From positions 52,716-116,715 of the forward strand of contig CAZTIP010000001.1 in the NCBI GenBank assembly GCA_964613185.1: a stretch of DNA of 64,000 nucleotides, read 5' to 3'. The notes under the pieces were generated by a model. That model had not been told where the DNA came from, made no database searches, and worked only from the letters and a program-made list of their open reading frames with translations. Source of the DNA: Candidatus Woesearchaeota archaeon. Its GTDB lineage: Archaea; Nanobdellota; Nanobdellia; Pacearchaeales; GW2011-AR1. A program made the position numbers and the translations under genes. This document shows positions 1 to 64,000 of this stretch, one piece after another (within the stretch, counting starts at the first letter, position 1; every line of letters starts with the position of its first letter).

Positions 1-419
1 GGGCCAATACCTTTTGTTATTTTTGCAATTTCATATACTTCTGACGAAATAATTTCGGTATCGTGTGCAAATTCCAAACATTCATCAAAATTTTCATTCA
101 AATCACAATAATTTTCGCACAGTTCCTTAGTTTTGCAACTTCCAGGAGAAGTCCCTTCTTCTAAAAAAGGCAACACTTTTCTTGCCTCTTCAATATTTAT
201 TTTAGACATTAAATTATTTTTTTCAGCATAATCTAAACACACTCCAATATTTTCAACATCATCACAATAACTCTTGCATTCGCTTTGAGAATTGCAACCA
301 CCTAATTCTAAAACAGGATACTGAACTTCAGATAAATCTGCTAAAACATTTTCAGTTATTCCAAAAAAGATTCCAAATAATAAAAATAAAAAAAAGAGAA
401 ATTTAAATCTTACTTCCAT
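1..419 (-). CDS. Partial CDS running off the window start: secreted Cys-rich protein with two tandem Cys motifs. It begins with a signal peptide, MEVRFKFLFFLFLLFGIFFG, from an ATG at 417-419.
   Basis: Open frame translated by hand on the minus strand. Hydrophobic N-terminus. Two repeats of the pattern C-x5-C-x3-C-x7-C. The ATG overlaps the TGA of the upstream ORF (ATGA). Absent from the ORF track because it has no stop inside the window. Confidence 0.45.
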   Translation of the reverse strand, partial: MEVRFKFLFFLFLLFGIFFGITENVLADLSEVQYPVLELGGCNSQSECKSYCDDVENIGVCLDYAEKNNLMSKINIEEARKVLPFLEEGTSPGSCKTKELCENYCDLNENFDECLEFAHDTEIISSEVYEIAKITKGIG

Positions 420-622
420 CATCCACTCACCTCAAAAGGATTTGTTTGAATTCCAAAAGGATTGATATCTGTAACATTTAACACAGATGCAGTAGTTTTA
501 AATCCTACACCGTAATTAATTTGTTCATCTTCTTCAACATCAGAATTAAACATAAAGACTATTAAGAAAATACATATTATTAAAATCAGTGATAAAACTA
601 TCAGAGTAATTCTCCGCTTCAT
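419..622 (-). CDS. Small membrane protein (67 aa, one N-terminal TM), hypothetical.
   Basis: ORF-track ORF with a hydrophobic N-terminus. Translationally coupled to the downstream Cys-rich protein. Confidence 0.35.
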   Translation of the reverse strand: MKRRITLIVLSLILIICIFLIVFMFNSDVEEDEQINYGVGFKTTASVLNVTDINPFGIQTNPFEVSG

Positions 623-705
623 TATAAAACTACCTCTTTCAAATTTATAAACTTTGTTAAAACTAGGAAAAAGTTATTAATTTCATTAATCTATAATATA
701 TTGTC

Positions 706-1905
706 ATGGAATTAACCATTACTCCTTTAATTGTCATATTTTTAGGGATTTTGGCAGGAACATTCACAGGTTTAATTCCAGGAATCCATATAAATTTAGT
801 TGCATCAATATTCTTTACATCGGTATTTTTAAGTGGAATTCCTGGAGAAAAAATTTTAATTTTTATAGTTGCAATGGCAATCACGCACACCTTCATAGAT
901 TTTATACCTTCAATATTTTTCGGAGCACCAGACGAAGACACAGGACTTTCTGCACTTCCGGGACACAAATTTTTACTTAAAGGCCTCGGACATGAAGCAG
1001 TAACTTTAACAGTTTTGGGTTCTTCAATTGCAATAATTTCCCTAATTTTCTTAATACCTTTTTTCTTCTTAATAATTCCAAAAATTTATCCGTTCATAAA
1101 TCAGATGATGGCATGGTTTTTAATTTGGATTTCGGTTTTCCTAATTTTTAACGAAAAAGAATCAAAATCAAATTCATTTATTATTTTTTCACTTGCAGGA
1201 TTTCTAGGCATAGCCTCCCTAAATCTTCCCCTAAACCAACCACTTTTCCCACTACTTACAGGTCTTTTTGGTTCATCAACATTAATCTATTCATTAAAAA
1301 CAAACGCAAAAATTCCGGAGCAAACAATTGATAAACCAAATATTTCAAAAAAAGAGTTAATTAAGCCCTCAATCATAACTATTTTAATTTCTCCAATTTG
1401 TGGACTCTTGCCCGGTTTAGGGAGTAGTCAGGCAGCAATAATTGGTTCAACAATGACCCGAAAATTAAACAGGGAACAATTTTTAATTCTTTTAGGTTCA
1501 ATAAATACTTTAATTATGGCAATTTCTTTTATCACATTATTAGTTCTTGGAAAATCAAGGACCGGTGCAGCAAATGCAATTTCAAAATTAGACATTTTAA
1601 AAGAAAATATAATTGTGCCCATAACATTAACGATAATTTTCACCTCGATAATCGCAATAATTATCACAATAAAATTATCTAAATTTTTTTCAAAAAAAAT
1701 TCATAAAATCAATTATTCAAAAATTTCTTTAATGATTTTAATTTTCTTAACAATAATAGTATTCATATTCTCAGGAATATTTGGACTAATAACCTTCATT
1801 ATAGCAACAATTTTAGGATTAACAGCTACAGAAATAGGTGTCAGAAAAGGTTTTCTTATGGGTGCACTTTTAATCCCTACAATAATTTTTTATTTCCCAT
1901 TCTAA
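706..1905 (+). CDS. TctA-family (DUF112) multi-pass membrane transporter.
   Basis: 399 aa, about 10 TM segments, with repeated G-x-x-PG(I/L) motifs and a GLIPGIH motif typical of TctA/DUF112 permeases. Confidence 0.55.
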   Translation: MELTITPLIVIFLGILAGTFTGLIPGIHINLVASIFFTSVFLSGIPGEKILIFIVAMAITHTFIDFIPSIFFGAPDEDTGLSALPGHKFLLKGLGHEAVTLTVLGSSIAIISLIFLIPFFFLIIPKIYPFINQMMAWFLIWISVFLIFNEKESKSNSFIIFSLAGFLGIASLNLPLNQPLFPLLTGLFGSSTLIYSLKTNAKIPEQTIDKPNISKKELIKPSIITILISPICGLLPGLGSSQAAIIGSTMTRKLNREQFLILLGSINTLIMAISFITLLVLGKSRTGAANAISKLDILKENIIVPITLTIIFTSIIAIIITIKLSKFFSKKIHKINYSKISLMILIFLTIIVFIFSGIFGLITFIIATILGLTATEIGVRKGFLMGALLIPTIIFYFPF

Positions 1906-1937
1906 ACATTTATTAACCCAAAAAAATAAAATAAAAT

Positions 1938-2099
1938 ATGTTCAAGGAAGAAATTCTTTTAGGCATAACAGGAATTATAATTGGTGTTAGTATTTACTTC
2001 AAAACATCTTCAATACTTCCTTCGTTGGTTCCAACATTTCTAGGGATAGGGTTAATATTTTTCTATAAACGAGATGAATTGGTTAAGGCAGATTATTAA
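1938..2099 (+). CDS. Small 2-TM membrane protein (53 aa), a possible TctB-like accessory subunit.
   Basis: Hand-translated ATG..TAA ORF (MFKEEILLGITGIIIGVSIYFKTSSILPSLVPTFLGIGLIFFYKRDELVKADY) lying directly downstream of the TctA-like gene. It is below the ORF-track size cutoff. Confidence 0.3.
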   Translation: MFKEEILLGITGIIIGVSIYFKTSSILPSLVPTFLGIGLIFFYKRDELVKADY

Positions 2100-2115
2100 A
2101 TAAACCTTATAAAAT

Positions 2116-5100
2116 TTAAAACCATTTTTTCAAATCTTCTTGTTTCTCGTTATCTTTTCCAAAAATACTTTCAATATACATTTTGGTCAATTCCATACCT
2201 TCTTTCGTATAATGGGAAATATTATAATTTTCTGCCAAATTCATTGCGGGCTCCAAATATTTCTTAATAGACCCCTCACTAATTGTGAAAATTATTTTTC
2301 CCTTACAATTTGTACAAACCCCGGACAAGGGAGGTCTTCTAAATTTATTATTACATGCAACACATCTAAATTGTTGTTTAGCAAACTTTCTTAGATTACC
2401 TCTAATATCTCGGATAAAATGTCTTTCGATAATTAGTCTTGCAACATCTTCCGTATCTACTGCACGAATTTTAGAAACAATTTCCATTTGACCATTAACT
2501 TTATCTTTCATAGTGGGCAAAATTTTGTAAGCCCCATTCAAAACACCAATATTAAAATCAGAAGAATCATGAGTAAATCCCAAATTTACAAAAGGGTTTT
2601 TTCCAGAATTCAATCTATTTTTAACATTATCAATTTTGCATTCGCTAGAGTGTTTTTCTTTTTCGGCTAATTCATAAACTTCCAAAGGATAATGGTCACA
2701 AACCTCCAAATTTAAAATCTGGTCATCGACTTCTCCTGCCCTAATTCTTGCATTTAAAACAAGAGGTGCATCTTGAGTTCCTCCACGATGACTTGGCAAA
2801 AATTTTCTAGAAAAATTAATCAACACATCCATCAACATCATTACGGCAGCCTCATCTCCATCACAATCTCTTCTCATTGCAGCATGCATATAAGGACTGG
2901 CAGTCAATCCTTGAAGCTCATTAAAACCAATTATTCTTCCAATAACTCCTGCACAATTATGAGGTGCCATACAAACAACTAATTGGCCAACCAAATCTTC
3001 ACTAGATTTCAGATTATAATAAGAAGGTAATTTATAAAATTTTTCCAACTCTTCATCAACAAATTTTGAGATATGTAAAAAAATCTTGTCTGCCTTTTCA
3101 TCTGCAGTAACAGGACATGAAGGCAAAACAACATCATGGGGCCTCAATTCTAAAATTTGATCATCTTTAGATAAGATTTCTCCATTTATGTCATGAGTAT
3201 ATCCCAATTCTATTAATTTTTCAACACTTGTTCGAATCTCAAAAGGTTTAAAATGAGTCAAGGGAATTTCAGTACCATCATAACGTATTGTTCCATCTTT
3301 ATTAACAGCTAAATTATATTTCGCTCTCAAAATACCTTTAGATAAATGCTCAAAGTCCCTCCCATCACTACTAGTTCCTCTAATCCCTTTAATCAACGGA
3401 GGTACATCATAAGAATTATAATCCAAAAATTCTGTGGCCTGTTTAAAAAAACTTTTTGAATCAATTTTACGGTAAGTATAATTAACACTAACTTCATGTT
3501 TTTCGCAAGGTTCTTTCAATGTTGTTCTACATTCCCTACAATAATATTTCCGAACAGTTTTATCACCACATTTTTCACAAAGGGAATAGATTGTTTCATT
3601 ACCACACTTACAATAAAAGAGAGGCCAGTCAGATTTTATAAATCCGACCTTAACGGCATCCTGAATACTTCTAAAACGGCCACCTTGTTCTGAAACTGGA
3701 AAAAGCATATTTGGACTCCCAGTCAATTTACGAAGTTTAGCTTTCTCTGGACGACCCATTCTTGTCCCAATAAAATCTCCACTTTTATCCTTAATCCTAT
3801 ATTTAGACAGGCCATTTACAATTTTTAAAACATCGACTTCATCAACCGGATTATTTTTTATTTTCAAAATTTGTTCTTTTAAAGATTCATCTTCAGAAAA
3901 TTCTATACCTAAATTTTTCAGAAAAGGTAATGCATCTTTATTTAGCACAACATTATCCAAAACAACTTCGTGCTCAATTCCTAAAATTTCAAGAGCCCGT
4001 TTAGCTTTCGAATAATTTTCTCTAACCGAATTTTCCCAAGGCAAAACAAGTTTTCCATTTTCATTAAAAGAAATTTCTTTATCTGAAATATTTTCTCTCC
4101 AAACAGCTTTTTGAATCCAATCAATCAAAAAATAAAAGTCATCCTTAGAAATTTGATTCCAATAAAATATATATTTTGGATGTAAGGGTAATAAATATTT
4201 TTCACTTAATTTAATAGCTTCTTCAAAGGAAACATCAAAAGAATCCAAACAAATTTCTTCACCAGTAACTTCCAACTTTTTATCTAATTCCAGTTTCCAC
4301 CATTCTTCAACATAACCAGGTTTTACCAAATTTGCATTACGATCCATAACATCTCCCAAGGGAAATAAAATATCTCCCAAATATATTATTTCTTCAACTT
4401 CTGGATAAATTTTTTTAGATTCTTCAAAATTAGAAATTTTTCTAACAGATCCATCAATTAATTTAACTATAGGTCCATCAATTTGGTCACAGGAAGTAAT
4501 AATACATCCTTTAGTGGGTTTTTCAATCTTTAATTGAGTCCCATGAGATAAAAAACCATTTGAAATCCCCATAGTTGCAGGATGGATTGATGCAGCACTA
4601 AAACCTGCAACTCGGCTTCGCCCATATCGAAATCTAAATCCTCCAGAAACACTTGGATGTCCATAGACTGGACGGCCAGCAACTAAATCTTTGATATAAG
4701 TTGCAACAACATCTGAACTTCCCTTTTCTCTCTTATTATGGATGACCAAATATTCCTCCAAAAAATCCCATCCAGTACACTTCATTCCATTCTTTTTTGG
4801 AGATTTTAAACGGCCCCACCCTTTTCCAGCCTTTTGAGCAAGTCCTTCGCTAAAAGTCAGACACATTCCTCCACGGATAAAATTAGTATGAACTCTTTCC
4901 AAATCCTTAAAATTAGAAACTTCAAATTTTTCAGTAGGGTCACCAGAAATCTGTATAGGTAAGTTCTTTGCTAAAAAATACATTTCTTCTTCAGTTGGAA
5001 AATATTGTAAATTAGTAACTCTTTCATGATAATCTGTATTTTCAGTAATGTATCTTTTAATTTCATCTTCACTCGGATCATATTTAGCATAACCAAAATG

Positions 5101-5652
5101 TTCTCTTAAATAATCAATTAACATCAAAACTAAACATGTTGCAGTCGTTCCAGCAGAACGGATAGGTCCGCTAAAATTAACAATAAAATAATCTTCTCCT
5201 TTTTTCGTTTTTCCAAGCTGAACGCCAGTATAACCTTCAATAGGAGATGCAACAACTCCCAAAGTTAAATATGCAAACCCTACCCTAATCCCTGCATCAA
5301 TAGCTTCAATTTGATTTTCAAATTTATGAAATTTTTCTTCTGCAATTTCACGGGCAATAACAAAACTAACTGAAGTATCTAATTGTCCATGTTCTTTTTC
5401 CAATTCCAACATTCTTTTTGTAATTTCTTTAATTGGCAAATCCGGATAAATTGTCGTTATCAACCCAACAGATTTTTCAGCCATAGTCATTGCCAAAGGA
5501 ATTTCAACTTTATTCTCAGGATCCAACCCCTTAGACCTTGCCTCATTAGCAATTTTATATTCTTCATCAACTTTTTTAATTAAATTATTAAAATAAGTCT
5601 CATCATCCCATCCACAAATAACTTTTTCATTATCTACCATTTTATTTTCCAT
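2116..5652 (-). CDS. polC: DNA polymerase II (PolD) large subunit DP2, with no intein.
   Basis: 1178 aa. The N-terminus MENKMVDNEKVICGWDDETYF is typical of DP2. It carries a Cys-cluster zinc finger (CKCGNETIYSLCEKCGDK...CRECRTT) and a conserved C-terminal catalytic region. It overlaps the DP1 gene at its start, so the two form an operon. Confidence 0.95.
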   Translation of the reverse strand: MENKMVDNEKVICGWDDETYFNNLIKKVDEEYKIANEARSKGLDPENKVEIPLAMTMAEKSVGLITTIYPDLPIKEITKRMLELEKEHGQLDTSVSFVIAREIAEEKFHKFENQIEAIDAGIRVGFAYLTLGVVASPIEGYTGVQLGKTKKGEDYFIVNFSGPIRSAGTTATCLVLMLIDYLREHFGYAKYDPSEDEIKRYITENTDYHERVTNLQYFPTEEEMYFLAKNLPIQISGDPTEKFEVSNFKDLERVHTNFIRGGMCLTFSEGLAQKAGKGWGRLKSPKKNGMKCTGWDFLEEYLVIHNKREKGSSDVVATYIKDLVAGRPVYGHPSVSGGFRFRYGRSRVAGFSAASIHPATMGISNGFLSHGTQLKIEKPTKGCIITSCDQIDGPIVKLIDGSVRKISNFEESKKIYPEVEEIIYLGDILFPLGDVMDRNANLVKPGYVEEWWKLELDKKLEVTGEEICLDSFDVSFEEAIKLSEKYLLPLHPKYIFYWNQISKDDFYFLIDWIQKAVWRENISDKEISFNENGKLVLPWENSVRENYSKAKRALEILGIEHEVVLDNVVLNKDALPFLKNLGIEFSEDESLKEQILKIKNNPVDEVDVLKIVNGLSKYRIKDKSGDFIGTRMGRPEKAKLRKLTGSPNMLFPVSEQGGRFRSIQDAVKVGFIKSDWPLFYCKCGNETIYSLCEKCGDKTVRKYYCRECRTTLKEPCEKHEVSVNYTYRKIDSKSFFKQATEFLDYNSYDVPPLIKGIRGTSSDGRDFEHLSKGILRAKYNLAVNKDGTIRYDGTEIPLTHFKPFEIRTSVEKLIELGYTHDINGEILSKDDQILELRPHDVVLPSCPVTADEKADKIFLHISKFVDEELEKFYKLPSYYNLKSSEDLVGQLVVCMAPHNCAGVIGRIIGFNELQGLTASPYMHAAMRRDCDGDEAAVMMLMDVLINFSRKFLPSHRGGTQDAPLVLNARIRAGEVDDQILNLEVCDHYPLEVYELAEKEKHSSECKIDNVKNRLNSGKNPFVNLGFTHDSSDFNIGVLNGAYKILPTMKDKVNGQMEIVSKIRAVDTEDVARLIIERHFIRDIRGNLRKFAKQQFRCVACNNKFRRPPLSGVCTNCKGKIIFTISEGSIKKYLEPAMNLAENYNISHYTKEGMELTKMYIESIFGKDNEKQEDLKKWF

Positions 5653-7252
5653 TTTTCACAACTTCCTCAATTTTATTCTTATTAAGTTCCTTAACTTTTG
5701 AAGTTTCTCCCTCGCCAGGCAAATCATCTGAAAAATCTAAAATTTTTATTTCCCTAGTTTTTAAATTAAACAAAGGAACTTTACAAGGGTCTGGAACATT
5801 TCCAACTTTTTCTTCAAATGGTGTGATAGATTGCCAACAAGAACTAGCAATTAATAAAATATTATTATAATTTGAAATTTCCAATCGGTGTTGGTCTCCG
5901 GTAGTCACAATATCTGGAATAATATCTATAACCAAAGGGTCTTTATTCTCACAAGGGATATAATCCATTAAACCATGCATAGGTGCCAAATGCCTTCTCT
6001 TCAAAATTTCTTTAACAACAGTAGTAGGGGAACTATGCCCAAAAGTAGTTCTAATAAAAGGAATTTCATCAATTATCCTATTAATACTTCCTCCATGATA
6101 CATTAAAATTTTAAATCCTCCATCAATTTCTACAAGCGAAGGATTTGGAACTAAATGCAGATTTTCAATCTCGTGTAACCCTGGGGCCCATCTATCTCCA
6201 ATAATTGGTTGAGGTTCTCCAACCCAAACAGAATCATGTTGACCAGGACTCATAATCATTTGAACATCTTTCCTAACTAATTTAAAAATTTCTTCAACTT
6301 TCTTATATTGACCTAGTGAAGTTTTTTCAATTAAATGTTTTTCTTGCCCAGGGTAATGACTAACACCATCAATATTATCTCCATTAATAAACAAATATTT
6401 AACCTTTTTAGCAAGTTCTCTCTGTTTTTCATCACCTTCTTCTCCATTCAACCATTTAATAAATTTCAAAATATTTTTTTCCAAAAACATAGTAGAACCT
6501 GCATGTAAATCACTAATAAATGCGACATATTCATCAAATTCACTATATCTTTTCTCAACTAAAGCAGCTTCTGGATAAATAATTTCATTAGCAAAAAGAA
6601 TATCTGAAGTTCCAGTAACATTAAACGCAACAATATCATCTAAAAGAACCTCTTTTGTTTTATCAAATACTTCTTTCTTATTTTGATTAACTAAAACAAC
6701 TGAATTTCCCGTTAAATCTTCAACTTCTAAAAGTAAATTTTTATTTTTAGTAATTCTTTTATTAACTATAGAAACTATGATTGTATAACTTCCCCTATTT
6801 GTTCCTATTTTTCTTATAGAGCTCAAATTTTCAAAATCTTTTTTTTCCAAAATAGATTTCATAGATTCATAGCGCGCACGAAAATGATTTACGAAATCTT
6901 TCACAACCACTTTCTTTTGAGGAAATGCAGGTGCAGAAATTAATTTTAAACGACCATTTTGAACATCGCCAGTCAAATCATTTTTATTCAAATTTTCAGT
7001 TGGTTCAGTATTTTCAATTCCTCCAAATAAATTTTTAATTTCGTCAACATCTTCAATCAAAAAATTCTTAAATTTATCAAAATGTTTTGAAAACAAACTT
7101 TTAGTAATTACTCTTTCACCAATATCTAAATTTCCCAGAACCTCAATAACTCTTTTAGCTCCAGCTTCGTTCAATGTAGATAGTAAATCTAACATTTCCT
7201 TATCTAAAAGAAACCCTTTTCCCATACAAAGTTTTAATATTTCTGATGCCAT
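5642..7252 (-). CDS. polB: DNA polymerase II (PolD) small subunit DP1, a calcineurin/Mre11-like phosphoesterase.
   Basis: 536 aa with phosphoesterase motifs (DLHAGS, GDNIDG, GHHD-like). Its position between orc1 and DP2 matches the conserved archaeal oriC-orc1-DP1-DP2 arrangement. Confidence 0.9.
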   Translation of the reverse strand: MASEILKLCMGKGFLLDKEMLDLLSTLNEAGAKRVIEVLGNLDIGERVITKSLFSKHFDKFKNFLIEDVDEIKNLFGGIENTEPTENLNKNDLTGDVQNGRLKLISAPAFPQKKVVVKDFVNHFRARYESMKSILEKKDFENLSSIRKIGTNRGSYTIIVSIVNKRITKNKNLLLEVEDLTGNSVVLVNQNKKEVFDKTKEVLLDDIVAFNVTGTSDILFANEIIYPEAALVEKRYSEFDEYVAFISDLHAGSTMFLEKNILKFIKWLNGEEGDEKQRELAKKVKYLFINGDNIDGVSHYPGQEKHLIEKTSLGQYKKVEEIFKLVRKDVQMIMSPGQHDSVWVGEPQPIIGDRWAPGLHEIENLHLVPNPSLVEIDGGFKILMYHGGSINRIIDEIPFIRTTFGHSSPTTVVKEILKRRHLAPMHGLMDYIPCENKDPLVIDIIPDIVTTGDQHRLEISNYNNILLIASSCWQSITPFEEKVGNVPDPCKVPLFNLKTREIKILDFSDDLPGEGETSKVKELNKNKIEEVVKNGK

Positions 7253-7347
7253 TTTATAAAATCGGAGATACTACATTCCTAAGGGAATTGTCTCCAGTTT
7301 TTGAATACTTTTTAACAAGATTCTTAATTTAAATTAATTTATATTAT

Positions 7348-8556
7348 TTAAAGACAAAGAGCTTCAATTAAAATATCTTCAACTTTATTAAATAAATTAT
7401 TAGGTATTGATAGTTTAATTTCTCTAGTTCTACCATGTCTTCCTTTTGAAATAACCTTTGCATTAATCAAACCCAACATATCAATTTCTGCGATAATATC
7501 TGAAATTCTCCGTTGAGTTAGCTTATCTGTTTTAGTTTGGTTACACAATATACCATAATAATTATAGACATCTCCGGTAAAAAAACTAGATTTATCTTTT
7601 TCCTCTTTAGTTAATTGTAATATTGAATAAAGAACTAATTGGAATTGTTTGGGTTCGCTTTCAACAATATCTAAAATTTTATCTCTTTCCATTTTATTAT
7701 TCGCTAAATCTATATAATCTTCTGAAACAGTTTTCTCACCATCTCTTTCTGAAAGTTCTCCTGCAATTCTAAACAAATCTAAGGCTCGCCTAGCATCTCC
7801 ATGTTCTCTAGCTGCATAAGCAGCACATTTTGCAACAACACCTTCATCAATAACACCCTCATTAAACGCTTCTTCACAACGCCCGTTCAAAATATCTTGA
7901 AGTTGAATTGCATTATAAGGTGGAAAAACAAATTCTTCTTCACCCAATGAAGATCTTACTCGAGGATCTATATTTTCTAAAAAAGTAACATCGTTAGAAA
8001 TTCCTATAATCGAAAGCTGTGCATTTTCAAGCTCTTGATTAAGACGCGTAATAGAATACAAAAAACTATCTCCCATTTTCTTAACTGCCTGGTCAACTTC
8101 ATCAAAAATAAAAACAATTAATTGTTTTTTACTATCAACTAATTCTATAAATTTAGACCAAACCTTGTCAGTAGGGAGTCCTGTTGCAGGAACACTACCA
8201 CCTAATTTTTTAATTAATGCTGCTAAAATCCTATATTCTGTATCTGCAACCTTTCTCAGTTTACAATTAATATATTCAAATCGAACTTCAACATTCAATT
8301 CATTAGCTTTTTTAATAATTTCTTCCATAACATATTGAACAGAAAGAGTCTTACCAGTTCCTGTTTTTCCATAAACAAATAAATTACTAGGTCTATCACC
8401 TCTAAGGGTTGATCCTAAAATACTTGCAATAGACTTAATTTGTTCATCACGGTGAGGAATTGAATCAGGATTATAACGGACTTGTAAAACTTCTTTATTA
8501 TTAAAAAGACTGTTATTTATTGCAGAATCAAAAATATCCCCAAGTTCAACACCCAT
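7348..8556 (-). CDS. orc1: Orc1/Cdc6 replication initiator.
   Basis: 402 aa. Walker A motif GKTGTGKT, Walker B motif IFDEVD, an AAA+ core, and a C-terminal winged helix. Confidence 0.93.
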   Translation of the reverse strand: MGVELGDIFDSAINNSLFNNKEVLQVRYNPDSIPHRDEQIKSIASILGSTLRGDRPSNLFVYGKTGTGKTLSVQYVMEEIIKKANELNVEVRFEYINCKLRKVADTEYRILAALIKKLGGSVPATGLPTDKVWSKFIELVDSKKQLIVFIFDEVDQAVKKMGDSFLYSITRLNQELENAQLSIIGISNDVTFLENIDPRVRSSLGEEEFVFPPYNAIQLQDILNGRCEEAFNEGVIDEGVVAKCAAYAAREHGDARRALDLFRIAGELSERDGEKTVSEDYIDLANNKMERDKILDIVESEPKQFQLVLYSILQLTKEEKDKSSFFTGDVYNYYGILCNQTKTDKLTQRRISDIIAEIDMLGLINAKVISKGRHGRTREIKLSIPNNLFNKVEDILIEALCL

Positions 8557-9109
8557 AAAACCACCTTTTATTTAACATAATAAAAAAAATAAACAATACT
8601 ATTTAAATTCTCATATACTTAAAAAATAATAAAATAATTTAATCCTAAAATTCTCTGACCCCTCTATTTCACTTCCAAATAAAATAAATTATAATTTAAT
8701 TTTTATTTTTAATTATATCATTATATAAATTTTTTATTTTAGTTTTTACATTTGCATTAATAATTGATTATTTTACAATTATATACTAGAATATGTATTT
8801 TAGATAATATATAATAGATAATAGATATTTTAATATAACTATTATAAACTAACTATCTTAATATATATAATATATAATATAAATACTTATAAATAAAAAT
8901 TAAAAATAAAAAACAAAAACTTAAGAAAACATTTATAAATTTTTCCAAAAGAAACCATAGGGTCACACTAAAACAAGAATTAAAAAAAAAGAAATCTAAA
9001 ACAAACAAACAAACAATAAATTAGTAAAACAATCAAACAAAACATTCACTACTTAAAATCAATAAAAATTTAAAAGAAACATTTATAAATAATTTCAATT
9101 TAAACTAGT
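8557..9109. promoter_or_regulatory. Candidate replication origin (oriC). The ~550-bp ORF-free, extremely AT-rich intergenic region immediately upstream of orc1 is a likely DNA-unwinding element. It also holds BRE/TATA-like elements.
   Basis: The position is upstream of orc1-polB-polC. It contains long A/T runs and (TA)n / TAATAGA repeats. The motif AGAAA(A)CATTTATAAAT occurs twice, at about 8925-8941 and 9079-9094. The second copy sits about 20 bp before the ATG at 9110 and is a probable BRE/TATA promoter for a leaderless mRNA. Confidence 0.45.
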
Positions 9110-9364
9110 ATGGACAAAAAACCCTTCAAAGCTCTCCTCGGAAAACAATTAGTTACAAAAGAAGGAAGAAAGTTAGGGATAGTAAAAGATATTACTTTTG
9201 AAGCAAGAACCGGAGAACTTATACAAATAATTCTTAAAGATTTAACAACATATACCTCAAATTTATCCTTAGAAAGGACAAAAGACAGGGAGGCATTAAT
9301 ACCTTATAATTCTGTAATCGCCGTTGGCGATTTCATAGTAGTTTCAGAAGAAGATTTATTATAA
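9110..9364 (+). CDS. PRC-barrel domain protein (84 aa).
   Basis: The pattern ...KEGRKLGIVKDITFEARTGELIQIIL... is typical of small archaeal PRC-barrel proteins. Confidence 0.5.
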   Translation: MDKKPFKALLGKQLVTKEGRKLGIVKDITFEARTGELIQIILKDLTTYTSNLSLERTKDREALIPYNSVIAVGDFIVVSEEDLL

Positions 9365-9419
9365 ATCTAAGATTAACAAATTACATAAATTTATAAAGCA
9401 TTTTTATTAAAATAATATC

Positions 9420-9824
9420 ATGGAAGAATTAAGACTAGCGGGATCAAAAATATTGAAGATAGAAGCAGAAAGAAATCCAGAGTTCAGTGGACAAGTGACT
9501 ATGGAAACAAATATAAAACTTCAAGAAGTGGAGTCTATAAAAGAAGTAAAAGATACTCTAAAAGCAGCATATACTTTTGAAGTAAATTATGCAGATTTAG
9601 GAAAAGTAAAAATTGAAGGACAATTATTCATAAAAACAACTTCAAAAGTTGCAAAAGAGCTTCAAAAATCAATAAAAGACAAAAAATATGACAGTCCAGA
9701 AAATATTGCAATAACTAACTTAATAATTCAAAAAGCTTCAATAAAAGCCTTTGAAATAGAAGAAGAATTAGGATTACCAATCCATATAAGACTTCCAACA
9801 GTAGAATTTAAGAAAAAAGAATAA
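9420..9824 (+). CDS. Hypothetical protein (134 aa).
   Basis: Clean ORF with no recognisable motif. Confidence 0.5.
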   Translation: MEELRLAGSKILKIEAERNPEFSGQVTMETNIKLQEVESIKEVKDTLKAAYTFEVNYADLGKVKIEGQLFIKTTSKVAKELQKSIKDKKYDSPENIAITNLIIQKASIKAFEIEEELGLPIHIRLPTVEFKKKE

Positions 9825-9907
9825 TTTTTGACAGTTTAACTAAGAAAATTTATAATAATTTTAATATACTAAACATATTTATACTAAATCATTACTAAGA
9901 TCTTAAA

Positions 9908-9988
9908 GCTCACATCGCATAATGGTATTGCACCAGGTTCGAACCCTGGGTCTTTCGAGACATCCCCGTTCGATTCGGGGTGTGAGCG
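9908..9988 (+). tRNA. tRNA-Ser (anticodon CGA), class II with a long variable arm. No CCA is encoded.
   Basis: Folded by hand. Acceptor GCTCACA/TGTGAGC with discriminator G. Anticodon stem CCAGG/CCTGG with loop TTCGAAC. Variable arm GTCTTTCGAGAC. T-arm CCCCG-TTCGATT-CGGGG. Confidence 0.85.
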
Positions 9989-10035
9989 TAATAATAAATC
10001 CAAAAACATATAAAACAATTAAACTAAAGAGTGAT

Positions 10036-10305
10036 ATGCCAAAAATATCTTCACAAAAAATAGAAAAAATTTCTGAACAAATTTTGTTACATTTATTTAA
10101 ATCATTTCCAAAACAAATTTTTACATCTGAAATAGCGAAAGAGCTTGCAAGAGATGAAGAATTTACAAAAAAATTACTTTTAGAATTAGAAAAAAAGAAA
10201 TTAATTATAAAAATTAATAAAAATTCTAAAGGATTGGAATATTCTAGAAGGTTGAGATGGAGAATTTCAAATAAAACTTATGAAATATACAAAAAACACC
10301 AATAA
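10036..10305 (+). CDS. Small winged-helix DNA-binding protein (89 aa).
   Basis: The ORF-track ORF 9922..10305 overlaps the tRNA, so the start was moved to the internal ATG at 10036 (MPKISSQK...). The pattern ...FTSEIAKELARDEEFTKKLLLELEKKKLI... resembles a MarR/PadR-type wHTH. Confidence 0.55.
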   Translation: MPKISSQKIEKISEQILLHLFKSFPKQIFTSEIAKELARDEEFTKKLLLELEKKKLIIKINKNSKGLEYSRRLRWRISNKTYEIYKKHQ

Positions 10306-10384
10306 TTAACTTTTATTTTTAAAAAATTTAAAATATATTTCTCAAAACAACTAATAATATAAAGTAAATCCCTTTTATTTAATA

Positions 10385-11005
10385 ATGGACCTAATAAAAG
10401 AGGCATTTTTAAAAATAAAAGAAGATATTTCAGAGTTAAGAGATGAAATTACAAAAATTAATAAAAAAATAAACATTTTACATTCTAAAAACAACATTCA
10501 GACAACTCCAACAGACAGACAAACACAAAATCAGACAATTCAGACACAAAATTCACAATTAAACAAAAATTTACACTTAAATCATCAATTCTCCATAGGA
10601 AATGAAGGGGTTCCAACAGACAGACAGACAAACCAACAGACAGACAAACACATAAAAAAAGACCCTATTTCTGAATTTAAACAAGCAAATGAGGTTCTAA
10701 ATTCATTAGATACTATAAAAAAAGGAATAATGTTTAAATTTAAGAGTTTAACACCCCAAGAAATGTTAGTTTTTAGCACATTATATAGTTTGGAAAGTCA
10801 AAACAACGAAACAACTTACAAAACTCTTGCAAAAGAAATAAATCTCAGTGAGTCCTCTATAAGAGATTATATTAATAAATTGATCAAAAAGGGCGTACCT
10901 ATAGAAAAAATAAGACTAAATAATAAAACTATTTTGTTAAAAATCTCTGAAGATCTAAAAACCGTGACTACTTTAGACACAATCATAAAACTACGTGATT
11001 TGTGA
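10385..11005 (+). CDS. Coiled-coil + low-complexity linker + C-terminal winged-helix DNA-binding protein. It is a paralog of 11287..11958.
   Basis: N-terminal heptad-like MDLIKEAFLKIKEDISELRDEITKINKKI. PTDRQT peptide repeats. C-terminal LTPQEMLVFSTLYSLESQNNETTYKTLAKEINLSESSIRDYINKLIKKG. Confidence 0.6.
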   Translation: MDLIKEAFLKIKEDISELRDEITKINKKINILHSKNNIQTTPTDRQTQNQTIQTQNSQLNKNLHLNHQFSIGNEGVPTDRQTNQQTDKHIKKDPISEFKQANEVLNSLDTIKKGIMFKFKSLTPQEMLVFSTLYSLESQNNETTYKTLAKEINLSESSIRDYINKLIKKGVPIEKIRLNNKTILLKISEDLKTVTTLDTIIKLRDL

Positions 11006-11082
11006 CTTCTCGGAACGTTTAATTTAAACGTTACTTTAGACACAATCATTTTATATCAAAAATTCATCAAAATCAATTTAAT

Positions 11083-11105
11083 GTTATTCGGTTAAACGAT
11101 TAACT
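11083..11105. promoter_or_regulatory. Degenerate copy of the dif-like recombination site: GTTATTCGGTTAAACGATTAACT.
   Basis: It aligns with the palindromic site at 14210-14233, including the shared flank AACTAAA..GG. One arm has diverged (GATTAAC versus GAATAAC). Confidence 0.35.
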
Positions 11106-11286
11106 AAAGGCATTAAACTTTCTCTTTTTCATTTTCCAATTTAACCCTGAATCTTACTTATTCAGGCCCGTTATTTTAGCTATTTTTTACGAAAAAACCG
11201 CCGTTTTCAAAAAACTAAACTTTTTAGGTTTTGATAAACTCACTTTTCTGAAAAAATAAGTAAAATTAAATATTAGATTTTTAATA

Positions 11287-11958
11287 TTAATCCTCACTTT
11301 TTCGGTTTTTATGGTTTTTTTCACTCGCAACTTTAACTTTAATGCTCTTTAGTATGTTTGAGCTGATTTCTTCAGGAATATAAAGCCTTTTTTTACCATT
11401 TGATTCTCTAGATTCCCTTACTAAACCCTCACTTTTCTGTTTTATAGTATTTATTTGCCCCCTCACAGTACTTTTATCCTTTCCAAGCAATGCTGCAAGA
11501 TCTTCATAACTTAACCTCATATCTGCATTTAACAATGTCCATACAATTGCCCTTTCCATTACGGTTAAATTCTCTAAAACATCTGTTTGAACGGCTGTTT
11601 GCACAGGTGTTTGGACAGCACTGGACAATGGTTGTTTATTCACTTTTGTTGAAGGTTGTTTGGACAATCCCTGTCCAAAGAAAGAAATAAAGTCTTTCAT
11701 TTCCAAAATATCATTTTGAATTGATAATAATTGGTCCTTAACTTCCAATAATTCACTTTCACGTGTGTCGTGTTTATCGTCTATATGTTTAATCCATTGA
11801 CCCACTTTTCCAAAATCCTCTTTGACCCGATTAAAGGAATCTTGCACTTCATCCTTAAGATCTTCAACTCTTTTTTTATGTCCAAATAATCCAAACATCT
11901 TACTTAAACTTAATAAAATATCTTTATAAATGTTTCGTGCTGTCCAAACAACAAACAA
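11287..11958 (-). CDS. Coiled-coil + Q/T/V-rich linker + winged-helix DNA-binding protein, possibly a Rep-like iteron-binding protein or an autoregulator.
   Basis: 223 aa. C-terminal LTVMERAIVWTLLNADMRLSYEDLAALLGKDKSTVRGQINTIKQKSEGLV aligns with the C-terminus of 10385..11005. TGTCCAAAC-type repeats lie inside the gene's 5' end and upstream of it. Confidence 0.6.
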   Translation of the reverse strand: MFVVWTARNIYKDILLSLSKMFGLFGHKKRVEDLKDEVQDSFNRVKEDFGKVGQWIKHIDDKHDTRESELLEVKDQLLSIQNDILEMKDFISFFGQGLSKQPSTKVNKQPLSSAVQTPVQTAVQTDVLENLTVMERAIVWTLLNADMRLSYEDLAALLGKDKSTVRGQINTIKQKSEGLVRESRESNGKKRLYIPEEISSNILKSIKVKVASEKNHKNRKSED

Positions 11959-12180
11959 CTAAAACAACAAAAACATCCAACAAAACAACCAAAAACTCTT
12001 GTTTAAACAAAATTCTCTCGCCATTGTCCAAACCCTAAACACTAACTTTTATAGACGATAAATTTTAAAAAACACTCTTTTAGTGTCCAAAAAACTTTAA
12101 ACACCTGTCCAAACACCCAAAGATCACTCCAAACACTTAAACACACATAATTTAAATTAAACACCTGTCCAAACAAACAA
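11600..12180. repeat. Iteron-like array of at least 7 copies of TGTCCAAAC (core CTGTCCAAACA). It includes two identical 19-mers TTAAACACCTGTCCAAACA and one inverted pair TTTGGACA-n6-TGTCCAAA.
   Basis: Read directly from the sequence. Copies sit at about 11607 (reverse), 11659/11673 (inverted pair), 11941, 12035, 12086, 12111 and 12168. Most lie in the 340 bp upstream of the minus-strand coiled-coil/wHTH gene. Confidence 0.6.
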
Positions 12181-12302
12181 CTAAAATTAATAACTTTTTC
12201 AAAAATCTTTAAAAAAACTCCTCAAATTAACAAAAAACTATCCAAAATTTGACAAAATAGGCCAAACAAAAAAGTTATAAACTAACCTCCCTAAGGGAAT
12301 TT

Positions 12303-12593
12303 ATGCAATTTCAAAAAAAAGTGGTAGATTCAATGTTAATTTCTTCAGCAACATTAATCACTTCTTTCATTCTTCCAATAATTCCATGTCGTATTGCTCC
12401 TACCGTTCCCAACCCAGATTACAAATGGTCATTATGTGATATGAATCCAGATTTAGCGTCAGAAACAAATTCAATAAAAGAATATTTAGGATATTCAACA
12501 TCCCTCACAGAATCATATTTTTTAGTACTTTTAATAACATTCATAGCAGTAATGATTTTTTTTCATTACACTACGAAAACTAAAAAAGAATAG
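12303..12593 (+). CDS. Small membrane protein (96 aa), hypothetical.
   Basis: ORF with two predicted TM segments. Confidence 0.4.
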   Translation: MQFQKKVVDSMLISSATLITSFILPIIPCRIAPTVPNPDYKWSLCDMNPDLASETNSIKEYLGYSTSLTESYFLVLLITFIAVMIFFHYTTKTKKE

Positions 12594-12603
12594 GAGGTAA
12601 AAA

Positions 12604-12792
12604 ATGGAAGAAAACTCTTTAATGGGGATATTTGCATGGGGTGTCGGAATACTAGTTTCACTTGCAGTAGGTTCTGGAATGATTGACGGGACTTTAGTAA
12701 TTCCCGGACTTAATCAAATAACAGTTGTTGCCGGATGGGCAGTTGTTGTTGGTGCAATCCTTAGCGTAATCCTAGCAATTTTCAACAAATAA
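12604..12792 (+). CDS. Small membrane protein (62 aa), hypothetical.
   Basis: The ORF is preceded by a GGAGGT Shine-Dalgarno-like motif and is Gly/Ala/Val-rich with 2 TM segments. Confidence 0.4.
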   Translation: MEENSLMGIFAWGVGILVSLAVGSGMIDGTLVIPGLNQITVVAGWAVVVGAILSVILAIFNK

Positions 12793-12796
12793 TTTT

Positions 12797-12845
12797 ACCA
12801 AAGATTTATTTTTATTTTTATTTTTATTTTTATTTTTATTTTTTC
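12797..12845. repeat. Simple tandem repeat (TTTTTA)n, about 7 units.
   Basis: Read directly from the sequence. Confidence 0.85.
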
Positions 12846-12966
12846 AAAACACTTTCAAAACACTTAGTAACTAAGGTAACCTTAGTGCACGACATCAAAC
12901 CAACAACAGAATTTGAAAACCCCTAAACACCAAAATTATTATAAACTTAGGAGTATTTAATATAAA

Positions 12967-13338
12967 ATGGCGCCATACATTTTTATTCGTCAGGAAGGTC
13001 ATAACGATAATTATCAAATCACAACCGATTTATCAAAAGCTGATGCACAAAAATTGATGCAAAAAACATTAAATTGCTTTGGCACAGAAACAGTTCAAAA
13101 TCCAACATCAAGGAATTATCCGAGGGGAGAAAACCTATTAATTGAAGAAGTGAGCCAAACAGATTATAACTCGAGGAATTATTTCACTGGAGAGGAGCAG
13201 ATAGAAGTTCAATACACTTTAAAATCTAATCGCCCACCAAACCAAATAAAATCTATAATTCAAAAAGGATTAATTTTAATCGAAACTTCAAATCAAAAAT
13301 GGCCAAGCGATCTCAAGGGAATGGAGTTACGAGAGTGA
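12967..13338 (+). CDS. Hypothetical protein (123 aa).
   Basis: Clean ORF with no motif recognised. Confidence 0.45.
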   Translation: MAPYIFIRQEGHNDNYQITTDLSKADAQKLMQKTLNCFGTETVQNPTSRNYPRGENLLIEEVSQTDYNSRNYFTGEEQIEVQYTLKSNRPPNQIKSIIQKGLILIETSNQKWPSDLKGMELRE

Positions 13339-13495
13339 TTAACAAAAGTTCGCACAATAAAAAAACAATCAAAAAACAATCAAAAAATCACAAAAGTTCG
13401 CACAATATACATTGTATGACGTTCTTATATTAAAAAACGAACGGAAATAGCCCGTTTGCACAAAGTTTTTATATGCGAACGGCTTTTTTTGGAAA

Positions 13496-13975
13496 ATGAT
13501 TAAAGAATGTGTTAATTGCAAAAACGAAAAGGAGCACCATGCAAAAGGGCTATGTTACCAATGTTACAAAAAATTAAAATGGGCCCCAAAAATTCTGAAA
13601 TGTAAAAGGTGCCAAAAGAAAAGGGCAATCCATGCAAAAAACCTCTGCGCAAGTTGTTATAATTATACATTTCATTTAGATAAAAATCGCGCGTACAATC
13701 ATCGAAAATCAAATAATGTTGATCTTAAAACTTATCGAAGGACTACAAAAGCCTGCGTAATCTGTGGATTTGACAAAATAGTCGATTTGCACCACATAGA
13801 TTCAAACAAGGAAAACAACTCTCCAAAAAATTTAATTGGATTGTGCCCCAATCACCACAGGATGATAAATAATTATAATTTTCGGCAGGGAATCTTCCAA
13901 ATTCTAAAAGAAAAAGGATTTGACTTGCCTTTGGATGAAAAACTCAATTTCCATAAGAATCAGGACTCTTTGTAG
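13496..13975 (+). CDS. HNH endonuclease with two N-terminal zinc-ribbon modules.
   Basis: HNH motif DLHHIDSNKENNSPKNLIGLCPNHHRMIN. The upstream module CxxC...HAK(G/N)LCxxCY occurs twice. A TATA-like TTTTTATAT sits about 28 bp upstream. The gene ends with TAG. Confidence 0.75.
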   Translation: MIKECVNCKNEKEHHAKGLCYQCYKKLKWAPKILKCKRCQKKRAIHAKNLCASCYNYTFHLDKNRAYNHRKSNNVDLKTYRRTTKACVICGFDKIVDLHHIDSNKENNSPKNLIGLCPNHHRMINNYNFRQGIFQILKEKGFDLPLDEKLNFHKNQDSL

Positions 13976-14209
13976 AACTATCTTTAAATCAAATTTAAGG
14001 CAATTTAAACCTCTAATTCTATTTTTTTGAACAAATAGTCATACAATTCACAAAAACTATCAAAATAAGCAATTTTATTTAAAAAATTAATTCAAAAAGT
14101 GAGAGTTAATCTTTAAAATTTTTTAAAAACAAACAGAAGAGACTAGCTTAAAACCAAATTTTGCCGACGATAAAAAATTCAAGAAAAACCTAAAAAAAAA
14201 GAAATAAAT

Positions 14210-14233
14210 AGTTATTCGTTAAACCGAATAACT
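14210..14233. promoter_or_regulatory. Perfect palindromic dif-like site AGTTATTCG-TTAAAC-CGAATAACT, 62 bp upstream of the tyrosine recombinase gene. It has two 9-bp inverted arms and a 6-bp spacer.
   Basis: Read directly from the sequence. The architecture matches Xer-type core sites: inverted arms around a 6-bp central region. Confidence 0.45.
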
Positions 14234-14295
14234 AAAAAAGGTTTTTAACCCCAAAAATTATAAACTCTTCAAGATTTCAAAGAAAGAAAAAGCAG

Positions 14296-15114
14296 GTGAT
14301 GGAACTTCAAGAATTTTTAAAAAAAATTGAAATAGAATTAAAAATATCTAAAAACTCAGATTATACCTTGAGAAATTATCTTAAATCAAATAAGGATTTT
14401 TTAGAATTTACAAAAAAATCTCCCGAAAATTCAGAACAAGAAGATGTAAAACATTTTATAGCAGAAAATCTCGCAGACAAATCTTCAAACTCTATAATCC
14501 TTTTTTTATCTGCAATAAAATATGCATATTCTTCTGTTTTACAAAAAGACATAACTTCAAATATTAAAAGACCAAGAAAAGAAAAGAGAATTCCAAAAGT
14601 TTTGTCAAAAGAGGAAATAAAAAATTTTTTAGAAGTTCTTCAAAATGAAAAATCAAAATTAATGGTAAGTTTAATTTATGCATGCGGACTTCGAGTTTCA
14701 GAATTAACAAATTTAAAAATTTCTGATTTAAATTTTCCCGAAAAAATTGGATACATTAAACAATCAAAAGGGAAAAAAGACCGATTATTTAATATTCCCA
14801 ATTTTCTATTCGAAGAATTAAAAGACTATACGGAAAAACAAAAAGGAAAAGAATTTTTATTTACTGGAAAAAATGGGAAACTTTCATCAAGAAATTTACA
14901 AAAAATAGTTTCCTCTGCATCAAAAAGGGCAGGGCTTGAAGGAGTCCATTGTCACACCCTAAGACATAGTTTCGCAACACATTTACTCGAGGCAGATACA
15001 GATATAAGGAAAATTCAAGAACTTTTAGGGCACTCCGATTTATCTACTACTCAAATTTATACTCATGTATCTGCAGAAGAATTAAAAAAAATAAAATCTC
15101 CAATAGATTTTTAA
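14296..15114 (+). CDS. Tyrosine site-specific recombinase, XerA/XerC/XerD family.
   Basis: 272 aa. Catalytic signature ...GLRVSEL... then HTLRHSFATHLL... then LLGHSDLSTTQIYTHV, giving the R, HxxR and H/Y residues. Confidence 0.9.
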   Translation: MMELQEFLKKIEIELKISKNSDYTLRNYLKSNKDFLEFTKKSPENSEQEDVKHFIAENLADKSSNSIILFLSAIKYAYSSVLQKDITSNIKRPRKEKRIPKVLSKEEIKNFLEVLQNEKSKLMVSLIYACGLRVSELTNLKISDLNFPEKIGYIKQSKGKKDRLFNIPNFLFEELKDYTEKQKGKEFLFTGKNGKLSSRNLQKIVSSASKRAGLEGVHCHTLRHSFATHLLEADTDIRKIQELLGHSDLSTTQIYTHVSAEELKKIKSPIDF

Positions 15115-15134
15115 ATTAAAATTTAATTAAAAGT

Positions 15135-15377
15135 TTATCTTCGTTTCTTTTTAGAAGAACTTTTTTTAGTAGTTTTTTTAGACTCAACACTACAACAACT
15201 TCCACAAGAATGGGATTTTATTGAAGCAATTATAAAAATAATTACGAACCACCAAACACTGATTCCAAAGAACATGTCTGCAAGTGTTGTCCACAAACTT
15301 AAAACTGCAATTGTAAGCGAAATAGTAGCAATCTTTCCAGTAAATCCGCTCCAACAACCATCATCTTTATTTTTCAT
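15135..15377 (-). CDS. Small 2-TM protein with a CGSCC motif and a polybasic C-terminal tail, hypothetical.
   Basis: ORF-track ORF. Two hydrophobic helices followed by KK/KR-rich residues. Confidence 0.35.
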   Translation of the reverse strand: MKNKDDGCWSGFTGKIATISLTIAVLSLWTTLADMFFGISVWWFVIIFIIASIKSHSCGSCCSVESKKTTKKSSSKKKRR

Positions 15378-15427
15378 AGTTTCACCTCATTTAATTAAGC
15401 AAAAAAAGAAAAACAACTATAAAAACA

Positions 15428-15898
15428 TTACTTTTTCAAAAGTTTGAATATTTCAAAAACATCTTTTCCTTTAATATCTGTAGAAAGTGTTTTCTCTGAT
15501 TCAGAGCAATCTTTCAGTACGCGATTTCCAATATAGGTTGAATCGAAACCTTCTATAGAACGAACTTTACAAACACCATCACAAGAAACCAACTCATCTG
15601 AAAATTCAAAAAGTTTTTCTTTGGCAAAATCCGGAAACTCAGAAAAATTACCATAATCTCCAAAATCAGAAAAATTAGTTTCATTAAAATTTTCTTCATA
15701 ATTTTCAAAGAGGTTCAAACAATCGTCCACGTTTTCACAAGAGTGCTCCAGTTCAGTATAATTTCCAACACAAATTTCAACAGTTTCAAAAACATAATAA
15801 TTATAAAAATAAAATCCTGCCAAAAAAACAATCAATAAAAGGACAACAAAAGAAATAAAAAAAATTTTTAAAATATTTCTCTTAGCCATAAAAATCAA
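15428..15898 (-). CDS. Membrane-anchored Cys-rich secreted protein, hypothetical.
   Basis: N-terminal TM segment. Several Cys pairs and an acidic domain. Confidence 0.45.
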   Translation of the reverse strand: MIFMAKRNILKIFFISFVVLLLIVFLAGFYFYNYYVFETVEICVGNYTELEHSCENVDDCLNLFENYEENFNETNFSDFGDYGNFSEFPDFAKEKLFEFSDELVSCDGVCKVRSIEGFDSTYIGNRVLKDCSESEKTLSTDIKGKDVFEIFKLLKK

Positions 15899-15938
15899 AA
15901 TACGAAATAATTTATAAATTCTTTCCTTTTAGAATTAT

Positions 15939-16472
15939 ATGGTTTGTGCAAAATGCGATTATCAAGATTTAAAAGAATTAAAATTTTTTAACAAAACTCT
16001 TTGTCAAATTTGTGCAAAATTCGCTCCAAAAGAAAAAGAAAAATTAAATGAGTATCTCGATGAAAAAATAGATTGGAAACTTTTAGAAACTTTTAGGAAA
16101 AATAGTCAGGAATCTGGAAAATCAAAGAAAGAGGGAATGGGTAAAAAAGCAAGTGGAGGCGATTTGGTAACTCGTCCTCCAAAAGGTTATGAAGTCATCT
16201 CTGGAAAGTTAATTCCAAATAAGGATGCATCAAAAATACATTCACTATTCAGGACATTTATCAATAGGAACTATTCCCTAAACTCTTTAGCAAGAAATTT
16301 CACACTTTCTACAAATGGTGTAAAAAAAATTCTAACTAATCGGACCTATCTTGGAGAAATAAAATTCAATGGGAAAATCCATAAGGGAAATCATCAAAGC
16401 ATAATCTCTCCAGAAATTTTTTACGCAACTCAAAGGAAGTTGAAAGGTTATCTAAAACCAAGAAAAAAATAA
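15939..16472 (+). CDS. Serine-recombinase remnant. It has an N-terminal zinc ribbon and a large-serine-recombinase 'recombinase' domain but no resolvase catalytic domain.
   Basis: ...PPKGYEVISGKLIPNKDASKIHSLFRTFINRNYSLNSLARNFTLSTNGVKKILTNRTYLGEIKFNGKIHKGNHQSIISPEIFYATQRKL matches the recombinase-domain pattern (PxGY ... iL.N..Y.G ... H.piI..e.F..vQ). No S/R catalytic core is seen. Confidence 0.55.
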   Translation: MVCAKCDYQDLKELKFFNKTLCQICAKFAPKEKEKLNEYLDEKIDWKLLETFRKNSQESGKSKKEGMGKKASGGDLVTRPPKGYEVISGKLIPNKDASKIHSLFRTFINRNYSLNSLARNFTLSTNGVKKILTNRTYLGEIKFNGKIHKGNHQSIISPEIFYATQRKLKGYLKPRKK

Positions 16473-16477
16473 AAAAT
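16451..16477. repeat. Left copy of the 27-bp perfect direct repeat TCTAAAACCAAGAAAAAAATAAAAAAT. It overlaps the stop codon of the recombinase remnant.
   Basis: Identical copy at 17040-17066. Confidence 0.85.
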
Positions 16478-16508
16478 AAAAAAAATTTAATTTGCCCAAA
16501 TAATTTTA

Positions 16509-16997
16509 TTAAATTTCTATTTCAAAAGCACCAACATAGCTTTGTGACCCGTGGTCAGAATTACTTACCAGCGTAGGTATTGTGTAAACTGTTACAACAT
16601 AGTTTCCAGAATCGTGAAAGCCGGTTGAGGTAGAAATTTCTTCAAGAGCCGAACTAACAATATTTCCCGAAGTTCTTGTACTTATCACTGAATTTTCTCC
16701 ATCTGAAATGACTATCTTGACATACGCTGCACCTGTTGTATCACCTATATTTCTAAGGTCCATACTTAATAATCGATTACATTTCAAATCACTTGTACGG
16801 CATCCATATTCTCCTCTTGAATAAAGGGGGTCGGTAACTACATTTTCAGCAATAAAATAAGGGGGGGATACGGCAGGAGAGCCCTGAGGTTCAGAGTTAT
16901 TTGAAACCACTAAGGAAACTATCACTGCAACTATCACCGAAATTAATATTGTTGTTAAAACTTGATTTTTATCCATTTTTTTTAAACCCCCTTTCAA
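16509..16997 (-). CDS. Secreted/membrane-anchored protein, hypothetical. It is the cargo of the DR-flanked cassette.
   Basis: N-terminal TM segment followed by a Ser/Thr/Gly-rich domain. It looks GC-richer than its surroundings by eye. Confidence 0.5.
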   Translation of the reverse strand: MKGGLKKMDKNQVLTTILISVIVAVIVSLVVSNNSEPQGSPAVSPPYFIAENVVTDPLYSRGEYGCRTSDLKCNRLLSMDLRNIGDTTGAAYVKIVISDGENSVISTRTSGNIVSSALEEISTSTGFHDSGNYVVTVYTIPTLVSNSDHGSQSYVGAFEIEI

Positions 16998-17030
16998 ATT
17001 ACTTTCTTTTTAAAGGGGGGGTATTTATAC
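16985..17030. terminator. G/C-clamped hairpin: CCCCCTTT - 17-nt loop - AAAGGGGG. Poly-G runs are otherwise very rare in this sequence.
   Basis: Inverted repeat read from the sequence. It lies between two minus-strand genes. Confidence 0.3.
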
Positions 17031-17039
17031 TTTTTGATT

Positions 17040-17066
17040 TCTAAAACCAAGAAAAAAATAAAAAAT
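17040..17066. repeat. Right copy of the 27-bp perfect direct repeat.
   Basis: Identical to 16451-16477. Confidence 0.85.
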
Positions 17067-17488
17067 CAGGGGTTGTACTTATTTTTTAAAAGATCTAAAA
17101 GAAGACTATCTGTAGTTGCAAGACTTAGGGAATTCCGAACCTTGTAAATTTCTTCATCAAGGTCTTCAAAAAGAATATTTAAATTGGGGGAATGTTCTTG
17201 AAAAACACTTTTTGGAATCAATTCTCCAAAAATTTTTAAAAAACTTCTTTTTTCTACAAGAGAGTCATAGTAATTAAAAGTTGCATTGATATGGTCTTCC
17301 AAATTTTTTTCAAGATTTAATGTTGATTGGTCTGTTAAAGTGTTTTCTAGATATTTTTCAAGAAAATTTTCAATTTCTCCATTAATAGAATAAATTTCAG
17401 AAAGCTCATATTTCATAGAAGAAATTTCATGAGACTCTTTTATCAATTTTCCAATCTTTCCAAAAATAATTTCATACTTTTCTTCCAT
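17066..17488 (-). CDS. Hypothetical protein (140 aa).
   Basis: Clean ORF with no motif. Confidence 0.45.
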   Translation of the reverse strand: MEEKYEIIFGKIGKLIKESHEISSMKYELSEIYSINGEIENFLEKYLENTLTDQSTLNLEKNLEDHINATFNYYDSLVEKRSFLKIFGELIPKSVFQEHSPNLNILFEDLDEEIYKVRNSLSLATTDSLLLDLLKNKYNP

Positions 17489-17502
17489 AAAAATAAATAA
17501 TT

Positions 17503-17904
17503 TTAACGGAAACTCGTTTGTCGCATACTTCGAGCTTTAGAGTCTCCAGGTTTACAAACTTCTTTTCTCCGAGTATCTGCAACAACCAAATTTCTGTCAT
17601 AAGCAACAAAAATCTTTTTTAATTCGTCATCACCTGTAAATTTAAGGATAGCCTTTGCAATCGCAAGTCTTCCTGCTTCAATTTGGCTAGCATTCCCACC
17701 ACCCTTAACATTCAAACGAATATCAAAATTCAATTTTCCCAAAAAATCATCTGCAATGACTAAAGGTTCGTTAATTTCGAGTTGTTGTAAATCAGATAAA
17801 AAAGCTAATGGTCGTTTATTAAAAGTTACTTTTCCAGTCCCTTCTGTAATTGTGGCCTTTGCGATGGCAGTCTTCCGTTTTCCAGAAACAACTATATTAT
17901 TCAT
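17503..17904 (-). CDS. rps9: Ribosomal protein uS9.
   Basis: MNNIVVSGKRKTAIAKATI... and a C-terminal ...KARSMRQTSFR. Confidence 0.9.
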   Translation of the reverse strand: MNNIVVSGKRKTAIAKATITEGTGKVTFNKRPLAFLSDLQQLEINEPLVIADDFLGKLNFDIRLNVKGGGNASQIEAGRLAIAKAILKFTGDDELKKIFVAYDRNLVVADTRRKEVCKPGDSKARSMRQTSFR

Positions 17905-18314
17905 TTAATCAACTCCATAATTTCTTTAATTGTCGAATATTTCATTAGTTTTTTATGGTCAAAAGTTTTAACATTTTTCAAATCAGATTCTTTCAAATCT
18001 CCATTTCCAATATGGCATTTCAATCTCTTAAATGCCTCTCTTCCCTTAGCTCTATCTCTAGGCAACATTCCACGAATCATTCGTTTCAACAACCTATCTT
18101 CTTTACGAATATATTTTGGGCCTTTCAACGAACTTCCACCACCCATTTCTCTTTTTGCAAGAATTTTTTTAGCAAAGACTCTCTTATCTCCAGAAACAAT
18201 TACCTTTTCAGAATTCAAAATATCTACAGAACCACCCTTCAAAAGTTCTTTGGCAACAAAACTTGACATTCGTCCAAAAATTGCACCTTCTCCATCAACA
18301 ATTAATTTATTCAT
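17901..18314 (-). CDS. rpl13: Ribosomal protein uL13.
   Basis: MNKLIVDGEGAIFGRMSSFVAKELLKG... Overlaps the rps9 start in an ATGA arrangement. Confidence 0.9.
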   Translation of the reverse strand: MNKLIVDGEGAIFGRMSSFVAKELLKGGSVDILNSEKVIVSGDKRVFAKKILAKREMGGGSSLKGPKYIRKEDRLLKRMIRGMLPRDRAKGREAFKRLKCHIGNGDLKESDLKNVKTFDHKKLMKYSTIKEIMELIK

Positions 18315-18667
18315 TTTAAAATATTAAAACCATTTAATTCAGGATTTTTCTTCATTTCATCAACAATATAAACAAAACTAGATTTTGCATCTTTAATTTT
18401 TTGGATTGCTTTTTCAGAGGCAGACCAAGCAACAATTTTTTTAGAACTTCCCAAATCCCCTGCACTTAAAATTTTTCCAGCAACTAAAATATCTCCCTCA
18501 ACCATATCCGCTTCTTTCAAATTAATAACTGGCCATCTCCTTTTAGGTCTTGCAAGTTCTTTAGCAACTTCAGGATTAGTTTTTTTTAATTTAATGATAG
18601 TGCTAACTAGTTCAGCATTCATTTTATGCTTCATTCTCTTTTCAATTTTGGTTTTATTTATTTCCAT
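18311..18667 (-). CDS. rpl18e: Ribosomal protein eL18 (L18e).
   Basis: Size, basic composition, and the conserved position upstream of rpl13-rps9. Confidence 0.8.
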   Translation of the reverse strand: MEINKTKIEKRMKHKMNAELVSTIIKLKKTNPEVAKELARPKRRWPVINLKEADMVEGDILVAGKILSAGDLGSSKKIVAWSASEKAIQKIKDAKSSFVYIVDEMKKNPELNGFNILK

Positions 18668-18799
18668 ATTATTTTTTAATTAAATTTTGATTTTCCGACA
18701 ACCGAATTAACGGAGATGGATTCATTGAGAGCCTGCGAACGATGAGTGAACCTTTTCAAAGGTACTTTCGAACCAAGTTCGAATTCTTCGACAACCGAA

Positions 18800-18883
18800 T
18801 GGGCGGAGAAGGATTCGAACCCTCGTAGGCACTAAGCCAATGCGCCCTTAACGCACCCCGTTTGACCACTCCGGCATCCGCCC
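18800..18883 (-). tRNA. tRNA-Leu, class II, copy A. The anticodon loop as written is TTAAGGG, which gives an unusual anticodon AAG.
   Basis: Hand fold of the minus strand. Acceptor GGGCGGA/TCCGCCC with discriminator A. Long variable arm GGCTTAGTGCC. T-arm GAGGG-TTCGAAT-CCTTC. The body is identical to the tRNA-Leu at 32986-33069 except for the 16-nt anticodon stem-loop. Confidence 0.75.
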
Positions 18884-18967
18884 GCGAATTTAATGAAAGG
18901 ATGTTGGACTCGAAGCGATTTCCCATCGCTACTTTCCGGCATCCGCCCGCGAATTTAATCAAACGAA

Positions 18968-19687
18968 TTATTTCAATACTTTAGAGACTTCAGAAAGATC
19001 AACTTTCAAAGCCTTACATGCCTCGGAAAAAATTTCCTTAGCTTCAATTTGTCCCCAAGATTCAATTGCAAAAAACAAATTCTTAGTAGGTTCAACTTCA
19101 ACCCCAGGAAATGTCTCAACATCTTCAGAATCTAAATCTGCAGTTATTGTTTCTTGAATTTTTAAATTTCCAGAAGAATCTAATTTAAATGCCTCTGGAT
19201 AAATCTCTGCGAGTTCATTTTGGAGTTCTCCTTCTTTTGAAATTTTAATTTTAGGAACATGGTGGTAAAAAATTAATCCAGGAATATACTTTGAGTGGAT
19301 AGATCCAGTTCCAATTTTAGCCTTGGCAACAATTTTAAGTTCCTGACCTTCCCCCAATAAAACAATTGGAATTTCAGGATATGTAACAATATCTCCGGAC
19401 AAATCTCCAGAAAGAACCATTGTCCCATCGGCCTTACTTTTTACATGAAGTTTAAATTCAAGAACATCATCTTTCTTAAGTTTTTGATTTTTTAAAGGAA
19501 TAAGACCTAGCCTGTGAGCGATAATTTCATCATAAAGAGAGGAATCATTTTTATAAATATCAACCTCTTCAATTGCCAAAACATTTATCTTTCCAACACT
19601 CCTTCGAACAGCATTAGCTAAACTAATATCTAAATCAGTAATTACTGAAAATCTTTCTCTGTTCTCTTCAATTAATTTTGAAACCAT
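18968..19687 (-). CDS. rpoD: RNA polymerase subunit Rpo3 (D).
   Basis: ...ANAVRRSVGKINVLAIEEVDIYKNDSSLYDEIIAHRLGLIPL... Confidence 0.9.
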   Translation of the reverse strand: MVSKLIEENRERFSVITDLDISLANAVRRSVGKINVLAIEEVDIYKNDSSLYDEIIAHRLGLIPLKNQKLKKDDVLEFKLHVKSKADGTMVLSGDLSGDIVTYPEIPIVLLGEGQELKIVAKAKIGTGSIHSKYIPGLIFYHHVPKIKISKEGELQNELAEIYPEAFKLDSSGNLKIQETITADLDSEDVETFPGVEVEPTKNLFFAIESWGQIEAKEIFSEACKALKVDLSEVSKVLK

Positions 19688-19747
19688 TTTATTTTATCCG
19701 TATATTAGTTTATAAGTTTAGTCATTTAGGCAAACAAATAATTTAAA

Positions 19748-20134
19748 CTATACTCTCCTCCCTCTTCGTCCATGAGGTTTTTTAGGTCCGCCCCGTGGAA
19801 TTGAAGTAATATCTGCCATACTTAAAATTTTAAAACCTTCTTTTGTTAATGTTCTTGAAATTGCAAAAGCTCCGGGACCAATTCCAGTTGCACCAGTTTG
19901 ACCTTTCATACGGATATAAAGTGTATTCATCCTATAATCTCTACAAATATCTTGAATTTTTTTTGCTATAAACATTGCAATTGTGGGGTTTGCCCTCATC
20001 CTATCATGTTTTGTGATTTGTCCACCAGAAACTCGTCCAATGGTATTTCCGGCCAAATCTGTGACTGTTGCGATAGTATTATTAAAACTAGCATAAATAT
20101 TCAAAATTCCTACATTGTCTTCATTTTTTGCCAT
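19748..20134 (-). CDS. rps11: Ribosomal protein uS11.
   Basis: Conserved C-terminus ...TGIGPGAFAISRTLTKEGFKI...PRGGPKKPHGRRGRRV. Confidence 0.9.
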   Translation of the reverse strand: MAKNEDNVGILNIYASFNNTIATVTDLAGNTIGRVSGGQITKHDRMRANPTIAMFIAKKIQDICRDYRMNTLYIRMKGQTGATGIGPGAFAISRTLTKEGFKILSMADITSIPRGGPKKPHGRRGRRV

Positions 20135-20691
20135 TATTTTTTATCCCCCTCATCTGAAACAACATCTTCATTAATTTCCTCAACATCACTTTCATTAACA
20201 TCTTCAGAAATTTCTCCAGTTTTTGGAGTTTTAATTTTCTTTTCTTTCAATAAAATTTTATTTTCTAAATCTAAAGTAACTATAAATGAAGGGACATTAA
20301 CTACCGAGCCATCAACAAGAACATTTTTATGAACAATTAATTGTCTTGCCTGTTTTGGGGTATTTGCTAAACCTTTTTTGAAAACAAAAGTTTCTAATCT
20401 TCTTTCCAACAAATTTTCTTCAGTAAGTGCAAGAACATCAGAGATTGTCACAACTTTAATTCCCATTTTTCCAAGCTTATCAAAAAATACTTGTTGAACT
20501 TCTGGCTCAGAACTAATCAATTGTTTAGCTCTTCTACGAAATCTAGAAATGGAAGACTTAGCTTTCCAAATTTCTCTTTTATTCTTAAGGCCATACTTTT
20601 TAACTAAAACATTTTCTTCTTTAATTCGAGTACTATCAAAAAGTTTCTTTGGCCGATTAAATAATTTCCTTTTCTTTTTTATATCTCCCAT
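20134..20691 (-). CDS. rps4: Ribosomal protein uS4, with an acidic C-terminal tail.
   Basis: ...RKLFNRPKKLFD...ISRFRRRAKQL... and an S4 domain. Confidence 0.85.
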   Translation of the reverse strand: MGDIKKKRKLFNRPKKLFDSTRIKEENVLVKKYGLKNKREIWKAKSSISRFRRRAKQLISSEPEVQQVFFDKLGKMGIKVVTISDVLALTEENLLERRLETFVFKKGLANTPKQARQLIVHKNVLVDGSVVNVPSFIVTLDLENKILLKEKKIKTPKTGEISEDVNESDVEEINEDVVSDEGDKK

Positions 20692-20692
20692 T

Positions 20693-21193
20693 TTATTTCT
20701 TTTTACCTGTCACCCCAGACTTCTTCCGATTTTTACGGAAATTAGATTTAGTTTTTTGACCCCTCACTGGAAGACCTACAGCATGACGAACCCCTCTATA
20801 AGATTTTATTTTTCTCAATCTCTTGATATCAAAATCTTTTCTCAGTTTTAGATCTGCACCGGAAATATGTTTATCCTTACCCTCTTCAAAATCTTTTTGG
20901 CGATTTTTCATAAAAGCAGGAACTGAAGGATTTTTAACAAAATCTTCAAGAGATTTTAGTTCATCCGAACTCATTTCCTGGATCTTTTTCTTTTTATCCA
21001 ATTTTAAAATTTTACAAATTGCATTAGCAAAAGACCATGAAATTCCACGAATTTTTGTCAATCCGGCAAATAACACCTTATCTCCTCGAATGTCCTTTCC
21101 AAGAACTCTTATGAGATTAACATCATCATATTCCTTTTTCTGATATTTCGCTTTCTTTTCTTCATTAGTTTCCATGTTTTTTTCGGTTGCCAT
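20693..21193 (-). CDS. rps13: Ribosomal protein uS13.
   Basis: ...IRVLGKDIRGDKVLFAGLTKIRGI...YRGVRHAVGLPVRGQKTKSNFR. Confidence 0.9.
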   Translation of the reverse strand: MATEKNMETNEEKKAKYQKKEYDDVNLIRVLGKDIRGDKVLFAGLTKIRGISWSFANAICKILKLDKKKKIQEMSSDELKSLEDFVKNPSVPAFMKNRQKDFEEGKDKHISGADLKLRKDFDIKRLRKIKSYRGVRHAVGLPVRGQKTKSNFRKNRKKSGVTGKKK

Positions 21194-21194
21194 T

Positions 21195-21737
21195 TTATGA
21201 TATGAACAGATTATTTCTCTGTATTTCTGTTAGTTCTTCCAAGATTCTTTTTTCAATAGTTTTTGCAGGGTCAGGCATATTATGAACTCTTTCCTTAATA
21301 TCTTCAAAAGATTCAAAAGGTTTTTCTTCTCGAGCATCAAGAATTGCTTGGGTATGTTTTTTGCCAAGCCCAGGAAGTAATTCAAATTGATGAAGTCGAG
21401 TATTTATAGCTTGCGCTTCATTAAAAAATTTAACAAATCGTTCCTCCCTATCTTGGATAGATTTTTCAATAATTTCTTGTAATTGAAGTTTTGCAGTTTC
21501 AGTTAACTTTTCACGGGGACATCTCCCTAAAATATATTGGACCTTTTCACGTTTGCCTTCTCCAATATAAACTTCCTCGCCAACTTCAAACTTTTCACCC
21601 CTTCGAGGAACAATTTGCAAAAGTGTAAAATTTTCAGGTCCAACTGCCTGAGCCAAAGGCATCATTTTATTTTCCAAAGGATAGCCATAGGGAAGGAAAT
21701 CTAAGATTGTTACAGTTTCTTCTTTTACCATATTCAA
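21195..21737 (-). CDS. DUF655/COG1491-like nucleic-acid-binding protein (OB-fold + HhH), in its conserved position next to rpoF.
   Basis: ...LLPGLGKKHTQAILDAREEKPFESFEDI... HhH motif. Gene order is rpl21e-rpoF-DUF655. Confidence 0.5.
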   Translation of the reverse strand: MNMVKEETVTILDFLPYGYPLENKMMPLAQAVGPENFTLLQIVPRRGEKFEVGEEVYIGEGKREKVQYILGRCPREKLTETAKLQLQEIIEKSIQDREERFVKFFNEAQAINTRLHQFELLPGLGKKHTQAILDAREEKPFESFEDIKERVHNMPDPAKTIEKRILEELTEIQRNNLFIS

Positions 21738-22036
21738 TATTTCTTGACAACATCAAGAATTTTAGTTATTTCTTCTTGTTCAAAAGAAACTTCACTAATT
21801 ACCTTATTTAATTCAGATGCATCACCTGGCATAAAATCTACAATTTTTACAATATGCGAATCCTTTAATCTTATCAAATCTAATTTTTTAAGTTCTTCAA
21901 CAAGACTCTTAGCTTTTTCAGCTGAAAGAACGTCAAAATTTTTAATGAAATCTTTGATTAATTTAGCACTATCTGAATCTCCTACGATGGAGGAAACTTC
22001 TGCCATAGTAATTGGTCTATTTTCTTGTACTACCAT
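21734..22036 (-). CDS. rpoF: RNA polymerase subunit Rpo4 (F).
   Basis: ...LSAEKAKSLVEELKKLDLIRLKDSHIVKIVDFMPGDASELNKVI... matches the Rpo4 HRDC-like pattern. Confidence 0.7.
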   Translation of the reverse strand: MVVQENRPITMAEVSSIVGDSDSAKLIKDFIKNFDVLSAEKAKSLVEELKKLDLIRLKDSHIVKIVDFMPGDASELNKVISEVSFEQEEITKILDVVKKY

Positions 22037-22284
22037 TATAATTTTTTTAGGTGAACTGGATGAATAATAAATTTTTTCTTCTTGTTCCCATCATTTAATT
22101 CAACAATTTTGAATCGTCCCCTATCTCCAATAATTTTCCCACTTTTTCCCTGGATTCTTTTTGGGAAAGCAGCACGAACACTTTTTTCAACAACAACTGC
22201 AACATCCTCTCCAATTCCAATTTTTTTAAAGTAACCACTAAGACTTATTTTTCCCTTTTTTCTAACATTTTTCCCTTTAGCCAT
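22036..22284 (-). CDS. rpl21e: Ribosomal protein eL21 (L21e).
   Basis: MAKGKNVRKKGKISLSGYFKK...IHPVHLKKL. The start was moved to the internal ATG; the ORF-track ORF begins 6 codons earlier. Confidence 0.85.
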   Translation of the reverse strand: MAKGKNVRKKGKISLSGYFKKIGIGEDVAVVVEKSVRAAFPKRIQGKSGKIIGDRGRFKIVELNDGNKKKKFIIHPVHLKKL

Positions 22285-22406
22285 TTTATAATAATACAAC
22301 ACAGAAATTCCTGCGCTGTTTCCAACTCGGACAAAATTATCCTAACAAATCAAGAAAAAGTCCATTTAAAAATGTTTTCAATGAAAAAAAACAAAAAAAA
22401 TTAAAA

Positions 22407-22667
22407 CTAAATTCCCTCAAGTTTTTCTGAGGGAGGAATTTCAACAACAACCTCTTTGGGTTCAAAACGTTTTTCCACTTCAACATTATTTTTTCCAACT
22501 TCTCCAAGGTTTAAATTCCCCTTATCTCGTTCACTTTCCATACTCTCAACAATTGCCTTAGCCATTTTTTCTCCCCAGACCTGATACATACACTTAGAAC
22601 ACATATCAACAACCGAATCAGACTGAACTTCCACAGAACAATAAATACAACATTTCACCATCTTCAT
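22407..22667 (-). CDS. Small zinc-ribbon protein (CxxC...CxxC), hypothetical.
   Basis: [14 protein letters not shown]...[11 protein letters not shown]. Confidence 0.4.
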
Positions 22668-22746
22668 TAATTCTGTTAATTACTCTTTTTAAACTTTTAT
22701 GGTTTGATAAAGATAATTTTAAAAAGAAGAAGGACATAACACTCTT

Positions 22747-23565
22747 ATGAAAAAATTAATCATTTTAATGTTAATTCTTCCAATAATAAATTTCGCAAGC
22801 GCAGAGACATGTACCCCGGAAATAGTTTTATTAAATCAAGACCCATATCCTGCAATTCCGGGAGAATACGTCAAACTAGTTTTCCAAATAAGTAATTTAG
22901 AAAGTTCAGAATGTGGAGACATTGCATTTAAATTAAAAGAAGAGTATCCTATAATCTTCAACCCCGGAGAATCGGGGATAAGAAATTTTCAGGAAGTAGA
23001 TTATATTAAAGATTACAAATCAACAATCCAAATTCCTTATGAGGTAAGAATTGACGAAGATGCATTAGATGGAGAAAATTTCATCGAAGTTTTATTAAAA
23101 AACAAGAATAATGCAGAAATTTTAGAAAATTTTAATATAGAGGTAGATGATCCAAAATCTGATTTTGAAATTTATGTAACTGAGTACGACTATCAGGAAA
23201 AAAAATTAACAATAGAAATTTTGAATGTAGGAGATTCAGACATCGAAGCACTAACTTTAGAAATTGAAAAACAAAAAAACATAATCATAAAAGGTTCAAA
23301 CAGGATGGTTGCAGGAGATTTAGATTCAAATGAATACACTACGGTGGATTTTGAAGCAACCCCCTTAGATGGAGAAATTTTATTAAACATAATTTATTCA
23401 GATCCACTAAATAAAAGAAGGACGATAGAAAAAAATATAATTTTTGATTCAAACTATTTTATTGATAGGGCAAACGGAGAAGAACCAACCTCAAAAAGCA
23501 CTTACGTTTTATGGACAATTTTAATTTTAGGAGTAATTTACTGGTTTCGTAAAAGGAAAAAATAA
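22747..23565 (+). CDS. Secreted CARDB/DUF11-like repeat-domain protein, with a signal peptide and a C-terminal TM segment plus basic tail.
   Basis: Signal peptide MKKLIILMLILPIINFASA. Beta-rich tandem domains. C-terminal LWTILILGVIYWFRKRKK anchor. It neighbours the FtsX permeases, a conserved archaeal COG1361-COG0577-COG1136 context. Confidence 0.55.
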   Translation: MKKLIILMLILPIINFASAETCTPEIVLLNQDPYPAIPGEYVKLVFQISNLESSECGDIAFKLKEEYPIIFNPGESGIRNFQEVDYIKDYKSTIQIPYEVRIDEDALDGENFIEVLLKNKNNAEILENFNIEVDDPKSDFEIYVTEYDYQEKKLTIEILNVGDSDIEALTLEIEKQKNIIIKGSNRMVAGDLDSNEYTTVDFEATPLDGEILLNIIYSDPLNKRRTIEKNIIFDSNYFIDRANGEEPTSKSTYVLWTILILGVIYWFRKRKK

Positions 23566-23570
23566 GTTAT

Positions 23571-24764
23571 TTATTCATATCTTAAGGCATCTACAACATT
23601 AATTTTTGAAGCCTGCATTGCGGGAAAAACGCCTGAGATTGCCCCCGTAATTATTGCAAAAAATAAACAACCTATAAATAAAATTGGGGGAAAGGAAGGA
23701 GATAAAAAACCCCAACCGAGTTTTTCTAAAATGTTTCCTCCAAAAATAGAGACTCCCATCCCTAAGAGAATGCCCAGAACTCCCGCAACTAATCCAAGAA
23801 AACTAGATTCAAAAAGGAAAATTGAAAAAATTTCAGAGTTTTTAGAACCTAAAGCTTTCATAACTCCAATTTCCTTAATTCTTTCAAGAACTGAAGTAAT
23901 CATTGTATTTGCAGTATTCACAACAGAAACAAAAACCGAAACAAGAGCAATCAAAATTATAAAACCTATAATAATATTTAAAGAACCCATATAAGAAGAA
24001 ATCATTTCTTGAAAAGATTGGACGAAAAAATCTTCTTTGCCCTCATCTAAATTACGAACTTTTCGAAGGTTTTTTTCTAGTTTCTCAATTACTCTCTCGA
24101 TGTTTAAGGGATTAATTCTTGCAACAATCCATCCATAAGAATTATTTTCGTCAGGATAAATGTTATCTAGATAATTTTCAGATACATAAACATTCGAGTC
24201 ATCTTGAGGATTTCCTACAGGCTCATAAAAACCAACAACTTTTAGAGAAACACCCTGGACGTCAATTCTTTGATTTAATTCAACAGGCTTTGAAAAAATT
24301 TTATTGGGAATTTGATAGTTTGATCCAAGAACAACACTTTTAGAATCTCCCTTTCGAAGTTCACGACCTTCAGAGATTCCAATACCAAAAATCTCTATAA
24401 TTAAAGGAGATTCAGGATTATATGCGACAAGATAGGTATAAACACTTTCTTTTCGAGATTCCGTTTTCGCAACCTTAAAATAACTCCCACTAGCTTCAAG
24501 AACTCCGGGAGTTTTTTGAATAGTTCTCAAATCTTTATCTTCAAGTTTAAATGTAGTATCCAATCCAGGAGCCCCAATACCTCTTGCTTGAATAATCAAC
24601 TTATCTGCAGAAGAATCGAGGACAGCCTCCTGAACATAATCGTAGAGTCCAAGGCCAAAACTAATAAAGATAAAGATTGTGGAAATTCCAATAAGAATCG
24701 ACAGAATAGTTAGAGAATTCCGAGTTTTCCTATGCCATAAATTTCGCAAAGAATAGTTTATCAT
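23571..24764 (-). CDS. ABC transporter permease, FtsX/MacB-like.
   Basis: N-terminal TM, large extracytoplasmic domain, and C-terminal FtsX 3-TM block (...GVMKALGSKNSEIFSIFLFES...). Confidence 0.85.
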   Translation of the reverse strand: MINYSLRNLWHRKTRNSLTILSILIGISTIFIFISFGLGLYDYVQEAVLDSSADKLIIQARGIGAPGLDTTFKLEDKDLRTIQKTPGVLEASGSYFKVAKTESRKESVYTYLVAYNPESPLIIEIFGIGISEGRELRKGDSKSVVLGSNYQIPNKIFSKPVELNQRIDVQGVSLKVVGFYEPVGNPQDDSNVYVSENYLDNIYPDENNSYGWIVARINPLNIERVIEKLEKNLRKVRNLDEGKEDFFVQSFQEMISSYMGSLNIIIGFIILIALVSVFVSVVNTANTMITSVLERIKEIGVMKALGSKNSEIFSIFLFESSFLGLVAGVLGILLGMGVSIFGGNILEKLGWGFLSPSFPPILFIGCLFFAIITGAISGVFPAMQASKINVVDALRYE

Positions 24765-24780
24765 CTCAATTCCCTCCATT

Positions 24781-25992
24781 TTAGGAAAGTGCCTCAACCG
24801 GATTTTGTTTAGATGCGCGAAATGCAGGAATTATTCCAGAAATAGAACCAATAAGAAAACTCCCAATTAAAGATAAAAAAATTAAAAGATAATCGATTTT
24901 TAGAGATATTTCGGAACCTATAAAATTATTTATTCCCAAAATACCAAGATAACCCAAAATTAATCCAAACAAAACACCTCCAATTCCCCCTACAAGTCCA
25001 AGCAACCCAGATTCAATAAAGAATTGGAAAAAGATTTGAGAGTTTTTTGCCCCAATTGCTTTCATAACTCCGATTTCTTTTTTCCTTTCAAGAACAGATG
25101 TAGTCATCGTATTAACAATCCCAATAGCCCCGACAAAAATAGAAATAAATGCAATAATCAAAACAAAAATTTGAACCCCATTAAGAATTTCATTAACAGT
25201 TCCAAGGACTGCATCAGGAGTAGAAACTTCAAAATCTTCTTCTCCAAGTTTAACATTTCGAGAATCCCGAAGTTCATTTTCAATCTCAATCCTTGCACGC
25301 TCCATCAAATCCTTATTTTTAACCTTAACAACTATTGCATCAACCTTATCACCATAATCCATTAAATCTCTCAAAGTTTCTTCATTAACCATCACAAAAT
25401 TATCCCACAAAAAACTACCTTTCTTTTTAGCAATACCAATTACCTTGAATTTTTTATCTTGGATTAAAATCTTATCTCCAACTTTCAAAGACTTTCCAAA
25501 ATGTTCTTCATTAGAATAAAAATTACTTCCAAGGAAAACAGAGTTTGTATCTCCATCCTTTAATAACCGTCCATATTCTGCTTCAATATTAACTGCATCA
25601 TAAGCAAACTTTCTATATTTTCCAGAAGGTATAGAAACAGAAATTTTAAAATCAACCTTATCATTAAATTCTAATTTTGCAGAAGGGAGAATTCTAGAAA
25701 AAGCAAGTTCAACAGAAGGTAATTTATCAATCCTTTCAACATCATCTTCTGAAAGTGGATTGGTAACTCCACTCCCTGGAGGGCCAACATTATTCAATCC
25801 ACCTGCCTGAACCATTATGACTTCAGTAGTGCTAATCCCGAATTGAGATGCAACAGCCAATTTCAATCCAGAACCCAAACTAACCAACGAAACAACAGCC
25901 ATAACCCCAATAAGGATTCCTAAGAGAGTTAACCAAGACCTAGCACCACGATGTTTCAAATTTCCCAAAGCAAGAAAAAAATAATCCTTCAT
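24781..25992 (-). CDS. ABC transporter permease, FtsX/MacB-like. Paralog of the previous permease.
   Basis: ...GVMKAIGAKNSQIFFQFFIESGLLGLVGG... Confidence 0.85.
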   Translation of the reverse strand: MKDYFFLALGNLKHRGARSWLTLLGILIGVMAVVSLVSLGSGLKLAVASQFGISTTEVIMVQAGGLNNVGPPGSGVTNPLSEDDVERIDKLPSVELAFSRILPSAKLEFNDKVDFKISVSIPSGKYRKFAYDAVNIEAEYGRLLKDGDTNSVFLGSNFYSNEEHFGKSLKVGDKILIQDKKFKVIGIAKKKGSFLWDNFVMVNEETLRDLMDYGDKVDAIVVKVKNKDLMERARIEIENELRDSRNVKLGEEDFEVSTPDAVLGTVNEILNGVQIFVLIIAFISIFVGAIGIVNTMTTSVLERKKEIGVMKAIGAKNSQIFFQFFIESGLLGLVGGIGGVLFGLILGYLGILGINNFIGSEISLKIDYLLIFLSLIGSFLIGSISGIIPAFRASKQNPVEALS

Positions 25993-26077
25993 AAATTAAA
26001 ATGCCCGAAAGACTTTTTATATTTTCCCGATAACAATCAGAAGATAAATTAATAAACTAGGAGATACAAAACAAGAT

Positions 26078-26740
26078 ATGGGGAGATTTATAAAACAAAA
26101 CTTTTGGGTAGGGATTTTTTCAATAACCATCTTATTTTTAACAAAATCTCTTCACTCAAATATTCCAGGACATAGTCTTTGGAGGGCGTTGGGAGATACA
26201 AGCTTTATTCTTCTGGCAATAACTCTGGTAATTGGACCTCTTTCAAAAATATGGACCCAAATGGGAAAATTAATTCCTTGGAGAAGAACTTTTGGGGTTT
26301 GGTTTTTTATAACAGCTCTCTTTCACACACTTTTAATTTTTAATGGATGGTTAGAGGGAGATTTAATGAAATTTTTAGGATATACCCTAAGAAAAGGAGA
26401 GTATATCTTAACACAACCCGGATTTGCGTTGGCAAATCTTTTAGGATTGGCCGCATTAATTTTCGCATTAATTTTGACAATAACTTCATTTGACAGGTCA
26501 ATCAAATCACTAGGATATCCTTCGTGGAAATGGATACAAAATTTCATATATGTAATATTTTACCTAACAATTTTCCATATAATTTATTTCATGTTTTTTC
26601 ATTTTGCAAACAAAAGAGATTTGGTGAGTTGGTTTTCTGGAACAAGTTTAATTATAATTTTCATTGTAATCTTTTTACAAATAATCGCATTTTCAAAAAT
26701 TGTAACTCGGAAAAATAAGCTCAAAAAAGTGAAAAGTTAA
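26078..26740 (+). CDS. Polytopic membrane protein, hypothetical (5-6 TM, His-rich helices).
   Basis: ORF with multiple hydrophobic segments. Confidence 0.45.
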   Translation: MGRFIKQNFWVGIFSITILFLTKSLHSNIPGHSLWRALGDTSFILLAITLVIGPLSKIWTQMGKLIPWRRTFGVWFFITALFHTLLIFNGWLEGDLMKFLGYTLRKGEYILTQPGFALANLLGLAALIFALILTITSFDRSIKSLGYPSWKWIQNFIYVIFYLTIFHIIYFMFFHFANKRDLVSWFSGTSLIIIFIVIFLQIIAFSKIVTRKNKLKKVKS

Positions 26741-26757
26741 TGTTCTCGGAAAATTCC

Positions 26758-27048
26758 CTATAATTTTTTCTGGGAATGATATGCATCAAAAGTTAAAAGA
26801 AAAATTGCGAATAATAACAAAGAATCTTTAAAAAATCCAAGGTGGATAAAACGGAAAATTTCAAGAAATTCAACAAAGAAATAAGAAGAAAATAAAATAA
26901 ATGAAATTATGTTTTTTTTAGGTTTGAGACCTTTTTTCTTAAAATTATTAATTTTCAAATAACAAGTAACAGAAAACAAAGATAAAAGTAAACCAACTAT
27001 TACAAAAAGTTTAGCAAAGAACATGTTTAATAAAAGTTGGTGAACCAT
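26758..27048 (-). CDS. Small membrane protein, hypothetical.
   Basis: ORF with 3 TM segments. Confidence 0.35.
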   Translation of the reverse strand: MVHQLLLNMFFAKLFVIVGLLLSLFSVTCYLKINNFKKKGLKPKKNIISFILFSSYFFVEFLEIFRFIHLGFFKDSLLLFAIFLLTFDAYHSQKKL

Positions 27049-27092
27049 AGTGTAACTTATTAAATATAATTCAATATAAAAACATTTCTATT

Positions 27093-27623
27093 TTAAGAGG
27101 GGTGAAATTTTTTATGAACATTATAAAATAAAATTAAAAAAATTAAAAAAATTAAAAACATTAAGATAAAAATCCAAAGAATAAAATTAAGTTCATAATC
27201 GCCCATTTTTTCAACATAAATCATCAACCTAGAAGAACCAAAAAAATTATTTTCAGAAACAGAAACTTCAACATAATAAAATCCTTCATCCACATTTTCT
27301 TGAAGAGTTAACTTATGAGTTTTAGTTAATGTATGGTGAAGTGCAGCGGTTTCCCTAAATTCATAAATCTTTTCAGTCATTTTTTCATTCCAAATAATAT
27401 AATCAATAAAAACATCTCTAACAATTTCTGTTCCTCCAACTCTTTTTACATTTAAAATAACGATAAATTCATCACCTACATTTACACTTTTTTCAGGGAA
27501 TATTTTCAAACCAACATCAAAATACTCTCCATTTCCTTCAGGAGAGACACTATTAGAGCTAACAAGTGTACTAAAAAATAAAATTCCAAATATAAATAAG
27601 TACACAAATTTTTTAAATTCCAT
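27093..27623 (-). CDS. Secreted protein with a C-terminal TM anchor, hypothetical.
   Basis: Signal peptide plus a C-terminal hydrophobic segment. Confidence 0.45.
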   Translation of the reverse strand: MEFKKFVYLFIFGILFFSTLVSSNSVSPEGNGEYFDVGLKIFPEKSVNVGDEFIVILNVKRVGGTEIVRDVFIDYIIWNEKMTEKIYEFRETAALHHTLTKTHKLTLQENVDEGFYYVEVSVSENNFFGSSRLMIYVEKMGDYELNFILWIFILMFLIFLIFLILFYNVHKKFHPS

Positions 27624-27624
27624 T

Positions 27625-29241
27625 TTAGCTACTCTTTTGAAGACTTTTATGATTTAAAACTTTTCTATATATGTTTTTTAAAATTTTAAAGAGAAAAATT
27701 GATAAAATCAACAATAAGATAACGGTTACTATATAGATTCTATTAAATGGAGATTTACCGTCTTCAGAAATCCTTTGTAAAACTTTAAATTGGGAAGTGC
27801 TTTGAGCAAATCTTCCATTTTTATATGTTAATCCTACCTCTAAAGTGTAAATGCCCTCATCCAGATTATTAGGAAAATTTATTGTTTTGATAAATTCCTG
27901 TCCAAGTTCTATATTTAAGATTTCAGTTTCATTATAGATTGTTGTATTTTCTTTAGAAATAAGATAATTAATTGAAGCATTGGTGGTTTCATTTGAAGCA
28001 TAAATTTTTAACAAATCGACTTCAAAAAAAAGTTCATTTTCTCCAAAAGACAATTCCTTACTTATTTCAAGAATATTTATTGAAACATCAAAAAGCGCAA
28101 TAGGGGGTGAAGCCAAAATTTCACATTCTCTCTCAGTTTCGGGAGGATTATTAGTTGATGAACAACTCCCCAAATTTTCACATTCTCTAATTTGAATATT
28201 TTTAATTAAATCACATTCTCCCCATTCACCACAACTCCAATTAAAGTTACATGAGCCAGAACCACCCCCTCCAGAAGATCCTGAAGAGGGAGTTTCAGGT
28301 TCGGTAAAATTATAATCAATACTAACATTATAAAGTTCTGGAGAATAAGTTACGTTATCAGTTTCAAACAAAAATTTGTATTGGAAGTATTGGTTATCTA
28401 CAACACTTAAGGAAAGAGAGGAATCTCCGGTTATATCTGTAAAATTTTCCCCATCACAAGAAGAATCGTCACAACTTCTAACACTTAAATTCAACTCAAG
28501 AATTCCACGTTTATAATGTTCTAATATTTCTCCAGAAGATAATGTCCGGTTATAAATTGCAACTTCATCTAACAACCCATCCCAAGAAGTTGTAGGGGGG
28601 TTTCGAGTATTTGCTCCAATACTAGTTTTTTGATTTCCACAACCGGAAGGTATTGAAGAAGTAGTAGTGCTATTTGTTGCAAGAACCCCATCGATATATA
28701 TTTTTTTCTCTACATTGTGTTCTAAGGTATAGGCGAGGTGATACCACCTACCTGTAGATAAAGTTTCTGTAGATTTTAATCCAACAGAACTGCCTCCACA
28801 AGTTTCATAAGTGCTAAAAAGAACGGTATTATCTGTTTGCATTCCCACTTGAAAATTCTTTTTAGCAGAAGCCTCCTGTCTAGCTACAATTAATTTATTA
28901 TTGCCTGGATTAATATTATTTAGGTATGCCCATGCAGAAATTGTAAGGTTTTCTCCACCAAAACTATCATCATTTATAGAACCTTCAACGTAATCTCCAG
29001 CACCATCAAAACTCATTGAAGAGGCTCCAAATATTTTATTAGAAGTATCTGGGGCAACATCTCCTACGATAGTCCCATTATTTCCATTTCCAGAAAAATC
29101 ATAAATATGTGTTGAATTTTCTCCAAAATCTGAATCGTTATTAAAATGCATTAACAAAATATTTTTAGACATATTACTCAAATTAATAAAATCTCCATTG
29201 TCGGTTCCCTGATTATTTGGAAGTTCAGAATTATAAATCAA
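27625..29241 (-). CDS. Cell-surface LamG-like (concanavalin-A-like lectin) domain protein with a Cys-rich module and a C-terminal TM anchor. The ORF-track start is TTG. The frame continues upstream across an in-frame TAG into 29305..29532.
   Basis: LamG-type pattern ...SMSFDGAGDYVEG...TISAWAY...WYHLAYT...IYIDGVL...LDEVAIYNRTLSSGEI... Gly/Ser linker, Cys cluster, and a C-terminal hydrophobic helix. Confidence 0.65.
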   Translation of the reverse strand: MIYNSELPNNQGTDNGDFINLSNMSKNILLMHFNNDSDFGENSTHIYDFSGNGNNGTIVGDVAPDTSNKIFGASSMSFDGAGDYVEGSINDDSFGGENLTISAWAYLNNINPGNNKLIVARQEASAKKNFQVGMQTDNTVLFSTYETCGGSSVGLKSTETLSTGRWYHLAYTLEHNVEKKIYIDGVLATNSTTTSSIPSGCGNQKTSIGANTRNPPTTSWDGLLDEVAIYNRTLSSGEILEHYKRGILELNLSVRSCDDSSCDGENFTDITGDSSLSLSVVDNQYFQYKFLFETDNVTYSPELYNVSIDYNFTEPETPSSGSSGGGGSGSCNFNWSCGEWGECDLIKNIQIRECENLGSCSSTNNPPETERECEILASPPIALFDVSINILEISKELSFGENELFFEVDLLKIYASNETTNASINYLISKENTTIYNETEILNIELGQEFIKTINFPNNLDEGIYTLEVGLTYKNGRFAQSTSQFKVLQRISEDGKSPFNRIYIVTVILLLILSIFLFKILKNIYRKVLNHKSLQKSS

Positions 29242-29304
29242 TTCCTGAAACCAGGTAATATTATTCCAGGTTGCAGTAGCAGTTGCATCAAAAATTTTAC
29301 TAGT

Positions 29305-29532
29305 CTAATTTCCAGCAGAATAAGTAGCATTAAGTTTAACCAAAGAAGAATCGGAATCATAAAAAACATTGGAGTAAGTTCCTTCATTAAAACTAGTCAA
29401 ATTAATTGTTTGAAAAATAGAAGCTCCGGTAATTGATAGAAGAAGGATAAAAACAAAAGAAAAAAACAAAATAAAAATTATTCCCAAATTATTTCTCCCC
29501 CAGCTAAAAATCTTCATCAACAAATAATGCAA
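29305..29532 (-). pseudogene. N-terminal signal-peptide fragment, in the same frame as the LamG protein and separated from it only by TAG (29305-29307). The gene is either disrupted by a nonsense mutation or read through.
   Basis: The frame was checked by hand. ...YSAGN-TAG-TSKIFDATATATWNNITWFQE-LIYNSELP... Confidence 0.45.
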
Positions 29533-29566
29533 ATTACATATTTAAAGATAGTGATATTTCTAAAGG

Positions 29567-30277
29567 TTAAATCTTCTTACCCTTGCGAGTAACTTTTTCA
29601 AGTTTTCCATCCCGTAACCAATAAACAACATCTGCGTGCCTATTTGCAATAACTGCATCGTGAGTAATCATAATAACTGTTTTTCCTTGACGATTCAAAT
29701 TATCCAAAAACTTCAAAACAATTTCCCCAGTTTTTGTATCCAAATTTCCTGTAGGTTCGTCTGCTAAAATAACTTCAGGGTCATTCGCCAAACTACGAGA
29801 AATCGCAACCCTTTGCATCTGTCCTCCAGAAAGTTGATTGGGATAATGGTTTGCACGGTCATCTAATTTTACTAATTTCAACAATTTTAATGCCCTTTTC
29901 TCACGTTCTTCAAAAGTTTGACCCATAAACATCATCGGAAGCATCACATTTTCTTTAGCAGTAAGATTTGGAATTAAATTAAACGATTGGAAAATGAAAC
30001 CAATTTTCTTTCCCCTTATTTGAGCCAAATCAGATTCTCCAAATTTAGAAACATCTTCATTTTCCAAATAAATATCTCCACTAGTTGGGACATCAAGACT
30101 CCCGACCAAATTCATTGCAGTAGATTTTCCAGAACCGCTCGGACCCATTATCGCAACAAACTCTCCCCTATAAATCTTAAAATCCAAGTGGTCAAGCGCT
30201 TTAACGACAGAATCCCCCATAAAATAGTGTTTAGAAACATCTCTCAACCGGATAAGTTCCTCTTTTTTAGAAGCCAT
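29567..30277 (-). CDS. ABC transporter ATP-binding protein, MacB/LolD-like.
   Basis: Walker A GPSGSGKST, signature LSGGQMQRVAISRSLA, Walker B ILADEPTGNLD. Confidence 0.9.
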   Translation of the reverse strand: MASKKEELIRLRDVSKHYFMGDSVVKALDHLDFKIYRGEFVAIMGPSGSGKSTAMNLVGSLDVPTSGDIYLENEDVSKFGESDLAQIRGKKIGFIFQSFNLIPNLTAKENVMLPMMFMGQTFEEREKRALKLLKLVKLDDRANHYPNQLSGGQMQRVAISRSLANDPEVILADEPTGNLDTKTGEIVLKFLDNLNRQGKTVIMITHDAVIANRHADVVYWLRDGKLEKVTRKGKKI

Positions 30278-30358
30278 AAAATAAACAAAAAAACGAGATA
30301 TATAAATTTTTTCAAACCAAACAATAAACTTTAAATAGCCAAATTTCGCTACTCAATT

Positions 30359-30556
30359 ATGATAATCCCCATAAGATGCTTCAGTTGTGGAAAACCAATA
30401 GCACATTTATACACAAAATACAAAGAATTAGTGGAATCTGGGAAAACCCAAAAAGAAGCTTTAGATGAACTTTCTGTAAAAAGATATTGTTGCAGGGCAC
30501 AATTCCTGGGACAAACAGATACCTTAGAGTTAATTAATAAATTCAAAAAATTCTAA
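30359..30556 (+). CDS. rpoN: RNA polymerase subunit Rpo10 (N).
   Basis: MIIPIRCFSCGKPIAHLY...RYCCRAQFLGQTD matches Rpo10/RPB10. Confidence 0.85.
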   Translation: MIIPIRCFSCGKPIAHLYTKYKELVESGKTQKEALDELSVKRYCCRAQFLGQTDTLELINKFKKF

Positions 30557-30582
30557 TATTTTATTAAAAAATAAAATTTAAA

Positions 30583-30948
30583 TTACATACTTTTATCTAT
30601 TTTTCTTTTAAGAATTTCTTCAATATTTCTTGCAATATGCTCGGCCCTAGAACGGGCAGAATGATTAACGATATTTTCAATAGGTCCTGGTTGAAAATTA
30701 TAGCTCATAAAATCTATGACTTTCCCATCACGGATTAAAACATGACCTGTTCTTTCAATTTCGCCCTCATAAAGCCCCCCGTCTTCGCGAAAAATTTCAT
30801 AACGAAAGCCCATATCACCAGATTTCATATCTCCATTCCAATAATTAGTTTCATTTAACAAATCTCTAGATAATCTGATATAGGCATTTTTATCAAAATC
30901 TTTTCCAAGTTCCTCGGAGCAAGGCTCTTCAAAATCATAAGATTTCAT
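30583..30948 (-). CDS. Hypothetical protein (121 aa).
   Basis: Clean ORF. Confidence 0.4.
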   Translation of the reverse strand: MKSYDFEEPCSEELGKDFDKNAYIRLSRDLLNETNYWNGDMKSGDMGFRYEIFREDGGLYEGEIERTGHVLIRDGKVIDFMSYNFQPGPIENIVNHSARSRAEHIARNIEEILKRKIDKSM

Positions 30949-31028
30949 ATAAAAAAATAGGATTCAAAGTTTATAAATAATTCGTAGGAAAAATACCTTA
31001 ATTATTTTAAGAAAAATAAATAAAAAAT

Positions 31029-31135
31029 AGACAGCTCCGTGTTTTCCCATCAAAGACAGTACAGACACGAACATAACAAGCTTAACTTCTGAGTTCGGAA
31101 CGGGATCAGGTGTAACCAAGTTATTATGGCCGTCT
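31029..31135 (-). rRNA. 5S rRNA, stand-alone. The ends are approximate, within a few nt.
   Basis: Minus strand ...CACCTGATCCCGTTCCGAACTCAGAAGTTAAGC... is the 5S loop B/helix III signature. The terminal helix is AGACGGC/GCTGTCT. A TTTATAAAT TATA box sits about 25 nt upstream. Confidence 0.8.
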
Positions 31136-31177
31136 AATTCTAAGACAAAATTTCAATTTATAAATCTTACTACTTGG

Positions 31178-32581
31178 CTAATTTTTATCTAAATCTTCTT
31201 CAACAACTTTTCCAGTAATCCTTTCAGAAAACAATGAATTTCCAAAATCAGAAATAATTCCAACCATCAAAGAAAAAAGACTTTGTCGAACGATTGGCTC
31301 ATCCGATACCTTTTCATCAACATTATCTTTTTCATCAAGAATACCCTTTCCATCATCAAAAATTTTATCATCCTCTAAATTCAAATCGTCACCAATTTCG
31401 TTAATTTTTATAACTTTTCGTTCAAAATATTTAAAATCTGGCTTTCCAAATTTGTTAACATCTTCTAAAGAAAGTTTTTCATCAACTCTTTTTTCAAAAA
31501 GATGTTTATTTTCATCCGTCAAAATTGCCAAATCAGTACTCCTTAATTTAATCCCGTCTTTAATTTTACTAACAGGGATTTTTAAAAAAATATCTCTATC
31601 GGCTTCATAAGTTTTCCCATTAATTTCTCCGGCAGGATTGGGGAGTGTTGTAAAAATCAAATCCTTATTATATTCTCCTTTCAAAAAAACAGAATCATCT
31701 TCAGCAAGTACTAAATATTCCGTATCTCCATATCCAGAGGTTCCAGAACAGCCACTATGAATCGATTTAGAAATTTTTCCTTTTTCCAGTTCCACAAGAT
31801 AATACTCGCTTTCAGAACAATCAAAATCTGAAGAAATAGCATTACCTGTAATGAAAAGATTAGATTCAATAACTTCGTCACCAATTCTTTCAAGGATAAA
31901 ATTATTATTCAAAAAACCATAATCACGAACATTTAGGGTTCTCATAACAGATTCAAATGAAGAACGATAATAATTAGATTTAGTGCATCCTTCAAAACAT
32001 TCAACTTCTTCCTCAAAATCTGTGCATGAAGAAACACAATTCTTAGCCTTCGAAGGAATTTTCGCACTTTCATCTACATATTCTTCAGCAAAGTTAGCAA
32101 AAACATGGCCAAATTCATGCAAGAAAACGGATTTTGGATGATTCGAATTAATACTCATAACATTCATAAAAGCAGAACTTCTAATCTGCGGAGGGTGATC
32201 TTCCAAAACAATAATATAGTCATTAGGGCAAATGGAAGATTTTTTAACTAATTCCCGAGAATAACAATAAAAAATTTCCCCATCATATAATTCACATTCA
32301 GGAAAATAATCTTCAATATAAAAAAAATTAAAACTATCTAATTTACTATTAAATGGTTCGGATTCAAGAAAATAATCCATATAATCCTTAGCAATTTTCT
32401 TTTCGGAAAAAAACAAGAGATTAATACCTTCCCCATTTTTTTGAAGAGTATTGCATCCCTCAAGAATTTCAGATTTAGAAGAATCTGGAGAAAGAGAAGG
32501 AGAGTCACCTATAAAAATTCCATAAATTAAGAAAGAAAATAGGACTACAATCCAAAAAAACAAAAATAATTTTTTATTCAT
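31178..32581 (-). CDS. Secreted zinc metalloprotease (HExxH).
   Basis: Signal peptide MNKKLFLFFWIVVLFSFLIYG (start moved to the internal ATG). Motif VFLHEFGHVF. Confidence 0.6.
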   Translation of the reverse strand: MNKKLFLFFWIVVLFSFLIYGIFIGDSPSLSPDSSKSEILEGCNTLQKNGEGINLLFFSEKKIAKDYMDYFLESEPFNSKLDSFNFFYIEDYFPECELYDGEIFYCYSRELVKKSSICPNDYIIVLEDHPPQIRSSAFMNVMSINSNHPKSVFLHEFGHVFANFAEEYVDESAKIPSKAKNCVSSCTDFEEEVECFEGCTKSNYYRSSFESVMRTLNVRDYGFLNNNFILERIGDEVIESNLFITGNAISSDFDCSESEYYLVELEKGKISKSIHSGCSGTSGYGDTEYLVLAEDDSVFLKGEYNKDLIFTTLPNPAGEINGKTYEADRDIFLKIPVSKIKDGIKLRSTDLAILTDENKHLFEKRVDEKLSLEDVNKFGKPDFKYFERKVIKINEIGDDLNLEDDKIFDDGKGILDEKDNVDEKVSDEPIVRQSLFSLMVGIISDFGNSLFSERITGKVVEEDLDKN

Positions 32582-32631
32582 AAATTTAATTAGAAAATTG
32601 GATTTATATAATTTAACCTTAGTAAATAAAT

Positions 32632-32760
32632 CGTTAGCTTCTTTGAAGTGCACCCTTGTCCTTTAGGATACGCCCTGGCGGAACCGTTAGTTCAAATCCA
32701 ACGCTCTCGGCAGGATTCGTTGCGAGCCTGAGAGAAACGAGTTAGCTTCTTTGAAGCGCC
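32632..32760. repeat. ~107-bp tandem duplication containing a partial tRNA-Arg 3' end plus its trailer (CCGTTAGTTCAAATCCAACGCTCTCGGCAGGA, x2). It is a pseudo-tRNA/minihelix remnant.
   Basis: Direct repeats read from the sequence: TTAGCTTCTTTGAAG(T/C)GC and GAACCGTTAGTTCAAATCCAACGCTCTCGGCAGGA each occur twice. Confidence 0.6.
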
Positions 32761-32785
32761 TCTTGAACCGTTAGTTCAAATCCAA

Positions 32786-32861
32786 CGCTCTCGGCAGGAT
32801 TTGAACCTGCGACTTCTTCCTTAGGAGGGAAGCACTCTAATCCAGGCTGAGTTACGAGAGC
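32786..32861 (-). tRNA. tRNA-Arg (anticodon CCT).
   Basis: Hand fold. Acceptor GCTCTCG/CGAGAGC. D-stem ACTC/GAGT. Anticodon stem CTTCC/GGAAG with loop CTCCTAA. T-arm GCAGG-TTCAAAT-CCTGC. Confidence 0.85.
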
Positions 32862-32985
32862 AATAAAGTTCGAATTCTCCAACAACCGAATTAACGGAGC
32901 AGGATTCATCGAGGGCCTGCGAACGATGAGTGAACCTTTTTCAAAGGTACTCTCGAATCAAGTTCGAATTCTTCGACAACCGAAT

Positions 32986-33069
32986 GGGCGGAGAAGGATT
33001 CGAACCCTCGTAGGCACTAAGCCAACAGATCTTGAGTCTGCCCCGTTTGACCACTCCGGCATCCGCCCG
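32986..33069 (-). tRNA. tRNA-Leu (anticodon CAA), class II, copy B.
   Basis: Same body as 18800-18883. Anticodon stem-loop GCAGA-CTCAAGA-TCTGT. Confidence 0.85.
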
Positions 33070-33209
33070 CGAATTTAAATGAAGGATGTTGGACTCGAAG
33101 CGATTTCCCATCGCTACTTTCCGGCATCCACTCACGAATTCAAGAGGGGACATTGGACCTGAAGAGATTTTTTCTCGCTACTTTCTGGCATCCCCCAACA
33201 AAAACAAAA
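33070..33209. repeat. Two tandem ~60-nt tRNA-5'-like structured units upstream of tRNA-Leu. Minus strand: GGGGGATGCCAGAAAGTAGCGAGAAAAAATCTCTTCAGGTCCAATGTCCCC and GGATGCCGGAAAGTAGCGATGGGAAATCGCTTCGAGTCCAACATCC.
   Basis: The units share GGATGCC(A/G)GAAAGTAGCGA...TTC(A/G)(A/G)GTCCAA. The terminal stems (GGGGGA/TCCCCC versus GGATG/CATCC) and the internal hairpins (GAGA/TCTC versus AGCGAT/ATCGCT) differ in sequence but preserve pairing. Confidence 0.5.
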
Positions 33210-33280
33210 TGCGCGGACGGGGATTCGAACCCCGGTCATTTGGTTGGAAGCCAAAGATTCTGCCACTAAACTATCCACGC
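33210..33280 (-). tRNA. tRNA-Gly (anticodon TCC).
   Basis: Acceptor GCGTGGA/TCCGCGC with discriminator A. Anticodon stem TTTGG/CCAAA with loop CTTCCAA. T-arm CGGGG-TTCGAAT-CCCCG. Confidence 0.85.
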
Positions 33281-33456
33281 AGTTTTGCCTTTAGCGAAGA
33301 TTATTTTTGAAACGATTTCAAATCGAGTAACTAAACATCAACGCACAAAATAATCACCTAATTTAGGGTTTTAAAGTTTATGTTTTAGAGAAAAATAAAC
33401 AATAAGTATAAATACTAAAAAATCATTAAAATAATACTATTTGAAAGGAGGATACA

Positions 33457-33906
33457 ATGAACAAAAATCAAACATTAAAAACAATAGCGATAGTAATTGC
33501 AACAGTAATTATAGTTTCAATCGCATTAAATGTTTTCAGTGGGGAGCCCCAGACATCTCCTCCCTCATCACCTGATTTAATTATAAGTGATTTTTACAAA
33601 GAATCCTCAAGTTGTACAGGGGGGGTTAATTCCATTTGCAATTTTACATTGTCAGCAATTGTAGAAAATATAGGTGGAAATTCCGCAGAAAGAAATGTTC
33701 TTGAAGCCTCAATAAACGGGGGATTACATAAAGATTATGGACAAATCCCCTCATTAGAGAGCGGACAATCAGCAAAAGTTTTCACAGGATTCTTAAACGT
33801 TCCTCGGGGAAGTTATAATGCAGATTCAAAAGCAGATTATTTAGGTCAGGTAAGTGAATCGGATGAAAACAATAATGAAAGAACATTAAACTTTCAATTA
33901 CCCTAA
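33457..33906 (+). CDS. Membrane-anchored CARDB-like secreted protein.
   Basis: N-terminal TM. ...DLIISDFYKESSSCTGGVNSICNFTLSAIVENIGGNSAERNV... has a CARDB-like pattern. Confidence 0.45.
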   Translation: MNKNQTLKTIAIVIATVIIVSIALNVFSGEPQTSPPSSPDLIISDFYKESSSCTGGVNSICNFTLSAIVENIGGNSAERNVLEASINGGLHKDYGQIPSLESGQSAKVFTGFLNVPRGSYNADSKADYLGQVSESDENNNERTLNFQLP

Positions 33907-33964
33907 TTAATTTTATTTTTTTATTTCCACAAACATTTAAAACACCTTTTTTTCTAAAGATTAT

Positions 33965-34984
33965 ATGAAAAATTTTGAACCCTGGTATGATAAAAACTAT
34001 AAAAAGTTGTTAATCGCTCCAATAGTTGTATTAACAATTTCTTTAATTTTTTTAGCATTTTTTTATTCTTCAACAGGAGATATAATTCACAAAGATGTTT
34101 CTCTTACAGGGGGTACAACAATTACAATTTCAACGGAAATTTCTTCAGAAGATTTAGAAGAGTTTATTTCAAAAACAATCTCTGATTTTGAAATAAAAAC
34201 AATTTCGGATAATTCTGGGAATCAAATAGAGTTGATAGTCACTGTAGGCGAGGGAGATTCAGAATCCTTAGAAATTGTTTTGGAAGAATTTTTAGGGTAT
34301 GAATTGAATTCAGAAAACTCTTCAAGAGAAACAACAAGTGCAAGCTTATCTTCAGATTTCTATAAACAATTAATTGTTGCAATCCTTCTAGCATTTTTCT
34401 GGATGGCCGCAGTAGTTTACCTAATTTTTAAAAAAGGTAGGAAAACAAAGGCAAAAATAATTTTTGTGAACATTCTTTTTGGATTCTTCATGGGGAATTA
34501 TTTTTTATCAATAAATAAATTTCTTTCAGGATTAATTTTCCTAATATTCACAATTTATTTAATTTCAACATACATAAAAAATTCAGTTCCAGCTTTCGCA
34601 GTAATGTTTTCTGCTTTCGCAGATATTGTAATGACCTTGGCAGTAGTAGATTTAATCGGGATGAAAATCTCCACTGCAGGAATTGTAGCATTTTTAATGT
34701 TAATTGGTTATTCGGTTGATACAGACATCCTTCTAACTACCAGATTACTTAAGAAAAAAGGAAAGGGAATAAATGAGGCATTATTTGAAGCATTCAAGAC
34801 AGGAACTACAATGACCTTAACATCTATAATCGCAATAACATTCGCATTAATTTCTATCTACTCATTTTCCTCAGTTCTTAATCAAATTTTCACAATCCTA
34901 TTAATAGGTTTAGGATTTGACCTATTCAATACATGGATAACTAATGCTTCAATAATTAAATGGCACGTAGAAACAAAACAATGA
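33965..34984 (+). CDS. secF: Protein-export membrane protein SecF.
   Basis: N-terminal TM, then ...VSLTGGTTITI..., then a C-terminal 5-TM block. Confidence 0.8.
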   Translation: MKNFEPWYDKNYKKLLIAPIVVLTISLIFLAFFYSSTGDIIHKDVSLTGGTTITISTEISSEDLEEFISKTISDFEIKTISDNSGNQIELIVTVGEGDSESLEIVLEEFLGYELNSENSSRETTSASLSSDFYKQLIVAILLAFFWMAAVVYLIFKKGRKTKAKIIFVNILFGFFMGNYFLSINKFLSGLIFLIFTIYLISTYIKNSVPAFAVMFSAFADIVMTLAVVDLIGMKISTAGIVAFLMLIGYSVDTDILLTTRLLKKKGKGINEALFEAFKTGTTMTLTSIIAITFALISIYSFSSVLNQIFTILLIGLGFDLFNTWITNASIIKWHVETKQ

Positions 34985-36528
34985 AAATAACTTTTAGGAT
35001 TTGGATCTTAATTATTTTTGCAAGTCTTTCATTAATTTCTATTTTTTCAATTCCTCCAATATTTTTAGAGGAAGGTTTAAAGGTTAGTCGGGTATCCCCA
35101 GATTCAAAGATTTTCTTAGAAGGGTTAAGGGAAGGAATGACAATTCAAGAAATTAACGGAATCAAAATAAATTCGCTAGAAGATTATTCAAATTCAATTG
35201 AACCATTTAGTAGTTTAAATGACAACGAAACTTTAAAATTGATTTTAAAAACAAAAGAGTTAGAAATAATAAATCTTTTTGATTCAAGAATTCTAGAAGA
35301 CATAACTGTAAATTCAATTCCGTTAACAAACATAAAAACAGGATTAGATTTGCAAGGAGGGGCAAGAGCATTCATAAAAGCAGAAATTCCATTAGACGAT
35401 TCACAATTAGATGATTTGATTGCAGTGTCTGAACAAAGGTTAAATATTTATGGACTTTCAGATGTAAAATTATTCAGAGTAAAAACATCAAGCCAAGAAA
35501 ATTTAATGGGTGTAGAAATTGCAGGCTCCTCTCCAGAAGATTTAGAAGAGTTAATTGCAAAACAAGGAAAATTTGAAGCAAAAATTGGGGAAGAAGTAGT
35601 TTTTAGGGGTGGTTCAGAAGATGTAGTTTATGTTGCAAGAACTGGTGCAGATGCGATTATTTCAGAATGTTTTGCAACACAAAATGGCGAGGCCTGCAAC
35701 TTCCAATTTGTAATTTTCTTAAGCGAGGATGCAGCAGAAAGACATGCAGAGATAACTGATAGATTATCCATAAACGGGTCATATTTAAGTGAACAATTAG
35801 ATTTTTTTATAGATGAAAAATTAACATCCTCATTAAATATTGGGGCAGGATTAAAGGGAAATGTTGCAACTCAAATCCAAATTTCAGGTTCAGGTTCTGG
35901 GGCTACACGACAAGAAGCGATTGAAGATGCAGAGCTTGAAATGAAAAGGTTACAAACAATTTTAATAACCGGCTCATTGCCTTACAAATTAGAAATTGTA
36001 AAATTAGATAAAATTTCCCCAAATCTTGGAGAAGAATTTACAAAACAACTTTTAATTGCAGGTCTTTTAGCCATTCTTTCAGTCTCAATAATTATCTTTC
36101 TAAGATATAGAAGAATAAAAATTTCTCTTGCATTAGTTACCGTTTCATTATCCGAAGTTTTGATTATTTTAGGATCAGCTTCCCTGATAGGGTGGAATTT
36201 AGATTTACCCTCTATTGCAGGAATTATTGCAGCAATAGGAACTGGAATAGATTCCCAAATAATTATATTAGACGAAGCAAGAGATAAAAATGAATCAGTA
36301 AAAAAAAGAATCAAAAAAGCACTATTTATCATAGTAACCGCATTCACAACAACCTTTATGGCATTAATACCTTTAACAGGATTTTTAGGATTTATGGGGA
36401 TTGGAGCAACATCTGCAGGACTTCTAAAAGGATTTGCAGTAACAACATTGATTGGAATAACAACAGGAGTTCTAATTTCTAGACCGGCTTTCGCAGATAT
36501 TGCGAGACAATTAGAATCTGAAGATTAA
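34981..36528 (+). CDS. secD: Protein-export membrane protein SecD.
   Basis: ...GLDLQGGARAFI... motif, a large extracytoplasmic domain, and a C-terminal TM block. The start was moved to the ATG in the ATGA overlap with secF. Confidence 0.8.
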   Translation: MKITFRIWILIIFASLSLISIFSIPPIFLEEGLKVSRVSPDSKIFLEGLREGMTIQEINGIKINSLEDYSNSIEPFSSLNDNETLKLILKTKELEIINLFDSRILEDITVNSIPLTNIKTGLDLQGGARAFIKAEIPLDDSQLDDLIAVSEQRLNIYGLSDVKLFRVKTSSQENLMGVEIAGSSPEDLEELIAKQGKFEAKIGEEVVFRGGSEDVVYVARTGADAIISECFATQNGEACNFQFVIFLSEDAAERHAEITDRLSINGSYLSEQLDFFIDEKLTSSLNIGAGLKGNVATQIQISGSGSGATRQEAIEDAELEMKRLQTILITGSLPYKLEIVKLDKISPNLGEEFTKQLLIAGLLAILSVSIIIFLRYRRIKISLALVTVSLSEVLIILGSASLIGWNLDLPSIAGIIAAIGTGIDSQIIILDEARDKNESVKKRIKKALFIIVTAFTTTFMALIPLTGFLGFMGIGATSAGLLKGFAVTTLIGITTGVLISRPAFADIARQLESED

Positions 36529-36987
36529 ATGAAATTTAGGCACCATATTTTAATTGGCTTATTGGCATCATTTTTAATTGTAAATTTTTCAAGAGTAACT
36601 TCGTTAGAAGGGGTAATAATTTTTTTAGCATCTATATTGATTGATTTTGATCATTATATTTGGTATGGCGCAGTAACAAAAGATTGGAATCCATTTAACG
36701 CAATTAGGTGGTATATAAAAAGAAATCCGGAGTGGAAAAACATTTCCCAAAAAGAAAAAAACAAATTCAAAAAAGGAGTATTTATTTTTCACAGTATAGG
36801 ATTTTGGATAGTTTTATATTTCCTTTCGCTAATAAATGAACTTTTTTTATTCGTATTAATCGGAATCGGAATACACATCTTTGCAGACTATTTTCATATG
36901 ATAAAAAATAAAGAACCAATTTACAATAAAGTTTCTGCATTATACACTTGGAAAAGAAATAAAAACAAGAAAGAATTCATTAATTAA
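36529..36987 (+). CDS. Membrane protein, possibly a DUF457-like membrane-bound hydrolase, hypothetical.
   Basis: MKFRHHILIGLLASFL... with 4 TM segments. Confidence 0.3.
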   Translation: MKFRHHILIGLLASFLIVNFSRVTSLEGVIIFLASILIDFDHYIWYGAVTKDWNPFNAIRWYIKRNPEWKNISQKEKNKFKKGVFIFHSIGFWIVLYFLSLINELFLFVLIGIGIHIFADYFHMIKNKEPIYNKVSALYTWKRNKNKKEFIN

Positions 36988-38366
36988 TGATATCTTCAAA
37001 AATTAACCGAGAAATAAGGGAAGAAAAAGAAGGGATAAAAAATATTTTAAGAAGAATTAAAACAAAAGATTTTTCTGGAGAATCAGGGCAGGCAATCAAG
37101 AATTCAAGTTACCAATTAGCACAGAATTTAATTTTCAAATTTGGCTCATTAATTTTCACAATAGTTATTGCAAGAATGCTTTTGCCAGATTTGTTTGGAC
37201 TTTACAGCTTAGCACTTTCAACAATTGTTTTATTCGCATCATTTAGCGATTTAGGTATTAGTTCAGCATTAATAACCTTCGTAGCAAAAGGTTTAGGAAA
37301 CAAGGATTTTAGAAAAGCAAAGGCATATTCAAAAAAACTTTTAAAATGGAAGATAAAACTTGTAACAATTTCATCATTAGCACTTTTAGCAAGTGCATAT
37401 CCAATTTCAGAAGTTTATTATTCCAAACCAATATTTTATGCCCTTTTAGTCGGGGGATTTTATTTACCTATAGTCTCATTAATAGGATTCATTAGTCGGT
37501 TATTCAAAACAGGAGAAGACTTCAAAACACCAATGATTCAAGAGATTTTATTCCAAGTAACCAGATTTACATTAGTGCCTTTAAGCATTTTCTTAGTTTT
37601 GAAAAGTGGAATTTCAGATCAGGGAATAATAGCAATAATTTTGTTTTCAATAACTTTAAGTCATTTAATTTCATTAATATTTTTAAAAATTAAAATAAAA
37701 CAAAAATTAAAATTTTTAAAGATAAAAGAAGAAAAGTTAACTAGTAGTGAAATAAAAAATTTAAAAAAATTTATTTATCCATTAAGTGCAACAGCGATGG
37801 CAGGAATGTTTTTCGGTTATGTAGATACTTTAATGCTAGGTCATTTTGTAGCAAGCGAATTTATAGCATACTACGGAGCCGCATTTAATTTAGTGGGTGC
37901 AGCAAGTGCAATTATAGGATTTATGGCAGTTTCAATAATGCCAATCCTTGCAAGAAATTCAGGAAAAGAACTAGAATCAATTTTCAGAAAAACATTAAGT
38001 TTAACAATTTTAATTTCCATTTTTTCAGGAATATTTACTTATTTAGTATCAAAATATGTCGTTTTAATTGCTTATGGGGAAGAATATCTTCAAGCAGTCC
38101 CAATTTTAGAATGGTTTTCCATAATGATTATCCTCTTGCCAATTATTGGGATTTACATAAGCTATTACACCGTAAGAAAAAAAACAAAGAAATTAGCATG
38201 GTTAATATTCTGGTCAGCAATGTTGAATATTTTCCTCAATTATTTTGCAATAGTTTATGGGTTAACAAATTATGGCGAACTCGGAGCAGTTTTCGGAGCT
38301 GTTGGGGCAACAATTTTTAGTAGGATTTTATATTTGGGTGGATTGGTTATTTTTAGAAGGAGATAA
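36987..38366 (+). CDS. Wzx-like oligosaccharide flippase (MOP superfamily polysaccharide biosynthesis protein).
   Basis: 459 aa, about 12 TM segments. The N-terminal pattern ...QLAQNLIFKFGSLIFTIVIARMLLPDLFGLYSLALS... is typical of Wzx. Confidence 0.7.
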   Translation: MISSKINREIREEKEGIKNILRRIKTKDFSGESGQAIKNSSYQLAQNLIFKFGSLIFTIVIARMLLPDLFGLYSLALSTIVLFASFSDLGISSALITFVAKGLGNKDFRKAKAYSKKLLKWKIKLVTISSLALLASAYPISEVYYSKPIFYALLVGGFYLPIVSLIGFISRLFKTGEDFKTPMIQEILFQVTRFTLVPLSIFLVLKSGISDQGIIAIILFSITLSHLISLIFLKIKIKQKLKFLKIKEEKLTSSEIKNLKKFIYPLSATAMAGMFFGYVDTLMLGHFVASEFIAYYGAAFNLVGAASAIIGFMAVSIMPILARNSGKELESIFRKTLSLTILISIFSGIFTYLVSKYVVLIAYGEEYLQAVPILEWFSIMIILLPIIGIYISYYTVRKKTKKLAWLIFWSAMLNIFLNYFAIVYGLTNYGELGAVFGAVGATIFSRILYLGGLVIFRRR

Positions 38367-38376
38367 TTTTAAGAGG

Positions 38377-38646
38377 TTAAAGACCAAAATTTTCAATCAA
38401 ATTTTCAATCACACGATATTCTAATAAAAACTCTTTTCCCTTTTTTGTAAGTGAAAATGAACGTTTTCCTTTAATAAATTCTTCATTAACAAAATTTTTT
38501 TGAAGCAACATATTCACGTATTCCTTAAACATTTGAGGAGACAAATTAGAAGAAGATAATAATTTCGTAGGCTTAATTAAACGAGATTTATTTATAGTCG
38601 AAAGGATATCTCTAATAATTTCAAGTTTCTCCCGTTTTCTAGTCAT
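38377..38646 (-). CDS. Winged-helix transcriptional regulator (89 aa).
   Basis: ...KLEIIRDILSTINKSRLIKPTKLLSSSNLSPQMFKEYVNMLLQKNFV... Confidence 0.5.
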   Translation of the reverse strand: MTRKREKLEIIRDILSTINKSRLIKPTKLLSSSNLSPQMFKEYVNMLLQKNFVNEEFIKGKRSFSLTKKGKEFLLEYRVIENLIENFGL

Positions 38647-39325
38647 TTTTATTTCCAGTTATTTTTATAATTGCATAAAGAAAGAAAACAAAAAATAAGA
38701 TGTTTAGGCCATAAATTCCAATTTGAACAACGGAATTCTCAATAGGAAAATATCTAAGGGATAAATTGAGTATCCAGGAAGTTAATCCAACAAGAATAAT
38801 TATAAAATAATTTTTCAAAAAGTTAGAAGAGTTTTTATTACTAGAAAAATTAAGATAGCTTATTATTACCATAATCAAAAACAAGATAATTTGAGAAAGA
38901 TACATAAGTATCGGAGATTTGAGAATAAAATCAAAAAACCCAATAAGAAACCCACTAAAATAAAAGAACCCGGCATTCAAATTAAATAATGAATTGTGTA
39001 ATTTCTTTTTTTCAAAATTTTTCCAAACAAGACTATATAGTAGGAAGAACCCAGCGACAATTATAAAAAATTCAAAAAGAAAGTGAGTATTTAAAAAATA
39101 AAAAGATTTTTCAGAAATATTTGGGATAACACCGAGTATAAATCTAAAGAAGAAAGCAAGACCGTAAAAGAAAAATGAATTTCTAAAATACCTTAATCCT
39201 TGATAATCGCTAAGTTTGAATAGTCGGTCCGTTTTAAGAACGACAATAGAACAGATAAAAAGAACAAGAAGGGCATAAACTATTTTTAAATTTTCTTTAT
39301 TTAATAAAATCCACTCAAGTAACAT
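38639..39325 (-). CDS. Polytopic membrane protein, hypothetical.
   Basis: 228 aa, 6-7 TM segments. Confidence 0.45.
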   Translation of the reverse strand: MLLEWILLNKENLKIVYALLVLFICSIVVLKTDRLFKLSDYQGLRYFRNSFFFYGLAFFFRFILGVIPNISEKSFYFLNTHFLFEFFIIVAGFFLLYSLVWKNFEKKKLHNSLFNLNAGFFYFSGFLIGFFDFILKSPILMYLSQIILFLIMVIISYLNFSSNKNSSNFLKNYFIIILVGLTSWILNLSLRYFPIENSVVQIGIYGLNILFFVFFLYAIIKITGNKND

Positions 39326-39425
39326 AATCTTAAATAAATTTTAGATATTTAAGTCTTTACAATTTAAGAAATAAAATATAGTTATCCTACCCACTATTTA
39401 TAAACAATATTTTTATGATAATTAA

Positions 39426-40427
39426 ATGGAAATAGGAAATAAAAAAACTGCATTAGTTTGTGGGGCAGGAGGGTTTATAGGAAGCCACCTTGTCAGGAGA
39501 TTAAAAAAAGAAGGTTATTGGGTAAGGGGAGTAGATATAAAATATCCCGAATTTTCAGAATCAGATGCAGACGATTTTTTAAAATTAGATTTAAGGAGTG
39601 AAGATAACTGTAAGAGATCTTTAGAACTCTCCGAAGGAAAAAAATTTGATGAAGTTTACCAGTTAGCTGCAGATATGGGTGGTGCAGGATATATTTTTTC
39701 AGGGGAACACGATTTTGAGGTAATGCATAATTCTGCAATGATTAATTTAAATTTTGCAAATTTATCCAATAGGTACAAAAAATTATTTTATTCATCTTCT
39801 GCCTGCATTTATCCTGAAGAGATTCAATTAGAAACTTCAAATCCCGGATTAAAAGAAAATATGGCTTATCCTGCGAATCCCGATTCAGAATATGGATGGG
39901 AGAAATTATTTAGTGAAAGACTATATCTTTCAATGATGAGGAATAAGAGAGTTCCAGTAAGAATTGCAAGGTTTCACAATATTTTTGGACCGGAGGGAAC
40001 CTGGGAGGGGGGAAAAGAAAAAGCACCTGCTGCAATGTGCAGGAAAGTTTCAGAATGTTCAGAAGGTGGAGAAATAGAAATTTGGGGAGATGGAGAGCAA
40101 ACAAGATCCTTCTTATATATTGACGACTGTTTAGAGGGTGTAAGAAGACTAATGGATTCAGAGTTTACAGGACCGGTCAATATAGGGTCTGAGGAAATGG
40201 TTACAATAAATAAGCTTGCACAAATTGCAACAGATATTTCTGGGAAAAAAATAGATTTTAAACACATAGAGGGCCCATTAGGGGTAAGGGGAAGAAATTC
40301 AGAAAATTCTTTAATTAAAGAAAAATTAGGATGGTCTCCAAATTTTAAGTTAATGGATGGAATGGGAAGAACTTACAATTGGATTTCTGAACAAGTTAGA
40401 AAAAAGAAAGAAAATAAAATAGAATAA
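39426..40427 (+). CDS. GDP-mannose 3,5-epimerase (GME) homolog, an NAD-dependent epimerase of the SDR family.
   Basis: Rossmann motif GAGGFIGSHLVRRL. Long GME-type identities: LAADMGG.G.I.S...V...N..I..N......KK.FY.SSACIYPE...LET....LKE....PA.P...YG.EKL..E.....M......R..RFHNI.GP.GTW.GG.EKAPAA.CRK.....WGDG.QTRSF..ID.C.EG..RL..S.F..PVNIGS.EMV......GPLGVRGRNS.N.LIKEKLGW.PN. Confidence 0.85.
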   Translation: MEIGNKKTALVCGAGGFIGSHLVRRLKKEGYWVRGVDIKYPEFSESDADDFLKLDLRSEDNCKRSLELSEGKKFDEVYQLAADMGGAGYIFSGEHDFEVMHNSAMINLNFANLSNRYKKLFYSSSACIYPEEIQLETSNPGLKENMAYPANPDSEYGWEKLFSERLYLSMMRNKRVPVRIARFHNIFGPEGTWEGGKEKAPAAMCRKVSECSEGGEIEIWGDGEQTRSFLYIDDCLEGVRRLMDSEFTGPVNIGSEEMVTINKLAQIATDISGKKIDFKHIEGPLGVRGRNSENSLIKEKLGWSPNFKLMDGMGRTYNWISEQVRKKKENKIE

Positions 40428-40463
40428 AGAACACCTTAAAAAGTTTAATTAATTAAAATTACT

Positions 40464-41183
40464 ATGAAAAAAATAATTTTTCAATCAATAAATGAAGGAG
40501 ATGTTTTTGAATTTTTAAAAAGAAATAAGTCTAGAAGAATATTTAATTTTTTAAATCTTCACGACCTTTATCAATTTTCTAGGGAAATGAAATTCAAAAA
40601 TTCAATTTTAGATAAACAAAATATGAATTTTGTTGATGGATTTGTAATCTCGGTATATTTATCTATTTTAAATTTAAGGAAAATTTCAAGAATAAGTGGG
40701 CCAACATTTACAGAGAGGGTTTTATCCAATAAAGAATTATCTGGAAATAAAAAACATTTTTTTATTGGGCCAGAAAGGGAAGATATTAGGGAATTAAAAA
40801 AAAAATTTGGACACTTAAAAAATGTAGGTTTTTATAATCCGCCATATGTCCAAGGTATAAGTTTTTCAAGGGAAGAAATAGAAGAAATATCAAATAGGAT
40901 TAATGAAAAAAAATCAGATTATGTTTGGGTAGGGGTTGGGTGTCCAAAACAAAACATCTTGTCATCATCATTAATTAAAAAAACAAATGCAAAATATTTT
41001 ATGAATGTAGGTGCGGCATTAGATTTTGTTTTAGGGAAAAAGAAACAGGCTCCAAAAATTATTAGGTCGTTGGGGATTGAATGGATTTATAGGCTAATTA
41101 CAGATTTTAAACATTCTAGAAAAAAGGTTTGGAGAAGCTTAAAAGGGTTAGGAAATTTAAATTTAGTAGGGATTTCCAGATGA
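40464..41183 (+). CDS. WecG/TagA/CpsF-family glycosyltransferase (GT26).
   Basis: ...DYVWVGVGCPKQN... and ...FMNVGAALDF... motifs. Confidence 0.75.
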   Translation: MKKIIFQSINEGDVFEFLKRNKSRRIFNFLNLHDLYQFSREMKFKNSILDKQNMNFVDGFVISVYLSILNLRKISRISGPTFTERVLSNKELSGNKKHFFIGPEREDIRELKKKFGHLKNVGFYNPPYVQGISFSREEIEEISNRINEKKSDYVWVGVGCPKQNILSSSLIKKTNAKYFMNVGAALDFVLGKKKQAPKIIRSLGIEWIYRLITDFKHSRKKVWRSLKGLGNLNLVGISR

Positions 41184-42286
41184 AGAAGAAGATTTTGTTC
41201 TTAAGTCCACTTCCAGAACCTCATTATGGGAGTGCCTTATCAAGTAGATTATGTTTAGAAATATTAAAAGGGAATAATAATTTTGAGATTAGAAATATAA
41301 AATTAAATTATTCTAAGGAAATTAGTGATGTAGGGAGGTTAAATTTAAAAAAAATTAGGGGGTTTTTTAAAGTTATGAGTAACATAAGAAAAACTTTAAT
41401 AAAATTCAGACCAGATCAAGTTTATTTTGTTCCAGCAACCTCTGGATTAGGGCTGTTACGGGATTTTTATTTTGTAAAACAAATAAAAAAATATTGGGAA
41501 GGGAAAATAATCTTTCATATAAGGAGTAGAATTTTAAAAGAAGATTGGGATTCTAAATTTAATGGAAAAAAACTCTTCAAAATGTTAAAGGGGCAAAAAG
41601 TAATAATTTTGGGGAGAGGATTAATCAAAGATTTAAATGGAATAATTGTTAAGAGAGATATATTTATTCTTCCAAATACAATAAAAAATGAAGTTTCAAA
41701 GGAACAGTTCGAAAAGATCAGAATAAAGAGGTTTAAAAATAAGGGATTAAAAATTATTTTTCTTTCAAATATGGATCGGTCAAAAGGATGGCCAAAATTA
41801 TTAAATGCTTGTAAATTGCTAAATGAAAATAAAATAGATTTTGAATGTGTTTTTGTAGGTCCATGGAGGCTTAAGAAAGATAAAATAGCCTTTAAAAAGT
41901 ATATATTAAAAAACAATTTGGAAGAAAAAGTTTTTTCAGTTGGAAAAAAAACAGGAGAAGAAAAGAAAAAATTTTTGGAAGAATCAAATGTTCTAGTATT
42001 CCCAACAGAGTACAAATTAGAAACTTTTGGAAGGATAATTCTAGAGGGGATGATGTTCGGGATGCCCATAATTGCCAATGGAATCGCTACAATTCCAACA
42101 ATAATTGAAGATAGGAAAACTGGATTTATTTTAAGGAAAAATTCACCTGAAGAGATTTCAGATTATCTAATAAAATTAACTGATGAAAAGTTAAGGGTAT
42201 CTATGGGGAATGAAGGGAGAAAAAGATTTCTCAAAGAATATTCATTGAGAGATTATAAGGAAGAATTTTTTAAAATTTTTAAATAA
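41180..42286 (+). CDS. Glycosyltransferase family 4 (GT-B).
   Basis: The C-terminal motif ...FPTEYKLETFGRIILEGMMFGMPIIAN... has the E-x7-E pattern. The start was moved to the internal ATG (MKKKILFLS). Confidence 0.8.
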   Translation: MKKKILFLSPLPEPHYGSALSSRLCLEILKGNNNFEIRNIKLNYSKEISDVGRLNLKKIRGFFKVMSNIRKTLIKFRPDQVYFVPATSGLGLLRDFYFVKQIKKYWEGKIIFHIRSRILKEDWDSKFNGKKLFKMLKGQKVIILGRGLIKDLNGIIVKRDIFILPNTIKNEVSKEQFEKIRIKRFKNKGLKIIFLSNMDRSKGWPKLLNACKLLNENKIDFECVFVGPWRLKKDKIAFKKYILKNNLEEKVFSVGKKTGEEKKKFLEESNVLVFPTEYKLETFGRIILEGMMFGMPIIANGIATIPTIIEDRKTGFILRKNSPEEISDYLIKLTDEKLRVSMGNEGRKRFLKEYSLRDYKEEFFKIFK

Positions 42287-44078
42287 TTTTCCAATATTTA
42301 CACCATCCATGAAATAAAAATAATCTGATTTTATAATTATTTGAAACAACAGAATCTGAATTAAGAATTTTCATCTTATAAAAAGTCTCCCATTCTTTAG
42401 AGATTATTTTAGCATGAACTAAAGTTTCTAAACAATTTTCCAAATTTTCAATATTTTGACGTTCACTAATCCAATCACCCAAGGGAGGAGTAAATCCGCA
42501 CTTCTTTTTATTAATTATTTTTTTTGGTAAAAATTTAGAAATCATTTTTCTAAAAAAATTCTTTTCCCCAAAAAAAGAAATTTTATAGTTGGTAGGCAAG
42601 TTCATAGAATATTCAAGAAGTCTATAATCTAAAAAGGGGCATCGAACCTCTAAAGAGTTTATCATTGAAGAAATATCTACCTTATTCAAAAAGTTATTCG
42701 GTAATGTATAAAATTCAATATCCATTAATCTAACCGCCTCGATTAAATTTCCCCCAGTTTTTTTCAGACAAGAATTTAATTTTTCAGAGAGAATTTTTTT
42801 TGTAATTTGAGGTTTATAATAATCTTTTCTAGCTTCGGAATAAAATTTATTTTTTGGGAGTAAACTTAACAATAATCCCTCCTTAAGTTTTGATGTAGAT
42901 AATTTAGATAAAAATTTTCTTAAAAATTTAGGAAATTTTCTTAAAATTTCCATTTGGTATGCAAATTTATATCTTTGATATCCTCCAAAGATTTCATCCC
43001 CCCCATCTCCACTCAAGGAAACAGTTAACTTTTCTTTTGCAAATTTCGAAAGCATCCTTGTAGGGAACATAGAACTATCTGAAAAAGGCTCATCATAATA
43101 ATAATAGATGTCTTTTAACATCTTCTCAAAATCAACTTTCCTAAAATATTTATGATGGTGATTTGTTTTAAAATGGTTTTTTAATATATTAATTTGTGGA
43201 GTTTCATCAAAATTTCCATCAAAACCTATTGAATAGGTATTTATATTTTTATTAAAATTCATCATATATTTAACAATTGTTGAAGAATCTAAACCTCCTG
43301 AAAGAAAAGCTCCGAGAGGGACATCCGAGATCATTCTGAGCCTTACAGAATCTGTAATCAAATTTTCCAAGTCTCTTTTAATCTTCAATTTATTATTTGA
43401 AGGACTAAAATTTGGAAAGTCATAGTATGCCTTAATGCTCAAACTTTTTTTCTTAAGGTCGAATAAAAGATTATGTTTTTGTTCTAACTTGTGAATATTT
43501 TTGTAAATAGAATAAGGGGCAGGAATAAAACCCAATGAGAAATATAAATCAATAGAATTTTTATCTAGTTCATGAAAGATTTCATGTTTTAAAATCCCTT
43601 TTATTTCTGAAGAAAAGATAAACTTCCCATTTTCAAAATAGTAGTAAAGTGGTTTTTGCCCTAGACGATCTCTGCTCAAAAAAATAGTTTCATTTTGAAG
43701 ATCATATATTGCAAATGCCCACATACCATTAAATTTTTTTACACAATTTTCCCCCCATTCAAGATAGCTTGCACAAATAACTTCGGTATCTGTATTAGAT
43801 TTAAAAGAATAACCTTTTTCTAGGAGAGATTTTTTCAATTCTTGAAAATTATAGATTTCTCCATTAAAAACAATCACAACCTTTTTATTATCAAAACTGT
43901 AATTCATGGGTTGGGATCCGTTTTTTGAAAGGTCAATTATTGAAAGTCTTCGATGGCCAAATGAAATTTTTTTTGTAGAAAATATCCCCTCTGAATCGGG
44001 GCCACGATGTTTAAGTGAATTGTTCATCTGATTAAGGAGCTCTTTATTTTGAAAGTTAAATCCATTTATTCCACACAT
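42279..44078 (-). CDS. asnB: Asparagine synthase (glutamine-hydrolysing), AsnB-like amidotransferase.
   Basis: N-terminal MCGI nucleophile, SGGLDSS PP-loop, 599 aa. Confidence 0.9.
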   Translation of the reverse strand: MCGINGFNFQNKELLNQMNNSLKHRGPDSEGIFSTKKISFGHRRLSIIDLSKNGSQPMNYSFDNKKVVIVFNGEIYNFQELKKSLLEKGYSFKSNTDTEVICASYLEWGENCVKKFNGMWAFAIYDLQNETIFLSRDRLGQKPLYYYFENGKFIFSSEIKGILKHEIFHELDKNSIDLYFSLGFIPAPYSIYKNIHKLEQKHNLLFDLKKKSLSIKAYYDFPNFSPSNNKLKIKRDLENLITDSVRLRMISDVPLGAFLSGGLDSSTIVKYMMNFNKNINTYSIGFDGNFDETPQINILKNHFKTNHHHKYFRKVDFEKMLKDIYYYYDEPFSDSSMFPTRMLSKFAKEKLTVSLSGDGGDEIFGGYQRYKFAYQMEILRKFPKFLRKFLSKLSTSKLKEGLLLSLLPKNKFYSEARKDYYKPQITKKILSEKLNSCLKKTGGNLIEAVRLMDIEFYTLPNNFLNKVDISSMINSLEVRCPFLDYRLLEYSMNLPTNYKISFFGEKNFFRKMISKFLPKKIINKKKCGFTPPLGDWISERQNIENLENCLETLVHAKIISKEWETFYKMKILNSDSVVSNNYKIRLFLFHGWCKYWKII

Positions 44079-44144
44079 AAGTTAATAAGGGTATTCGGTG
44101 TTTTTATTTATTATCATTTAAAAATTTTAAGTAAATTTTTTTAT

Positions 44145-45449
44145 TTAATTTTTCCACAAATCATTTAATTCAATAAAATAAACGCCCCTTTTACCTTCAT
44201 GAATCGAATCAAAACAAATTTTACTATTATCAAAACTCCAGCGAGGGTGCAAATCAACCCTAAATGGGCTGTTCCCAAAATCTTCAATTGGAGAATTAAG
44301 GTAACTTTTACTTGGAAGGGAATAGAAATTCCCTAAGATTATTCGCTTATGCTTTTTAGAGTCATAAAGGATTAATTTCCTGTAATTTTTTGAATTGGGG
44401 TAGGTATCTGTTAAAATAAATCTTTTATTTTTTGAAAAACTCGGATGACCATCATCATCGTAAATATTAATTTTTTTGGATATGCGCGATTTATCTTTTA
44501 AAAGATAATAGCCTATGGGGAGGGTCTTTTTTCGGATAAACCTTGGGAAAATTTTTTTATAGATTGGACGAATAAACTTAATTAGGAGTTGAGGTAATCT
44601 GCCAACACCCCTAAGTTTTCCAAATTTTTCAGAAAGACTACAAAACATTAAAATTTCTTTAGAGTTTTTCCATGCAAAATGTGAATAAAAACCACTATCT
44701 GGAAACATAAAAATATTTTCACCATTAAAGTCAATACTAAAAAATCTCGTATGGAAAAGCCCACCTTCTAAACTCCATCGATGCAGGAAGCAGAGACGAT
44801 CTCCACAAGTATTAAAAATGGGTTGATCAACCCAATGTAGTCCAGATTCCATAGATTTGAGATTCTTAAAATTAATAAGACTTTTGAGATTAATAATGAG
44901 TTTCTTATCTCCTGTCATAAGGTTTATCATATAAATTCCTTCTGTTTCAGGAATATTTTTTTCAAATTTATTTGAAAAAAATCCTGAATATCCGTAACCT
45001 TCCCTTACCAAATTAAGTCTTTCATAACTTATAGAAAGGGCATATTTTCCCGAAGGATGAATATCATAAATAGGAGAGTTAATAATTTTTTCATCACCGG
45101 ATTCGACATCAAGAATTCTTGAAATAAACTTTCCATTTTTCCTATCATTGAAGATTATTTTAGATCCATAACATTTTGGCATCCATTGAATCATACACCC
45201 TTGTTGCCAATTCCAAGTTTTTGTTTCTGCAATTTTCTTCTTTTTACCAGTTTTACAATTAATTAAGATAATCCCTGCAGAATCATATTGGGAGGGGTGC
45301 CTGTCAATAAAATCAGTTTCCAAAACAATTGCATAATTTCCATCATGATTCCAGGGAGACTTCCCATAATATCCAAAATAGTAATGTTTAGACCCATTAA
45401 TGAGCTTATGAATTTCAACCTTTTGATTTAAAATTTTTTTAATTTTCAT
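44145..45449 (-). CDS. Hypothetical protein, possibly a beta-propeller of the oligogalacturonide-lyase-like fold.
   Basis: 434 aa, W/Y/G-rich, with no catalytic motif recognised. Confidence 0.35.
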   Translation of the reverse strand: MKIKKILNQKVEIHKLINGSKHYYFGYYGKSPWNHDGNYAIVLETDFIDRHPSQYDSAGIILINCKTGKKKKIAETKTWNWQQGCMIQWMPKCYGSKIIFNDRKNGKFISRILDVESGDEKIINSPIYDIHPSGKYALSISYERLNLVREGYGYSGFFSNKFEKNIPETEGIYMINLMTGDKKLIINLKSLINFKNLKSMESGLHWVDQPIFNTCGDRLCFLHRWSLEGGLFHTRFFSIDFNGENIFMFPDSGFYSHFAWKNSKEILMFCSLSEKFGKLRGVGRLPQLLIKFIRPIYKKIFPRFIRKKTLPIGYYLLKDKSRISKKINIYDDDGHPSFSKNKRFILTDTYPNSKNYRKLILYDSKKHKRIILGNFYSLPSKSYLNSPIEDFGNSPFRVDLHPRWSFDNSKICFDSIHEGKRGVYFIELNDLWKN

Positions 45450-45608
45450 CTCAATATATTTTTACAAAAATTTAATAAAACTCGGATCTTAAAATCAATT
45501 AAATTAAGGTTAATCCTTTTAAGATCTTTCTTGAGGGTATAATCTGTGAATTCAACATAGAATGGGGTAATCCTCTTTTCTAAAGTTAAATTTTTTTGAA
45601 AGTTAGTT

Positions 45609-46790
45609 TTATTTTTCATTTTTAGAAACATAATTGAGTGAATTTAATATAGCTTCGACATCTTCCTCGACATTCCATTTAGATACAATTTTTAAGGATT
45701 CTCTTCCCATAACTGTCCGAAGTTCCTTATTAGATATAAGTTTTTCCATAGCTCTTTGAAGTTCAGAGATAACTCCTTTTGAAAAAATAATCCCATTAAT
45801 ATTATTTTTAACTAAATCTCTTGCAGTACCAACTCCAGTAGAAGAAATTATGGGGAGTGAAAAATTCATTGCTTCATTTAAAACTTTGGGTGATGGATCT
45901 GAAATAGATGCCATGATGAAAATATCTGCAGCAACATAATATTCGGATAATTTTTTTGGATCCGGTAAAAAATTTATAAATCTTACGTTTTTTAAATTTA
46001 GGGTTTTTTGATACTTTTGGAGGTTTATTTTATCTGGACCATCACCCACAAAGATTAAATAAACGTTTTCATTTTTTAAATTTTTAAAAGCTTTTAATGT
46101 ATTGAATGAACCTTTTCTTTCATCTAGTGTACCGACGCAAAGTAACACGATAGATTTTGAAGGGATATTTAGAGACTTCCTAATTTTTTTGTAATTAAGT
46201 TTTTTCGATAATTTGTTATAAAATTCATTATCCACAGAACAGGGATGGAAGAATAGTTTAGAATTTTTAACGCCATATTTCAGGTAGAATTCCTTATTTT
46301 TAGTATAGCTATAAAGAAATGCTGAAGGAATTTTAAAAAGAAATTTATAAAAATTATGTTTAAAAAAATTTTTAATTTTTTTTGGAGACATTTCATTAAT
46401 TTCTTCTCGAAATATTATAGGGGTTCTGCCAAATTTTGCCCCAATATAAGACAATTTTTTAAAAGTTGAAGAGTACCCATAAATAATTACGGCATCATAT
46501 TTATTTTTAAACAAAATTGGTATTATCTCAAAATTCCATAATTTCCACAAATCTTTTGGAATGAAGGAAAATTTAAAAGGGTAATAATTTTTTAAAAAAA
46601 CATGATTAAATTTTTTCTTTTTAAAAAATTCATTATTTTTCGAGTTAAAATTATTTGAACCTCTAAAAGGTTCAGAAAAATATACTTTAAAATCAATTTT
46701 TTTAGATTTAAAAAGTTCCCTATAAATTGGGAGGCGATAAGTAACTGGATTATCCTCTACAATTGCGATACGGTATTTTTTAGGAACCAT
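45609..46790 (-). CDS. Glycosyltransferase family 4.
   Basis: ...ASISDPSPKVLNEAMNFSLPIISS... Confidence 0.75.
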   Translation of the reverse strand: MVPKKYRIAIVEDNPVTYRLPIYRELFKSKKIDFKVYFSEPFRGSNNFNSKNNEFFKKKKFNHVFLKNYYPFKFSFIPKDLWKLWNFEIIPILFKNKYDAVIIYGYSSTFKKLSYIGAKFGRTPIIFREEINEMSPKKIKNFFKHNFYKFLFKIPSAFLYSYTKNKEFYLKYGVKNSKLFFHPCSVDNEFYNKLSKKLNYKKIRKSLNIPSKSIVLLCVGTLDERKGSFNTLKAFKNLKNENVYLIFVGDGPDKINLQKYQKTLNLKNVRFINFLPDPKKLSEYYVAADIFIMASISDPSPKVLNEAMNFSLPIISSTGVGTARDLVKNNINGIIFSKGVISELQRAMEKLISNKELRTVMGRESLKIVSKWNVEEDVEAILNSLNYVSKNEK

Positions 46791-46916
46791 AATAATAGAT
46801 TATAAATATCCTTTAAAAAATTTACCTCTTTTAAAAACTTATTAAATATCTACCAATTAATAAAATCAAAAAGATTTTTGAGATATATTTAAAAGGCCTA
46901 TTAATTTAAAACTTTA

Positions 46917-47756
46917 ATGAGGAGGGAAATCCATGATTATTTAAAAAAGATATATTTAATGTTCCCTGAGAAATATAAAAAAAATGCAAAAGATTTCTAT
47001 TATGGGCCACTTTACATTGCTTCTTGGATGCCTAAAAATCTTTTTGTAGGTGTCATCAGAAGATTTTATAGGGATAAAACTATAAAAAATTTAAATTTTT
47101 TTGAACAAACATTTTATTCACAAAGCGGAGAAGATGGAATAATAAAGACTATTTTTGATAAAATTGGGACAACAAATAAATTTTGCATAGAATTTGGAAT
47201 TTCCAAAAATCAGGGAAATACAATTAATCTTAAACGTAATGGGTGGGATTGCTTATGGATGGACTGGGAAGGGGACGGGGAAATAATTAAAAAAGAATAT
47301 ATAACTAGGGAAAATATAGAGTTTCTTTTTAGGAAGTGGGGAGTTCCAAAGGAACCAGATTTATTATCAATAGATTTAGATTCAAATGATTATTGGATTT
47401 GGGATTCAATTAAAAATTACTCCCCAAGAGTAATTTTAATAGAATACAATGCAAATATCTCGATTAAGAAAAGTGTTAGTGTAGGTTATGATTTAAAAAA
47501 TTGTTGGAATAAGGTAGATGATTATTATGGTGCAAGTTTATTAGCTCTTTATAAATTAGGGAAAATTAAGGGCTATACTCTTATTGGGTGTAATGAGTTG
47601 GGAGTAAATGCATTCTTCTTGAGAGATGATTTAATCAAAAATAATTTCAAAATAAAAAGTTTAGAAAAAACTTATCGTAAGCCAAAATATGGGAAGAAAA
47701 TTAATGGAATTTATTCAGGATACAAAAGAAGTAAAAGGAAAATGGTCAAAGTTTAG
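46917..47756 (+). CDS. Hypothetical protein, weakly FkbM-methyltransferase-like.
   Basis: YSQSGEDGII resembles the FkbM-family N-terminal motif. Otherwise unassigned. Confidence 0.35.
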   Translation: MRREIHDYLKKIYLMFPEKYKKNAKDFYYGPLYIASWMPKNLFVGVIRRFYRDKTIKNLNFFEQTFYSQSGEDGIIKTIFDKIGTTNKFCIEFGISKNQGNTINLKRNGWDCLWMDWEGDGEIIKKEYITRENIEFLFRKWGVPKEPDLLSIDLDSNDYWIWDSIKNYSPRVILIEYNANISIKKSVSVGYDLKNCWNKVDDYYGASLLALYKLGKIKGYTLIGCNELGVNAFFLRDDLIKNNFKIKSLEKTYRKPKYGKKINGIYSGYKRSKRKMVKV

Positions 47757-47760
47757 GTAA

Positions 47761-48372
47761 ATGGGGGTTAAAAAAATTTTTTTCACAGGAAGAGATATGA
47801 TAAACAACCTTTTTTTAAGATTTATGGGCATTTGCTTTATTAAACCATTTCCAAAACACTCCATAAGGTTTTGTAAGAGCTATTTTAAATCAAAACCAAT
47901 TAATGTTATAGAAATAGGAACTTTCAAAGGAATTAATGCAAAATACATTTTAAATAATTTAAATATAAAAAAAATATATCTTATAGATCCTTATGACAAA
48001 TATACTTGCCAAGATAATTATAAAATAAAACAGATAACTAAGTTAGATTTAAAAAAACCAAAAAACCAGGCACATAAGATATTAAAAAAATATAATTTTG
48101 GGGGAAAACTAAATTGGATTGAAGAATATTCAGATAGTGCAGTTAGAAAGGTTCCCAAGGCAGATTATATTTATCTTGATGGAGAACATACCTATGGACA
48201 GGTGATAAAAGATTTAGAGAACTATTACCCTAAATTAAGGGGATTCGGAATAATGGCAGGACATGATATTCATATAGAAGGGGTTTTAAATGCAGTACAA
48301 GATTTTACAAGGAAAAAAGATTTAAATTTTAGGGTGAGTGGTCAAGATTGGTGGTTCATTAAAAATAAATAA
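47761..48372 (+). CDS. Class I SAM-dependent methyltransferase, TylF/MycF (macrocin O-methyltransferase)-like.
   Basis: ...VIEIGTFKGINAKY... and ...YIYLDGEHTYGQV... match the TylF-family pattern. Confidence 0.6.
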   Translation: MGVKKIFFTGRDMINNLFLRFMGICFIKPFPKHSIRFCKSYFKSKPINVIEIGTFKGINAKYILNNLNIKKIYLIDPYDKYTCQDNYKIKQITKLDLKKPKNQAHKILKKYNFGGKLNWIEEYSDSAVRKVPKADYIYLDGEHTYGQVIKDLENYYPKLRGFGIMAGHDIHIEGVLNAVQDFTRKKDLNFRVSGQDWWFIKNK

Positions 48373-48398
48373 CTGGAAATCTTATTTTAAGAATGGCC

Positions 48399-49268
48399 TC
48401 ATCTTTTTTCCCAAATATTAAACTTAATTAGGCTCTCTTTTAAAATTCTTTTAATTCTTAAAAATCTCAAAAATTCTAGAGTTAGACTTTCTATAATGGG
48501 GAATTTTTTCCTTCTCAAATAATGGTGGGATGCTAGATAATCAAAACCTAAAAATTTAAAAATTAAAATCCATTTTAAATTAAAATAAGGGAAATTAATA
48601 TATTTTAACTTACGAAGTTTTATTTTAGAAGGGTATTTATTCAACATAAAATTAAAATAAGTTTCTTGTTCAGAAAAACCGGCCTCAGTTTTTAAATCAA
48701 TATTTTCCATGACTCTTTTCCATAATTCTCCATCAACCAATTTAAAAAGTTTTTGGATATAAGGTCTTTGATAAATCATATGATGGACAGTCCCAGAGAG
48801 TGTAGGTAAATATTTTCCAAAACAAAAAAGTTCTTCTAAAATTTGATAATAAGGTTCATGATGACCTGTTTCAAAGCTATAGAGGGGGGTAGAATTCTCA
48901 AAGAATTTAGTGGGCCGAAGGAACATAACATCCGCATCAATAATTAACAAATTATCTAACACCTTCCTATCAATGACATTTAAAAAATATAATTTTAGGA
49001 ATTGCTGATAATACCATCCTCCCCGATCCTTAGGGGAATATTTTGAAATAGTTTTTTTATTAAATGGAAAATTTTTTTCACTTATAAAATGGATATTTGG
49101 GTCATTAGGGAAATAATTATTTTCACTCAAAACAAAAATTTTACGATAACCTAAAATATTTTTTTTAGCATAATCTATACTTTTTTTTAGGATATTTATA
49201 TCCTTCTTATGGCAAAGAAATAAAATATCAAAATTTTTATTTTTAAGAGGGTCTTCTAGGTTCTTCAT
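48399..49268 (-). CDS. Hypothetical protein, a possible nucleotide-sugar transferase (DxD-like IIDADVMF).
   Basis: 289 aa. Context within the glycosylation island. Confidence 0.35.
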   Translation of the reverse strand: MKNLEDPLKNKNFDILFLCHKKDINILKKSIDYAKKNILGYRKIFVLSENNYFPNDPNIHFISEKNFPFNKKTISKYSPKDRGGWYYQQFLKLYFLNVIDRKVLDNLLIIDADVMFLRPTKFFENSTPLYSFETGHHEPYYQILEELFCFGKYLPTLSGTVHHMIYQRPYIQKLFKLVDGELWKRVMENIDLKTEAGFSEQETYFNFMLNKYPSKIKLRKLKYINFPYFNLKWILIFKFLGFDYLASHHYLRRKKFPIIESLTLEFLRFLRIKRILKESLIKFNIWEKR

Positions 49269-50312
49269 TCATCCCAATTTTTTTAAATCAGATTCAACCA
49301 TCATAATTACCAATTTCTCAAATTTAATTTTTGGATCCCATTTTAAATTTTGTCGAGCTTTTTCATAGTTTCCTATTAACAAATCAACTTCTGCAGGACG
49401 ATAAAATTTAGGGTGTTGAACAACAAATATTTTATTTCTTTCTTTTTTAAGTTCTTGAATTTTCAAATCAGCATCTTCAATACTTTTATTATGCAGGTCT
49501 ACAATTTCATAACTCTTTTTTAAATAAGAGAATGCAGAATCAATAAAATCACGAATACTGTGGGTTTCTCCAGTGCAAATAATATAATCTTCAGGGTTTT
49601 CTTGTTGTAACATCATCCACATTGCCCTAACATAATCTTTAGCATGGCCCCAATCTCTTTTTGCATCAAGATTTCCCAATGAAAGGATATTAGTTTTTTC
49701 CTTAGAGATTTTTGAAATTCCTGCAGTTATTTTTCGGGTAACAAACTCTTTTCCCCTTCTAGGAGATTCATGATTAAATAAGATTCCAGAGCAGGCAAAA
49801 ATCCCATAAGATTCCCTATAATTTCGAGTTAATTCAAATCCCGTAACCTTGCTGATTCCATAAGGTGAACGGGGATGAAAAGGTGTTTTTTCAGTTTGAG
49901 GAACTTCAGTTACCTTTCCAAACATTTCAGAAGACGCTGCAAAATAGAATTTACAATTGGGAGACTTTTCCTTAAGTGCAGAAAGCATATGATGGGTTCC
50001 TTCAACATTTGTCTTCATTGTAGAAAAGCTATCTTCAAAAGATTCGTGAACAAAACTTTGGGCAGCAAGATGGTAACATTCATCAGGTTGAATTTTTTCA
50101 AAAAGTTCAATTAATCTAGAATAACTTTCCAAAGTCCCCGGATGGAGGATTAACTTATCTTTAAGATGATAAATTCTTCCAAGACGGTCCCTAGGATCTT
50201 CAATAGCCACACGTCTAACAAGTCCATGAACTTCGTATCCCTTTTCAAGTAAAAATTCTGCAAGATAACTTCCATCTTGCCCTGTTATTCCTGTGATAAA
50301 AGCCCTTTTCAT
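49269..50312 (-). CDS. gmd: GDP-mannose 4,6-dehydratase.
   Basis: MKRAFITGITGQDGSYLAEFLLEKGYEVHGLVRR... is the canonical GMD N-terminus, with a conserved downstream SDR catalytic region. Confidence 0.93.
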   Translation of the reverse strand: MKRAFITGITGQDGSYLAEFLLEKGYEVHGLVRRVAIEDPRDRLGRIYHLKDKLILHPGTLESYSRLIELFEKIQPDECYHLAAQSFVHESFEDSFSTMKTNVEGTHHMLSALKEKSPNCKFYFAASSEMFGKVTEVPQTEKTPFHPRSPYGISKVTGFELTRNYRESYGIFACSGILFNHESPRRGKEFVTRKITAGISKISKEKTNILSLGNLDAKRDWGHAKDYVRAMWMMLQQENPEDYIICTGETHSIRDFIDSAFSYLKKSYEIVDLHNKSIEDADLKIQELKKERNKIFVVQHPKFYRPAEVDLLIGNYEKARQNLKWDPKIKFEKLVIMMVESDLKKLG

Positions 50313-50368
50313 TAAAAATTTAATTAAAAAAGACTTTTAAATTTATGGATAACCTACCTTTTTATAAA

Positions 50369-51493
50369 TTATTTTTTCATGGCATCAAAATAAATTTTCC
50401 CTAACTTTTTATTTCTTTCTTTAATTGAGAATTTTCCATTTAAAATTTGAGTTTTAGCATTTTTAGACATTTCATTTCTAAGGCTCCTTTCACAAATTAA
50501 GGTTTCACATTTTTTTAAGATTGAATTTAATGTCTTAGGGTCCATTACCCTATTTTCTCCACTAGCTTTTAGGTTATTTATAATAAATCCTGTTTTTCCT
50601 TCAATAATTGTTTCAGAAATCGTGTGAGTAGATTTTGTCTTTTGGGAGATGACAGGTATCCCAAAACTTTGAGCTTCAAGAATTGCAAATCCAAGGGTAT
50701 CTGAAAATGTAGGGTACAGGAGAATATCTGAAGAGGGATATATTTTAGTGAACAATGATTCTCGCGGTAATAATTTTAGGAAACGGATTCTTTTATTTTT
50801 AGAATATTTCATTATAAATTTCTCAGGAACTTCAGAGACAATCACTCCATCTACTTGGGGATACTTTTTAGTGAGTGTATTAAGGATTTTTAAGAAAATT
50901 TCTCCTCCTTTAATTTCAAAGTCTCGACCAACAAATAAGAATCTAACCTTTTTTTTATGGAGATTTTTGGAAAAAGTTTGAATTGGAACTGCAGGAAAGA
51001 CAACCTCGATTTTATTTTTCAATTCTGGAAATTCTCTTAAAATATTTTTTTTAGACCATTCACTCCAAGGCATGATTTTTTTACAATATTCTGAATTTAA
51101 ATATTTTCGAACAGTTTTTTTAGATTTATTATTAAATTTATTTGAATTTCCACCAAACCAAAATTGATTAATATATTCAAAATCCGCAACCCAGGGGAAT
51201 CTGTTTTTACTTAGACAACGTGTACAATGGATTAGCCCTGAGTCTCCAATGTTATTTGAGTAATAGGCATTCGGAAAAGAAACTTTTAAAACTTTTAAAA
51301 CTTTTTTTAAAAACAATTTTAACAAAAAAGTTTTTTTAAAAAGATTTCCTTTAATTAAAATTTTAAAATTATTAAATCCAGAATAACTAATTTTTTTCGG
51401 GGGATTTTTGACTAAAGATTCATAATAGGATGAATCTACGATTCCAAGAGGTTTTTGAAAAAAAACATTTAAGTTTCCCATTTTATTTAACAA
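50369..51493 (-). CDS. Glycosyltransferase family 4.
   Basis: ...YPTFSDTLGFAILEAQSFGIPVIS... Confidence 0.75.
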   Translation of the reverse strand: MLNKMGNLNVFFQKPLGIVDSSYYESLVKNPPKKISYSGFNNFKILIKGNLFKKTFLLKLFLKKVLKVLKVSFPNAYYSNNIGDSGLIHCTRCLSKNRFPWVADFEYINQFWFGGNSNKFNNKSKKTVRKYLNSEYCKKIMPWSEWSKKNILREFPELKNKIEVVFPAVPIQTFSKNLHKKKVRFLFVGRDFEIKGGEIFLKILNTLTKKYPQVDGVIVSEVPEKFIMKYSKNKRIRFLKLLPRESLFTKIYPSSDILLYPTFSDTLGFAILEAQSFGIPVISQKTKSTHTISETIIEGKTGFIINNLKASGENRVMDPKTLNSILKKCETLICERSLRNEMSKNAKTQILNGKFSIKERNKKLGKIYFDAMKK

Positions 51494-52022
51494 CTTTCAA
51501 TTCAAATTCAATCTCAGAAGAGGGAATTATGCCTGAAAGAAATTTACAATAAAATCGATGGTTAAAATTTATTAAAGGGTTAAGGAAGAGGTTCAATATT
51601 TTTGAACGCCCTAGGCTAAAATTAATTTTAACCATTTTAACTTCAAACATTTTTTCACTACAATTTACTTCATGTGAAAAAACCCCTATTTGGGTTTTAG
51701 GATTAAAATAATCAAAACTAAATGGGGTAAAAAATCTTACATAGGTTGGATCGCTAAATTGTTCACATGAAGAATAAAAAGGGACTCTAATTTTAATTAA
51801 AGAACCATTTTTACAAACTCTTCTTAACTCGTGCATCATTTCAATAAAATTTTTAACATGTTCAAATACGTGTTCTGCCAATATGAAATCTACACTATTA
51901 GATTTAAATGGCAATTTTTTTTCTAAATCAACGATTTTATCGGGACCAACATTCTTAGAGATGTCACAATTAAGATAACCTTTTAATTTATTTTGTCCAC
52001 ACCCTAAATGAAGCTTCATCAA
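51483..52022 (-). CDS. Class I SAM-dependent methyltransferase (Methyltransf_11-like).
   Basis: MMKLHLGCGQNKLKGYLNCDI...SVDFILAEHVFEHV. Confidence 0.75.
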   Translation of the reverse strand: MMKLHLGCGQNKLKGYLNCDISKNVGPDKIVDLEKKLPFKSNSVDFILAEHVFEHVKNFIEMMHELRRVCKNGSLIKIRVPFYSSCEQFSDPTYVRFFTPFSFDYFNPKTQIGVFSHEVNCSEKMFEVKMVKINFSLGRSKILNLFLNPLINFNHRFYCKFLSGIIPSSEIEFELKVVK

Positions 52023-54664
52023 TAAAATACCTCATCAAATTTTGCATATTGTCCATTTAAAACTTCCTTAAATTCGTCAATTACTAAAGTTTCCTTGGGA
52101 TAATTGACTTCCCAAATTTTTATTGGGCCTCTAAAACCGCCATAATAAATAAATTCACTTCCCGAATATCCATAATTTCGAAGTTGTTCAACTAAGGGGT
52201 CTGATGTTTCGTGAGCTAAGTTTAATGTAGGATAATTTTCAAGGACATCATCCATTAAGAATAATTGGGCGAACAAACTTTTAGAAACTTTTGGAGAAAG
52301 ATAAATCGCAGAACCTAGGGGATTAACTTGTTGACCGTCAAAAGAGGGAATAATAAATGCTACTGCATCAATCCCAGTTTTATGATCAACTAATTGGCCT
52401 TCATAATAGGTGTATCTCAGAGGGATTTTTGTTTGAAGATTATTGTAAAGGTAAACTGCAGAAGGTTGGCTAATAAATGTCAGGCCTTCATCACTGGTTT
52501 TAAGATTGACTATTATTCCAACAATTGCAGCATTGCCAGAAGGAAGAAAAATAGGGTTACCTTCCAATTCATACAAAATATCTTCAAAAATATAGCTACC
52601 ACCTTGGAAAATAATTTGTTTTCCATCGGTTGTTTCTTTAATCTGTTTTTCATTAGACACCATTACAGGAATTGAAGAAAGACGATCATTTGCATTTTCA
52701 TTTCCTCCTCCAATTCGGCTATATGCAGGATATTTTCCAAGGTCGGTAGGATCTATCAAAAGGTATGAAACATTCCATGTTTTCATATAACTAAGTGCAC
52801 TTTTAGGAGAAGGGGTTGTTAAAACATATCTTCCAATATAATGGTCTGTTTGAATTCCGCCAGAATGTCCTCCATCAGTGACTGTTGGTCTCTCTCCGAG
52901 GGTTTGAATCCAATACCCATAATCCCACCAATGTATAAATATCTCTCCCCTAACTGTATTTTCTCGAACCCAGGACATGGATTTTTGCCATTGAATTCCT
53001 GCAGATGGGCCAGTAAGCTTTGCCTGATTTTTAATCTCGACATAATCTCCGGCTACAGAAAAAATTCCTCCAATAAAAATTAAGATAAAAATTCCTCCAA
53101 GGATAACTTTCGAAAGTTCACCATTACTTTTCAAAAAATAATCGTAAATTTTCCTAAGTGCATATGCAGAAGAAAAAAAGACGAATGGGGCTACCAAAAA
53201 GAAGACTCTTGAAGCACTTCGTCCGTTAATCAAGGTAAAAAATAAGATTGAAAAAATTAAAATTGTAGGGATTTCTGATTTAAATTTTCCATGAATAAAA
53301 GTTTTCAAAAGAATAATTCCAAAAATTAGAAGACTTATTAAATAAAAAGATTTACTCACAAGATTAACTCCATTAAATAATGATGTGGGGGAAATTCGGC
53401 TAAATAATATACCGGAAACTACCAAAATCCAGGAAGAAATAAAAACATATTTTTGTCTCCTTTTTTGCATATTTTTTACAAGTTCAATGCCTGAAATAAA
53501 AACTCCAACAACAAATAGGAAAAATAAAATTTTTCCACTTTGGCCAATCCACTGGATCAGATAAGGTTGAGAATTTTCAGCAACAGTAGATCCAAGACGA
53601 TCACTTCCTCCAAAAGGGTTAATTAGTTTAATCAACACATCTCTTAAAATTTCAAAGACATTTTTATCAAAAATTGTTAATCCCATAATGCCTAAAAAGA
53701 TCGTAGAAATAAATGCATAAATGGTTTTATATTTTTTGAATAATATTTTCCCAAAATCATTATTTATTTTTGAAAACAAAAAATCAATCAAAATAAATAA
53801 GAAAACAAATGGGACCAATAAGCCATAGGAACTAATCATTCGATTTGGCATTTCACGGAGAGAATAGCCAAAGATTATTGGAGAAAAAACGGAAGATAAT
53901 ATTAGGAAAAAATAGAATATTAAGGATTTTAAAGAATTATTTTTTGAAAAGAACCAATATAAAAGAAATGCGAAAGGCATAACTGTTAAAACAAAAGTGA
54001 CTGCACCTCCCCAGGTTGCAAGAACAAATGCAATTGAAATCCCGGTAAGGATAGAGAATAAATAAACATTTTTCCAATTTTTTTCAAAATTCTTTAAGCT
54101 AAATAAATAAACAATAAAAAACAAGAAAATCCCAATCATTCCAATCGCTTCATGATCTGAAAATCCTGCCATTGTCCGGTATAGGTAGGATGGGGAAAAT
54201 GCAAGAAATCCGGTTGCAAAAATAGCAACACTCTTCTTCCCAGATAAAAAGAAACTCAAAAAGAAGAACAAAATTATCCCAACTATAAAAAATATTACTG
54301 GAGAGATAACAGAAATTTGTCGGAGAGTAATTTCACTATCAAAAAATTTAGCAAAATTATATATTGAAATGAGGGTATTAGGTAAAATTTCCGGAAGCCA
54401 TCCAATATTAGCAGAAGGGCTCCTCATCTCATCAAATTCAGGATACTCTCCCTCATTTTCCACCAAAGTTTCAGCAAGTCTAAGAAAGTAAAAAGGGTCT
54501 AAGGCCAAAGGGATTTTTTCACCAGTAGTTTGATCTGTTAAAAGTTCCCAATTAGATAATCGAATAGAAGAACTCATCATCAAAACAACAAATAGCACCA
54601 TCAGAGTAGCAATCCATTGAATCTTCCGATTATTTAAAATCTTAAAAACGTCTTCTTTATTCAT
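52019..54664 (-). CDS. aglB: Archaeal oligosaccharyltransferase AglB (STT3 family).
   Basis: 881 aa. About 13 N-terminal TM segments. WWDYGYWI catalytic motif. C-terminal soluble domain. Confidence 0.92.
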   Translation of the reverse strand: MNKEDVFKILNNRKIQWIATLMVLFVVLMMSSSIRLSNWELLTDQTTGEKIPLALDPFYFLRLAETLVENEGEYPEFDEMRSPSANIGWLPEILPNTLISIYNFAKFFDSEITLRQISVISPVIFFIVGIILFFFLSFFLSGKKSVAIFATGFLAFSPSYLYRTMAGFSDHEAIGMIGIFLFFIVYLFSLKNFEKNWKNVYLFSILTGISIAFVLATWGGAVTFVLTVMPFAFLLYWFFSKNNSLKSLIFYFFLILSSVFSPIIFGYSLREMPNRMISSYGLLVPFVFLFILIDFLFSKINNDFGKILFKKYKTIYAFISTIFLGIMGLTIFDKNVFEILRDVLIKLINPFGGSDRLGSTVAENSQPYLIQWIGQSGKILFFLFVVGVFISGIELVKNMQKRRQKYVFISSWILVVSGILFSRISPTSLFNGVNLVSKSFYLISLLIFGIILLKTFIHGKFKSEIPTILIFSILFFTLINGRSASRVFFLVAPFVFFSSAYALRKIYDYFLKSNGELSKVILGGIFILIFIGGIFSVAGDYVEIKNQAKLTGPSAGIQWQKSMSWVRENTVRGEIFIHWWDYGYWIQTLGERPTVTDGGHSGGIQTDHYIGRYVLTTPSPKSALSYMKTWNVSYLLIDPTDLGKYPAYSRIGGGNENANDRLSSIPVMVSNEKQIKETTDGKQIIFQGGSYIFEDILYELEGNPIFLPSGNAAIVGIIVNLKTSDEGLTFISQPSAVYLYNNLQTKIPLRYTYYEGQLVDHKTGIDAVAFIIPSFDGQQVNPLGSAIYLSPKVSKSLFAQLFLMDDVLENYPTLNLAHETSDPLVEQLRNYGYSGSEFIYYGGFRGPIKIWEVNYPKETLVIDEFKEVLNGQYAKFDEVFY

Positions 54665-54709
54665 AAACCAACAAACAACACACTATTTAAAAAACCTTTC
54701 CCAACAAAT

Positions 54710-55702
54710 TTACATCATTAAAAATCCAATTAAAATAAATATTATCTGAAATAAATAAATCAAATAAACCACTTTCTTTTCAGTAGCATGTCCAAATTTA
54801 TTCAAAATAGAAATTGAAAGATGCTCCAATCCATAAATTTTCTTGTAAGGCATTTTCAAATAACCATTTTTATCTGGAATTCCAAAAGATTGTTTTTTCA
54901 GACCTCCACGAAGTTTTAAGAAGAATTCAATAATGTAAGGTATAAAAACAATAACTGCAATTTTTTCAAAATTTCCTAAAATCGCCATTCCTGCAATTAA
55001 GGCACCAACCGAATAAGTCATTATATCTCCCGGGAAAACTTTTGCTGGAAATTTATTAAATAAGTAAAATCCAAGAAGCGCAAAAACCATACAAAGTCCA
55101 ACAATTGCCAGCCAAGGGGAACCCGTAGCATAAGAAACAAAAGACAAAAAAGACAAGATCAAAATTCCCTGTCCAGCTTCAAGTCCGTTAAATCCTGCAA
55201 GAAAATTATAGGTGGTGGTGGCCCCAGCAATCCCAAGAGGAACTAAAACGAGAGGGTAAAGAATTCCAAAATTTACAGCACCAAAAAATGGAAGACTCAT
55301 TTCATGAACCCCGACATTAATAACTATTAAAGGAATTGAAGCAACAAATGCCATCAATATTCTAAAATTATTTGAGAGGCCACCTCTTTTCCATCCAAGT
55401 AAATCATCTACCAACCCGGTAATTCCAAGAATTAAAACAACACTAATCAATGAAAAAATTTCCAATGTTTTTTCAGAACCCCCAAATAAAAAAGTTTTGA
55501 AAGCAATATAGATAAAAAGAGATAAAATAAAAGCCATAACCACAACAACACCTCCAGAGGATGCAATATTTTTAGGCCGATTAAATTTATTCATATCCTC
55601 CCATACAAGTCCAGTATTTTTACATTTACGAATCCAAAAAGGTAAAAATTGCACGACTAAAAGAAAACTAATTACAAGTGAGATTCCCAATAAATAACTC
55701 AT
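54710..55702 (-). CDS. Polyprenyl-phosphate N-acetylhexosamine-1-phosphate transferase (AglH/WecA/MraY family).
   Basis: 330 aa, 10 TM segments. ...NFLAGFNGLEAGQG... motif. Confidence 0.8.
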   Translation of the reverse strand: MSYLLGISLVISFLLVVQFLPFWIRKCKNTGLVWEDMNKFNRPKNIASSGGVVVVMAFILSLFIYIAFKTFLFGGSEKTLEIFSLISVVLILGITGLVDDLLGWKRGGLSNNFRILMAFVASIPLIVINVGVHEMSLPFFGAVNFGILYPLVLVPLGIAGATTTYNFLAGFNGLEAGQGILILSFLSFVSYATGSPWLAIVGLCMVFALLGFYLFNKFPAKVFPGDIMTYSVGALIAGMAILGNFEKIAVIVFIPYIIEFFLKLRGGLKKQSFGIPDKNGYLKMPYKKIYGLEHLSISILNKFGHATEKKVVYLIYLFQIIFILIGFLMM

Positions 55703-55766
55703 AATTTTAACTATCTCAGCTTCCTTAAAAGTCTTTCCAATTTATTAAAAAACAAAAATCACATCC

Positions 55767-56621
55767 CTAAAACAAAAGGGGAGTTAGGTAAACTTCCATC
55801 AGGGCAGAGATAACAAGAACAAAAACCGCAATCAAAATTAAAATCAAAGAGTCCTGGAGAATTCCCCATTGACGACCATTCCGGAGATCTTTTCGAATCA
55901 CCGCCACAGAAATAATTCCTCCTGCAAGGGCTCCAATAAAATACGCACTTATTTCAGGAATCCCATGAATCATATATCTCAGAATTCCAAAAGGTAGGTT
56001 AGAAATATTTTGTTGAGCGAAAATTCCAATCGCCGCAGCAATTACAGTTGCATTCCAAACAAGAATAAAAATCGCACCCGCACCAAATGCAAGAGAAAAT
56101 AAAATTGTAAAAATCAACACATAAATATTATTTGAAAAAATCCCCATAACAATATTTTTTCCAGTAACAGCGCCAGTCACTGAAGGAATTCCATGACTTT
56201 CTAAACAATAATCATAATTAGTGGGACTATTAATTGTACAAAAAGTCTTTATTTGAAAATTAAAATTTTGCCCCGCTTGTTCAGGTATGAGGATATACCA
56301 AAAAGAAAAACCAATAATTAATCCAATGAATAACCAAATCAAAGAACGAATTGCTTTAGAATGTTCTTTAATCAAAACACCCTCCTCACTAATTTCAACA
56401 TCTTTTCCCTCCTCTAACTTAATTAAGTAATACATAAAAGGTAAACAACAAATAACTGTAAAGACAACTAACAAAAGCCCTGAACCTTCACGAAGAACAG
56501 AATCCTTTCCAAAAACAAAAGAAACCAGTAACAAAGAAGCAGTTGCATAAAAGAGTCCAATAAAAAACATTTCCCAAGGTCTTCTCTCTGCACGTTTAGG
56601 TTTAACCAACATTTCTATCAT
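55767..56621 (-). CDS. DUF95/SpoIIM-like membrane protein.
   Basis: ...IHGIPEISAYFIGALAGG... motif. The start was moved to the internal MIEMLV. Confidence 0.5.
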   Translation of the reverse strand: MIEMLVKPKRAERRPWEMFFIGLFYATASLLLVSFVFGKDSVLREGSGLLLVVFTVICCLPFMYYLIKLEEGKDVEISEEGVLIKEHSKAIRSLIWLFIGLIIGFSFWYILIPEQAGQNFNFQIKTFCTINSPTNYDYCLESHGIPSVTGAVTGKNIVMGIFSNNIYVLIFTILFSLAFGAGAIFILVWNATVIAAAIGIFAQQNISNLPFGILRYMIHGIPEISAYFIGALAGGIISVAVIRKDLRNGRQWGILQDSLILILIAVFVLVISALMEVYLTPLLF

Positions 56622-56709
56622 CTTCTTTTTCTCCTTAACAAAATACCAAACATCTTTTTTAAATCTTATCAAACAGAAGTTATTTATATAGCCCAAAGTT
56701 AATTATTAA

Positions 56710-57516
56710 ATGAAAGGAGAGGGTAAAAAATTCGAAAAGATTTTAGAGGATATAAAATCTATAAAAATTCAAGGTGCAGAGAATATTGCAAAGGCAGGAA
56801 TTAAAGCATTTTTAATTAATCCTACCAAACAGGGTGCAAAAAAAATTATAAAAACTCGTCCAACGGAACCTTTAATGCAAAACGCAATAAAGATTTTATT
56901 AAATTCTAAAAATCCAAAAACTTCTGCAAAAAAATTCTTAAAAAATTTAGAAAAATCTCACAAGTCAATTTCAAAGAAGGGTGCGAAATTAATAAAAAAA
57001 GATATGAATGTTTATGTTCATTGCCATTCCTCGACGGTAATAGATATTTTAAAATATGCTAGAAAAAAACAAAAGAAAAATTTTGTAGTTTATACTACCG
57101 AAGTAGTTCCAATTTTACAGGGACGTTTAACTGCAAATGATTTAGCAAAATCAAAAATAAAGGTAATCATTTCTCCCGATTTAGCGGCAGAACAAGCATT
57201 AAGAAATTGCGACATATTTTTATTTGGTGCTGACGCATATACAAACGATTCTGTGGCAAATAAGCTAGGGACAAGTACACTTTGCAAACTCGCAAAAATA
57301 TACCAAATTCCGCGATATTCTTGCGGAGTTTCTTCAAAATTCACAAAAAAAATAAAGATAGAAAAGCGACCTTCAAGAGAATTATGGTTTAGAAGGAATA
57401 AAAACATTGAAATAAAAAATCCTGCTTTTGATAAAACAAATTATAAATTAATTACAGGGATTATCTCGGAATTAGGAATTTTAAAACCAAAAGATTTTTT
57501 AAAAAAATTAAAATAA
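56710..57516 (+). CDS. eIF-2B alpha/beta/delta-family protein (aIF-2BII / ribose-1,5-bisphosphate isomerase family).
   Basis: ...VYVHCHSSTVIDIL... and ...FLFGADAYTNDSVANKLGTSTLCKLAKIYQIP... match the IF-2B pattern. Confidence 0.65.
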   Translation: MKGEGKKFEKILEDIKSIKIQGAENIAKAGIKAFLINPTKQGAKKIIKTRPTEPLMQNAIKILLNSKNPKTSAKKFLKNLEKSHKSISKKGAKLIKKDMNVYVHCHSSTVIDILKYARKKQKKNFVVYTTEVVPILQGRLTANDLAKSKIKVIISPDLAAEQALRNCDIFLFGADAYTNDSVANKLGTSTLCKLAKIYQIPRYSCGVSSKFTKKIKIEKRPSRELWFRRNKNIEIKNPAFDKTNYKLITGIISELGILKPKDFLKKLK

Positions 57517-57518
57517 AC

Positions 57519-57914
57519 TTAGGCAACTTTCAAAACCTTTCTAATAAACATGCTAGAGAGGATGCTAAATCCTAAATAGTACCAAATCCATGAATCTAAA
57601 ATTGGAGAATAAACTCCTCTAAGCCAATTAAATAATAAAAGAAAGGGGATAATAGTAACAAACATAGGTTTCATAGAAGATTTAAACATCACTCCAGTAA
57701 GTTGAAGAAGTTCAGAATTTAATTCCTTTAATAAATCCGGATCCTTACAACCTTTAAGCTCTTTCTGAATTTCTTTTTGTCGAGATTTCAAGTTTTTCAT
57801 ATGTTCTTGATTAGTCAACCATTTATGTGCAAAGGTAGAAATTAAAGTAACTATGACCGAAATTCCAATCAGAGAATAAATAGGGTAAAGTTGAACAATA
57901 TTTTCTGCACTCAT
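57519..57914 (-). CDS. DUF106 (EMC3/YidC-like) membrane insertase homolog.
   Basis: 131 aa, 3 TM segments with a coiled-coil loop. Conserved position next to secY. Confidence 0.5.
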   Translation of the reverse strand: MSAENIVQLYPIYSLIGISVIVTLISTFAHKWLTNQEHMKNLKSRQKEIQKELKGCKDPDLLKELNSELLQLTGVMFKSSMKPMFVTIIPFLLLFNWLRGVYSPILDSWIWYYLGFSILSSMFIRKVLKVA

Positions 57915-57916
57915 AT

Positions 57917-59287
57917 TTATCCTCCAAAGAATCCTTTCAATGCAGGATTCATATCAACAGCGTGTTGTTGAGCGATATTTTGATATAATTGATAAAGAAT
58001 CATAATGGCTAAAAGAATTGCAGTTCCTCCAACTAATGCTCCAAGAAGATTTGCAAAAGATGCAAGAATACCAATAGCAGCACCACCCATAATTGTAAGG
58101 GGAGAAACATATCTTTTCAAAATAGATTCCAAAACCCTCTCATCTTTCCGAAAACCTGGCATACTCATTCCAGAACTTACGATTTTTTTTGCTTGACTTC
58201 TCGCATCCATTCCAGAGGTTTGAACCCAGAAGAAAGAAAACAAAATAGAGAAAATTGTATAAAATAAAACGTGGGAAAATGCTTGTAATGTATAAGGGAG
58301 TCCGACACTTCGAGTAATAATTGCATCAACCAATGGAGCAGGACTAGAGAGCCAAAATGCCAGACCAGAAATTGCTTGTCCATTTGAAAATCCTCCAAGA
58401 AACGTGGAATGTCCAAGCCAGTTTTCAATAAGGGAACCAAACAATTGTAAATTAGCAACAAGAGCAGAAACTAAAATAACCGGAATAACTCCTGCATAGA
58501 AAAATTGTAAAGGCCATTTAACTGAATGTCCACGAACTCTATCAAATGCCAGAGGGATTTCAACCTTCAAACTTTGTGCAAAAACAACAATCAAAAATAA
58601 TGCAGAGGTAACAAGAATTGGAAAAATGGCCCTTCCTGCGCCTGCCCCCTCTCCCCTTGCAACAGACATAACAAAAGACATAACAAGTCCGCTTTCTATA
58701 TTGAAGATTCCTGTTGGGTCAAGGAATCTAAATAATTGGGTGAACAATTGAAGACCGATACCTCCTGCAATGAATAAAGAAACTCCGCTTCCAAATCCCC
58801 ATTTCTGAATTACCTCATCCATAAATATTATTAAAATTCCTCCAAGACAAAGTTGGAAAATAACAAGCCCCGTAAATCCGGGTTCTGCAGCAATTCCTTT
58901 CATCAAAACATAAACCATTGCCTCAAAAAGAACAAAAGCAAAAGCAAGAAGTTTTTGCATTCCCTGAAAAAATTTCTTTCCTTCAATCGTATTGGTATCA
59001 ATATTCAAAATCTGAGCACCTTGAAGTAACTGTAAAATAATAGAAGACATTACAATTGGACCGATACCCAAAGAAATAACCGAACCAAAACTAGTACCTA
59101 AAAGAATTGCAAGAAATTCAAAACGAGAAAGAGAACCTTCGGTAATTCCAAAAAGGGGGATATGATATAAGACAAAATAAGCCACCAAAATAACTAAAGT
59201 CCATTTAAGTTTTATGTTAAAACTAACTTTCTTCTCAGTCGGTCCACGAACTTCAGGAAGATTATGTAAAATGTCTCTTAATCCCAT
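57917..59287 (-). CDS. secY: Preprotein translocase SecY.
   Basis: 456 aa, 10 TM segments. Conserved position at the end of the spc operon. Confidence 0.92.
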   Translation of the reverse strand: MGLRDILHNLPEVRGPTEKKVSFNIKLKWTLVILVAYFVLYHIPLFGITEGSLSRFEFLAILLGTSFGSVISLGIGPIVMSSIILQLLQGAQILNIDTNTIEGKKFFQGMQKLLAFAFVLFEAMVYVLMKGIAAEPGFTGLVIFQLCLGGILIIFMDEVIQKWGFGSGVSLFIAGGIGLQLFTQLFRFLDPTGIFNIESGLVMSFVMSVARGEGAGAGRAIFPILVTSALFLIVVFAQSLKVEIPLAFDRVRGHSVKWPLQFFYAGVIPVILVSALVANLQLFGSLIENWLGHSTFLGGFSNGQAISGLAFWLSSPAPLVDAIITRSVGLPYTLQAFSHVLFYTIFSILFSFFWVQTSGMDARSQAKKIVSSGMSMPGFRKDERVLESILKRYVSPLTIMGGAAIGILASFANLLGALVGGTAILLAIMILYQLYQNIAQQHAVDMNPALKGFFGG

Positions 59288-59331
59288 ATTTTATGAAGAG
59301 AGAATTGTTTTATAAAGTTTTGTAAGGTCAT

Positions 59332-59808
59332 TTATTTCTTATCGATTTTTTCTTCTTTCTTGGCCAATTGCTTAACATTCTTTTTACCTGCACCAACCAA
59401 AATAATCTTTCCACCTGCCTTTTCCATTTTTTCAATAGCTCCTTTAGTCGCACTCAAAGCGTGAATTTCGGCTTTGAATCCTTCACCCTCACCAAGAATT
59501 TTATGTTTAGAAAAATCCAATTTATCTCCAATTTTCTTGAAAAAATTATCTTTCAATGAAAACAAATTAATTTTTTCATATTTCTTAATTGCCGTTCTTC
59601 GTGAAGTTGCACCTTGTTTTCCAAAATATCTTTTTTTAGGATCGCTTTCTAAAGCAGATTGCTTTTTGTGGTCTGCACGTTTTCCTGTCCCTGCTTTTCC
59701 AAAACCACCTTTATTTCCATGACCTTTGTGTTTCTGCCTAAATCCCCAACCAACTGTTCGAGCTCCACGAATCCGGCTATTTTTTTTACGCTTATGAATC
59801 TTCACCAT
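59332..59808 (-). CDS. rpl15: Ribosomal protein uL15.
   Basis: MVKIHKRKKNSRIRGARTVGWGFRQKHKGHGNKGG... The start was moved so it does not overlap rpl30. Confidence 0.88.
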   Translation of the reverse strand: MVKIHKRKKNSRIRGARTVGWGFRQKHKGHGNKGGFGKAGTGKRADHKKQSALESDPKKRYFGKQGATSRRTAIKKYEKINLFSLKDNFFKKIGDKLDFSKHKILGEGEGFKAEIHALSATKGAIEKMEKAGGKIILVGAGKKNVKQLAKKEEKIDKK

Positions 59809-59809
59809 A

Positions 59810-60160
59810 TTATAACATTCTCCCAACTAATTTAACAATATCTTCATGTTTTCCAAGAATTCCCTTAGGCGTAGAAACTTTAGAACTTTTCTTAAATCCT
59901 CCGACAGGAGGATGTAAGTGGAAAATATTTTCCACTGTTCCAGACCGTTTATCTTTCAAATCCTTAATAAAATTTTCATCAACATTTCCGTAAGCAACCA
60001 TATGGCTAACCGATTTAACCATTCCTATTCTAATCAAATCATCACTATCAATCAAAGTAGATGCGAATTTTTTTCGAAGTTTTAATCGATTAAGAGTCTC
60101 ATTATCTTTCTTTTTATTTTTAACTTGTCCAGAAATTCGGACAACTAATATTGAACTCAT
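59810..60160 (-). CDS. rpl30: Ribosomal protein uL30.
   Basis: Pattern and operon position. Confidence 0.8.
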   Translation of the reverse strand: MSSILVVRISGQVKNKKKDNETLNRLKLRKKFASTLIDSDDLIRIGMVKSVSHMVAYGNVDENFIKDLKDKRSGTVENIFHLHPPVGGFKKSSKVSTPKGILGKHEDIVKLVGRML

Positions 60161-61038
60161 AATTTAACATCTCCTAATTTATTCAAAGCTTCCATACACG
60201 CCTTTGCAGTATTAAAAGTAGTTTTGACTTTTCCAGAACACCTACTATAAACATCATGAACTCCTGCCAAATTTAAAATTTTTTTCATCTCATCTCCGAT
60301 AACTAATCCCGTTCCCTGAGGTGCAGGCATTAGTTTTACAGTTACAGAAGAACATTTGCCAGAGGTTGCAAGAGGGATGCTGTGGTGTTCCTCGCAAGAA
60401 CAATCATAACTTGCACATCCACGATTAATCTTCATGATATTTAATTTAGCCTTTCTAAATGCTTTTTCTTTTGCTGGAAGAGTTTCAGAAGCACGGCCAT
60501 AACCAATACCAACATGACCTTGACCATCTCCAACAACTGCCATAACTCCAAAAGTCAAAACACTACCTTCTTTAGTTTTTTTCTGAGTTTGTCTAAATGC
60601 TCGTCGTTTTCCCCCACCGAATTTACCCTTTGCCTGTCCTATAAATAAAGTGTCTTTCCTCAAATGAGGGATAAGAATATCTACAATTTCTGGTTCCATG
60701 ATTTTTATTCCCATTTCAAGAACTTCATCAATATCTTTAATTTTTCTAGAATTCACATCTTTTCCAAGTTGTGTTTTGGGAATCCATGCTTCAAGTTTTT
60801 CACGTTCTTCACGAGCAAATCTTTCCTCCCTACTTTCCCGTTTATATTCTCCACGACCTTCCTCAATCTTAAAATTTTTGTCGGCGATTGCAGAAACTTT
60901 AGCATCAGCTTCCTTTTCCTTAGCATCAACTATTTTATTCATTTCCTTAAGTTGTTCTTCAGGTTTAATTTCTTCAACTTTCTCTTCAACAGGTTCTTCC
61001 ATAATTTCTTCAACAGGTTTTTTATTTTCTTCAGCCAT
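60157..61038 (-). CDS. rps5: Ribosomal protein uS5, with a ~90-aa E/K-rich N-terminal extension.
   Basis: C-terminal ...VVGDGQGHVGIGYGRASE... is the S5 core. Confidence 0.88.
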   Translation of the reverse strand: MAEENKKPVEEIMEEPVEEKVEEIKPEEQLKEMNKIVDAKEKEADAKVSAIADKNFKIEEGRGEYKRESREERFAREEREKLEAWIPKTQLGKDVNSRKIKDIDEVLEMGIKIMEPEIVDILIPHLRKDTLFIGQAKGKFGGGKRRAFRQTQKKTKEGSVLTFGVMAVVGDGQGHVGIGYGRASETLPAKEKAFRKAKLNIMKINRGCASYDCSCEEHHSIPLATSGKCSSVTVKLMPAPQGTGLVIGDEMKKILNLAGVHDVYSRCSGKVKTTFNTAKACMEALNKLGDVKL

Positions 61039-61039
61039 A

Positions 61040-61522
61040 TTATAGCGATTCTCCTACTTTTACAATAATTTCTTTTAATTCAGGGTTTAAATGTTCTCCC
61101 AATAGTCTTTCTTCTGAAGGAAAGACCTTTTCATTAGCCGAAATTTCTAGGCCTCCATCAATCAAACCCTTAACTACTGCAAAAATTCGAGACCCCTTAA
61201 GTGGACGAGTCATTCCAATATCTATAATGTAATTTCCCTTACCAATTTTTTTAGCAAGCAATTTTCCAGTCAAATAACCTGCAGGTATGGATTTCAAACT
61301 TCCTTCAAATTTCTTATTCCATCCGTTGTTCAATAAATCTTTAGAAGTGACCATCGATAAAACTCTATCTTGTGCCTCATTACTTTCAACAACCTGAACA
61401 ATATAATATTTGTTTGTTTGTCTAACTACAATTCTTGGAAGTCCAGATTTTAATAAATTCTTTCGAAGTTTATAATCCGTTTTATTTTCCCTTCTCCTAC
61501 GTTTCAATGTTCTTAATCCCAT
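61040..61522 (-). CDS. rpl18: Ribosomal protein uL18.
   Basis: MGLRTLKRRRRENKTDYKLRKNLLKSGLPRIVVRQTNKY... Confidence 0.88.
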   Translation of the reverse strand: MGLRTLKRRRRENKTDYKLRKNLLKSGLPRIVVRQTNKYYIVQVVESNEAQDRVLSMVTSKDLLNNGWNKKFEGSLKSIPAGYLTGKLLAKKIGKGNYIIDIGMTRPLKGSRIFAVVKGLIDGGLEISANEKVFPSEERLLGEHLNPELKEIIVKVGESL

Positions 61523-61523
61523 A

Positions 61524-61925
61524 TTATAATGTCTCCAAACTCTCCTTTAAATGTCTTTTACTTTTGAATTTTCTTGCACGAATCATTCTCCTAACTTCCC
61601 TATTCTTTTCCTTATCAATTTTACCAACACGAACAAGACCTCTAACAAACTTACGAAGTTTTCGAGTGATGATTACATATTCTTGTTTTCTATTATTAAC
61701 TTTCATTTTAATTTTTCCAGTTCTTCTCCGATGTTTTCTTCGAACAATTTTCTTACGGCCCTTAACTTCTCTAATTTCAATAGCGCCAGATTTATGAAGG
61801 TCTAAAATATCTTGACGAGTTATAGCTTCCTTAATCTCTTGTAAGTGAGTTTCAACAAAGATAATTCTCCCTTTTCCAACCCCTAAAACCTTCGCAGCCA
61901 ATGCTTTTTTCTTAGCCAATTGCAT
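61524..61925 (-). CDS. rpl19e: Ribosomal protein eL19.
   Basis: MQLAKKKALAAKVLGVGKGRI... Confidence 0.88.
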   Translation of the reverse strand: MQLAKKKALAAKVLGVGKGRIIFVETHLQEIKEAITRQDILDLHKSGAIEIREVKGRKKIVRRKHRRRTGKIKMKVNNRKQEYVIITRKLRKFVRGLVRVGKIDKEKNREVRRMIRARKFKSKRHLKESLETL

Positions 61926-61926
61926 T

Positions 61927-62340
61927 TTATTTTGAAACCTCCTGTATTCTTTTATATCTGTTTAATACAGAAATTTTCATTTCCTTAGCTTTAAGCAAAA
62001 TCTCTTCCTTCTTTTTCTTTCCAACCTTTCCAATAACTATCCCCATACCCTTTTTAACAGATTCCAAACCTTTCAAATTTTCAATTCTTAAAACTTCCAA
62101 TCCTTCAACCATATTTCTATTTTCTCCAGAAGAACCCCAACCAATCTTAGGTCTTTGTGTATGTCCCTTACGGTTTAATCTTAATTTATTATGTCTTCCT
62201 TTAGCCCCTTTCCATTTACGGTTTTTCTTGACAGTTCTACCTAGACGAATTTTTTTATGCCAATCATTCCTAAGAAATTTAGGTTTACTTCGCTTACCTG
62301 TTTCCTTATTTTCAGAACCCATTAGATTTCTCTCCCGCAT
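61927..62340 (-). CDS. rpl32e: Ribosomal protein eL32.
   Basis: ...KPKFLRNDWHKKIRLGRTVKKNRKWKGAKGRHNK... Confidence 0.85.
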   Translation of the reverse strand: MRERNLMGSENKETGKRSKPKFLRNDWHKKIRLGRTVKKNRKWKGAKGRHNKLRLNRKGHTQRPKIGWGSSGENRNMVEGLEVLRIENLKGLESVKKGMGIVIGKVGKKKKEEILLKAKEMKISVLNRYKRIQEVSK

Positions 62341-62867
62341 TTATTTGTAATGAAGATTCCATCCTGAAAAATTCTTCTATCCTTTCCAGTAAGCCTTGTA
62401 GCCTTCTCAATATTCGCAGCAGTTTGTCCAGCAGACTCAATATCATTTGAACTAACGGTAATCTCAGTTCCCTTGATATCTACCTTAACATTTTCAAGAA
62501 TTTTAGCATATCTCATAGTTGTTTCTCCCAAAAAAGATTTAATTGCCAATTTATTCCCTTCAAGTTTTACATTCATAGGAAAATGAACATTACAAATTTC
62601 CATTTTATAAACAAATTCATTTTCAATACCTTTAATCATGTTTTTCAAATGTGCATTAATTGTTCCCATCATCTTAGACTCTCTTCTGGTAGCTTTTTTA
62701 GAGGATAAAATTGCCTTGCCTTCTTTTGAAGTAGTTAGGGAAATTTTATGAAAATTAATTTTTTTAGATAGTTCCTTTCCATTACCTTTAACAGTCAAGA
62801 TATCTTTATTAAGATTAATTTCAATACCCTCAGGAACATCAATAATTCGTTCAATATCTAATTTCAT
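62322..62867 (-). CDS. rpl6: Ribosomal protein uL6.
   Basis: MKLDIERIIDVPEGIEINLNKDILTVKGNGKEL... The start was moved to the internal ATG, which abuts the rps8 stop. Confidence 0.88.
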   Translation of the reverse strand: MKLDIERIIDVPEGIEINLNKDILTVKGNGKELSKKINFHKISLTTSKEGKAILSSKKATRRESKMMGTINAHLKNMIKGIENEFVYKMEICNVHFPMNVKLEGNKLAIKSFLGETTMRYAKILENVKVDIKGTEITVSSNDIESAGQTAANIEKATRLTGKDRRIFQDGIFITNKCGREI

Positions 62868-62868
62868 T

Positions 62869-63246
62869 TTAATAAAAATAAGCAATTAAGCTTCCTCCAA
62901 CATTTTCTTTAAGAGCTTCTTTATGACCTAATAAACCATTATTTGTTGAAACAATCAAACTTCCCATATTTCTGGAGGGTAAGAACCTTCTAAGATACTT
63001 ATCAATTTTTCCAACACTTACATAATAACGAGGTTTAATTGCACGACATTCATTTAATCGGATAATTTTAACCTTGACTGAAAGTTCTTCTTCATTAACT
63101 TCATAATCTATATAACCTGAATTTTTCATTATTTCAAACAAATTCAAAAGAACTTTAGAGTATCTTCTAATTACAAGTTCTCTTTTCTCTACCCGTTTTG
63201 CATTCATTATTTGGTTCAACCCATCTGATATTATATCTTGACTCAT
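62869..63246 (-). CDS. rps8: Ribosomal protein uS8.
   Basis: MSQDIISDGLNQIMNAKRVEKRELVI... Confidence 0.9.
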   Translation of the reverse strand: MSQDIISDGLNQIMNAKRVEKRELVIRRYSKVLLNLFEIMKNSGYIDYEVNEEELSVKVKIIRLNECRAIKPRYYVSVGKIDKYLRRFLPSRNMGSLIVSTNNGLLGHKEALKENVGGSLIAYFY

Positions 63247-63255
63247 TTTTTACTC

Positions 63256-63495
63256 CTAACTATATTTTTTGAACCCAAGTTCAACTGCCAACTCTCTAAA
63301 ACAGTGTCGGCATAAATTTAGATTATAAGATGAAATATGTGCTCCATGTCTTCCACAAACTTCGCATTTCTTTGAAGCAACTCCAAAATCTCTAGATTTT
63401 GGTTTATTATGTTTCAAAAATTTCTTAAGCACGGCTGGCTTACTTCTCAATTGTTTTGTTATTTTTCTCCAATCACTTGCCGTCATTTTATTCAT
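63256..63495 (-). CDS. rps14: Ribosomal protein uS14, zinc-binding type. The true start may be a few codons downstream of the ORF-track start.
   Basis: ...[36 protein letters not shown]. Confidence 0.85.
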
Positions 63496-64000
63496 TTCCT
63501 CCGTCTTCGGAATTTTCTTTTGTTTGTTTTCTTAAAATTGTTGTGCCAAAATTATTTTCAAGATAATTTTCTATTTCCTTGCGAGTAACTGTTAATCTTC
63601 GAGCCTTTCCCCTTTTAACCTTTTTCTTTTCAACTGATTTCCCTGCTCGAGAAAATACAGCTGTAACTTCAAAGCCCATAATTCCAACTTCACGGATATA
63701 TTCCATTCCTGGAATTTCAATATATTCGGGAATTCCAAAAGAGAAGAAATTATTTTGAATTTGTTTTTCTTTCAAAGTATTATCTATGGAAGGGAGTAAT
63801 TTTTTAATCATGTTAAGTGCATCTTTTCCCCGAAGAGTGACCTTTGTCCCAACTTCCAAACCTGGACGAACGCTCCATGTGGGAATTCTTTTAGTTGCCT
63901 TAACTTTAATGGCTTTTTTTTCACTAACCTTTTCAAGAAGAATAACTCCCTTGTCAAGTTTTTCTCCGGTTCCTCCAATATTAAGGACGACTCTCTCAAG
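63488..64000 (-). CDS. rpl5: Ribosomal protein uL5, partial. It continues beyond the window end.
   Basis: The ORF-track ORF 63488..63859 begins at TTG. The same frame stays open to position 64000 and reads [58 protein letters not shown]..., which is the L5 N-terminal domain. Confidence 0.88.

Follow-up and report, generated by a model that had tools for sequence, protein, structure and literature searches.

The question raised by this locus is whether the long AT-rich gap between an orc1/cdc6 initiator gene and a PRC-barrel gene is the replication origin of the chromosome and, if so, to which type of origin it belongs. The gap (positions 8557-9109 of the window, by which we mean the whole 64-kb stretch of DNA analysed) measures 553 bp, has an A+T content of 85.7% (69.6% in the window) and contains TA-rich and TAGATAA tandem repeats; as the first-pass annotation had stated, it is free of ORFs, save for a single 51-aa ORF with a TTG start on the minus strand. 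The evidence supports a complete archaeal origin anatomy of the Orc1-dependent kind in a conserved oriC-orc1-dp1-dp2 arrangement, and the gap is probably the Orc1-dependent replication origin of the chromosome, of the widespread Orc1-1/oriC1 type. The features on which the argument draws are the following:

2116-5652, minus strand: dp2, DNA polymerase D large subunit (Pfam PolC_DP2_N, PolC_DP2_central and PolC_DP2_cat, E 1e-78 to 1e-107)
5642-7252, minus strand: dp1, DNA polymerase D small subunit (Pfam DNA_pol_E_B)
7348-8556, minus strand: orc1/cdc6 initiator gene, Orc1-1 type (Pfam Cdc6_C, Cdc6_lid and AAA)
8561-8618, minus strand: orc1 promoter and leader, read from the sequence
8653-8681, minus strand: ORB-b, origin recognition box on the orc1 side, 29 bp, TATTTGGAAGTGAAATAGAGGGGTCAGAG in minus-strand reading, found with a matrix built from relatives only
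8682-8939, no strand: DNA unwinding element, the 258 bp between the ORBs, about 92% A+T
8859-8899, minus strand: AT-only core of the unwinding element, TTTTTATTTATAAGTATTTATATTATATATTATATATATTA, near-invariant in relatives
8900-8931, minus strand: spacer leading from the TATA-like element to the core, rich in T on the orc1-sense strand
8924-8940, no strand: first AGAAAACATTTATAAAT copy, BRE/TATA-like, abutting ORB-a, with TTTATAAA at 8932-8939
8940-8968, plus strand: ORB-a, on the PRC side, 29 bp, TTTTTCCAAAAGAAACCATAGGGTCACAC, top matrix match in the window
9074-9090, plus strand: second copy, BRE/TATA promoter of the leaderless PRC-barrel gene, TATA at 9082-9089
9110-9364, plus strand: PRC-barrel gene (Pfam PRC)
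10588-10616, plus strand: third ORB-like box, ATTCTCCATAGGAAATGAAGGGGTTCCAA, in the HTH gene; third-best matrix match in the window, 19-20 bits

The succession of orc1/cdc6, dp1 and dp2 that had been proposed for this region is borne out by the Pfam domains, and the resulting oriC-orc1-dp1-dp2 order, the same as the oriC-cdc6-dp1-dp2 order of Pyrococcus and the Thermococcales, was found both here and in relatives. In related loci, dp1 lies downstream of orc1 in 72 and dp2 in 55, and a divergent PRC-barrel gene, the first of a conserved gene set, lies upstream of orc1 in 76 of 90; the conserved synteny comprises orc1-dp1-dp2 on one side and PRC-g134-g127-HTH on the other. Beyond these genes, a XerA gene lies about 5 kb away from the module, and the interval from 11.3 to 15 kb may be an integrated element, as hinted at by XerA, by genes that match no Pfam family, by a direct repeat of 18 nt and by a palindrome at the end of the HTH gene. 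Matches to the Thermococcales-type dif core (ATATAA-N6-TTATAT) in the window, near the XerA gene, occur only at chance level.

Orc1 scores 424 bits against NCBIfam TIGR02928, and its closest solved structures are Sulfolobus solfataricus Orc1-1 (2QBY_A, E 2.5e-102) and Aeropyrum pernix ORC1 (2V1U_A, E 1.3e-95), two proteins whose complexes with ORBs have been solved; Sulfolobus oriC1 and A. pernix Ori1, in which an ORB3-DUE-ORB2 unit lies beside orc1-1, are served by the same initiator clade as the locus studied here. The TQRR helix, the GRxG(R/K)T wing and the TGL stretch align with the solved Orc1 structures and are conserved, the last probably corresponding to ISM residues G120/L121 of the Sulfolobus protein; homology of the winged helix and ISM segment to the solved complexes thus predicts that the cognate Orc1 binds the ORBs. 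In complete Nanobdellota genomes, ORC1/Cdc6 forms a single-copy orthogroup (bioRxiv 10.64898/2026.05.13.725050).

The first-pass annotation had seen no GC-rich ORB boxes in the gap, which proved wrong: matrices trained on relatives only rank two ORBs first in the window, at 8653-8681 (minus strand) and 8940-8968 (plus strand), with 34 and 41 bits and shuffled maxima of no more than 24. ORB-a reaches 41.2 bits with a matrix from 13 relatives only (shuffled-window maxima: mean 7.2, maximum 19.5), and ORB-b, with a matrix from 17 relatives only, is the top match in 64 kb on both strands at 34.4 bits (mean 5.6, maximum 23.6). These two boxes are the gap's only G/C islands. They are inverted relative to each other, with core ends pointing inward and G-strings outward, away from the AT core, and both consist of a core TT(CC/GG)A-N3-GAAA followed by GGGGTCA. 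The core of ORB-a, TTCCAAAAGAAAC, conforms to the mini-ORB pattern TTCC-N4-GAA(A) (as defined in PMC1904270 and PMC3089459), and that of ORB-b is the clade-wide variant TTGGAAGTGAAAT, in which the core reads TTGGAG; the G-rich extensions GGGTCACAC and GGGGTCAGAG follow the core on its 3' side, in a register shared by the two boxes and by all relatives. ORB-a and the Pyrococcus mini-ORB TTCCAGTGGAACT (PMC1904270) have identical spacing in the TTCC-N4-GAA core, the exact Pyrococcus-type TTCCAGTGGAAAT occurs in several relatives, and ORB-a agrees with the Sulfolobus mORB GATTTTCAGATGAAACG (PMC3089459) at 11 of 17 positions.

Most relatives additionally carry a third box (ORB-c) and a TCGnCGA motif, both missing from the window. 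The ORB-like box at 10588-10616 lies inside a 206-aa HTH gene (10385-11005) in the orientation of ORB-a, and such a box occurs in 21 of the 41 loci that carry the HTH gene. In all ten exact-pattern sequences of this box, serine is encoded by TCC (8% usage) and glycine by GGG (16% usage), although both codons are fixed in the pattern that collected these sequences, which is not an independent test. An extra ORB within a neighbouring coding gene recalls Pyrococcus, where a Cdc6-bound cluster lies in dp1 (PMC1904270), but here the gene concerned is the HTH gene, across the origin from dp1. A Thermococcales-like ORB cluster in dp1 was looked for and is absent, with no ORB matrix match in dp1 in either the window or 72 loci; the matrix search on both strands likewise found no other ORB cluster in 64 kb.

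Between the two boxes, the proposal that the A/T-run stretch is a DNA-unwinding element fits well, as it holds the least stable 200-bp duplex of the window (8685-8884, -185 kcal/mol, compared with a window mean of -239.5, sd 11.3, and a next lowest value of -208 kcal/mol). The 41-bp core at 8859-8899 is (TA)-rich, occurs once in the window, is conserved in an 18-locus alignment and hardly varies throughout a DPANN clade; an Rfam scan of 8300-9400 at E up to 1 returned nothing, and the conserved core is thus unexplained by any known RNA. The distance from ORB-a to the core is 40 nt in the window and 39-57 nt (median 45) in relatives, and the orc1-sense strand of 62 related spacers contains 1525 T as against 932 A.

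The repeated motif that had been singled out in the gap has a different meaning from the one first considered. Two (A)GAAACATTTATAAAT copies are indeed present, 150 bp apart (8924-8940 and 9074-9090), yet their number is near chance, with three matches at no more than two mismatches against a mean of 0.58 and three of 100 shuffles reaching three. Of the two functions suggested for them, that of a BRE/TATA element stands and that of a mini-ORB falls: AGAAACATTTATAAAT lacks a TTCC...GAA core and is the consensus that BRE/TATA promoters of this genome follow in general, an identical 14-mer preceding the gene that ends at 11898 and the consensus recurring at the gene ending at 15889 and the gene starting at 15939. 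The placement of one copy to drive a leaderless PRC-barrel gene was read correctly, its TTTATAAA lying 28 nt before the PRC ATG at 9110; with a purine-rich BRE and TTTAWAWA about 26-32 nt before a leaderless start, 9074-9090 qualifies as an archaeal BRE/TATA promoter, and the PRC-barrel gene of the relatives has a TATA-type element (tttataaa) in the equivalent place. Leaderless mRNAs are likewise indicated for about a dozen further genes of the window, in which the ATG follows a TATA at a distance of 26-32 nt. A divergent ORB-less origin, in which the two AGAAA(A)CATTTATAAAT copies 150 bp apart would serve as mini-ORBs, had been the earlier reading; it is refuted by the ORB matrix matches and the promoter consensus, and is extremely improbable given canonical ORBs, a repeat without the TTCC...GAA core and a near-chance count of a motif found 26-32 nt before many ATGs.

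The copy at 8924-8940 is conserved as well, with no gene after it. In relatives, the ORB-a-side element, read in the orc1 direction, takes the form (A)AAG-N-TTTAWAAA(G), the TGGAAA end of ORB-a supplying its BRE-like purines, and the element may act as a promoter. On the opposite flank, orc1 has a TATA, TTTAAATA, at 8600-8607, 51 nt before the ATG, a BRE inside the conserved GTATATGAGAA (8608-8618) and a Shine-Dalgarno-like GGTGG at 8561-8565; the promoter block (c)aaGTATATGAAAGTTTAAATAG is kept in most relatives. ORB-b lies 36 nt upstream of this block and 97 nt from the orc1 start, a position that would allow Orc1 to autoregulate its own gene.

Comparison with related genomes, which had been suggested as a check, shows the orc1-adjacent module to be conserved. 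In 26 species-representative genomes found from orc1, ORB-a, the TATA-like element, the core, ORB-b and usually ORB-c are all present, and a 35-nt AT-only core pattern, searched alone, retrieved at least 120 metagenome contigs and gave no match on viral contigs. Among the loci found through the core, orc1 lies downstream on the same strand in 60 of 62 testable cases (start a median of 292 nt away), with Orc1 identity down to 55%; an inverted ORB lies upstream of the core in 60 of 64, a direct ORB downstream in 55 and both in 54. None of the 64 carries a wrongly oriented ORB, against a background of one match per 18 kb. One module with a perfect inverted ORB pair lacks orc1 and is located on a 41.7-kb contig that resembles a mobile element, perhaps a plasmid or virus; this is what a replicator served in trans would be expected to look like.

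The module is therefore most likely a new example of the already known Orc1-1/oriC1 origin type rather than a divergent architecture. The published definition of this type (PMC12141716, PMC4010727, PMC1904270, PMC3089459) is matched by an adjoining gene of the Orc1-1 clade, mini-ORB cores, G-rich extensions and inverted ORBs flanking an unwinding element, while a switch in strand composition was not found. Of the first-pass proposal of a probable origin in the oriC-orc1-DP1-DP2 arrangement, anatomy and conservation support the origin itself, and the canonical ORBs remove its ORB-less architecture. As here, the initiator gene at Sulfolobus oriC1 and A. pernix Ori1 is immediately preceded by an AT-rich unwinding element enclosed by inverted polar ORBs (PMC12141716), and the ucm of the Sulfolobus unwinding element has a possible counterpart in the invariant AT core, both being sequence-specific elements, although the core is purely A/T and (TA)n-like. 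Further differences from the Sulfolobus and Aeropyrum origins are the AT-rich, mesophilic organism, the TTGGAG core variant of ORB-b, the BRE/TATA-like element between ORB-a and the core, and an unwinding element of 258 bp, compared with about 130 bp for the whole Sulfolobus ORB3-DUE-ORB2 unit; unlike Pyrococcus and the Thermococcales, the locus lacks arrays in which many mini-ORBs follow one another.

If the origin works as Sulfolobus oriC1 and Aeropyrum Ori1 do, each ORB would be bound by a single Orc1 monomer with defined polarity, which would bend and underwind the DNA, the (TA)n core would melt, and Orc1 would load MCM onto the melted core. In relatives, the promoter-like element on the ORB-a side is oriented such that it would fire into the T-rich flank of the unwinding element. 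More speculatively, since ORB-a abuts the BRE/TATA-like element, binding of Orc1 and of TBP/TFB should exclude each other there, or transcription might help opening.

Strand-composition bias normally flips at an origin, which is typical of single-origin archaea with skew and not strictly defining. Because whole-window GC skew is dominated by gene orientation, it was replaced by fourfold-site counts over the window and a 9.3-kb extension from an identical Logan contig (about 73 kb in total, 17.8 kb to the left and 55 kb to the right), and over 6-10 kb per arm in related loci. The skew check that had been proposed lends the origin no local support: across these 17.8 and 55 kb there is no polarity switch at 8.8 kb, at fourfold or all sites. 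Fourfold-site AT skew on the plus strand is +0.33 in the left arm and +0.26 in the right, equally in genes of either orientation, while GC4, weak in the window, shows only a shallow, non-significant trough near 16.5 kb, its best change-point splits (38-40 kb and 16.5 kb, LR 7.0-7.4) falling below the 95th percentile of gene-order permutations (7.7) and the split at the origin reaching LR 3.5. Nor does a switch appear in any of about 37 related loci (18 genomes and 19 metagenome loci), in which the orc1-sense strand has G>C and T>A on both arms. Skew turns beside cdc6 in Pyrococcus and in the DPANN archaeon Forterrea (PMC4010727, PMC5905446), but this clade has no switch at oriC as Pyrococcus does; Candidatus Forterrea (Diapherotrites) likewise combines a small genome with an origin beside cdc6 (PMC5905446), and its cumulative GC skew turns at that gene, whereas here skew is unchanged through the orc1-adjacent module. 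Peaked skew is seen in only 18 of 224 archaeal genomes (PMC7111523). The minus strand carries 68% of the right-arm genes, among them the L13/S4/S13 and spc ribosomal-protein clusters, and these genes would be head-on to a fork leaving rightwards from this origin; in the extended window, 67% of genes and both ribosomal-protein clusters are co-oriented with the orc1 direction. Same-sign skews and ribosomal-protein operons directed toward the origin mean that composition does not support bidirectional firing, and suggest that, to either side of the module, forks move in the orc1 direction.

One way to accommodate this pattern, though an unlikely one, keeps the module as the origin and makes replication effectively one-directional or places the terminus right beside it. 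On the one-directional version, forks would leave via orc1, dp1 and dp2, travel round the small circle and return from the PRC side, so that the orc1-sense strand would be leading everywhere, which would account for the excess of G and T on either side. In the window as in about 37 relatives, the two arms agree in the sign of their skew, in either gene orientation and at all sites, and that sign is the one expected for a leading strand in the orc1 direction; the co-orientation of most extended-window genes and both ribosomal-protein clusters, the single-copy initiator and the XerA gene about 5 kb away point the same way. A precedent is offered by CPR Microgenomates (Ch65, Collierbacteria, Beckwithbacteria), small episymbiont-type genomes with one G- or C-rich strand regardless of how the genes are oriented, a disparity read as mostly one-directional replication (PMC7143001), although these are bacteria with DnaA-type origins and their disparity spans whole closed chromosomes, compared with up to 73 kb around the module here. 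Against this stand the reach of the skew data (about 73 kb in a single genome and, in the others, 6-10 kb of each arm, so that a switch may lie farther out), the mirror-symmetric ORB layout, as in bidirectionally firing origins, the lack of a Thermococcales-type dif core in the window beyond chance and the weakness of GC4 in the window itself. Moreover, to our knowledge, no archaeal chromosome replicates one way. That a single Orc1-type origin replicates the small chromosome of Pacearchaeales/Woesearchaeales-like Nanobdellota essentially one way, or adjoins the terminus, is given a low probability; if true, one physical strand would be leading throughout, an archaeal counterpart of the one-strand disparity of CPR Microgenomates, and the promoter-like element and T-rich flank would be candidates for origin asymmetry.

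It is similarly improbable that the module binds Orc1 without being the usual start, as an autoregulatory or divergent-promoter region or a dormant origin, with bulk replication starting elsewhere or by another route and forks crossing from the PRC side. The uniform skew through the locus would agree with this, as would the location of ORB-b, joined by ORB-c in relatives, immediately before the orc1 promoter, the overlap of ORB-a with the BRE/TATA-like element, and the dormant orc-adjacent origins and origin-independent replication documented for other archaea (PMC4595724, PMC5663688). Regulation alone, however, needs neither an invariant AT core of 41 bp with set spacing to an inverted ORB nor the least stable duplex of the window; no other ORB cluster occurs in 64 kb, and with Orc1 single-copy in the phylum, any second origin of the Orc1 type would depend on this one protein. 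The orc1-less copy on the mobile-element-like contig, furthermore, looks like a replicator.

The preferred reading, an Orc1-1/oriC1-type origin, carries implications beyond this locus. Conservation as strict as that of a protein-binding site is possible for an unwinding core made only of A and T. Complete genomes of the archaeal group concerned are currently rotated to ORC1 by convention (bioRxiv 10.64898/2026.05.13.725050), and the ORB matrices, the ORB-core spacing and the searchable 35-nt core together give a sequence-level definition of oriC for this large uncultivated group.

The gap at 8557-9109, between orc1/cdc6 and a PRC-barrel gene, is a canonical Orc1-1/oriC1-type origin module, and its anatomy and conservation match what has been published as defining archaeal origins, namely inverted origin recognition boxes (ORBs) around an AT-rich unwinding element beside the initiator gene (PMC4010727, PMC12141716). 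The first-pass annotation had described a divergent, ORB-less origin here; the gap it singled out is real, its ORBs were overlooked, and with a canonical inverted ORB module present the divergent architecture is not supported. Other parts of that description hold, as the stretch has no ORF besides a single one of 51 aa with a TTG start, dp1 and dp2 come after orc1 on the minus strand, and the A/T-rich, TA-repeat character is borne out by TA-rich tandem repeats and an A+T content of 85.7% (window, 69.6%). The features of the gap and its borders are as follows.

7348-8556, minus strand: orc1/cdc6, bordering the gap on one side
8600-8618: orc1 promoter block, conserved GTATATGAGAATTTAAATAG; orc1 also has a GGTGG leader
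8653-8681, minus strand: ORB-b, TATTTGGAAGTGAAATAGAGGGGTCAGAG
8859-8899, orc1-sense strand: AT-only core, occurring once within the window
8924-8940 and 9074-9090: copies of AGAAA(A)CATTTATAAAT, their count as a repeat being near chance
8940-8968, plus strand: ORB-a, TTTTTCCAAAAGAAACCATAGGGTCACAC
9110-9364, plus strand: PRC-barrel gene, bordering the gap on the other side

Read from the sequence, the gap holds exactly two G/C islands, and these are an inverted pair of 29-mers, ORB-a and ORB-b; the earlier statement that GC-rich ORB boxes are absent was thus mistaken. Both boxes run on into a G-string in identical register, and ORB-a contains the TTCC-N4-GAA core described as invariant in Pyrococcus ORB and mini-ORB (Matsunaga et al., PMC1904270) and resembles the Sulfolobus mORB GATTTTCAGATGAAACG (PMC3089459). 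A matrix search and a comparison with orthologous intergenic regions, both proposed in the first-pass annotation, single out the same boxes. With matrices trained on relatives only and scanned over both strands of the window, ORB-a (41.2 bits) and ORB-b (34.4 bits) rank first by a wide margin, the best unrelated matches reaching ~10 bits and the maxima of 200 locally shuffled windows averaging 6-7 bits and never exceeding 24. The boxes also lie upstream of orc1 in nearly all of 26 loci from species-representative genomes labelled Pacearchaeota, Woesearchaeota or Nanoarchaeota (Orc1 identity 63-86%). Judged by sequence, the window Orc1 is closely homologous to both initiators whose complexes with ORB DNA have been solved, those of S. 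solfataricus (Orc1-1; 2QBY_A, E 2.5e-102) and A. pernix (ORC1; 2V1U_A, E 1.3e-95), and its NCBIfam assignment agrees with these matches; the alignment with the solved homologues shows conservation of TQRR in the recognition helix, of GRxG[RK]T in the wing and of a TGL stretch taken to correspond to the ISM residues.

Between the two boxes lie 258 bp of ~92% A+T, and the least stable 200-bp duplex of the 64 kb falls at 8685-8884 (-185 kcal/mol, against a window mean of -239.5, sd 11.3, and a second-lowest value of -208 kcal/mol). In an 18-locus alignment the order of elements on the orc1-sense strand is fixed, namely inverted ORB-a, BRE/TATA-like element, T-rich spacer and core, the last being almost invariant (TTTTTATTTATAA then TATATTATATATTATATATATTA). 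Searched alone in a metagenome collection, independently of orc1, a 35-nt AT-only core pattern matched at least 120 contigs; none of the viral contigs scanned with it matched. Among 80 core-bearing loci fetched from these matches for neighbourhood tests, orc1 lies on the same strand in 60 of the 62 with at least 700 nt downstream of the core, starting a median of 292 nt after it (Orc1 identity to the window 55%-86%), and an inverted ORB-a stands 39-57 nt (median 45) from the core in 70/77. Matrices for all three box classes (background one match per 18 kb) place an inverted box upstream of the core in 60 of 64 loci, one or two direct boxes downstream in 55 and both in 54, with a wrongly oriented box in none of the 64. 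One metagenome locus (L043) has the core without ORBs.

GAAA-N2-3-TTTATAAA is located 26-32 nt before the ATG of about a dozen window genes, and an identical GAAACATTTATAAA occurs upstream of the gene ending at 11898; because of this recurrence before start codons, the repeated AGAAACATTTATAAAT is the BRE/TATA consensus of this genome's leaderless mRNAs. The 9074-9090 copy is the PRC-barrel promoter, and the earlier proposal that one copy drives this leaderless gene agrees with the consensus at other window genes. The 8924-8940 copy abuts ORB-a and is followed by no ORF, just T-runs and then the AT core; its conserved form in relatives, read toward orc1, is (A)AAG-N-TTTAWAAA(G), and the BRE-like purines come from the TGGAAA end of ORB-a. 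This copy could be a promoter whose short transcript runs into the unwinding element, a site at which TBP/TFB and Orc1 compete, or part of a T-rich strand that Orc1 may hold after DNA melting, T-rich single strands being preferred by A. pernix Orc1 (PMC8287685). ORB-b stands 36 nt upstream of the orc1 promoter block. Upstream of that block most relatives also have ORB-c, a third box, together with a TCGnCGA motif; the window has neither. A short motif containing CG (TCGACGA, TCGTCGA or TCGAGG) recurs in relatives' origins, CpG being otherwise rare in these genomes, and lies between ORB-b and ORB-c (L002-L023) or after the TATA-like element (several of L047-L099); the window's origin does not contain it.

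Synteny is stable across related loci, where g203, HTH206, g127, g134 and PRC lie to one side of the module and orc1, dp1 and dp2 to the other. The gene set at 9110-11005, divergent from orc1, comprises the PRC-barrel gene and genes for a 134-aa protein, a 127-aa winged-helix-like protein and a 206-aa HTH protein; it has no assigned function and is conserved beside the origin (matching parts in 40-77 related loci), and the constancy of its placement points to a possible connection with replication or division. Two further features lie on this side.

10588-10616, ORB-a orientation: third-best ORB match, TTCTCCATAGGAAATGAAGGGGTTCCAA, within the 206-aa HTH gene (10385-11005)
14299-15114: archaeal XerA tyrosine recombinase (NCBIfam NF040815, 230 bits, above cut-off), ~5 kb from the origin

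The box at 10588-10616 is a canonical ORB, TTCCATAGGAAATGAAGGGGT, inside the HTH coding sequence; it encodes SIGNEGVP, within a low-complexity linker, and an (ACAG)n run follows it. All 10 sequences exactly matching the collecting pattern use serine TCC and glycine GGG (8% and 16% usage in the genome), a count that is no independent test since both codons were fixed in the pattern. Of the 41 loci carrying this gene, 21 have the box at no less than 15 bits, and it is invariably oriented like ORB-a. DNA-level constraint is suggested, and the box may be a distal Orc1 site, for which a Cdc6-bound ORB cluster inside Pyrococcus dp1 offers a precedent (PMC1904270). The XerA gene keeps its position in the five related loci that extend far enough; no Thermococcales-type dif core was found within the window. 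Around the point where the HTH gene ends (3' side), two copies of a 17-18-nt direct repeat, ACTTTAGACACAATCAT (10970-10986 and 11033-11050), enclose a palindrome of 19 nt, AACGTTTAATTTAAACGTT, and genes without Pfam match come next, at 11.3-14 kb; repeat and palindrome may represent a terminator, a site of recombination or the boundary of an inserted element.

Raw GC skew along the window tracks gene orientation, and fourfold-degenerate sites were therefore counted on the plus strand, the left arm (dp1/dp2 side) being lengthened to 17.8 kb by an identical Logan contig (L027:1-9295). At these sites the left arm has an AT skew of +0.33 and the right arm (PRC side) one of +0.26, alike in sign and size in plus- and minus-strand genes (dp2, GTT 59 vs GTA 8; a plus-strand gene, GCA 31 vs GCT 3), with A exceeding T by +0.1 to +0.45 in every 4-kb bin of the window except the last. 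Fourfold GC skew (GC4) is weak (left -0.08, right +0.09), and a shallow trough near 16.5 kb fails to beat gene-order permutations. Across 18 related genomes the orc1-sense strand is richer in G than in C and in T than in A on each of the two arms, both at fourfold sites in either gene orientation and at all sites; GC4 is positive upstream in 19/19 and downstream in 17/19 independent metagenome loci. All-site skew in relatives reaches +0.4 or more, with orc1-sense G>C on both sides of the origin. Right-arm genes are 68% minus-strand, pointing toward the module, and include two ribosomal-protein/RNA-polymerase clusters transcribed toward the candidate origin.

17901-21193, minus strand: L13, Rpb3, S4, S13
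59332-63811, minus strand: L15, S5, L18, L32e, L6

If a bidirectional origin shaped composition, skew signs should flip at the module. Skew does flip at the origin in Pyrococcus (PMC4010727) and in the DPANN archaeon Forterrea (PMC5905446), whereas here the strand bias runs through the module with the same signs on both arms, and the GC-skew check advised by the first-pass annotation, run locally over the window and its left extension, reveals no polarity switch there. The conflict is softened by the infrequency of peaked skew in archaea (18/224 genomes; PMC7111523) and by composition having been seen around the origin rather than over whole chromosomes, and fork direction may not be what determines skew in this clade. 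It is improbable that the origin fires essentially one way or adjoins the terminus, as was put forward for CPR Microgenomates, in which one-strand disparity spans the whole chromosome (PMC7143001), and equally doubtful that Orc1 binds the module while most replication starts elsewhere.

One metagenome locus bears on function: L036:3300-3950, on a 41.7-kb contig (SDBT01001455.1), has the core between the two boxes of a perfect inverted ORB pair, TTTCCATCGGCAAGTTAGGGTGAGAGGG, and lacks a nearby orc1. Around it lie co-oriented small genes that match neither Pfam nor PHROG, together with a ParB-like and a NucS_C-like protein. The locus resembles a mobile element with a host-type replicator, which would be consistent with the module acting as a functional origin to which Orc1 is supplied in trans.

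Our literature search found no paper describing this origin module for this clade. In complete Nanobdellota genomes ORC1/Cdc6 forms a single-copy orthogroup, and a recent preprint rotated these genomes to ORC1 (bioRxiv 10.64898/2026.05.13.725050); 'skew' and 'ORB' are absent from its text and neither analysis is reported. The locus is probably the functional Orc1-dependent origin, and the strand bias and gene orientation that run straight through the module are at once the main reservation about it and its main interest.

Follow-up and report, generated by a model that had tools for sequence, protein, structure and literature searches.

A conserved array of palindromic sites upstream of and within a coiled-coil/wHTH gene near the replication origin of a woesearchaeal archaeon: a candidate autoregulated locus

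Genes and neighborhood of the locus

The window analyzed here is a 64-kb (64,000-nucleotide) stretch of DNA from a Candidatus Woesearchaeota archaeon. Its region of interest contains a minus-strand gene, here designated CC1, a convergent gene designated CC2, and the following neighboring features.

10036..10305, + strand: gene for a small wHTH protein, located upstream of CC2; 72 of 80 loci conserve it
10385..11005, + strand: CC2, a distant CC1 paralogue with a coiled coil, a Q/T-rich linker, and an HTH_36-type wHTH; convergent with CC1
11287..11898, - strand: CC1, 203 amino acids, with a 70-residue N-terminal helix, a disordered linker (76-105), and a C-terminal wHTH (orthologue alignment and AlphaFold2)
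11923..11940, - strand: CC1 promoter, read from the sequence and conserved in orthologues
11923-11930: TATA box TTTATAAA of CC1, 24 nt upstream of the ATG
11931-11937: BRE-like CGAAACA of the CC1 promoter
12303..12792, + strand: two small membrane-protein genes (12303-12593 and 12604-12792), divergent from CC1, with a common intergenic region

The true start of CC1 is ATG 11898 (MFGLFGHKK...); TTG 11958 of the ORF list, from which a gene span of 11287..11958 had been proposed, is an artefact. For most of the 80 orthologous loci, alignment begins at the counterpart of ATG 11898, and the preceding 60 nt represent conserved promoter DNA with one site of the array, a BRE, and the TATA box. Because CC1 starts at this ATG and not at TTG 11958, the intergenic region comprises positions 11899-12302. 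The listed start of the small wHTH ORF (9922) overlaps tRNA-Ser and is spurious.

The AlphaFold2 model of CC1 agrees with the architecture first proposed for it (coiled coil, linker, and C-terminal wHTH), with a helix at residues 5-75, pLDDT values of <50 at residues 78-105, and a wHTH at residues 106-187 (pLDDT of ~90). Foldseek searches with this model retrieved solely wHTH proteins of the MarR/Lrs14/ArsR type, MexR, AbfR2, MepR, and ST1710 being matched at E values of ~3e-4 to 2e-3. No Pfam or NCBIfam family profile, including those of MarR, TrmB, and Lrs14, matched CC1 above its curated threshold; the best sub-threshold matches were to Sta1 (18.7 bits; cut-off, 80) and HTH_29 (18 bits; cut-off, 28). 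The comparison with RepA, RepB, TrmB, and ParB that the first-pass annotation had called for thus gave no above-threshold Rep, ParB, or TrmB match, and no Rep or ParB family was matched above threshold in PHROGs, where CC1 had no match at all. HTH_ParB remained below threshold for CC1 (16 bits; cut-off, 22.6); of 25 family members examined, 13 gave such sub-threshold matches, the best at E = 6e-4. A sequence-profile search of the PDB gave coiled-coil noise and a nonsignificant match to Noc (E = 0.31). The recognition helix of CC1 (KSTIRGQINTIKQK) is invariant, and the protein is 65-70% identical across many species. Our literature search found no account of the CC1 family or of the decamer motif described below.

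CC2 had been proposed as a paralogue with the same architecture. This relationship was detected only by profile-profile comparison (hhalign probability of 96.7%, E = 3.6e-10, covering the linker end and the wHTH), BLASTP of CC1 against CC2 having left it undetected (E = 0.09). CC2 matches Pfam HTH_36 (2.2e-8) and, weakly, DnaD_N; in PHROGs, it gave weak matches to phage replication initiators at the level of the wHTH (E values no better than 4e-5). Its linker-coding repeat (CCAACAGACAGACAAAC) occurs inside the CC2 gene only, with no intergenic copies, and the idea of an embedded operator, developed below for CC1, was therefore not applied to CC2.

CC1 orthologues were identified in 80 Pacearchaeota/Woesearchaeota species that share a common chromosomal neighborhood, in the order PolD, Orc1/Cdc6, an ORB-flanked origin, a PRC-barrel gene, the small wHTH gene, CC2, CC1, the two small membrane-protein genes, HNH, and XerA. 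CC2 adjoins CC1 in 77 of the 80 loci, and one small membrane-protein gene recurs near -330 in at least 50 loci and the other near -640 in at least 42. ORB-like TTTCCAnnAGAAACnATAGGGTCAC boxes are present only at 8653-8679 and 8940-8968 and, with the AT-rich DUE, span 8653-8968, which places the CC1 locus 2.3-3.2 kb from oriC. An Rfam scan of positions 8400-13000 (E of ≤1) yielded tRNA-Ser alone, so that the strand-asymmetric spacer is not explained by a known RNA. A scan for bacterial promoters and terminators gave matches at chance level, its models being bacterial and inapplicable to archaea.

An integrated element bounded by tRNA-Ser and the nearby integrase was considered and rejected because synteny is conserved and the "integrase" is the chromosomal recombinase XerA (NCBIfam equivalog; 230 bits, with the cut-off at 220). 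Iterons, a winged-helix gene, an integrase, and a tRNA here mimic an integrated plasmid in what is the core origin neighborhood of Pacearchaeota/Woesearchaeota. The same observations speak strongly against the plasmid-type Rep or partition module initially suggested for this locus, as do the lack of above-threshold Rep and ParB matches and of a ParA-type Walker motif in the window. Searches of mobile DNA found no relatives among 2.9 million viral contigs (IMG/VR) or 72,556 plasmids (PLSDB). The G+C content at the locus shows no anomaly within the window, no ParA/SegA Walker-type ATPase is encoded there (the only ORFs with P-loops are Orc1 and an ABC-type ATPase at ~30.1 kb), and no ParA-type neighbor is conserved among the 80 loci.

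Palindromic sites upstream of and inside CC1

The repeat TGTCCAAAC occurs in six exact copies in the window, all of them in a segment of 566 bp (11609-12174), against a shuffle expectation of 0.37 and a shuffle maximum of 2. The earlier count of at least seven copies is borne out when one mismatch is allowed: 11 copies then lie in 11536-12174, out of 28 window-wide. The functional unit of the array is a 10-bp pseudo-palindrome, TGTYYRRACA, with an extended 14-bp consensus of GCTGTTTAAACAGC. Six of the seven strict decamers and 10 of the 11 PWM matches scoring >11 in the window fall in 11584-12175; the motif is thus not the genome-wide dispersed element that the first-pass annotation had named as counterevidence. 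It had been stated that most copies are located upstream of the gene, but only about half are (11941-12175), and the other half are intragenic (11584-11681 and 11879). The sites are as follows.

11584..11681, no strand: intragenic site array in the linker-coding part of CC1, based on PWM scores, conservation across 81 loci, and codon-level selection
11584-11593: intragenic decamer, weak (PWM 11.7)
11596-11605: intragenic decamer (PWM 14.6)
11608-11617: intragenic decamer (PWM 21.7)
11657-11666: intragenic decamer (PWM 16.5)
11672-11681: intragenic decamer, weak (PWM 6.1)
11941..12175, no strand: upstream site array, with phased GGTGTTT-type half-sites besides the decamers
11941-11950: upstream decamer, promoter-proximal
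12000-12009: upstream decamer, perfect palindrome TGTTTAAACA
12025-12034: upstream decamer, weak
12084-12093: upstream decamer, weak
12106-12115: upstream decamer
12166-12175: upstream decamer

Two details of the first-pass annotation needed adjustment. The two identical 19-mers (TTAAACACCTGTCCAAACA) exist, although at 12097-12115 and 12157-12175 (60 bp apart) rather than at 12104 and 12160, and the perfect inverted pair in the linker-coding part, TTTGGACA (11659-11666) and TGTCCAAA (11672-11679), is separated by 5 nt and not by 6 nt. Its description of phased, iteron-like repeats tied specifically to the coiled-coil/wHTH gene is upheld by the clustering and by the half-sites, which show an orientation bias of 386:132 (~3:1) and spacing peaks at 10, 12, 22, 32, 42, and 50 bp. 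The upstream half-sites are helically phased, and their direct repeats are iteron-like.

Across 81 loci, decamers accumulate in two places only, upstream of CC1 and in the linker-coding region: TGTYYRRACA is present in 132 copies at -300 to -1 and in 210 copies at +200 to +399, compared with ~0.08 per kb elsewhere within ±6 kb of CC1. At least one strict decamer was found at +200 to +400 in 77 of the 81 loci (mean, 2.75) and upstream in 66 of them, so that the intragenic cluster is the better conserved of the two, for which there is not obviously a need under ordinary autoregulation. Noncoding copies are kept down to 45% protein identity, and the TGT/ACA ends of the site are invariant.

The proximal decamer (11941-11950) ends 10 bp upstream of the CC1 TATA box. 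The distance from the start of the decamer to the TATA box downstream of it is 20 ± 1 bp in 27 of 77 loci, with both orientations represented (centers CCAA, n = 10; TTGG, n = 8; TTAA, n = 5). A position that stays fixed while the orientation flips is consistent with binding of double-stranded DNA by a symmetric dimer. In seven distant loci, the decamer is located downstream of the TATA box, ahead of the ATG. In some genomes, similar sites were also found immediately upstream of other genes, namely, xerA in loci L055 to L057 and an o15939 homologue in L040, which fits a transcription factor.

Selection on DNA within the coding sequence

Codon usage shows that selection acts directly on the DNA to retain the intragenic sites, and this holds for two reading frames: the decamers encode three consecutive xVQT units in one frame and LSKQ in another. 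Of 235 Val codons in the linker, 226 are GTC or GTT (background, 50%) and none is GTA (background, 31%); Thr is encoded by ACA in 180 of 217 cases (background, 41%), and Gln is encoded by CAA in 232 of 234. The binomial p-values take no account of phylogenetic relatedness. The codon preceding each Val encodes a variable amino acid (A, G, P, D, S, or T) but has T as its last base in 221 of 243 cases, where 119 are expected. The second frame, xTG-TCC/TTT-AAA-CAR, encodes (L/V/M/P)(S/F)KQ, with TCC used for 41 of its 46 Ser residues (89%; background, 2%).

Disorder is predicted for the linker (pLDDT of <50), which makes a protein-structural constraint unlikely, and it is apparently DNA-level selection that sets the "invariant" residues (SKQ and VQTxVQTxVQT) of this otherwise disordered segment. 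Conserved residues in disordered regions, usually read as a protein-level signal, can thus stem from DNA. The dual coding is unusually clean, with a site array in two frames within the gene of the presumed binder, in species down to 45% identity.

This evidence bears on a reading without any binding, in which VQT and SKQ would be low-complexity peptide kept at the protein level and the upstream similarity would be a relic of an old partial duplication. The linker is indeed Q/T-rich and repetitive like that of CC2, whose repeat is confined to its gene. However, third codon positions stay fixed where the encoded amino acids vary, the same decamer occurs in two frames with nonconservative swaps (LS, VF), GTA is avoided completely, and the upstream copies hold a fixed distance to the TATA box while their orientation flips and persist in noncoding DNA of distant orthologues; we regard this reading as very improbable.

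A second palindromic element, element B, has the consensus TATCG(A/T)CGATAAA (TATCGACGATA), and its 12-mer occurs in only two places in the 64 kb.

12048..12062, no strand: element B, intergenic copy ATAGACGATAAA
11773..11784, - strand: element B, intragenic copy, encoding I-D-D-K (H-L-D-D-K-H in most orthologues)

In most close orthologues, the intergenic element B is situated between roughly -150 and -163, and the element was found upstream of, within, and downstream of CC1. The intragenic copy shows codon bias as well (CTC, 50% versus 4%; GAC, 81% versus 22%). The presence of this palindrome around CC1 suggests that at least two factors probably act at the locus.

The candidate binder and comparison with known systems

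Since the same site lies both upstream of and inside a conserved chromosomal gene, the locus probably encodes a self-regulating regulator and not an integrated plasmid. We hold with moderate confidence that the array consists of operators for a dimeric wHTH protein, most likely CC1 itself, which would be autoregulated with part of its sites inside its own gene; this keeps the autoregulated arrangement of the first-pass annotation as the best reading. The sites, their positions and conservation, and the codon-level selection are direct results of the analysis; CC1 as the binder, the sign of regulation, and looping are what we infer. The predicted targets of CC1 are TGTYYRRACA, in duplexes such as GCTGTTTAAACAGC or TGTCCAAACA, and the phased GGTGTTT half-sites. 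The 70-residue N-terminal helix would mediate dimerization, and the 30-residue flexible linker would allow the two wHTH domains to be placed on palindromic half-sites. One site would be occupied next to the BRE/TATA of the CC1 promoter, others over ~230 bp upstream, and a second cluster 225-320 bp within the gene; cooperative occupancy could then lead to looping between the clusters, to a roadblock, or to both, and so to feedback on CC1 transcription. We judge the net effect to be negative autoregulation, but archaeal activators typically bind just upstream of the BRE (Ptr2 and TrmBL1), which makes the sign uncertain. There is practically no further decamer target in the window, and this near-absence is unusual for a protein conserved to such a degree across species.

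The alternative that survives best, although an unlikely one, is an origin-proximal chromosome-organizing or centromere-like site, in which CC1 would coat both clusters near oriC, oligomerize via its coiled coil, and mark or anchor the origin region for segregation; its conserved hydrophobic-basic N terminus, MF(G/W)(L/F)F..KK, might place it at the membrane. Autoregulation would then be a by-product, as in ParB, Noc, and RacA. The proximity to the ORB-flanked AT-rich origin in a conserved neighborhood, the restriction of the sites to one locus in 64 kb, and the helical phasing of half-sites in a common orientation are consistent with such a role. So are the neighboring XerA and PRC-barrel protein and the sub-threshold HTH_ParB and weak Noc matches, and the intragenic cluster, the most conserved part, recalls parS, which lies within spo0J, the gene of its own binder. 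As in ParB-parS, Noc-NBS, and RacA-ram, palindromic sites are clustered near oriC, and RacA also pairs a coiled coil with an HTH. However, CC1 has neither the ParB/Spo0J N-terminal domain nor a ParA/SegA-type ATPase in the window, every ParB-like match is sub-threshold, and the best fold matches are MarR-type regulators. The sites occupy a single ~600-bp locus. One of them has a precise position at the promoter, and in some genomes sites are present upstream of other genes, both of which are typical of a transcription factor. The more specific proposal that CC1 represents a novel archaeal counterpart of ParB, Noc, or RacA, with the gene as its own loading site and the sites dictating the linker sequence, is a degree more doubtful. 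Membrane targeting via MFGLF..KK was considered as well. The codons of the N-terminal "MFG" look like half-sites (ATGTTTGG), so that the N-terminal conservation may partly be at the DNA level, and for this reason a membrane-targeting role stays speculative.

Either of the neighboring wHTH proteins, CC2 (10385..11005) or the small wHTH protein (10036..10305), could be the binder, with CC1 as its target. Both are near-universal beside CC1, and element B in and around CC1 makes a second factor probable. Nevertheless, decamers are missing from both of these genes and from the DNA upstream of them, the sites cluster on CC1 in every genome, and the invariant recognition helix of CC1 parallels the invariant ends of the site, and we give this assignment little credence.

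Least probable of all is an integrated-plasmid iteron replicon or partition module, or a second initiator with its own origin, of the lambda O or WhiP type: the phased repeats, the inverted repeat at a winged-helix gene promoter, the array within the presumed binder's own gene, and the weak initiator-like matches of CC2 would suit it, but synteny is kept in 80 species, Rep families and plasmid or viral relatives are missing, G+C is unremarkable, XerA is chromosomal, and the canonical Orc1/ORB/DUE origin is 3 kb away, the array itself containing neither ORB elements, which its motif does not resemble, nor a long AT-rich unwinding element.

The preferred reading, autoregulation by CC1, is closest to the MarR/Lrs14-type autoregulators (ST1710/BldR and AbfR/Lrs14), which share the winged-helix fold (Foldseek) and bind as dimers to a palindromic operator at their own promoter, as CC1 presumably does. 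CC1 differs from them in matching no family model above threshold, in that dimerization would use a separate 70-residue N-terminal helix joined via a 30-residue disordered linker, and in its second operator cluster, which lies in its own coding sequence and is conserved by DNA-level selection. To our knowledge, almost nothing is known about regulation or chromosome organization in these uncultivated DPANN archaea, and the 203-amino-acid CC1 with the 14-bp GCTGTTTAAACAGC, beside Orc1, PolD, XerA, and a PRC-barrel gene, offers a testable protein-DNA pair.

Iteron plasmids (pSC101 RepA, F RepE, and R6K pi) likewise combine phased repeats and an inverted repeat at the promoter with a winged-helix binder. 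The CC1 locus resembles them in its phased direct repeats, promoter inverted repeat, and winged-helix gene, but Rep homology, plasmid or viral relatives, a mobile or patchy location, and an adjoining AT-rich unwinding element with host-initiator sites were not found, and the synteny is that of a conserved chromosome. In phage lambda, the ori-lambda part of gene O encodes an inter-domain linker. Dyad-symmetric sites bound by the O protein are arrayed midway along the gene that encodes it (PMC5043065). CC1 shares this placement, its own role as the binder being presumed. However, lambda O is a phage replication initiator with an N-terminal DNA-binding domain and iterons beside an AT-rich unwinding region, whereas CC1 is a chromosomal gene for a protein with a C-terminal wHTH, without O homology (no Phage_rep_O match in Pfam or PHROGs), and with a separate Orc1/ORB origin.

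In TrmB, the wHTH is N-terminal and precedes a coiled coil and a sugar-binding domain, whereas the order is reversed in CC1, which lacks a ligand domain and did not match the TrmB Pfam model. In TrmB/TrmBL1 regulators, the position of the site relative to BRE/TATA sets activation or repression. The CC1 sites are similar in that their position relative to these elements varies, being upstream in close orthologues and downstream in distant ones.

Decamers upstream of and within CC1

The minus-strand gene CC1 (11287..11898) encodes a coiled-coil/wHTH protein of 203 amino acids. The ORF finder puts its start at TTG 11958, which was also the start in the first-pass annotation (11287..11958), but the orthologue matches in most of 80 orthologous loci start at the equivalent of ATG 11898 (MFGLFGHKK), and the "VVQTxRNIYKE" N-terminal extensions of some database entries are translated promoter DNA. 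On the minus strand, this promoter DNA contains a decamer, TGTYYRRACA, followed by a BRE-like CGAAAC and then the TATA box TTTATAAA; 24 nt separate the end of this box from the CC1 ATG. Scanning a single genome for each species gave 196 relatives, from which the 80 loci were kept; with the window, they form the 81-locus set used for site comparison.

Repeat features around CC1
11609 and 11658, minus strand: exact TGTCCAAAC
11941, 12025, 12106, and 12166, plus strand: exact TGTCCAAAC
11659-11679: inverted pair, TTTGGACA and TGTCCAAA, separated by 5 nt
12097-12115 and 12157-12175: identical 19-mers

The array described in the first-pass annotation is real, although its coordinates were off by a few bases: the identical 19-mers do not lie at 12104 and 12160, and the spacer of the inverted pair is not 6 nt long. 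The six exact copies of TGTCCAAAC in the 64-kb window compare with an expectation of 0.37 copies (maximum, 2) in dinucleotide-preserving shuffles, and 11 of the 28 matches with one mismatch lie within 11536-12174. The motif is better described by the decamer TGTYYRRACA, which has palindromic ends and the perfect form TGTTTAAACA. Of seven decamer matches across the window, six fall within 11608-12175, against 0.9 expected. A weight matrix built from 132 noncoding orthologous sites has the consensus GCTGTTTAAACAGC. Had the motif been a dispersed one, as the annotation allowed, matches would be scattered, but 10 of the 11 matrix hits scoring >11 in the window sit within 11584-12175 (exception, 35426).

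Across the 81 loci, we identified 132 strict decamers at -300 to -1 and 210 at +200 to +399 relative to the start codon, versus ~0.08 per kb elsewhere (779 kb of flanks). At least one upstream decamer is present in 66 loci and at least one intragenic decamer in 77. The start of a decamer falls 20 ± 1 bp ahead of the TATA box in 27 of 77 loci, so that the decamer abuts the BRE; both orientations occur (10 TGTCCAAACA, 8 TGTTTGGACA, and 5 TGTTTAAACA). Seven more distant loci have the site downstream of the TATA box but still before the ATG. Such a fixed position with flipping orientation is expected for a symmetric dimer on duplex DNA and speaks against a signal at the RNA level. Elsewhere in the spacer, there are ~4.8 STGTTT half-sites per locus, with an orientation bias of 3:1 and spacing peaks at 10, 12, 22, 32, 42, and 50 bp; for these helically phased direct repeats, the label "iteron-like" is anatomically fair. 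The membrane-protein genes divergent from CC1 share this spacer but have no site near their TATA box in the window.

In the protein alignment, the variable disordered linker of CC1 contains invariant SKQ and VQTxVQTxVQT, which correspond to the decamer in two reading frames: nnT-GTY-CAA-ACA (xVQT) and xTG-TCC/TTT-AAA-CAR [(L/V/M/P)(S/F)KQ].

Codon use in the linker motifs (background, remainder of these genes)
Val of VQT: GTC or GTT in 226/235, GTA never (background: GTC+GTT, 50%; GTA, 31%; GTC alone, 6%)
Gln of VQT: CAA in 232/234 (background, 66%)
Thr of VQT: ACA in 180/217 (background, 41%)
Codon preceding each Val (A, G, P, D, S, or T): T as third base in 221/243 (119 expected)
Ser79: TCC in 41/46 (background, 2%)

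CAA is preferred in the VQT frame because a perfect palindrome there would give a TAA stop codon. The alternative to L-S is the nonconservative V-F (GTG TTT), which again gives the perfect palindrome TGTTTAAACA. The P values range from 1e-27 to 1e-64 and overstate independence, the species being related. Over the full length of the gene, synonymous constraint peaks at positions inside the elements; synonymous sites elsewhere in CC1 lack such constraint at 45% to 78% protein identity. Judged by this codon usage, the intragenic decamers are selected as DNA, and the dual-coding signal is strong.

Chromosomal neighborhood and probable origin

The gene order around CC1, assessed by tblastn of the neighboring proteins of the window, is conserved across the 80 loci.

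Conserved gene order (loci with a match; counts limited by 6-kb flanks and contig ends)
PolD DP2 and DP1 (both confirmed by Pfam)
Orc1/Cdc6 (29 within 6 kb)
PRC-barrel protein (45)
134-amino-acid protein (46)
Small wHTH protein, 10036..10305 (72)
CC2, plus-strand gene 10385..11005 (77)
CC1 (80)
Spacer of ~330 bp
Two small membrane proteins (at least 50 and at least 42)
HNH protein (32)
Tyrosine recombinase (50), above the NCBIfam XerA equivalog cutoff (230 versus 220 bits)

Two ORB-like boxes in inverted orientation lie in the spacer between orc1 and the PRC-barrel gene (8557-9109), one at 8653-8679 (minus strand) and the other at 8940-8968 (plus strand) (TTTTTCCAAAAGAAACCATAGGGTCACAC; also TTTCCAAAAGAAACCATAGGGTCACAC and its partner), separated by ~260 bp of very A+T-rich DNA. 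Most of the 29 orthologous spacers also contain the box TTTCCAnnAGAAACnATAGGGTCAC. With orc1/cdc6 (then PolD DP1 and DP2) on one side and the PRC-barrel gene on the other, this spacer is the probable canonical chromosomal oriC, separate from the decamer array. The proposal that the array marks an integrated plasmid Rep or partition module fails because of this separate oriC and the conserved synteny with PolD, Orc1/Cdc6, and XerA, because a search of viruses and plasmids (IMG/VR and PLSDB) returned no relatives, and because the 64-kb window has no ParA-type Walker motif and no G+C anomaly.

The origin spacer has two copies of a strong promoter consensus, GAAA(A)CATTTATAAA. The copy at 9076-9090 serves the PRC-barrel gene; the one at 8925-8945 overlaps an ORB-like box, is followed by ~130 bp without an ORF, and could give an origin-associated transcript. 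The PRC-barrel family has been implicated in archaeal cell division. The conserved neighborhood (7348-15114), comprising PolD, Orc1, oriC, the PRC-barrel protein, three wHTH proteins, two tiny membrane proteins, HNH, and XerA, may be a cell-cycle gene cluster of the clade.

The CC1 protein and candidate autoregulation

The AlphaFold2 model of CC1, made with a 25-sequence alignment, has one long helix (residues 5 to 75), a disordered segment (residues 76 to 105; pLDDT, <50), and a confident wHTH (residues 106 to 187; pLDDT, ~90). In a Foldseek search of the PDB, the wHTH alone aligned, with MarR-family proteins, the Sulfolobus Lrs14-type AbfR2, and ArsR (E, ~3e-4 to 2e-3), and a PDB profile search gave no significant match. 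No Pfam, NCBIfam, or PHROG model scored above threshold for CC1; the commonest subthreshold matches among 25 family members were HTH_29 (15) and HTH_ParB (13). Clustered at 90%, the family numbers >1,500 members, mostly labeled hypothetical; their source MAGs are Pacearchaeota, Woesearchaeota, or Nanoarchaeota.

On balance, sequence comparison leads us to favor autoregulation of CC1 as a dimeric wHTH protein acting on its own operator array. CC1 would dimerize via its N-terminal helix, and the flexible linker would let two wHTH domains engage, possibly cooperatively, the palindromic decamer and adjacent phased half-sites. Occupancy of the promoter-proximal site and of the upstream and intragenic clusters would feed back on CC1 transcription, with the clusters acting via looping over ~300 to 500 bp or as a roadblock; the net effect would most likely be negative.

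A centromere-like or origin-anchoring complex would also fit the proximity to the origin, the presence of just one locus in 64 kb, the conservation being highest in the intragenic cluster, and the weak HTH similarity to ParB/Noc. We regard such a complex as unlikely, however: neither a ParB domain nor a ParA partner is present, and the sites are arranged at the promoter as they would be for a regulator. Binding of the sites by a neighboring protein instead of CC1 is quite unlikely. A protein-level repeat without binding is highly improbable, given the conservation of the decamer in two frames and the fixed third bases, and a replicon or second origin-initiator pair at the array is scarcely credible.

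At least two factors probably act at the locus, as suggested by a second palindrome, element B [TATCG(A/T)CGATA, 11 bp, usually followed by AA(A)], which recurs in three places. Upstream of CC1, close orthologues have it at about -150 to -163, and some distant orthologues at -46. Within CC1, it is at +112 and encodes H-L-D-D-K-H, with enrichment of rare codons (CTC, 50% versus 4%; GAC, 81% versus 22%). The third place is the convergent spacer between CC1 and CC2, ~300 bp beyond the CC1 stop codon (~ +900 in the orthologous loci). Across the 64 kb, the window variant, ATAGACGATAAA, is present exactly twice, in the gene (11773-11784, minus strand) and in the upstream spacer (12051-12062, plus strand, within the element copy at 12048-12062), both copies sharing the one variant.

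In its mode of action, the CC1 locus may resemble autoregulated MarR/Lrs14-type wHTH repressors. The anatomy of the array is similar to that of parS, which sits inside parB. It is likewise similar to that of lambda O with ori-lambda, in which the iterons lie within gene O (PMC5043065). By the membership criteria of the MarR/Lrs14, lambda O, and ParB families, the locus belongs to none of them. We rate CC1 as an uncharacterized, clade-wide family of putative regulators whose operator array would sit in and shape its own linker-coding sequence; with function deduced from comparison of sequences, the protein and its DNA site form a pair open to direct test.

Good TGTYYRRACA sites were also seen directly upstream of the xerA start codon in L055 (-2672), L056 (-2615), and L057 (-3229 and -3216) and, in L040 (-2356 to -2313), just upstream of a recombinase-domain zinc-ribbon gene homologous to 15939..16472 of the window. 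These distant-genome sites hint at a small regulon including chromosome-resolution genes, and the factor may have a small local regulon.

CC2 and small neighbors

CC2, convergent with CC1, shares its architecture and gives a true HTH_36 match (Pfam). BLASTP detected no relationship between the two, whereas profile-profile comparison connects them (probability, 96.7%; E = 3.6e-10), so CC2 is a distant paralogue of CC1, as the first-pass annotation had proposed. The CC2 linker (10507-10662) has its own DNA repeat, CCAACAGACAGACAAAC (peptide GVPTDRQT...), for which a search found no intergenic copies; GGGGTTCCAACAGACA is found in ~57 of 78 CC2 orthologues, and (CAGA)n expands microsatellite-like in some of them (e.g., ~10 units in L004).

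An exact 18-nt direct repeat, TACTTTAGACACAATCAT, has one copy within the last codons of CC2 (10969-10986) and the second 27 nt beyond its stop codon (11032-11049); the pair resembles a small duplication of the CC2 3' end. The convergent spacer (11006-11286) is, at 281 bp, unusually long for a compact genome and contains a terminator-like hairpin (11146-11166). Orthologous spacers contain a TATCGTCGRTAAA element, and an unannotated RNA or small gene may lie here. The tRNA-Ser (CGA) gene (9908-9988) is overlapped by the spurious start of ORF 9922-10305; the small wHTH gene probably begins at ATG 10036 and may be cotranscribed with tRNA-Ser and CC2.

What the first reader, a model, noticed from the sequence alone, without database searches (positions are those of the whole stretch)
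16451..17066. Single-gene cassette flanked by perfect 27-bp direct repeats, with a rare G/C-clamped hairpin
TCTAAAACCAAGAAAAAAATAAAAAAT occurs at 16451-16477, overlapping the stop codon of the serine-recombinase remnant. It recurs at 17040-17066, directly after the stop of the next minus-strand gene. The two copies bracket 562 bp that hold one gene for a secreted, Ser/Thr/Gly-rich protein, which looks GC-richer than the flanks. They also bracket the hairpin CCCCCTTT(n17)AAAGGGGG, in a genome almost devoid of G or C runs. A 27-bp perfect repeat is too long to arise by chance. It indicates a target duplication or an att-type recombination product, meaning a small integrated cassette or the edge of a larger element.
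Basis: seen in the sequence. Interest (0 to 1): 0.5.

Follow-up and report, generated by a model that had tools for sequence, protein, structure and literature searches.

The report
Single-gene cassette at archaeal insertion hot-spot
A 589-bp strain-specific insertion carrying one surface-protein gene sits between two perfect 27-bp repeats in a marine DPANN archaeon. Related genomes show the same site empty with one repeat, or holding different genes, so it is a small recombination hot-spot of a broadly familiar kind.

Summary
The 27-mer occurs exactly twice (16451-16477, 17040-17066) and brackets 562 bp with one gene. A second assembly of the same organism is 100% identical across the region.

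The predicted empty site exists. Eleven distinct contigs from three lineages about 80% identical in DNA carry a single copy of the 27-mer (up to 7 differences, in L046-48). In them the two flanking genes lie tail to tail, 3-11 nt apart. Other contigs from these same lineages carry different genes at the same nucleotide position.

Two points need correcting:
- The "serine-recombinase remnant" is an intact, strongly conserved 177-aa gene with more than 284 homologues and dN/dS about 0.08. Its last seven codons are the native copy of the repeat.
- The G/C hairpin belongs to a conserved promoter/leader module. Another lineage has the same module in front of an unrelated coding sequence.

The most likely mechanism is att-type (Campbell) recombination across a 22-27-bp site. 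That site doubles as the 3' end of one gene and the oligo-T terminator of the other. Coding-sequence swaps between conserved untranslated regions followed. The enzyme is unidentified: the nearby tyrosine recombinase is housekeeping XerA, and the site is not dif-like or integron-like.

This is a new variant of a known kind and moderately interesting.

The parts
15939..16472 (+). rec177: an intact, conserved 177-aa gene. It has an N-terminal CxxC...CxxC zinc ribbon and the DNA-binding 'recombinase domain' of large serine recombinases, but no catalytic resolvase domain. Its last 7 codons and stop form the native copy of the repeat.
   Evidence: Pfam PF07508, E 1e-7. Matches residues 25-116 of the A118 integrase structure 4KIS, E 1e-4. 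Matches phrog_95 integrase. More than 284 homologues at 60-84% identity, 176-179 aa. dN/dS 0.08 and a conserved C-terminus YL(K/R)PRK(K).
16451..16477 (+). Left 27-bp repeat (native copy, attL-like). It holds rec177 codons L-K-P-R-K-K-stop plus AAAAT. Its complement ATTTTTTATTTTTTT is an archaeal-type oligo-T terminator for the converging minus-strand gene.
   Evidence: The same sequence occurs as a single copy at the empty site of relatives L003, L004, L049, L050, L051 and L055. The gene's 3' end is conserved across the clade.
16478..16508 (-). Cassette 3' untranslated region of 31 nt. Together with the left repeat it gives T8-A-T6-A-T7 downstream of the cargo stop codon.
   Evidence: Read from the sequence. 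It aligns to the 3' UTR of the L024/L025 cassette. It has no attC-like structure: the fold is -2.4 kcal/mol, z = +0.16.
16509..16976 (-). Cargo gene of 155 aa. It has an N-terminal transmembrane or signal-anchor helix (residues about 3-27), then a beta-rich, Ser/Thr/Gly/Val-rich ectodomain with 2 Cys. It is an orphan protein.
   Evidence: One convincing homologue was found among 5.8 billion proteins: P0002, 73% identity, Tara Oceans; the exhaustive search added only marginal hits. The AF2 model has a mean pLDDT of 50, with an N-terminal helix and 7 strands. The only remote hits, E about 3e-4, are to PKD- and CARDB-repeat giant surface proteins. dN/dS against P0002 is about 0.2.
16977..17001 (-). 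Predicted 5' leader of about 23-25 nt, with a Shine-Dalgarno-like GAAAGGGGG. Its G-run is the + strand C-run at 16987-16991, ending 10 nt before the ATG.
   Evidence: Inferred from TATA-to-start spacing. In leaderless genes of this window the TATA box ends about 21 nt before the ATG. Here it ends 46 nt before. Only 8 of 65 genes have a G-rich motif in the -20..-1 interval.
16987..17019 (.). G/C-clamped inverted repeat CCCCCTTT-n17-AAAGGGGG (12-nt arms, one mismatch). One arm is the SD-like G-run of the leader. The other is the C-run between the TATA box and the predicted transcription start.
   Evidence: As DNA it folds at -8.3 kcal/mol, z = -1.9. The equivalent hairpin in L023 folds at -6.7, z = -2.1. 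It is unique in the window. No Rfam match.
17022..17036 (-). Cassette promoter: TATA box TATAAATA (17029-17022 on the - strand), preceded by the purine-rich, BRE-like AAAAAG.
   Evidence: Read from the sequence. It matches the TTTATAAA/TATAAA boxes upstream of other genes in the window. It is conserved in L023. The unrelated L005 cassette also has a TATA box (TTTATAAA) 11 nt after the repeat.
17040..17066 (+). Right 27-bp repeat (duplicated copy, attR-like). It directly abuts the stop codon of p140 and supplies that gene's oligo-T terminator.
   Evidence: Right copies in three lineages all begin with TCTAAAACC (window, L023, L005/L006), whatever the native form is in that lineage.
17066..17488 (-). 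p140: a 140-aa gene of unknown function, last gene after S9. It converges on rec177 and forms the other side of the insertion site. It evolves fast.
   Evidence: It is 57% identical in protein in the L003 lineage, where S9 is 95% identical. dN/dS is 0.17. It is absent in the more distant relatives L037 and L038, where rec177 abuts S9 directly.

Best explanation
The 589-bp unit (562 bp plus one repeat) is a small, non-autonomous, integrated gene cassette in the chromosome of a marine Pacearchaeota-like (DPANN) archaeon. It contains its own TATA promoter, a short leader, one gene for a membrane-anchored surface protein, and a terminator.

It lies exactly at the tail-to-tail junction of two core genes, rec177 and p140. 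In uninterrupted genomes these genes are 3-11 nt apart. One A/T-rich 27-mer there serves both as the last codons of rec177 and, on the other strand, as the oligo-T terminator of p140.

The most likely origin is Campbell-type recombination. A copy of this 22-27-bp sequence on incoming, probably circular, DNA recombined with the chromosomal copy. That leaves one copy on each side, so both flanking genes keep intact 3' ends.

The junction is a hot-spot: related populations have it empty, or filled with unrelated membrane or secreted-protein genes. Within one lineage, whole coding sequences have been exchanged between the same 5' module and 3' UTR.

Shown: the insertion, the duplication, the empty site, the alternative occupants, and the conserved module. 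Inferred: the circular intermediate, crossover within the repeat, and the promoter and terminator roles. Unknown: whether a site-specific recombinase acting in trans or host homologous recombination catalyses it.
For: 1. The repeat pair is real and non-random, and a second assembly reproduces it.
2. Empty sites with a single copy:
   - L003/L053, L004, L050, L051, L055: TGA followed directly by ATTTTTTATTTTTTTCTTGGTTTTAAA, 26/27 identical.
   - L049: 26/27 identical, of the TCTAAAACC type.
   - L046-48: empty, with a more diverged copy (up to 7 differences from the 27-mer).
   - The alignments break exactly at window 16477 and 17042.
3. The outgroups L028-L034 (73% rec177 protein identity) have rec177 overlapping the p140 homologue by 4 nt. 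In L037 and L038 rec177 abuts S9. Empty is therefore the ancestral state.
4. Presence/absence polymorphism within one population:
   - Contigs with the identical p140 protein P0005: empty in L003/L004, occupied in L005/L006.
   - Contigs with the identical rec177 protein P0125: empty in L053/L055, occupied in L052/54/56/57/58.
5. There are at least four different occupants at the same position: the 155-aa type (window, L024, L025), a 170-aa Cys-rich secreted protein (L023), a third 3' end (L027), and a multi-pass membrane protein (L005/6, L052...).
6. The right-hand copies start at the same nucleotide (within 2 nt) and read TCTAAAACC in all three lineages. The native left copies read TCT, TTTA or TTTG. 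In the L003/L005 population left = TTT and right = TCT. That is expected if the cassette-proximal part of attR comes from the incoming DNA, and not expected from in-situ target duplication.
7. L059 and L023 rec177 genes are 98.3% identical, yet 3 of their 9 differences fall in the last 30 nt. These convert TTG to the right-copy form CTA, which suggests exchange between the two copies.
8. Several contigs (L026, L054, L056, L058, L059, L060) end 7-69 nt after the rec177 stop. This is what branching of an assembly graph at a polymorphic site would produce.
9. The promoter/hairpin module is 85% identical in L023 in front of an unrelated CDS. The first 21 nt of L002 are identical to the L023 module.
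Against: - No recombinase can be assigned. The only tyrosine recombinase nearby is the XerA equivalog, and it is syntenic in the closer relatives, including all those with empty sites.
- The 27-mer has no dyad symmetry like a dif site or a typical tyrosine-recombinase core.
- No circular or excised form was seen, and none could be looked for because reads are not available.
- The boundary of the left copy is not fixed: 27 nt in the window, 22 nt in L052-type alleles.
- The L023 lineage carries an extra partial copy of rec177 sequence from further upstream, GTTTGAAAGTTATTT(GA). A single fixed att core does not obviously explain this.
- The window cassette appears old. Its CDS is 75.6% identical to the L002/L025 copy (pS 0.53), while the flanking rec177 is 81% identical (pS 0.57). 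The perfect 27/27 identity therefore cannot be read simply as recent insertion.
- All right-hand copies could descend from a single ancient duplication that spread by homologous recombination.
Confidence: 0.55

Rival explanations
1. One ancient duplication, then allelic replacement. The 27-mer was duplicated once, by any mechanism, in an ancestor. Since then the two copies act only as terminators. The locus behaves as a 'replacement' flexible islet. Alternative genes are exchanged between strains by ordinary homologous recombination in the conserved flanks (rec177, p140, the shared 5' module and 3' UTR). Empty alleles arise by deletion between the repeats.
For: - Cassette and flanks have diverged to a similar extent between the window and the L023 lineage.
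- CDS-precise swaps occur between identical UTRs: L023 vs L027 share the 3' UTR up to the stop codon, and L023 vs L002 share the module up to ATGGATAAAAA.
- The same TCTAAAACC form is found in all right-hand copies.
- The L023 right copy is degenerate, with about 5 differences from its left copy, as an old duplicate would be.
- No recombinase or att-like symmetry was found.
Against: - The L005-type cassette shares neither promoter nor CDS with the 155-aa type. It sits in a clade whose other members (L046-49 and many L003-type contigs) are empty. A single origin therefore needs extra losses or transfers.
- The outgroups are empty.
- The repeats in the window are 27/27 identical although the cassette appears old.
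- This model does not explain how the first duplication arose.
Confidence: 0.3
2. Target-site duplication by a transposase- or casposase-like enzyme that makes cuts staggered by 22-27 nt, or fill-in repair of a staggered break at the convergent terminator.
For: A perfect direct duplication of host sequence lies immediately on both sides of the insert. The repeat length is in the range of Cas1-type repeat duplication (own knowledge).
Against: - The cassette has no terminal inverted repeats.
- There is no transposase, casposase or cas gene in the cassette or the neighbourhood.
- In the L003/L005 population the duplicate differs from the native target (TCT vs TTT).
- Repeat length differs between cassettes, 27 vs 22 nt.
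- A 27-bp duplication is far longer than those of known transposons (own knowledge).
Confidence: 0.05
3. Assembly artefact: a loop in the assembly graph at a shared 27-mer has stitched foreign sequence into the chromosome.
For: The source is a metagenome-assembled genome. Exact repeats about one k-mer long can create such loops (own knowledge).
Against: - A second assembly of the run, a 5,990-bp Logan contig, reproduces the whole arrangement at 100% identity. Logan's k-mer of 31, longer than the repeat, is from memory.
- Independent samples and assemblers give the homologous occupied arrangement: Tara contigs L023, L024 and L025.
- The cassette's codon usage (GC3) is host-like.
Confidence: 0.02

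Closest known systems
Cis-mobilizable elements (CIMEs) and other att-flanked genomic islets integrated at the 3' end of a protein-coding gene, such as streptococcal elements at the 3' ends of fda, rpsI, rpmG and rplL (PMC7563491)
   Same: - Flanked by direct repeats that duplicate the 3' end of a conserved gene, so the target gene stays intact.
- No recombination genes of its own.
- Carries only cargo.
- The site is re-used by different elements.
- The occupied/empty state is polymorphic.
   Different: - It is in an archaeon.
- It is far smaller than a gene-carrying CIME: 0.59 kb against 1.2-13 kb.
- No related autonomous element (ICE, IME or provirus) with an integrase for this site is known, and none was found in viral collections.
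- There is no evidence that it is a decayed larger element.
- The repeat also serves as a shared bidirectional terminator and coding end between convergent genes.
Integron gene cassettes, including the archaeal integrons of PMC9668308
   Same: - Single-gene mobile units inserted at one fixed chromosomal position.
- Different cassettes at the same site in different strains.
- A tyrosine recombinase gene lies within 2 kb.
- One contig hints at tandem cassettes (L002).
   Different: - The recombinase is XerA (230 bits against a cutoff of 220) and fails the integron-integrase cutoff (193 against 265). It is also present in the closer relatives, including every one with an empty site.
- There is no attC-like imperfect palindrome at the cassette's 3' end; the 31-nt UTR does not fold.
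- Each cassette has its own promoter.
- The flanking repeats are long, exact and direct, rather than a 7-bp core.
IMEX elements that integrate at dif using host Xer recombinases
   Same: - A small element without an integrase, next to a host Xer gene.
- The duplicated site, 27 bp, is about the size of a dif site (28 bp).
   Different: - The 27-mer lacks the 11-6-11 inverted-repeat architecture that defines bacterial and archaeal dif (PMC2958812).
- It lies about 8 kb from the Orc1/Cdc6 gene, not in a terminus region. That this marks the replication origin is inferred from gene identity only.
Replacement-type flexible genomic islands of marine microbes, i.e. strain-variable surface-protein loci between conserved flanks (own knowledge)
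   Same: - Non-homologous genes for envelope proteins occupy the same locus in co-occurring strains.
- The flanks are conserved.
- The exchange is consistent with homologous recombination.
   Different: - The scale is one gene, not tens of kilobases.
- A precise duplicated junction sequence and true empty alleles are present.
- The swaps are precise to the coding sequence, behind a shared promoter module.

Membership tests
att-flanked non-autonomous integrative element (CIME-like islet) | Direct repeats at both ends that duplicate the integration target, here the 3' end of a conserved gene | tested here: met
   27/27 bp repeat. The left copy is the native rec177 3' end.
att-flanked non-autonomous integrative element (CIME-like islet) | An empty site with a single att copy exists in related genomes | tested here: met
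   L003/L053, L004, L049, L050, L051, L055 and L046-48.
att-flanked non-autonomous integrative element (CIME-like islet) | No integrase, excisionase or transfer genes inside the element | tested here: met
   There is one ORF only, with no Pfam, NCBIfam, PHROG or PADLOC match.
att-flanked non-autonomous integrative element (CIME-like islet) | The att sites are recognised by the integrase of a related autonomous element, and excision or mobilisation in trans has been shown | not testable with these tools
   No autonomous relative was found: viral contig scans were negative. Testing needs reads or experiments.
att-flanked non-autonomous integrative element (CIME-like islet) | Derived by decay of a larger ICE, IME or provirus | tested here: not met
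   No pseudogene fragments are present. The cassette is a compact promoter-gene-terminator unit, and the surroundings are syntenic core genes.
Integron / gene cassette | An IntI-type integrase (with the IntI-specific additional domain) adjacent to the array | tested here: not met
   The 272-aa recombinase scores 230.4 against the XerA_Arch cutoff of 220, and 193.3 against the integron-integrase cutoff of 265. It is a syntenic core gene in the closer relatives.
Integron / gene cassette | An attC site (55-141-nt imperfect palindrome that folds as a single strand) at the 3' end of the cassette ORF | tested here: not met
   Only 31 nt separate the stop codon from the repeat. The fold is -2.4 kcal/mol, z = +0.16. 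No attC covariance model was available.
Integron / gene cassette | Promoterless cassettes expressed from a common Pc promoter | tested here: not met
   The window, L023 and L005 cassettes each have a consensus TATA box within about 12 nt of the right repeat. This is a sequence-based inference.
IMEX (Xer/dif-exploiting element) | An integration site with dif architecture: 11-bp inverted arms and a 6-bp spacer | tested here: not met
   No 28-nt frame lying mostly within the 27-mer scores above background. The only high-scoring frame, 9/11 at 17060-17087, lies almost entirely in the p140 3' end. By my own reading of the L003 sequence it is not conserved there (definition from PMC2958812).
Transposon / MITE with target-site duplication | Terminal inverted repeats and a short target-site duplication; multiple copies at different sites | tested here: not met
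   No inverted repeats at the cassette termini. The window has one copy only. All homologous copies found lie at this locus, except L002, whose context is unknown.
Large serine recombinase (for the 177-aa neighbour) | An N-terminal catalytic resolvase domain with the serine nucleophile | tested here: not met
   Only PF07508, the recombinase DNA-binding domain, matches (residues 118-169; 82-166 against A118 Int). The N-terminus is a CxxC..CxxC zinc ribbon. The protein is conserved at 176-179 aa, so it is not a truncation.

The most novel reading that the evidence does not exclude
The rec177/p140 junction is a dedicated cassette 'landing pad' of a previously undescribed archaeal gene-capture system. 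rec177 is a catalytically inactive descendant of large serine recombinases that keeps only the att-binding domain and a zinc ribbon. In this reading it binds the 27-mer at its own 3' end and directs a recombinase acting in trans, XerA or another enzyme, to insert and excise promoter-bearing single-gene cassettes. The cassettes encode variable surface proteins and share a conserved G/C-hairpin 5' module that acts as the cassette-side recombination or regulatory signal. This would be a functional analogue of integrons in DPANN archaea.
Probability: 0.1. Interest if true: 0.8.

Novelty: new variant of a known kind. Interest (0 to 1): 0.42.

Why it matters
DPANN archaea such as Pacearchaeota are uncultivated, have tiny genomes, and are thought to depend on cell-surface contact with hosts. 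How they vary their surface proteins is largely unknown.

This locus is a nucleotide-resolved example of a single-gene insertion and replacement hot-spot for envelope proteins. Occupied, empty and alternative alleles coexist in ocean populations. It gives a concrete site, a 27-mer between two conserved genes, that can be tracked in metagenomic reads to measure gain, loss and exchange of cassettes.

If a dedicated recombination system uses the site, it would be a new archaeal route of gene capture. If it does not, the locus still shows how a shared terminator/coding overlap between convergent genes can be duplicated so that an insertion damages neither gene.

Tried and rejected
1. Assembly artefact. 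Rejected: an independent Logan contig is 100% identical, and homologous occupied loci occur in other samples.
2. 27-mer as a common intergenic motif. Rejected within reach: 2 copies in the window. Its 24-nt core found 16 JGI contigs, of which only one is related. There were 0 viral contigs. The rest of the source genome (216-kb contig and others) could not be searched, because it is not in the GTDB representative set scanned.
3. Edge of a larger integrated element bounded by tRNA-Ser (9908-9988). Rejected: the intervening genes are syntenic in the closer relatives, including all those with empty sites.
4. Integron and IMEX/dif. Rejected.
5. Transposon or MITE. Rejected: no inverted termini.
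6. Function of the cargo:
   - No Pfam, NCBIfam, PHROG or PADLOC hits.
   - The exhaustive profile search found only two marginal hits.
   - The AF2 model was too poor (pLDDT 50) for a fold search, so none was run.
7. Viral origin of the cargo genes, rec177 or the hairpin module. No related viral contigs. Five exact 17-mer hits are unrelated ribosome-binding-site contexts.
8. Known RNA family in the hairpin or leader. None at E <= 1.
9. Foreign composition. GC3 is host-like.
10. A dif-like inverted repeat at 17059-17088 (10/11 with an 8-nt spacer). It is built of A-run/T-run sequence. By my own reading of the L003 sequence it is not conserved there. Dismissed.
11. A 26-nt, 77% inverted match between the rec177 3' end (16432-16457) and the hairpin arm (16980-17005). 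Noted but not interpretable in 30%-GC DNA.
Full report
OBSERVATION

The 27-mer TCTAAAACCAAGAAAAAAATAAAAAAT is present at 16451-16477 and 17040-17066, and nowhere else in the window even with three mismatches. None of 100 shuffles produced a match. It is the longest exact repeat in the window that is neither tRNA-associated nor a microsatellite. Identity ends sharply at both borders.

The left copy holds the last seven codons and the stop of the + strand ORF 15939-16472. The right copy ends on the last base of the stop codon of the - strand ORF 17066-17488. Between them lie 562 bp with one ORF, 16509-16976 on the - strand, 155 aa.

The G/C-clamped inverted repeat is at 16987-17019. Four of the window's 37 G or C runs of five or more fall inside the cassette, P about 4e-4.

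A Logan assembly of run SRR8146441 gives a 5,990-bp contig that is 100% identical to window 12814-18803. This makes a mis-join by one particular assembler unlikely.

HOST AND NEIGHBOURHOOD

The window comes from a 30%-GC archaeon. Evidence:
- An Orc1/Cdc6-like ORF (7348-8556) and a DNA polymerase II small-subunit-like ORF (5642-7252), identified by my reading of the translations.
- An archaeal-type ribosomal/RNA-polymerase gene block running down to L18e-L13-S9 on the minus strand, identified by Pfam hits on the syntenic relatives.

Homologues of its proteins are annotated as Pacearchaeota, Woesearchaeota or Nanoarchaeota MAGs. The close relatives come from Tara Oceans and other ENA and JGI metagenomes.

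Upstream of the site lie an HNH protein, a tyrosine recombinase, two small membrane or secreted proteins, and the 177-aa gene. This whole block, in this order, is conserved in the closer relatives (70-85% DNA identity). It is chromosome backbone, not part of a mobile element.

THE 177-AA GENE IS NOT A REMNANT

- It matches only the DNA-binding 'recombinase domain' of large serine recombinases: PF07508; A118 integrase structure residues 25-116; phrog_95.
- An N-terminal CxxC...CxxC zinc ribbon precedes that domain, and there is no catalytic domain.
- It has more than 284 homologues at 60-84% identity, nearly all 176-179 aa.
- dN/dS is about 0.08 against two sister lineages, and the C-terminus YL(K/R)PRK(K) is conserved.

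The left repeat is therefore native sequence and the right repeat is the duplicate.

THE EMPTY SITE EXISTS

Contigs L003/L053, L004, L050, L051 and L055 form one lineage. L049 is a second and L046-48 a third. All are about 80% identical to the window in DNA. In all of them the 140-aa gene and the 177-aa gene lie tail to tail, 3-11 nt apart, with a single copy of the 27-mer. That copy is 26/27 identical in the first two lineages; in L046-48 it has up to 7 differences.

Alignments to the window break at 16477 and 17042, so exactly the cassette plus one repeat is missing.

More distant relatives are also uninterrupted. In L028-34 the two genes overlap by 4 nt. In L037 and L038 the 177-aa gene abuts S9 directly. 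Empty is therefore the ancestral state.

Across the wider clade, the interval between the 177-aa gene and S9 ranges from 7 nt to 3.9 kb and holds unrelated genes. The 140-aa gene itself evolves fast: 57% protein identity where S9 is 95%.

A HOT-SPOT WITH ALTERNATIVE OCCUPANTS

Contigs that share the identical 140-aa protein are either empty (L003, L004) or continue after an exact 27-mer into a different gene with its own TATA box (L005, L006). That gene encodes a membrane protein.

Contigs that share the identical 177-aa protein are either empty (L053, L055) or continue directly after the stop codon into the 3' end of a multi-pass membrane protein gene (L052, L054, L056, L057, L058). These are probably the two ends of one cassette. 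That is an inference, because the contigs do not overlap. If so, its repeat is 22 nt long with one mismatch.

In a third lineage (L023-27, L059) the site holds one of the following:
- a 73%-identical homologue of the window's cargo (L024, L025);
- a 170-aa Cys-rich secreted protein (L023);
- a third coding end (L027).

Several contigs stop within 7-69 nt of the 177-aa gene's stop codon. This is what branching of an assembly graph at a polymorphic site would produce.

ANATOMY OF THE CASSETTE

Reading the minus strand from the right repeat, the cassette contains in order:
- AATCAAAAAG, then TATAAATA (a BRE/TATA-like promoter);
- a C7 run;
- 23 nt;
- GGGGG;
- TTTAAAAAAA, then the ATG.

In this genome most first genes have their TATA box ending about 21 nt before the ATG, which implies leaderless mRNAs. 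The cargo's TATA box ends 46 nt before the ATG. That predicts a leader of about 23-25 nt carrying a Shine-Dalgarno-like GAAAGGGGG.

On this reading the C-run arm of the hairpin lies upstream of the transcription start. The hairpin would then form in RNA only on read-through from the 140-aa gene. This is inference.

The module is 85% identical in L023, where it precedes the unrelated 170-aa CDS. Hairpin potential is retained there (-6.7 kcal/mol, z = -2.1, against -8.3, z = -1.9 in the window). It occurs nowhere else in the window or in the other loci fetched. It matches no Rfam family.

The cargo protein has an N-terminal transmembrane helix and a beta-rich ectodomain with two cysteines. Only one convincing homologue was found in 5.8 billion proteins. 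The exhaustive profile search added only marginal hits, E about 3e-4, to PKD- and CARDB-repeat giant surface proteins. It is under purifying selection, dN/dS about 0.2. Its higher GC reflects amino-acid composition, because GC3 is host-like.

MECHANISM

The evidence favours recombination at an att-like sequence over de novo target duplication:
- The right-hand copies begin at the same nucleotide (within 2 nt) and read TCTAAAACC in all three lineages. The native left copies read TCT, TTTA or TTTG.
- In the L003/L005 population the left copy is TTT and the right copy is TCT. That is the pattern expected when the cassette-proximal part of attR comes from incoming DNA.
- Two 98.3%-identical alleles of the 177-aa gene (L023, L059) differ by a cluster of changes in the last 30 nt. 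These convert TTG to the right-copy form CTA, which suggests exchange between the copies.
- The L005-type cassette shares neither promoter nor CDS with the 155-aa type, and it lies in an otherwise empty clade. This argues for at least two independent gains at the same position.

Several findings count against a simple, recent site-specific event:
- The window's cargo differs from its L002/L025 counterpart about as much as the flanking genes differ (75.6% against 81% identity; pS 0.53 against 0.57). The insertion is therefore probably old. The 27/27 identity then needs homogenisation, re-integration or functional constraint to explain it.
- The left boundary varies, 27 nt against 22 nt.
- The L023 lineage carries an extra partial copy of more upstream 177-aa-gene sequence inside the cassette's 3' UTR.
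- Within that lineage, coding sequences have been exchanged precisely between the shared 5' module (up to ATGGATAAAAA) and the shared 3' UTR (from the stop codon). This looks like homologous recombination using conserved cassette ends.

No enzyme can be named:
- The neighbouring tyrosine recombinase meets the XerA equivalog cutoff and fails the integron-integrase cutoff.
- The 27-mer has no dif-like dyad symmetry (definition in PMC2958812).
- No attC-like structure, inverted termini, transposase, defence gene or viral gene is present.

COMPARISON WITH KNOWN SYSTEMS

The closest known kind is the att-flanked, recombinase-less integrative islet at the 3' end of a conserved gene, such as streptococcal CIMEs (PMC7563491). 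This element differs from those as follows:
- it is archaeal;
- it carries a single gene;
- it shows no sign of being a decayed larger element;
- it has no known autonomous partner.

It behaves somewhat like an integron platform: one site, and interchangeable single-gene cassettes. It fails every defining integron feature tested (definitions in PMC9668308). It also resembles the replacement-type flexible islands of marine microbes, in miniature.

VERDICT

Three corrections apply: the neighbour gene is not a remnant, the hairpin belongs to a promoter module, and the insertion is not recent.

I classify this as a new variant of a known kind, with moderate interest. The unexcluded novel reading is that the recombinase-domain-only protein and the conserved module form a dedicated archaeal cassette-capture system. 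I give that about 10%.

Noticed in passing
window 15939-16472; loci L003-L060: The 177-aa protein (zinc ribbon plus large-serine-recombinase DNA-binding domain, no catalytic domain) forms a highly conserved family. It has more than 284 members, 176-179 aa, dN/dS about 0.08. In the 10 related archaeal MAG loci fetched (Pacearchaeota, Woesearchaeota or Nanoarchaeota) it converges on the L18e-L13-S9 operon wherever the contig reaches that far. Databases call it 'recombinase family protein', but it cannot be a recombinase. Its function is unknown.
   Followed up: partly
window 18698-18966 and 32882-33130: The two tRNA-Leu genes share about 250 bp including flanks. The shared sequence includes a conserved upstream element, on the minus strand GGATGCCGGAAAGTAGCGATGGGAAATCGCTTCGAGTCCAACATCC, and repeated TTCGGTTGTCG..AATTCGAAC motifs downstream. 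At 18870-18901 and 18935-18966 the 5' end of tRNA-Leu(aag) plus its upstream sequence is locally duplicated (32 nt, 94%).
   Followed up: no
window 32681-32717 and 32765-32801: An exact 37-nt direct repeat, 84 nt apart, overlaps the 3' end of tRNA-Arg(cct). It could be a partial tRNA duplication (att-like) or a processing element.
   Followed up: no
window 17066-17488; L028, L037, L038: The 140-aa gene after S9 evolves much faster than its neighbours: 57% protein identity where S9 is 95%, and dN/dS 0.17. It is absent from the more distant relatives L037 and L038, where the 177-aa gene abuts S9. It may itself be an older insertion at the same junction.
   Followed up: partly
L002:485-574 (Tara contig): The P0002 cargo homologue is followed by a different flank from the one in L024/L025. 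That flank has a TATA-like AATATAAG and a GCCC...GGGGC hairpin, which resembles the cassette 5' module. This could be the start of a second, tandem cassette.
   Followed up: partly
L023:5634-5665, L024, L025, L027, L059: Inside the cassette's 3' UTR of this lineage is a 15-17-nt partial direct copy, GTTTGAAAGTTATTT(GA). It repeats 177-aa-gene sequence lying just upstream of, and overlapping the first bases of, the repeat segment. It looks like a scar of an earlier recombination event and is unexplained.
   Followed up: partly
L059 vs L023, last 30 nt of the 177-aa gene: Two alleles 98.3% identical overall have 3 of their 9 differences in the last 30 nt. These include TTG to CTA, which matches the right-hand repeat type. 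This is a possible gene-conversion tract between the repeat copies.
   Followed up: partly
window-wide (65 ORFs of 110 aa or more): Most first genes have a TTTATAAA-type box ending about 21 nt before the ATG, which implies predominantly leaderless mRNAs. Only 8 of 65 have a G-rich SD-like motif, and the cargo gene is one of them.
   Followed up: partly
window 12805-12843: A (TTTATT)n microsatellite. The Logan contig L001 ends inside it, and the region 12927-13391 is about 300 nt longer than in relative L046.
   Followed up: no
window 10507-10662: Imperfect CAGACAGACAAAC-type repeats lie inside ORF 10385-11005 and encode a repetitive TDRQT/NQQT segment of an HTH-domain protein.
   Followed up: no
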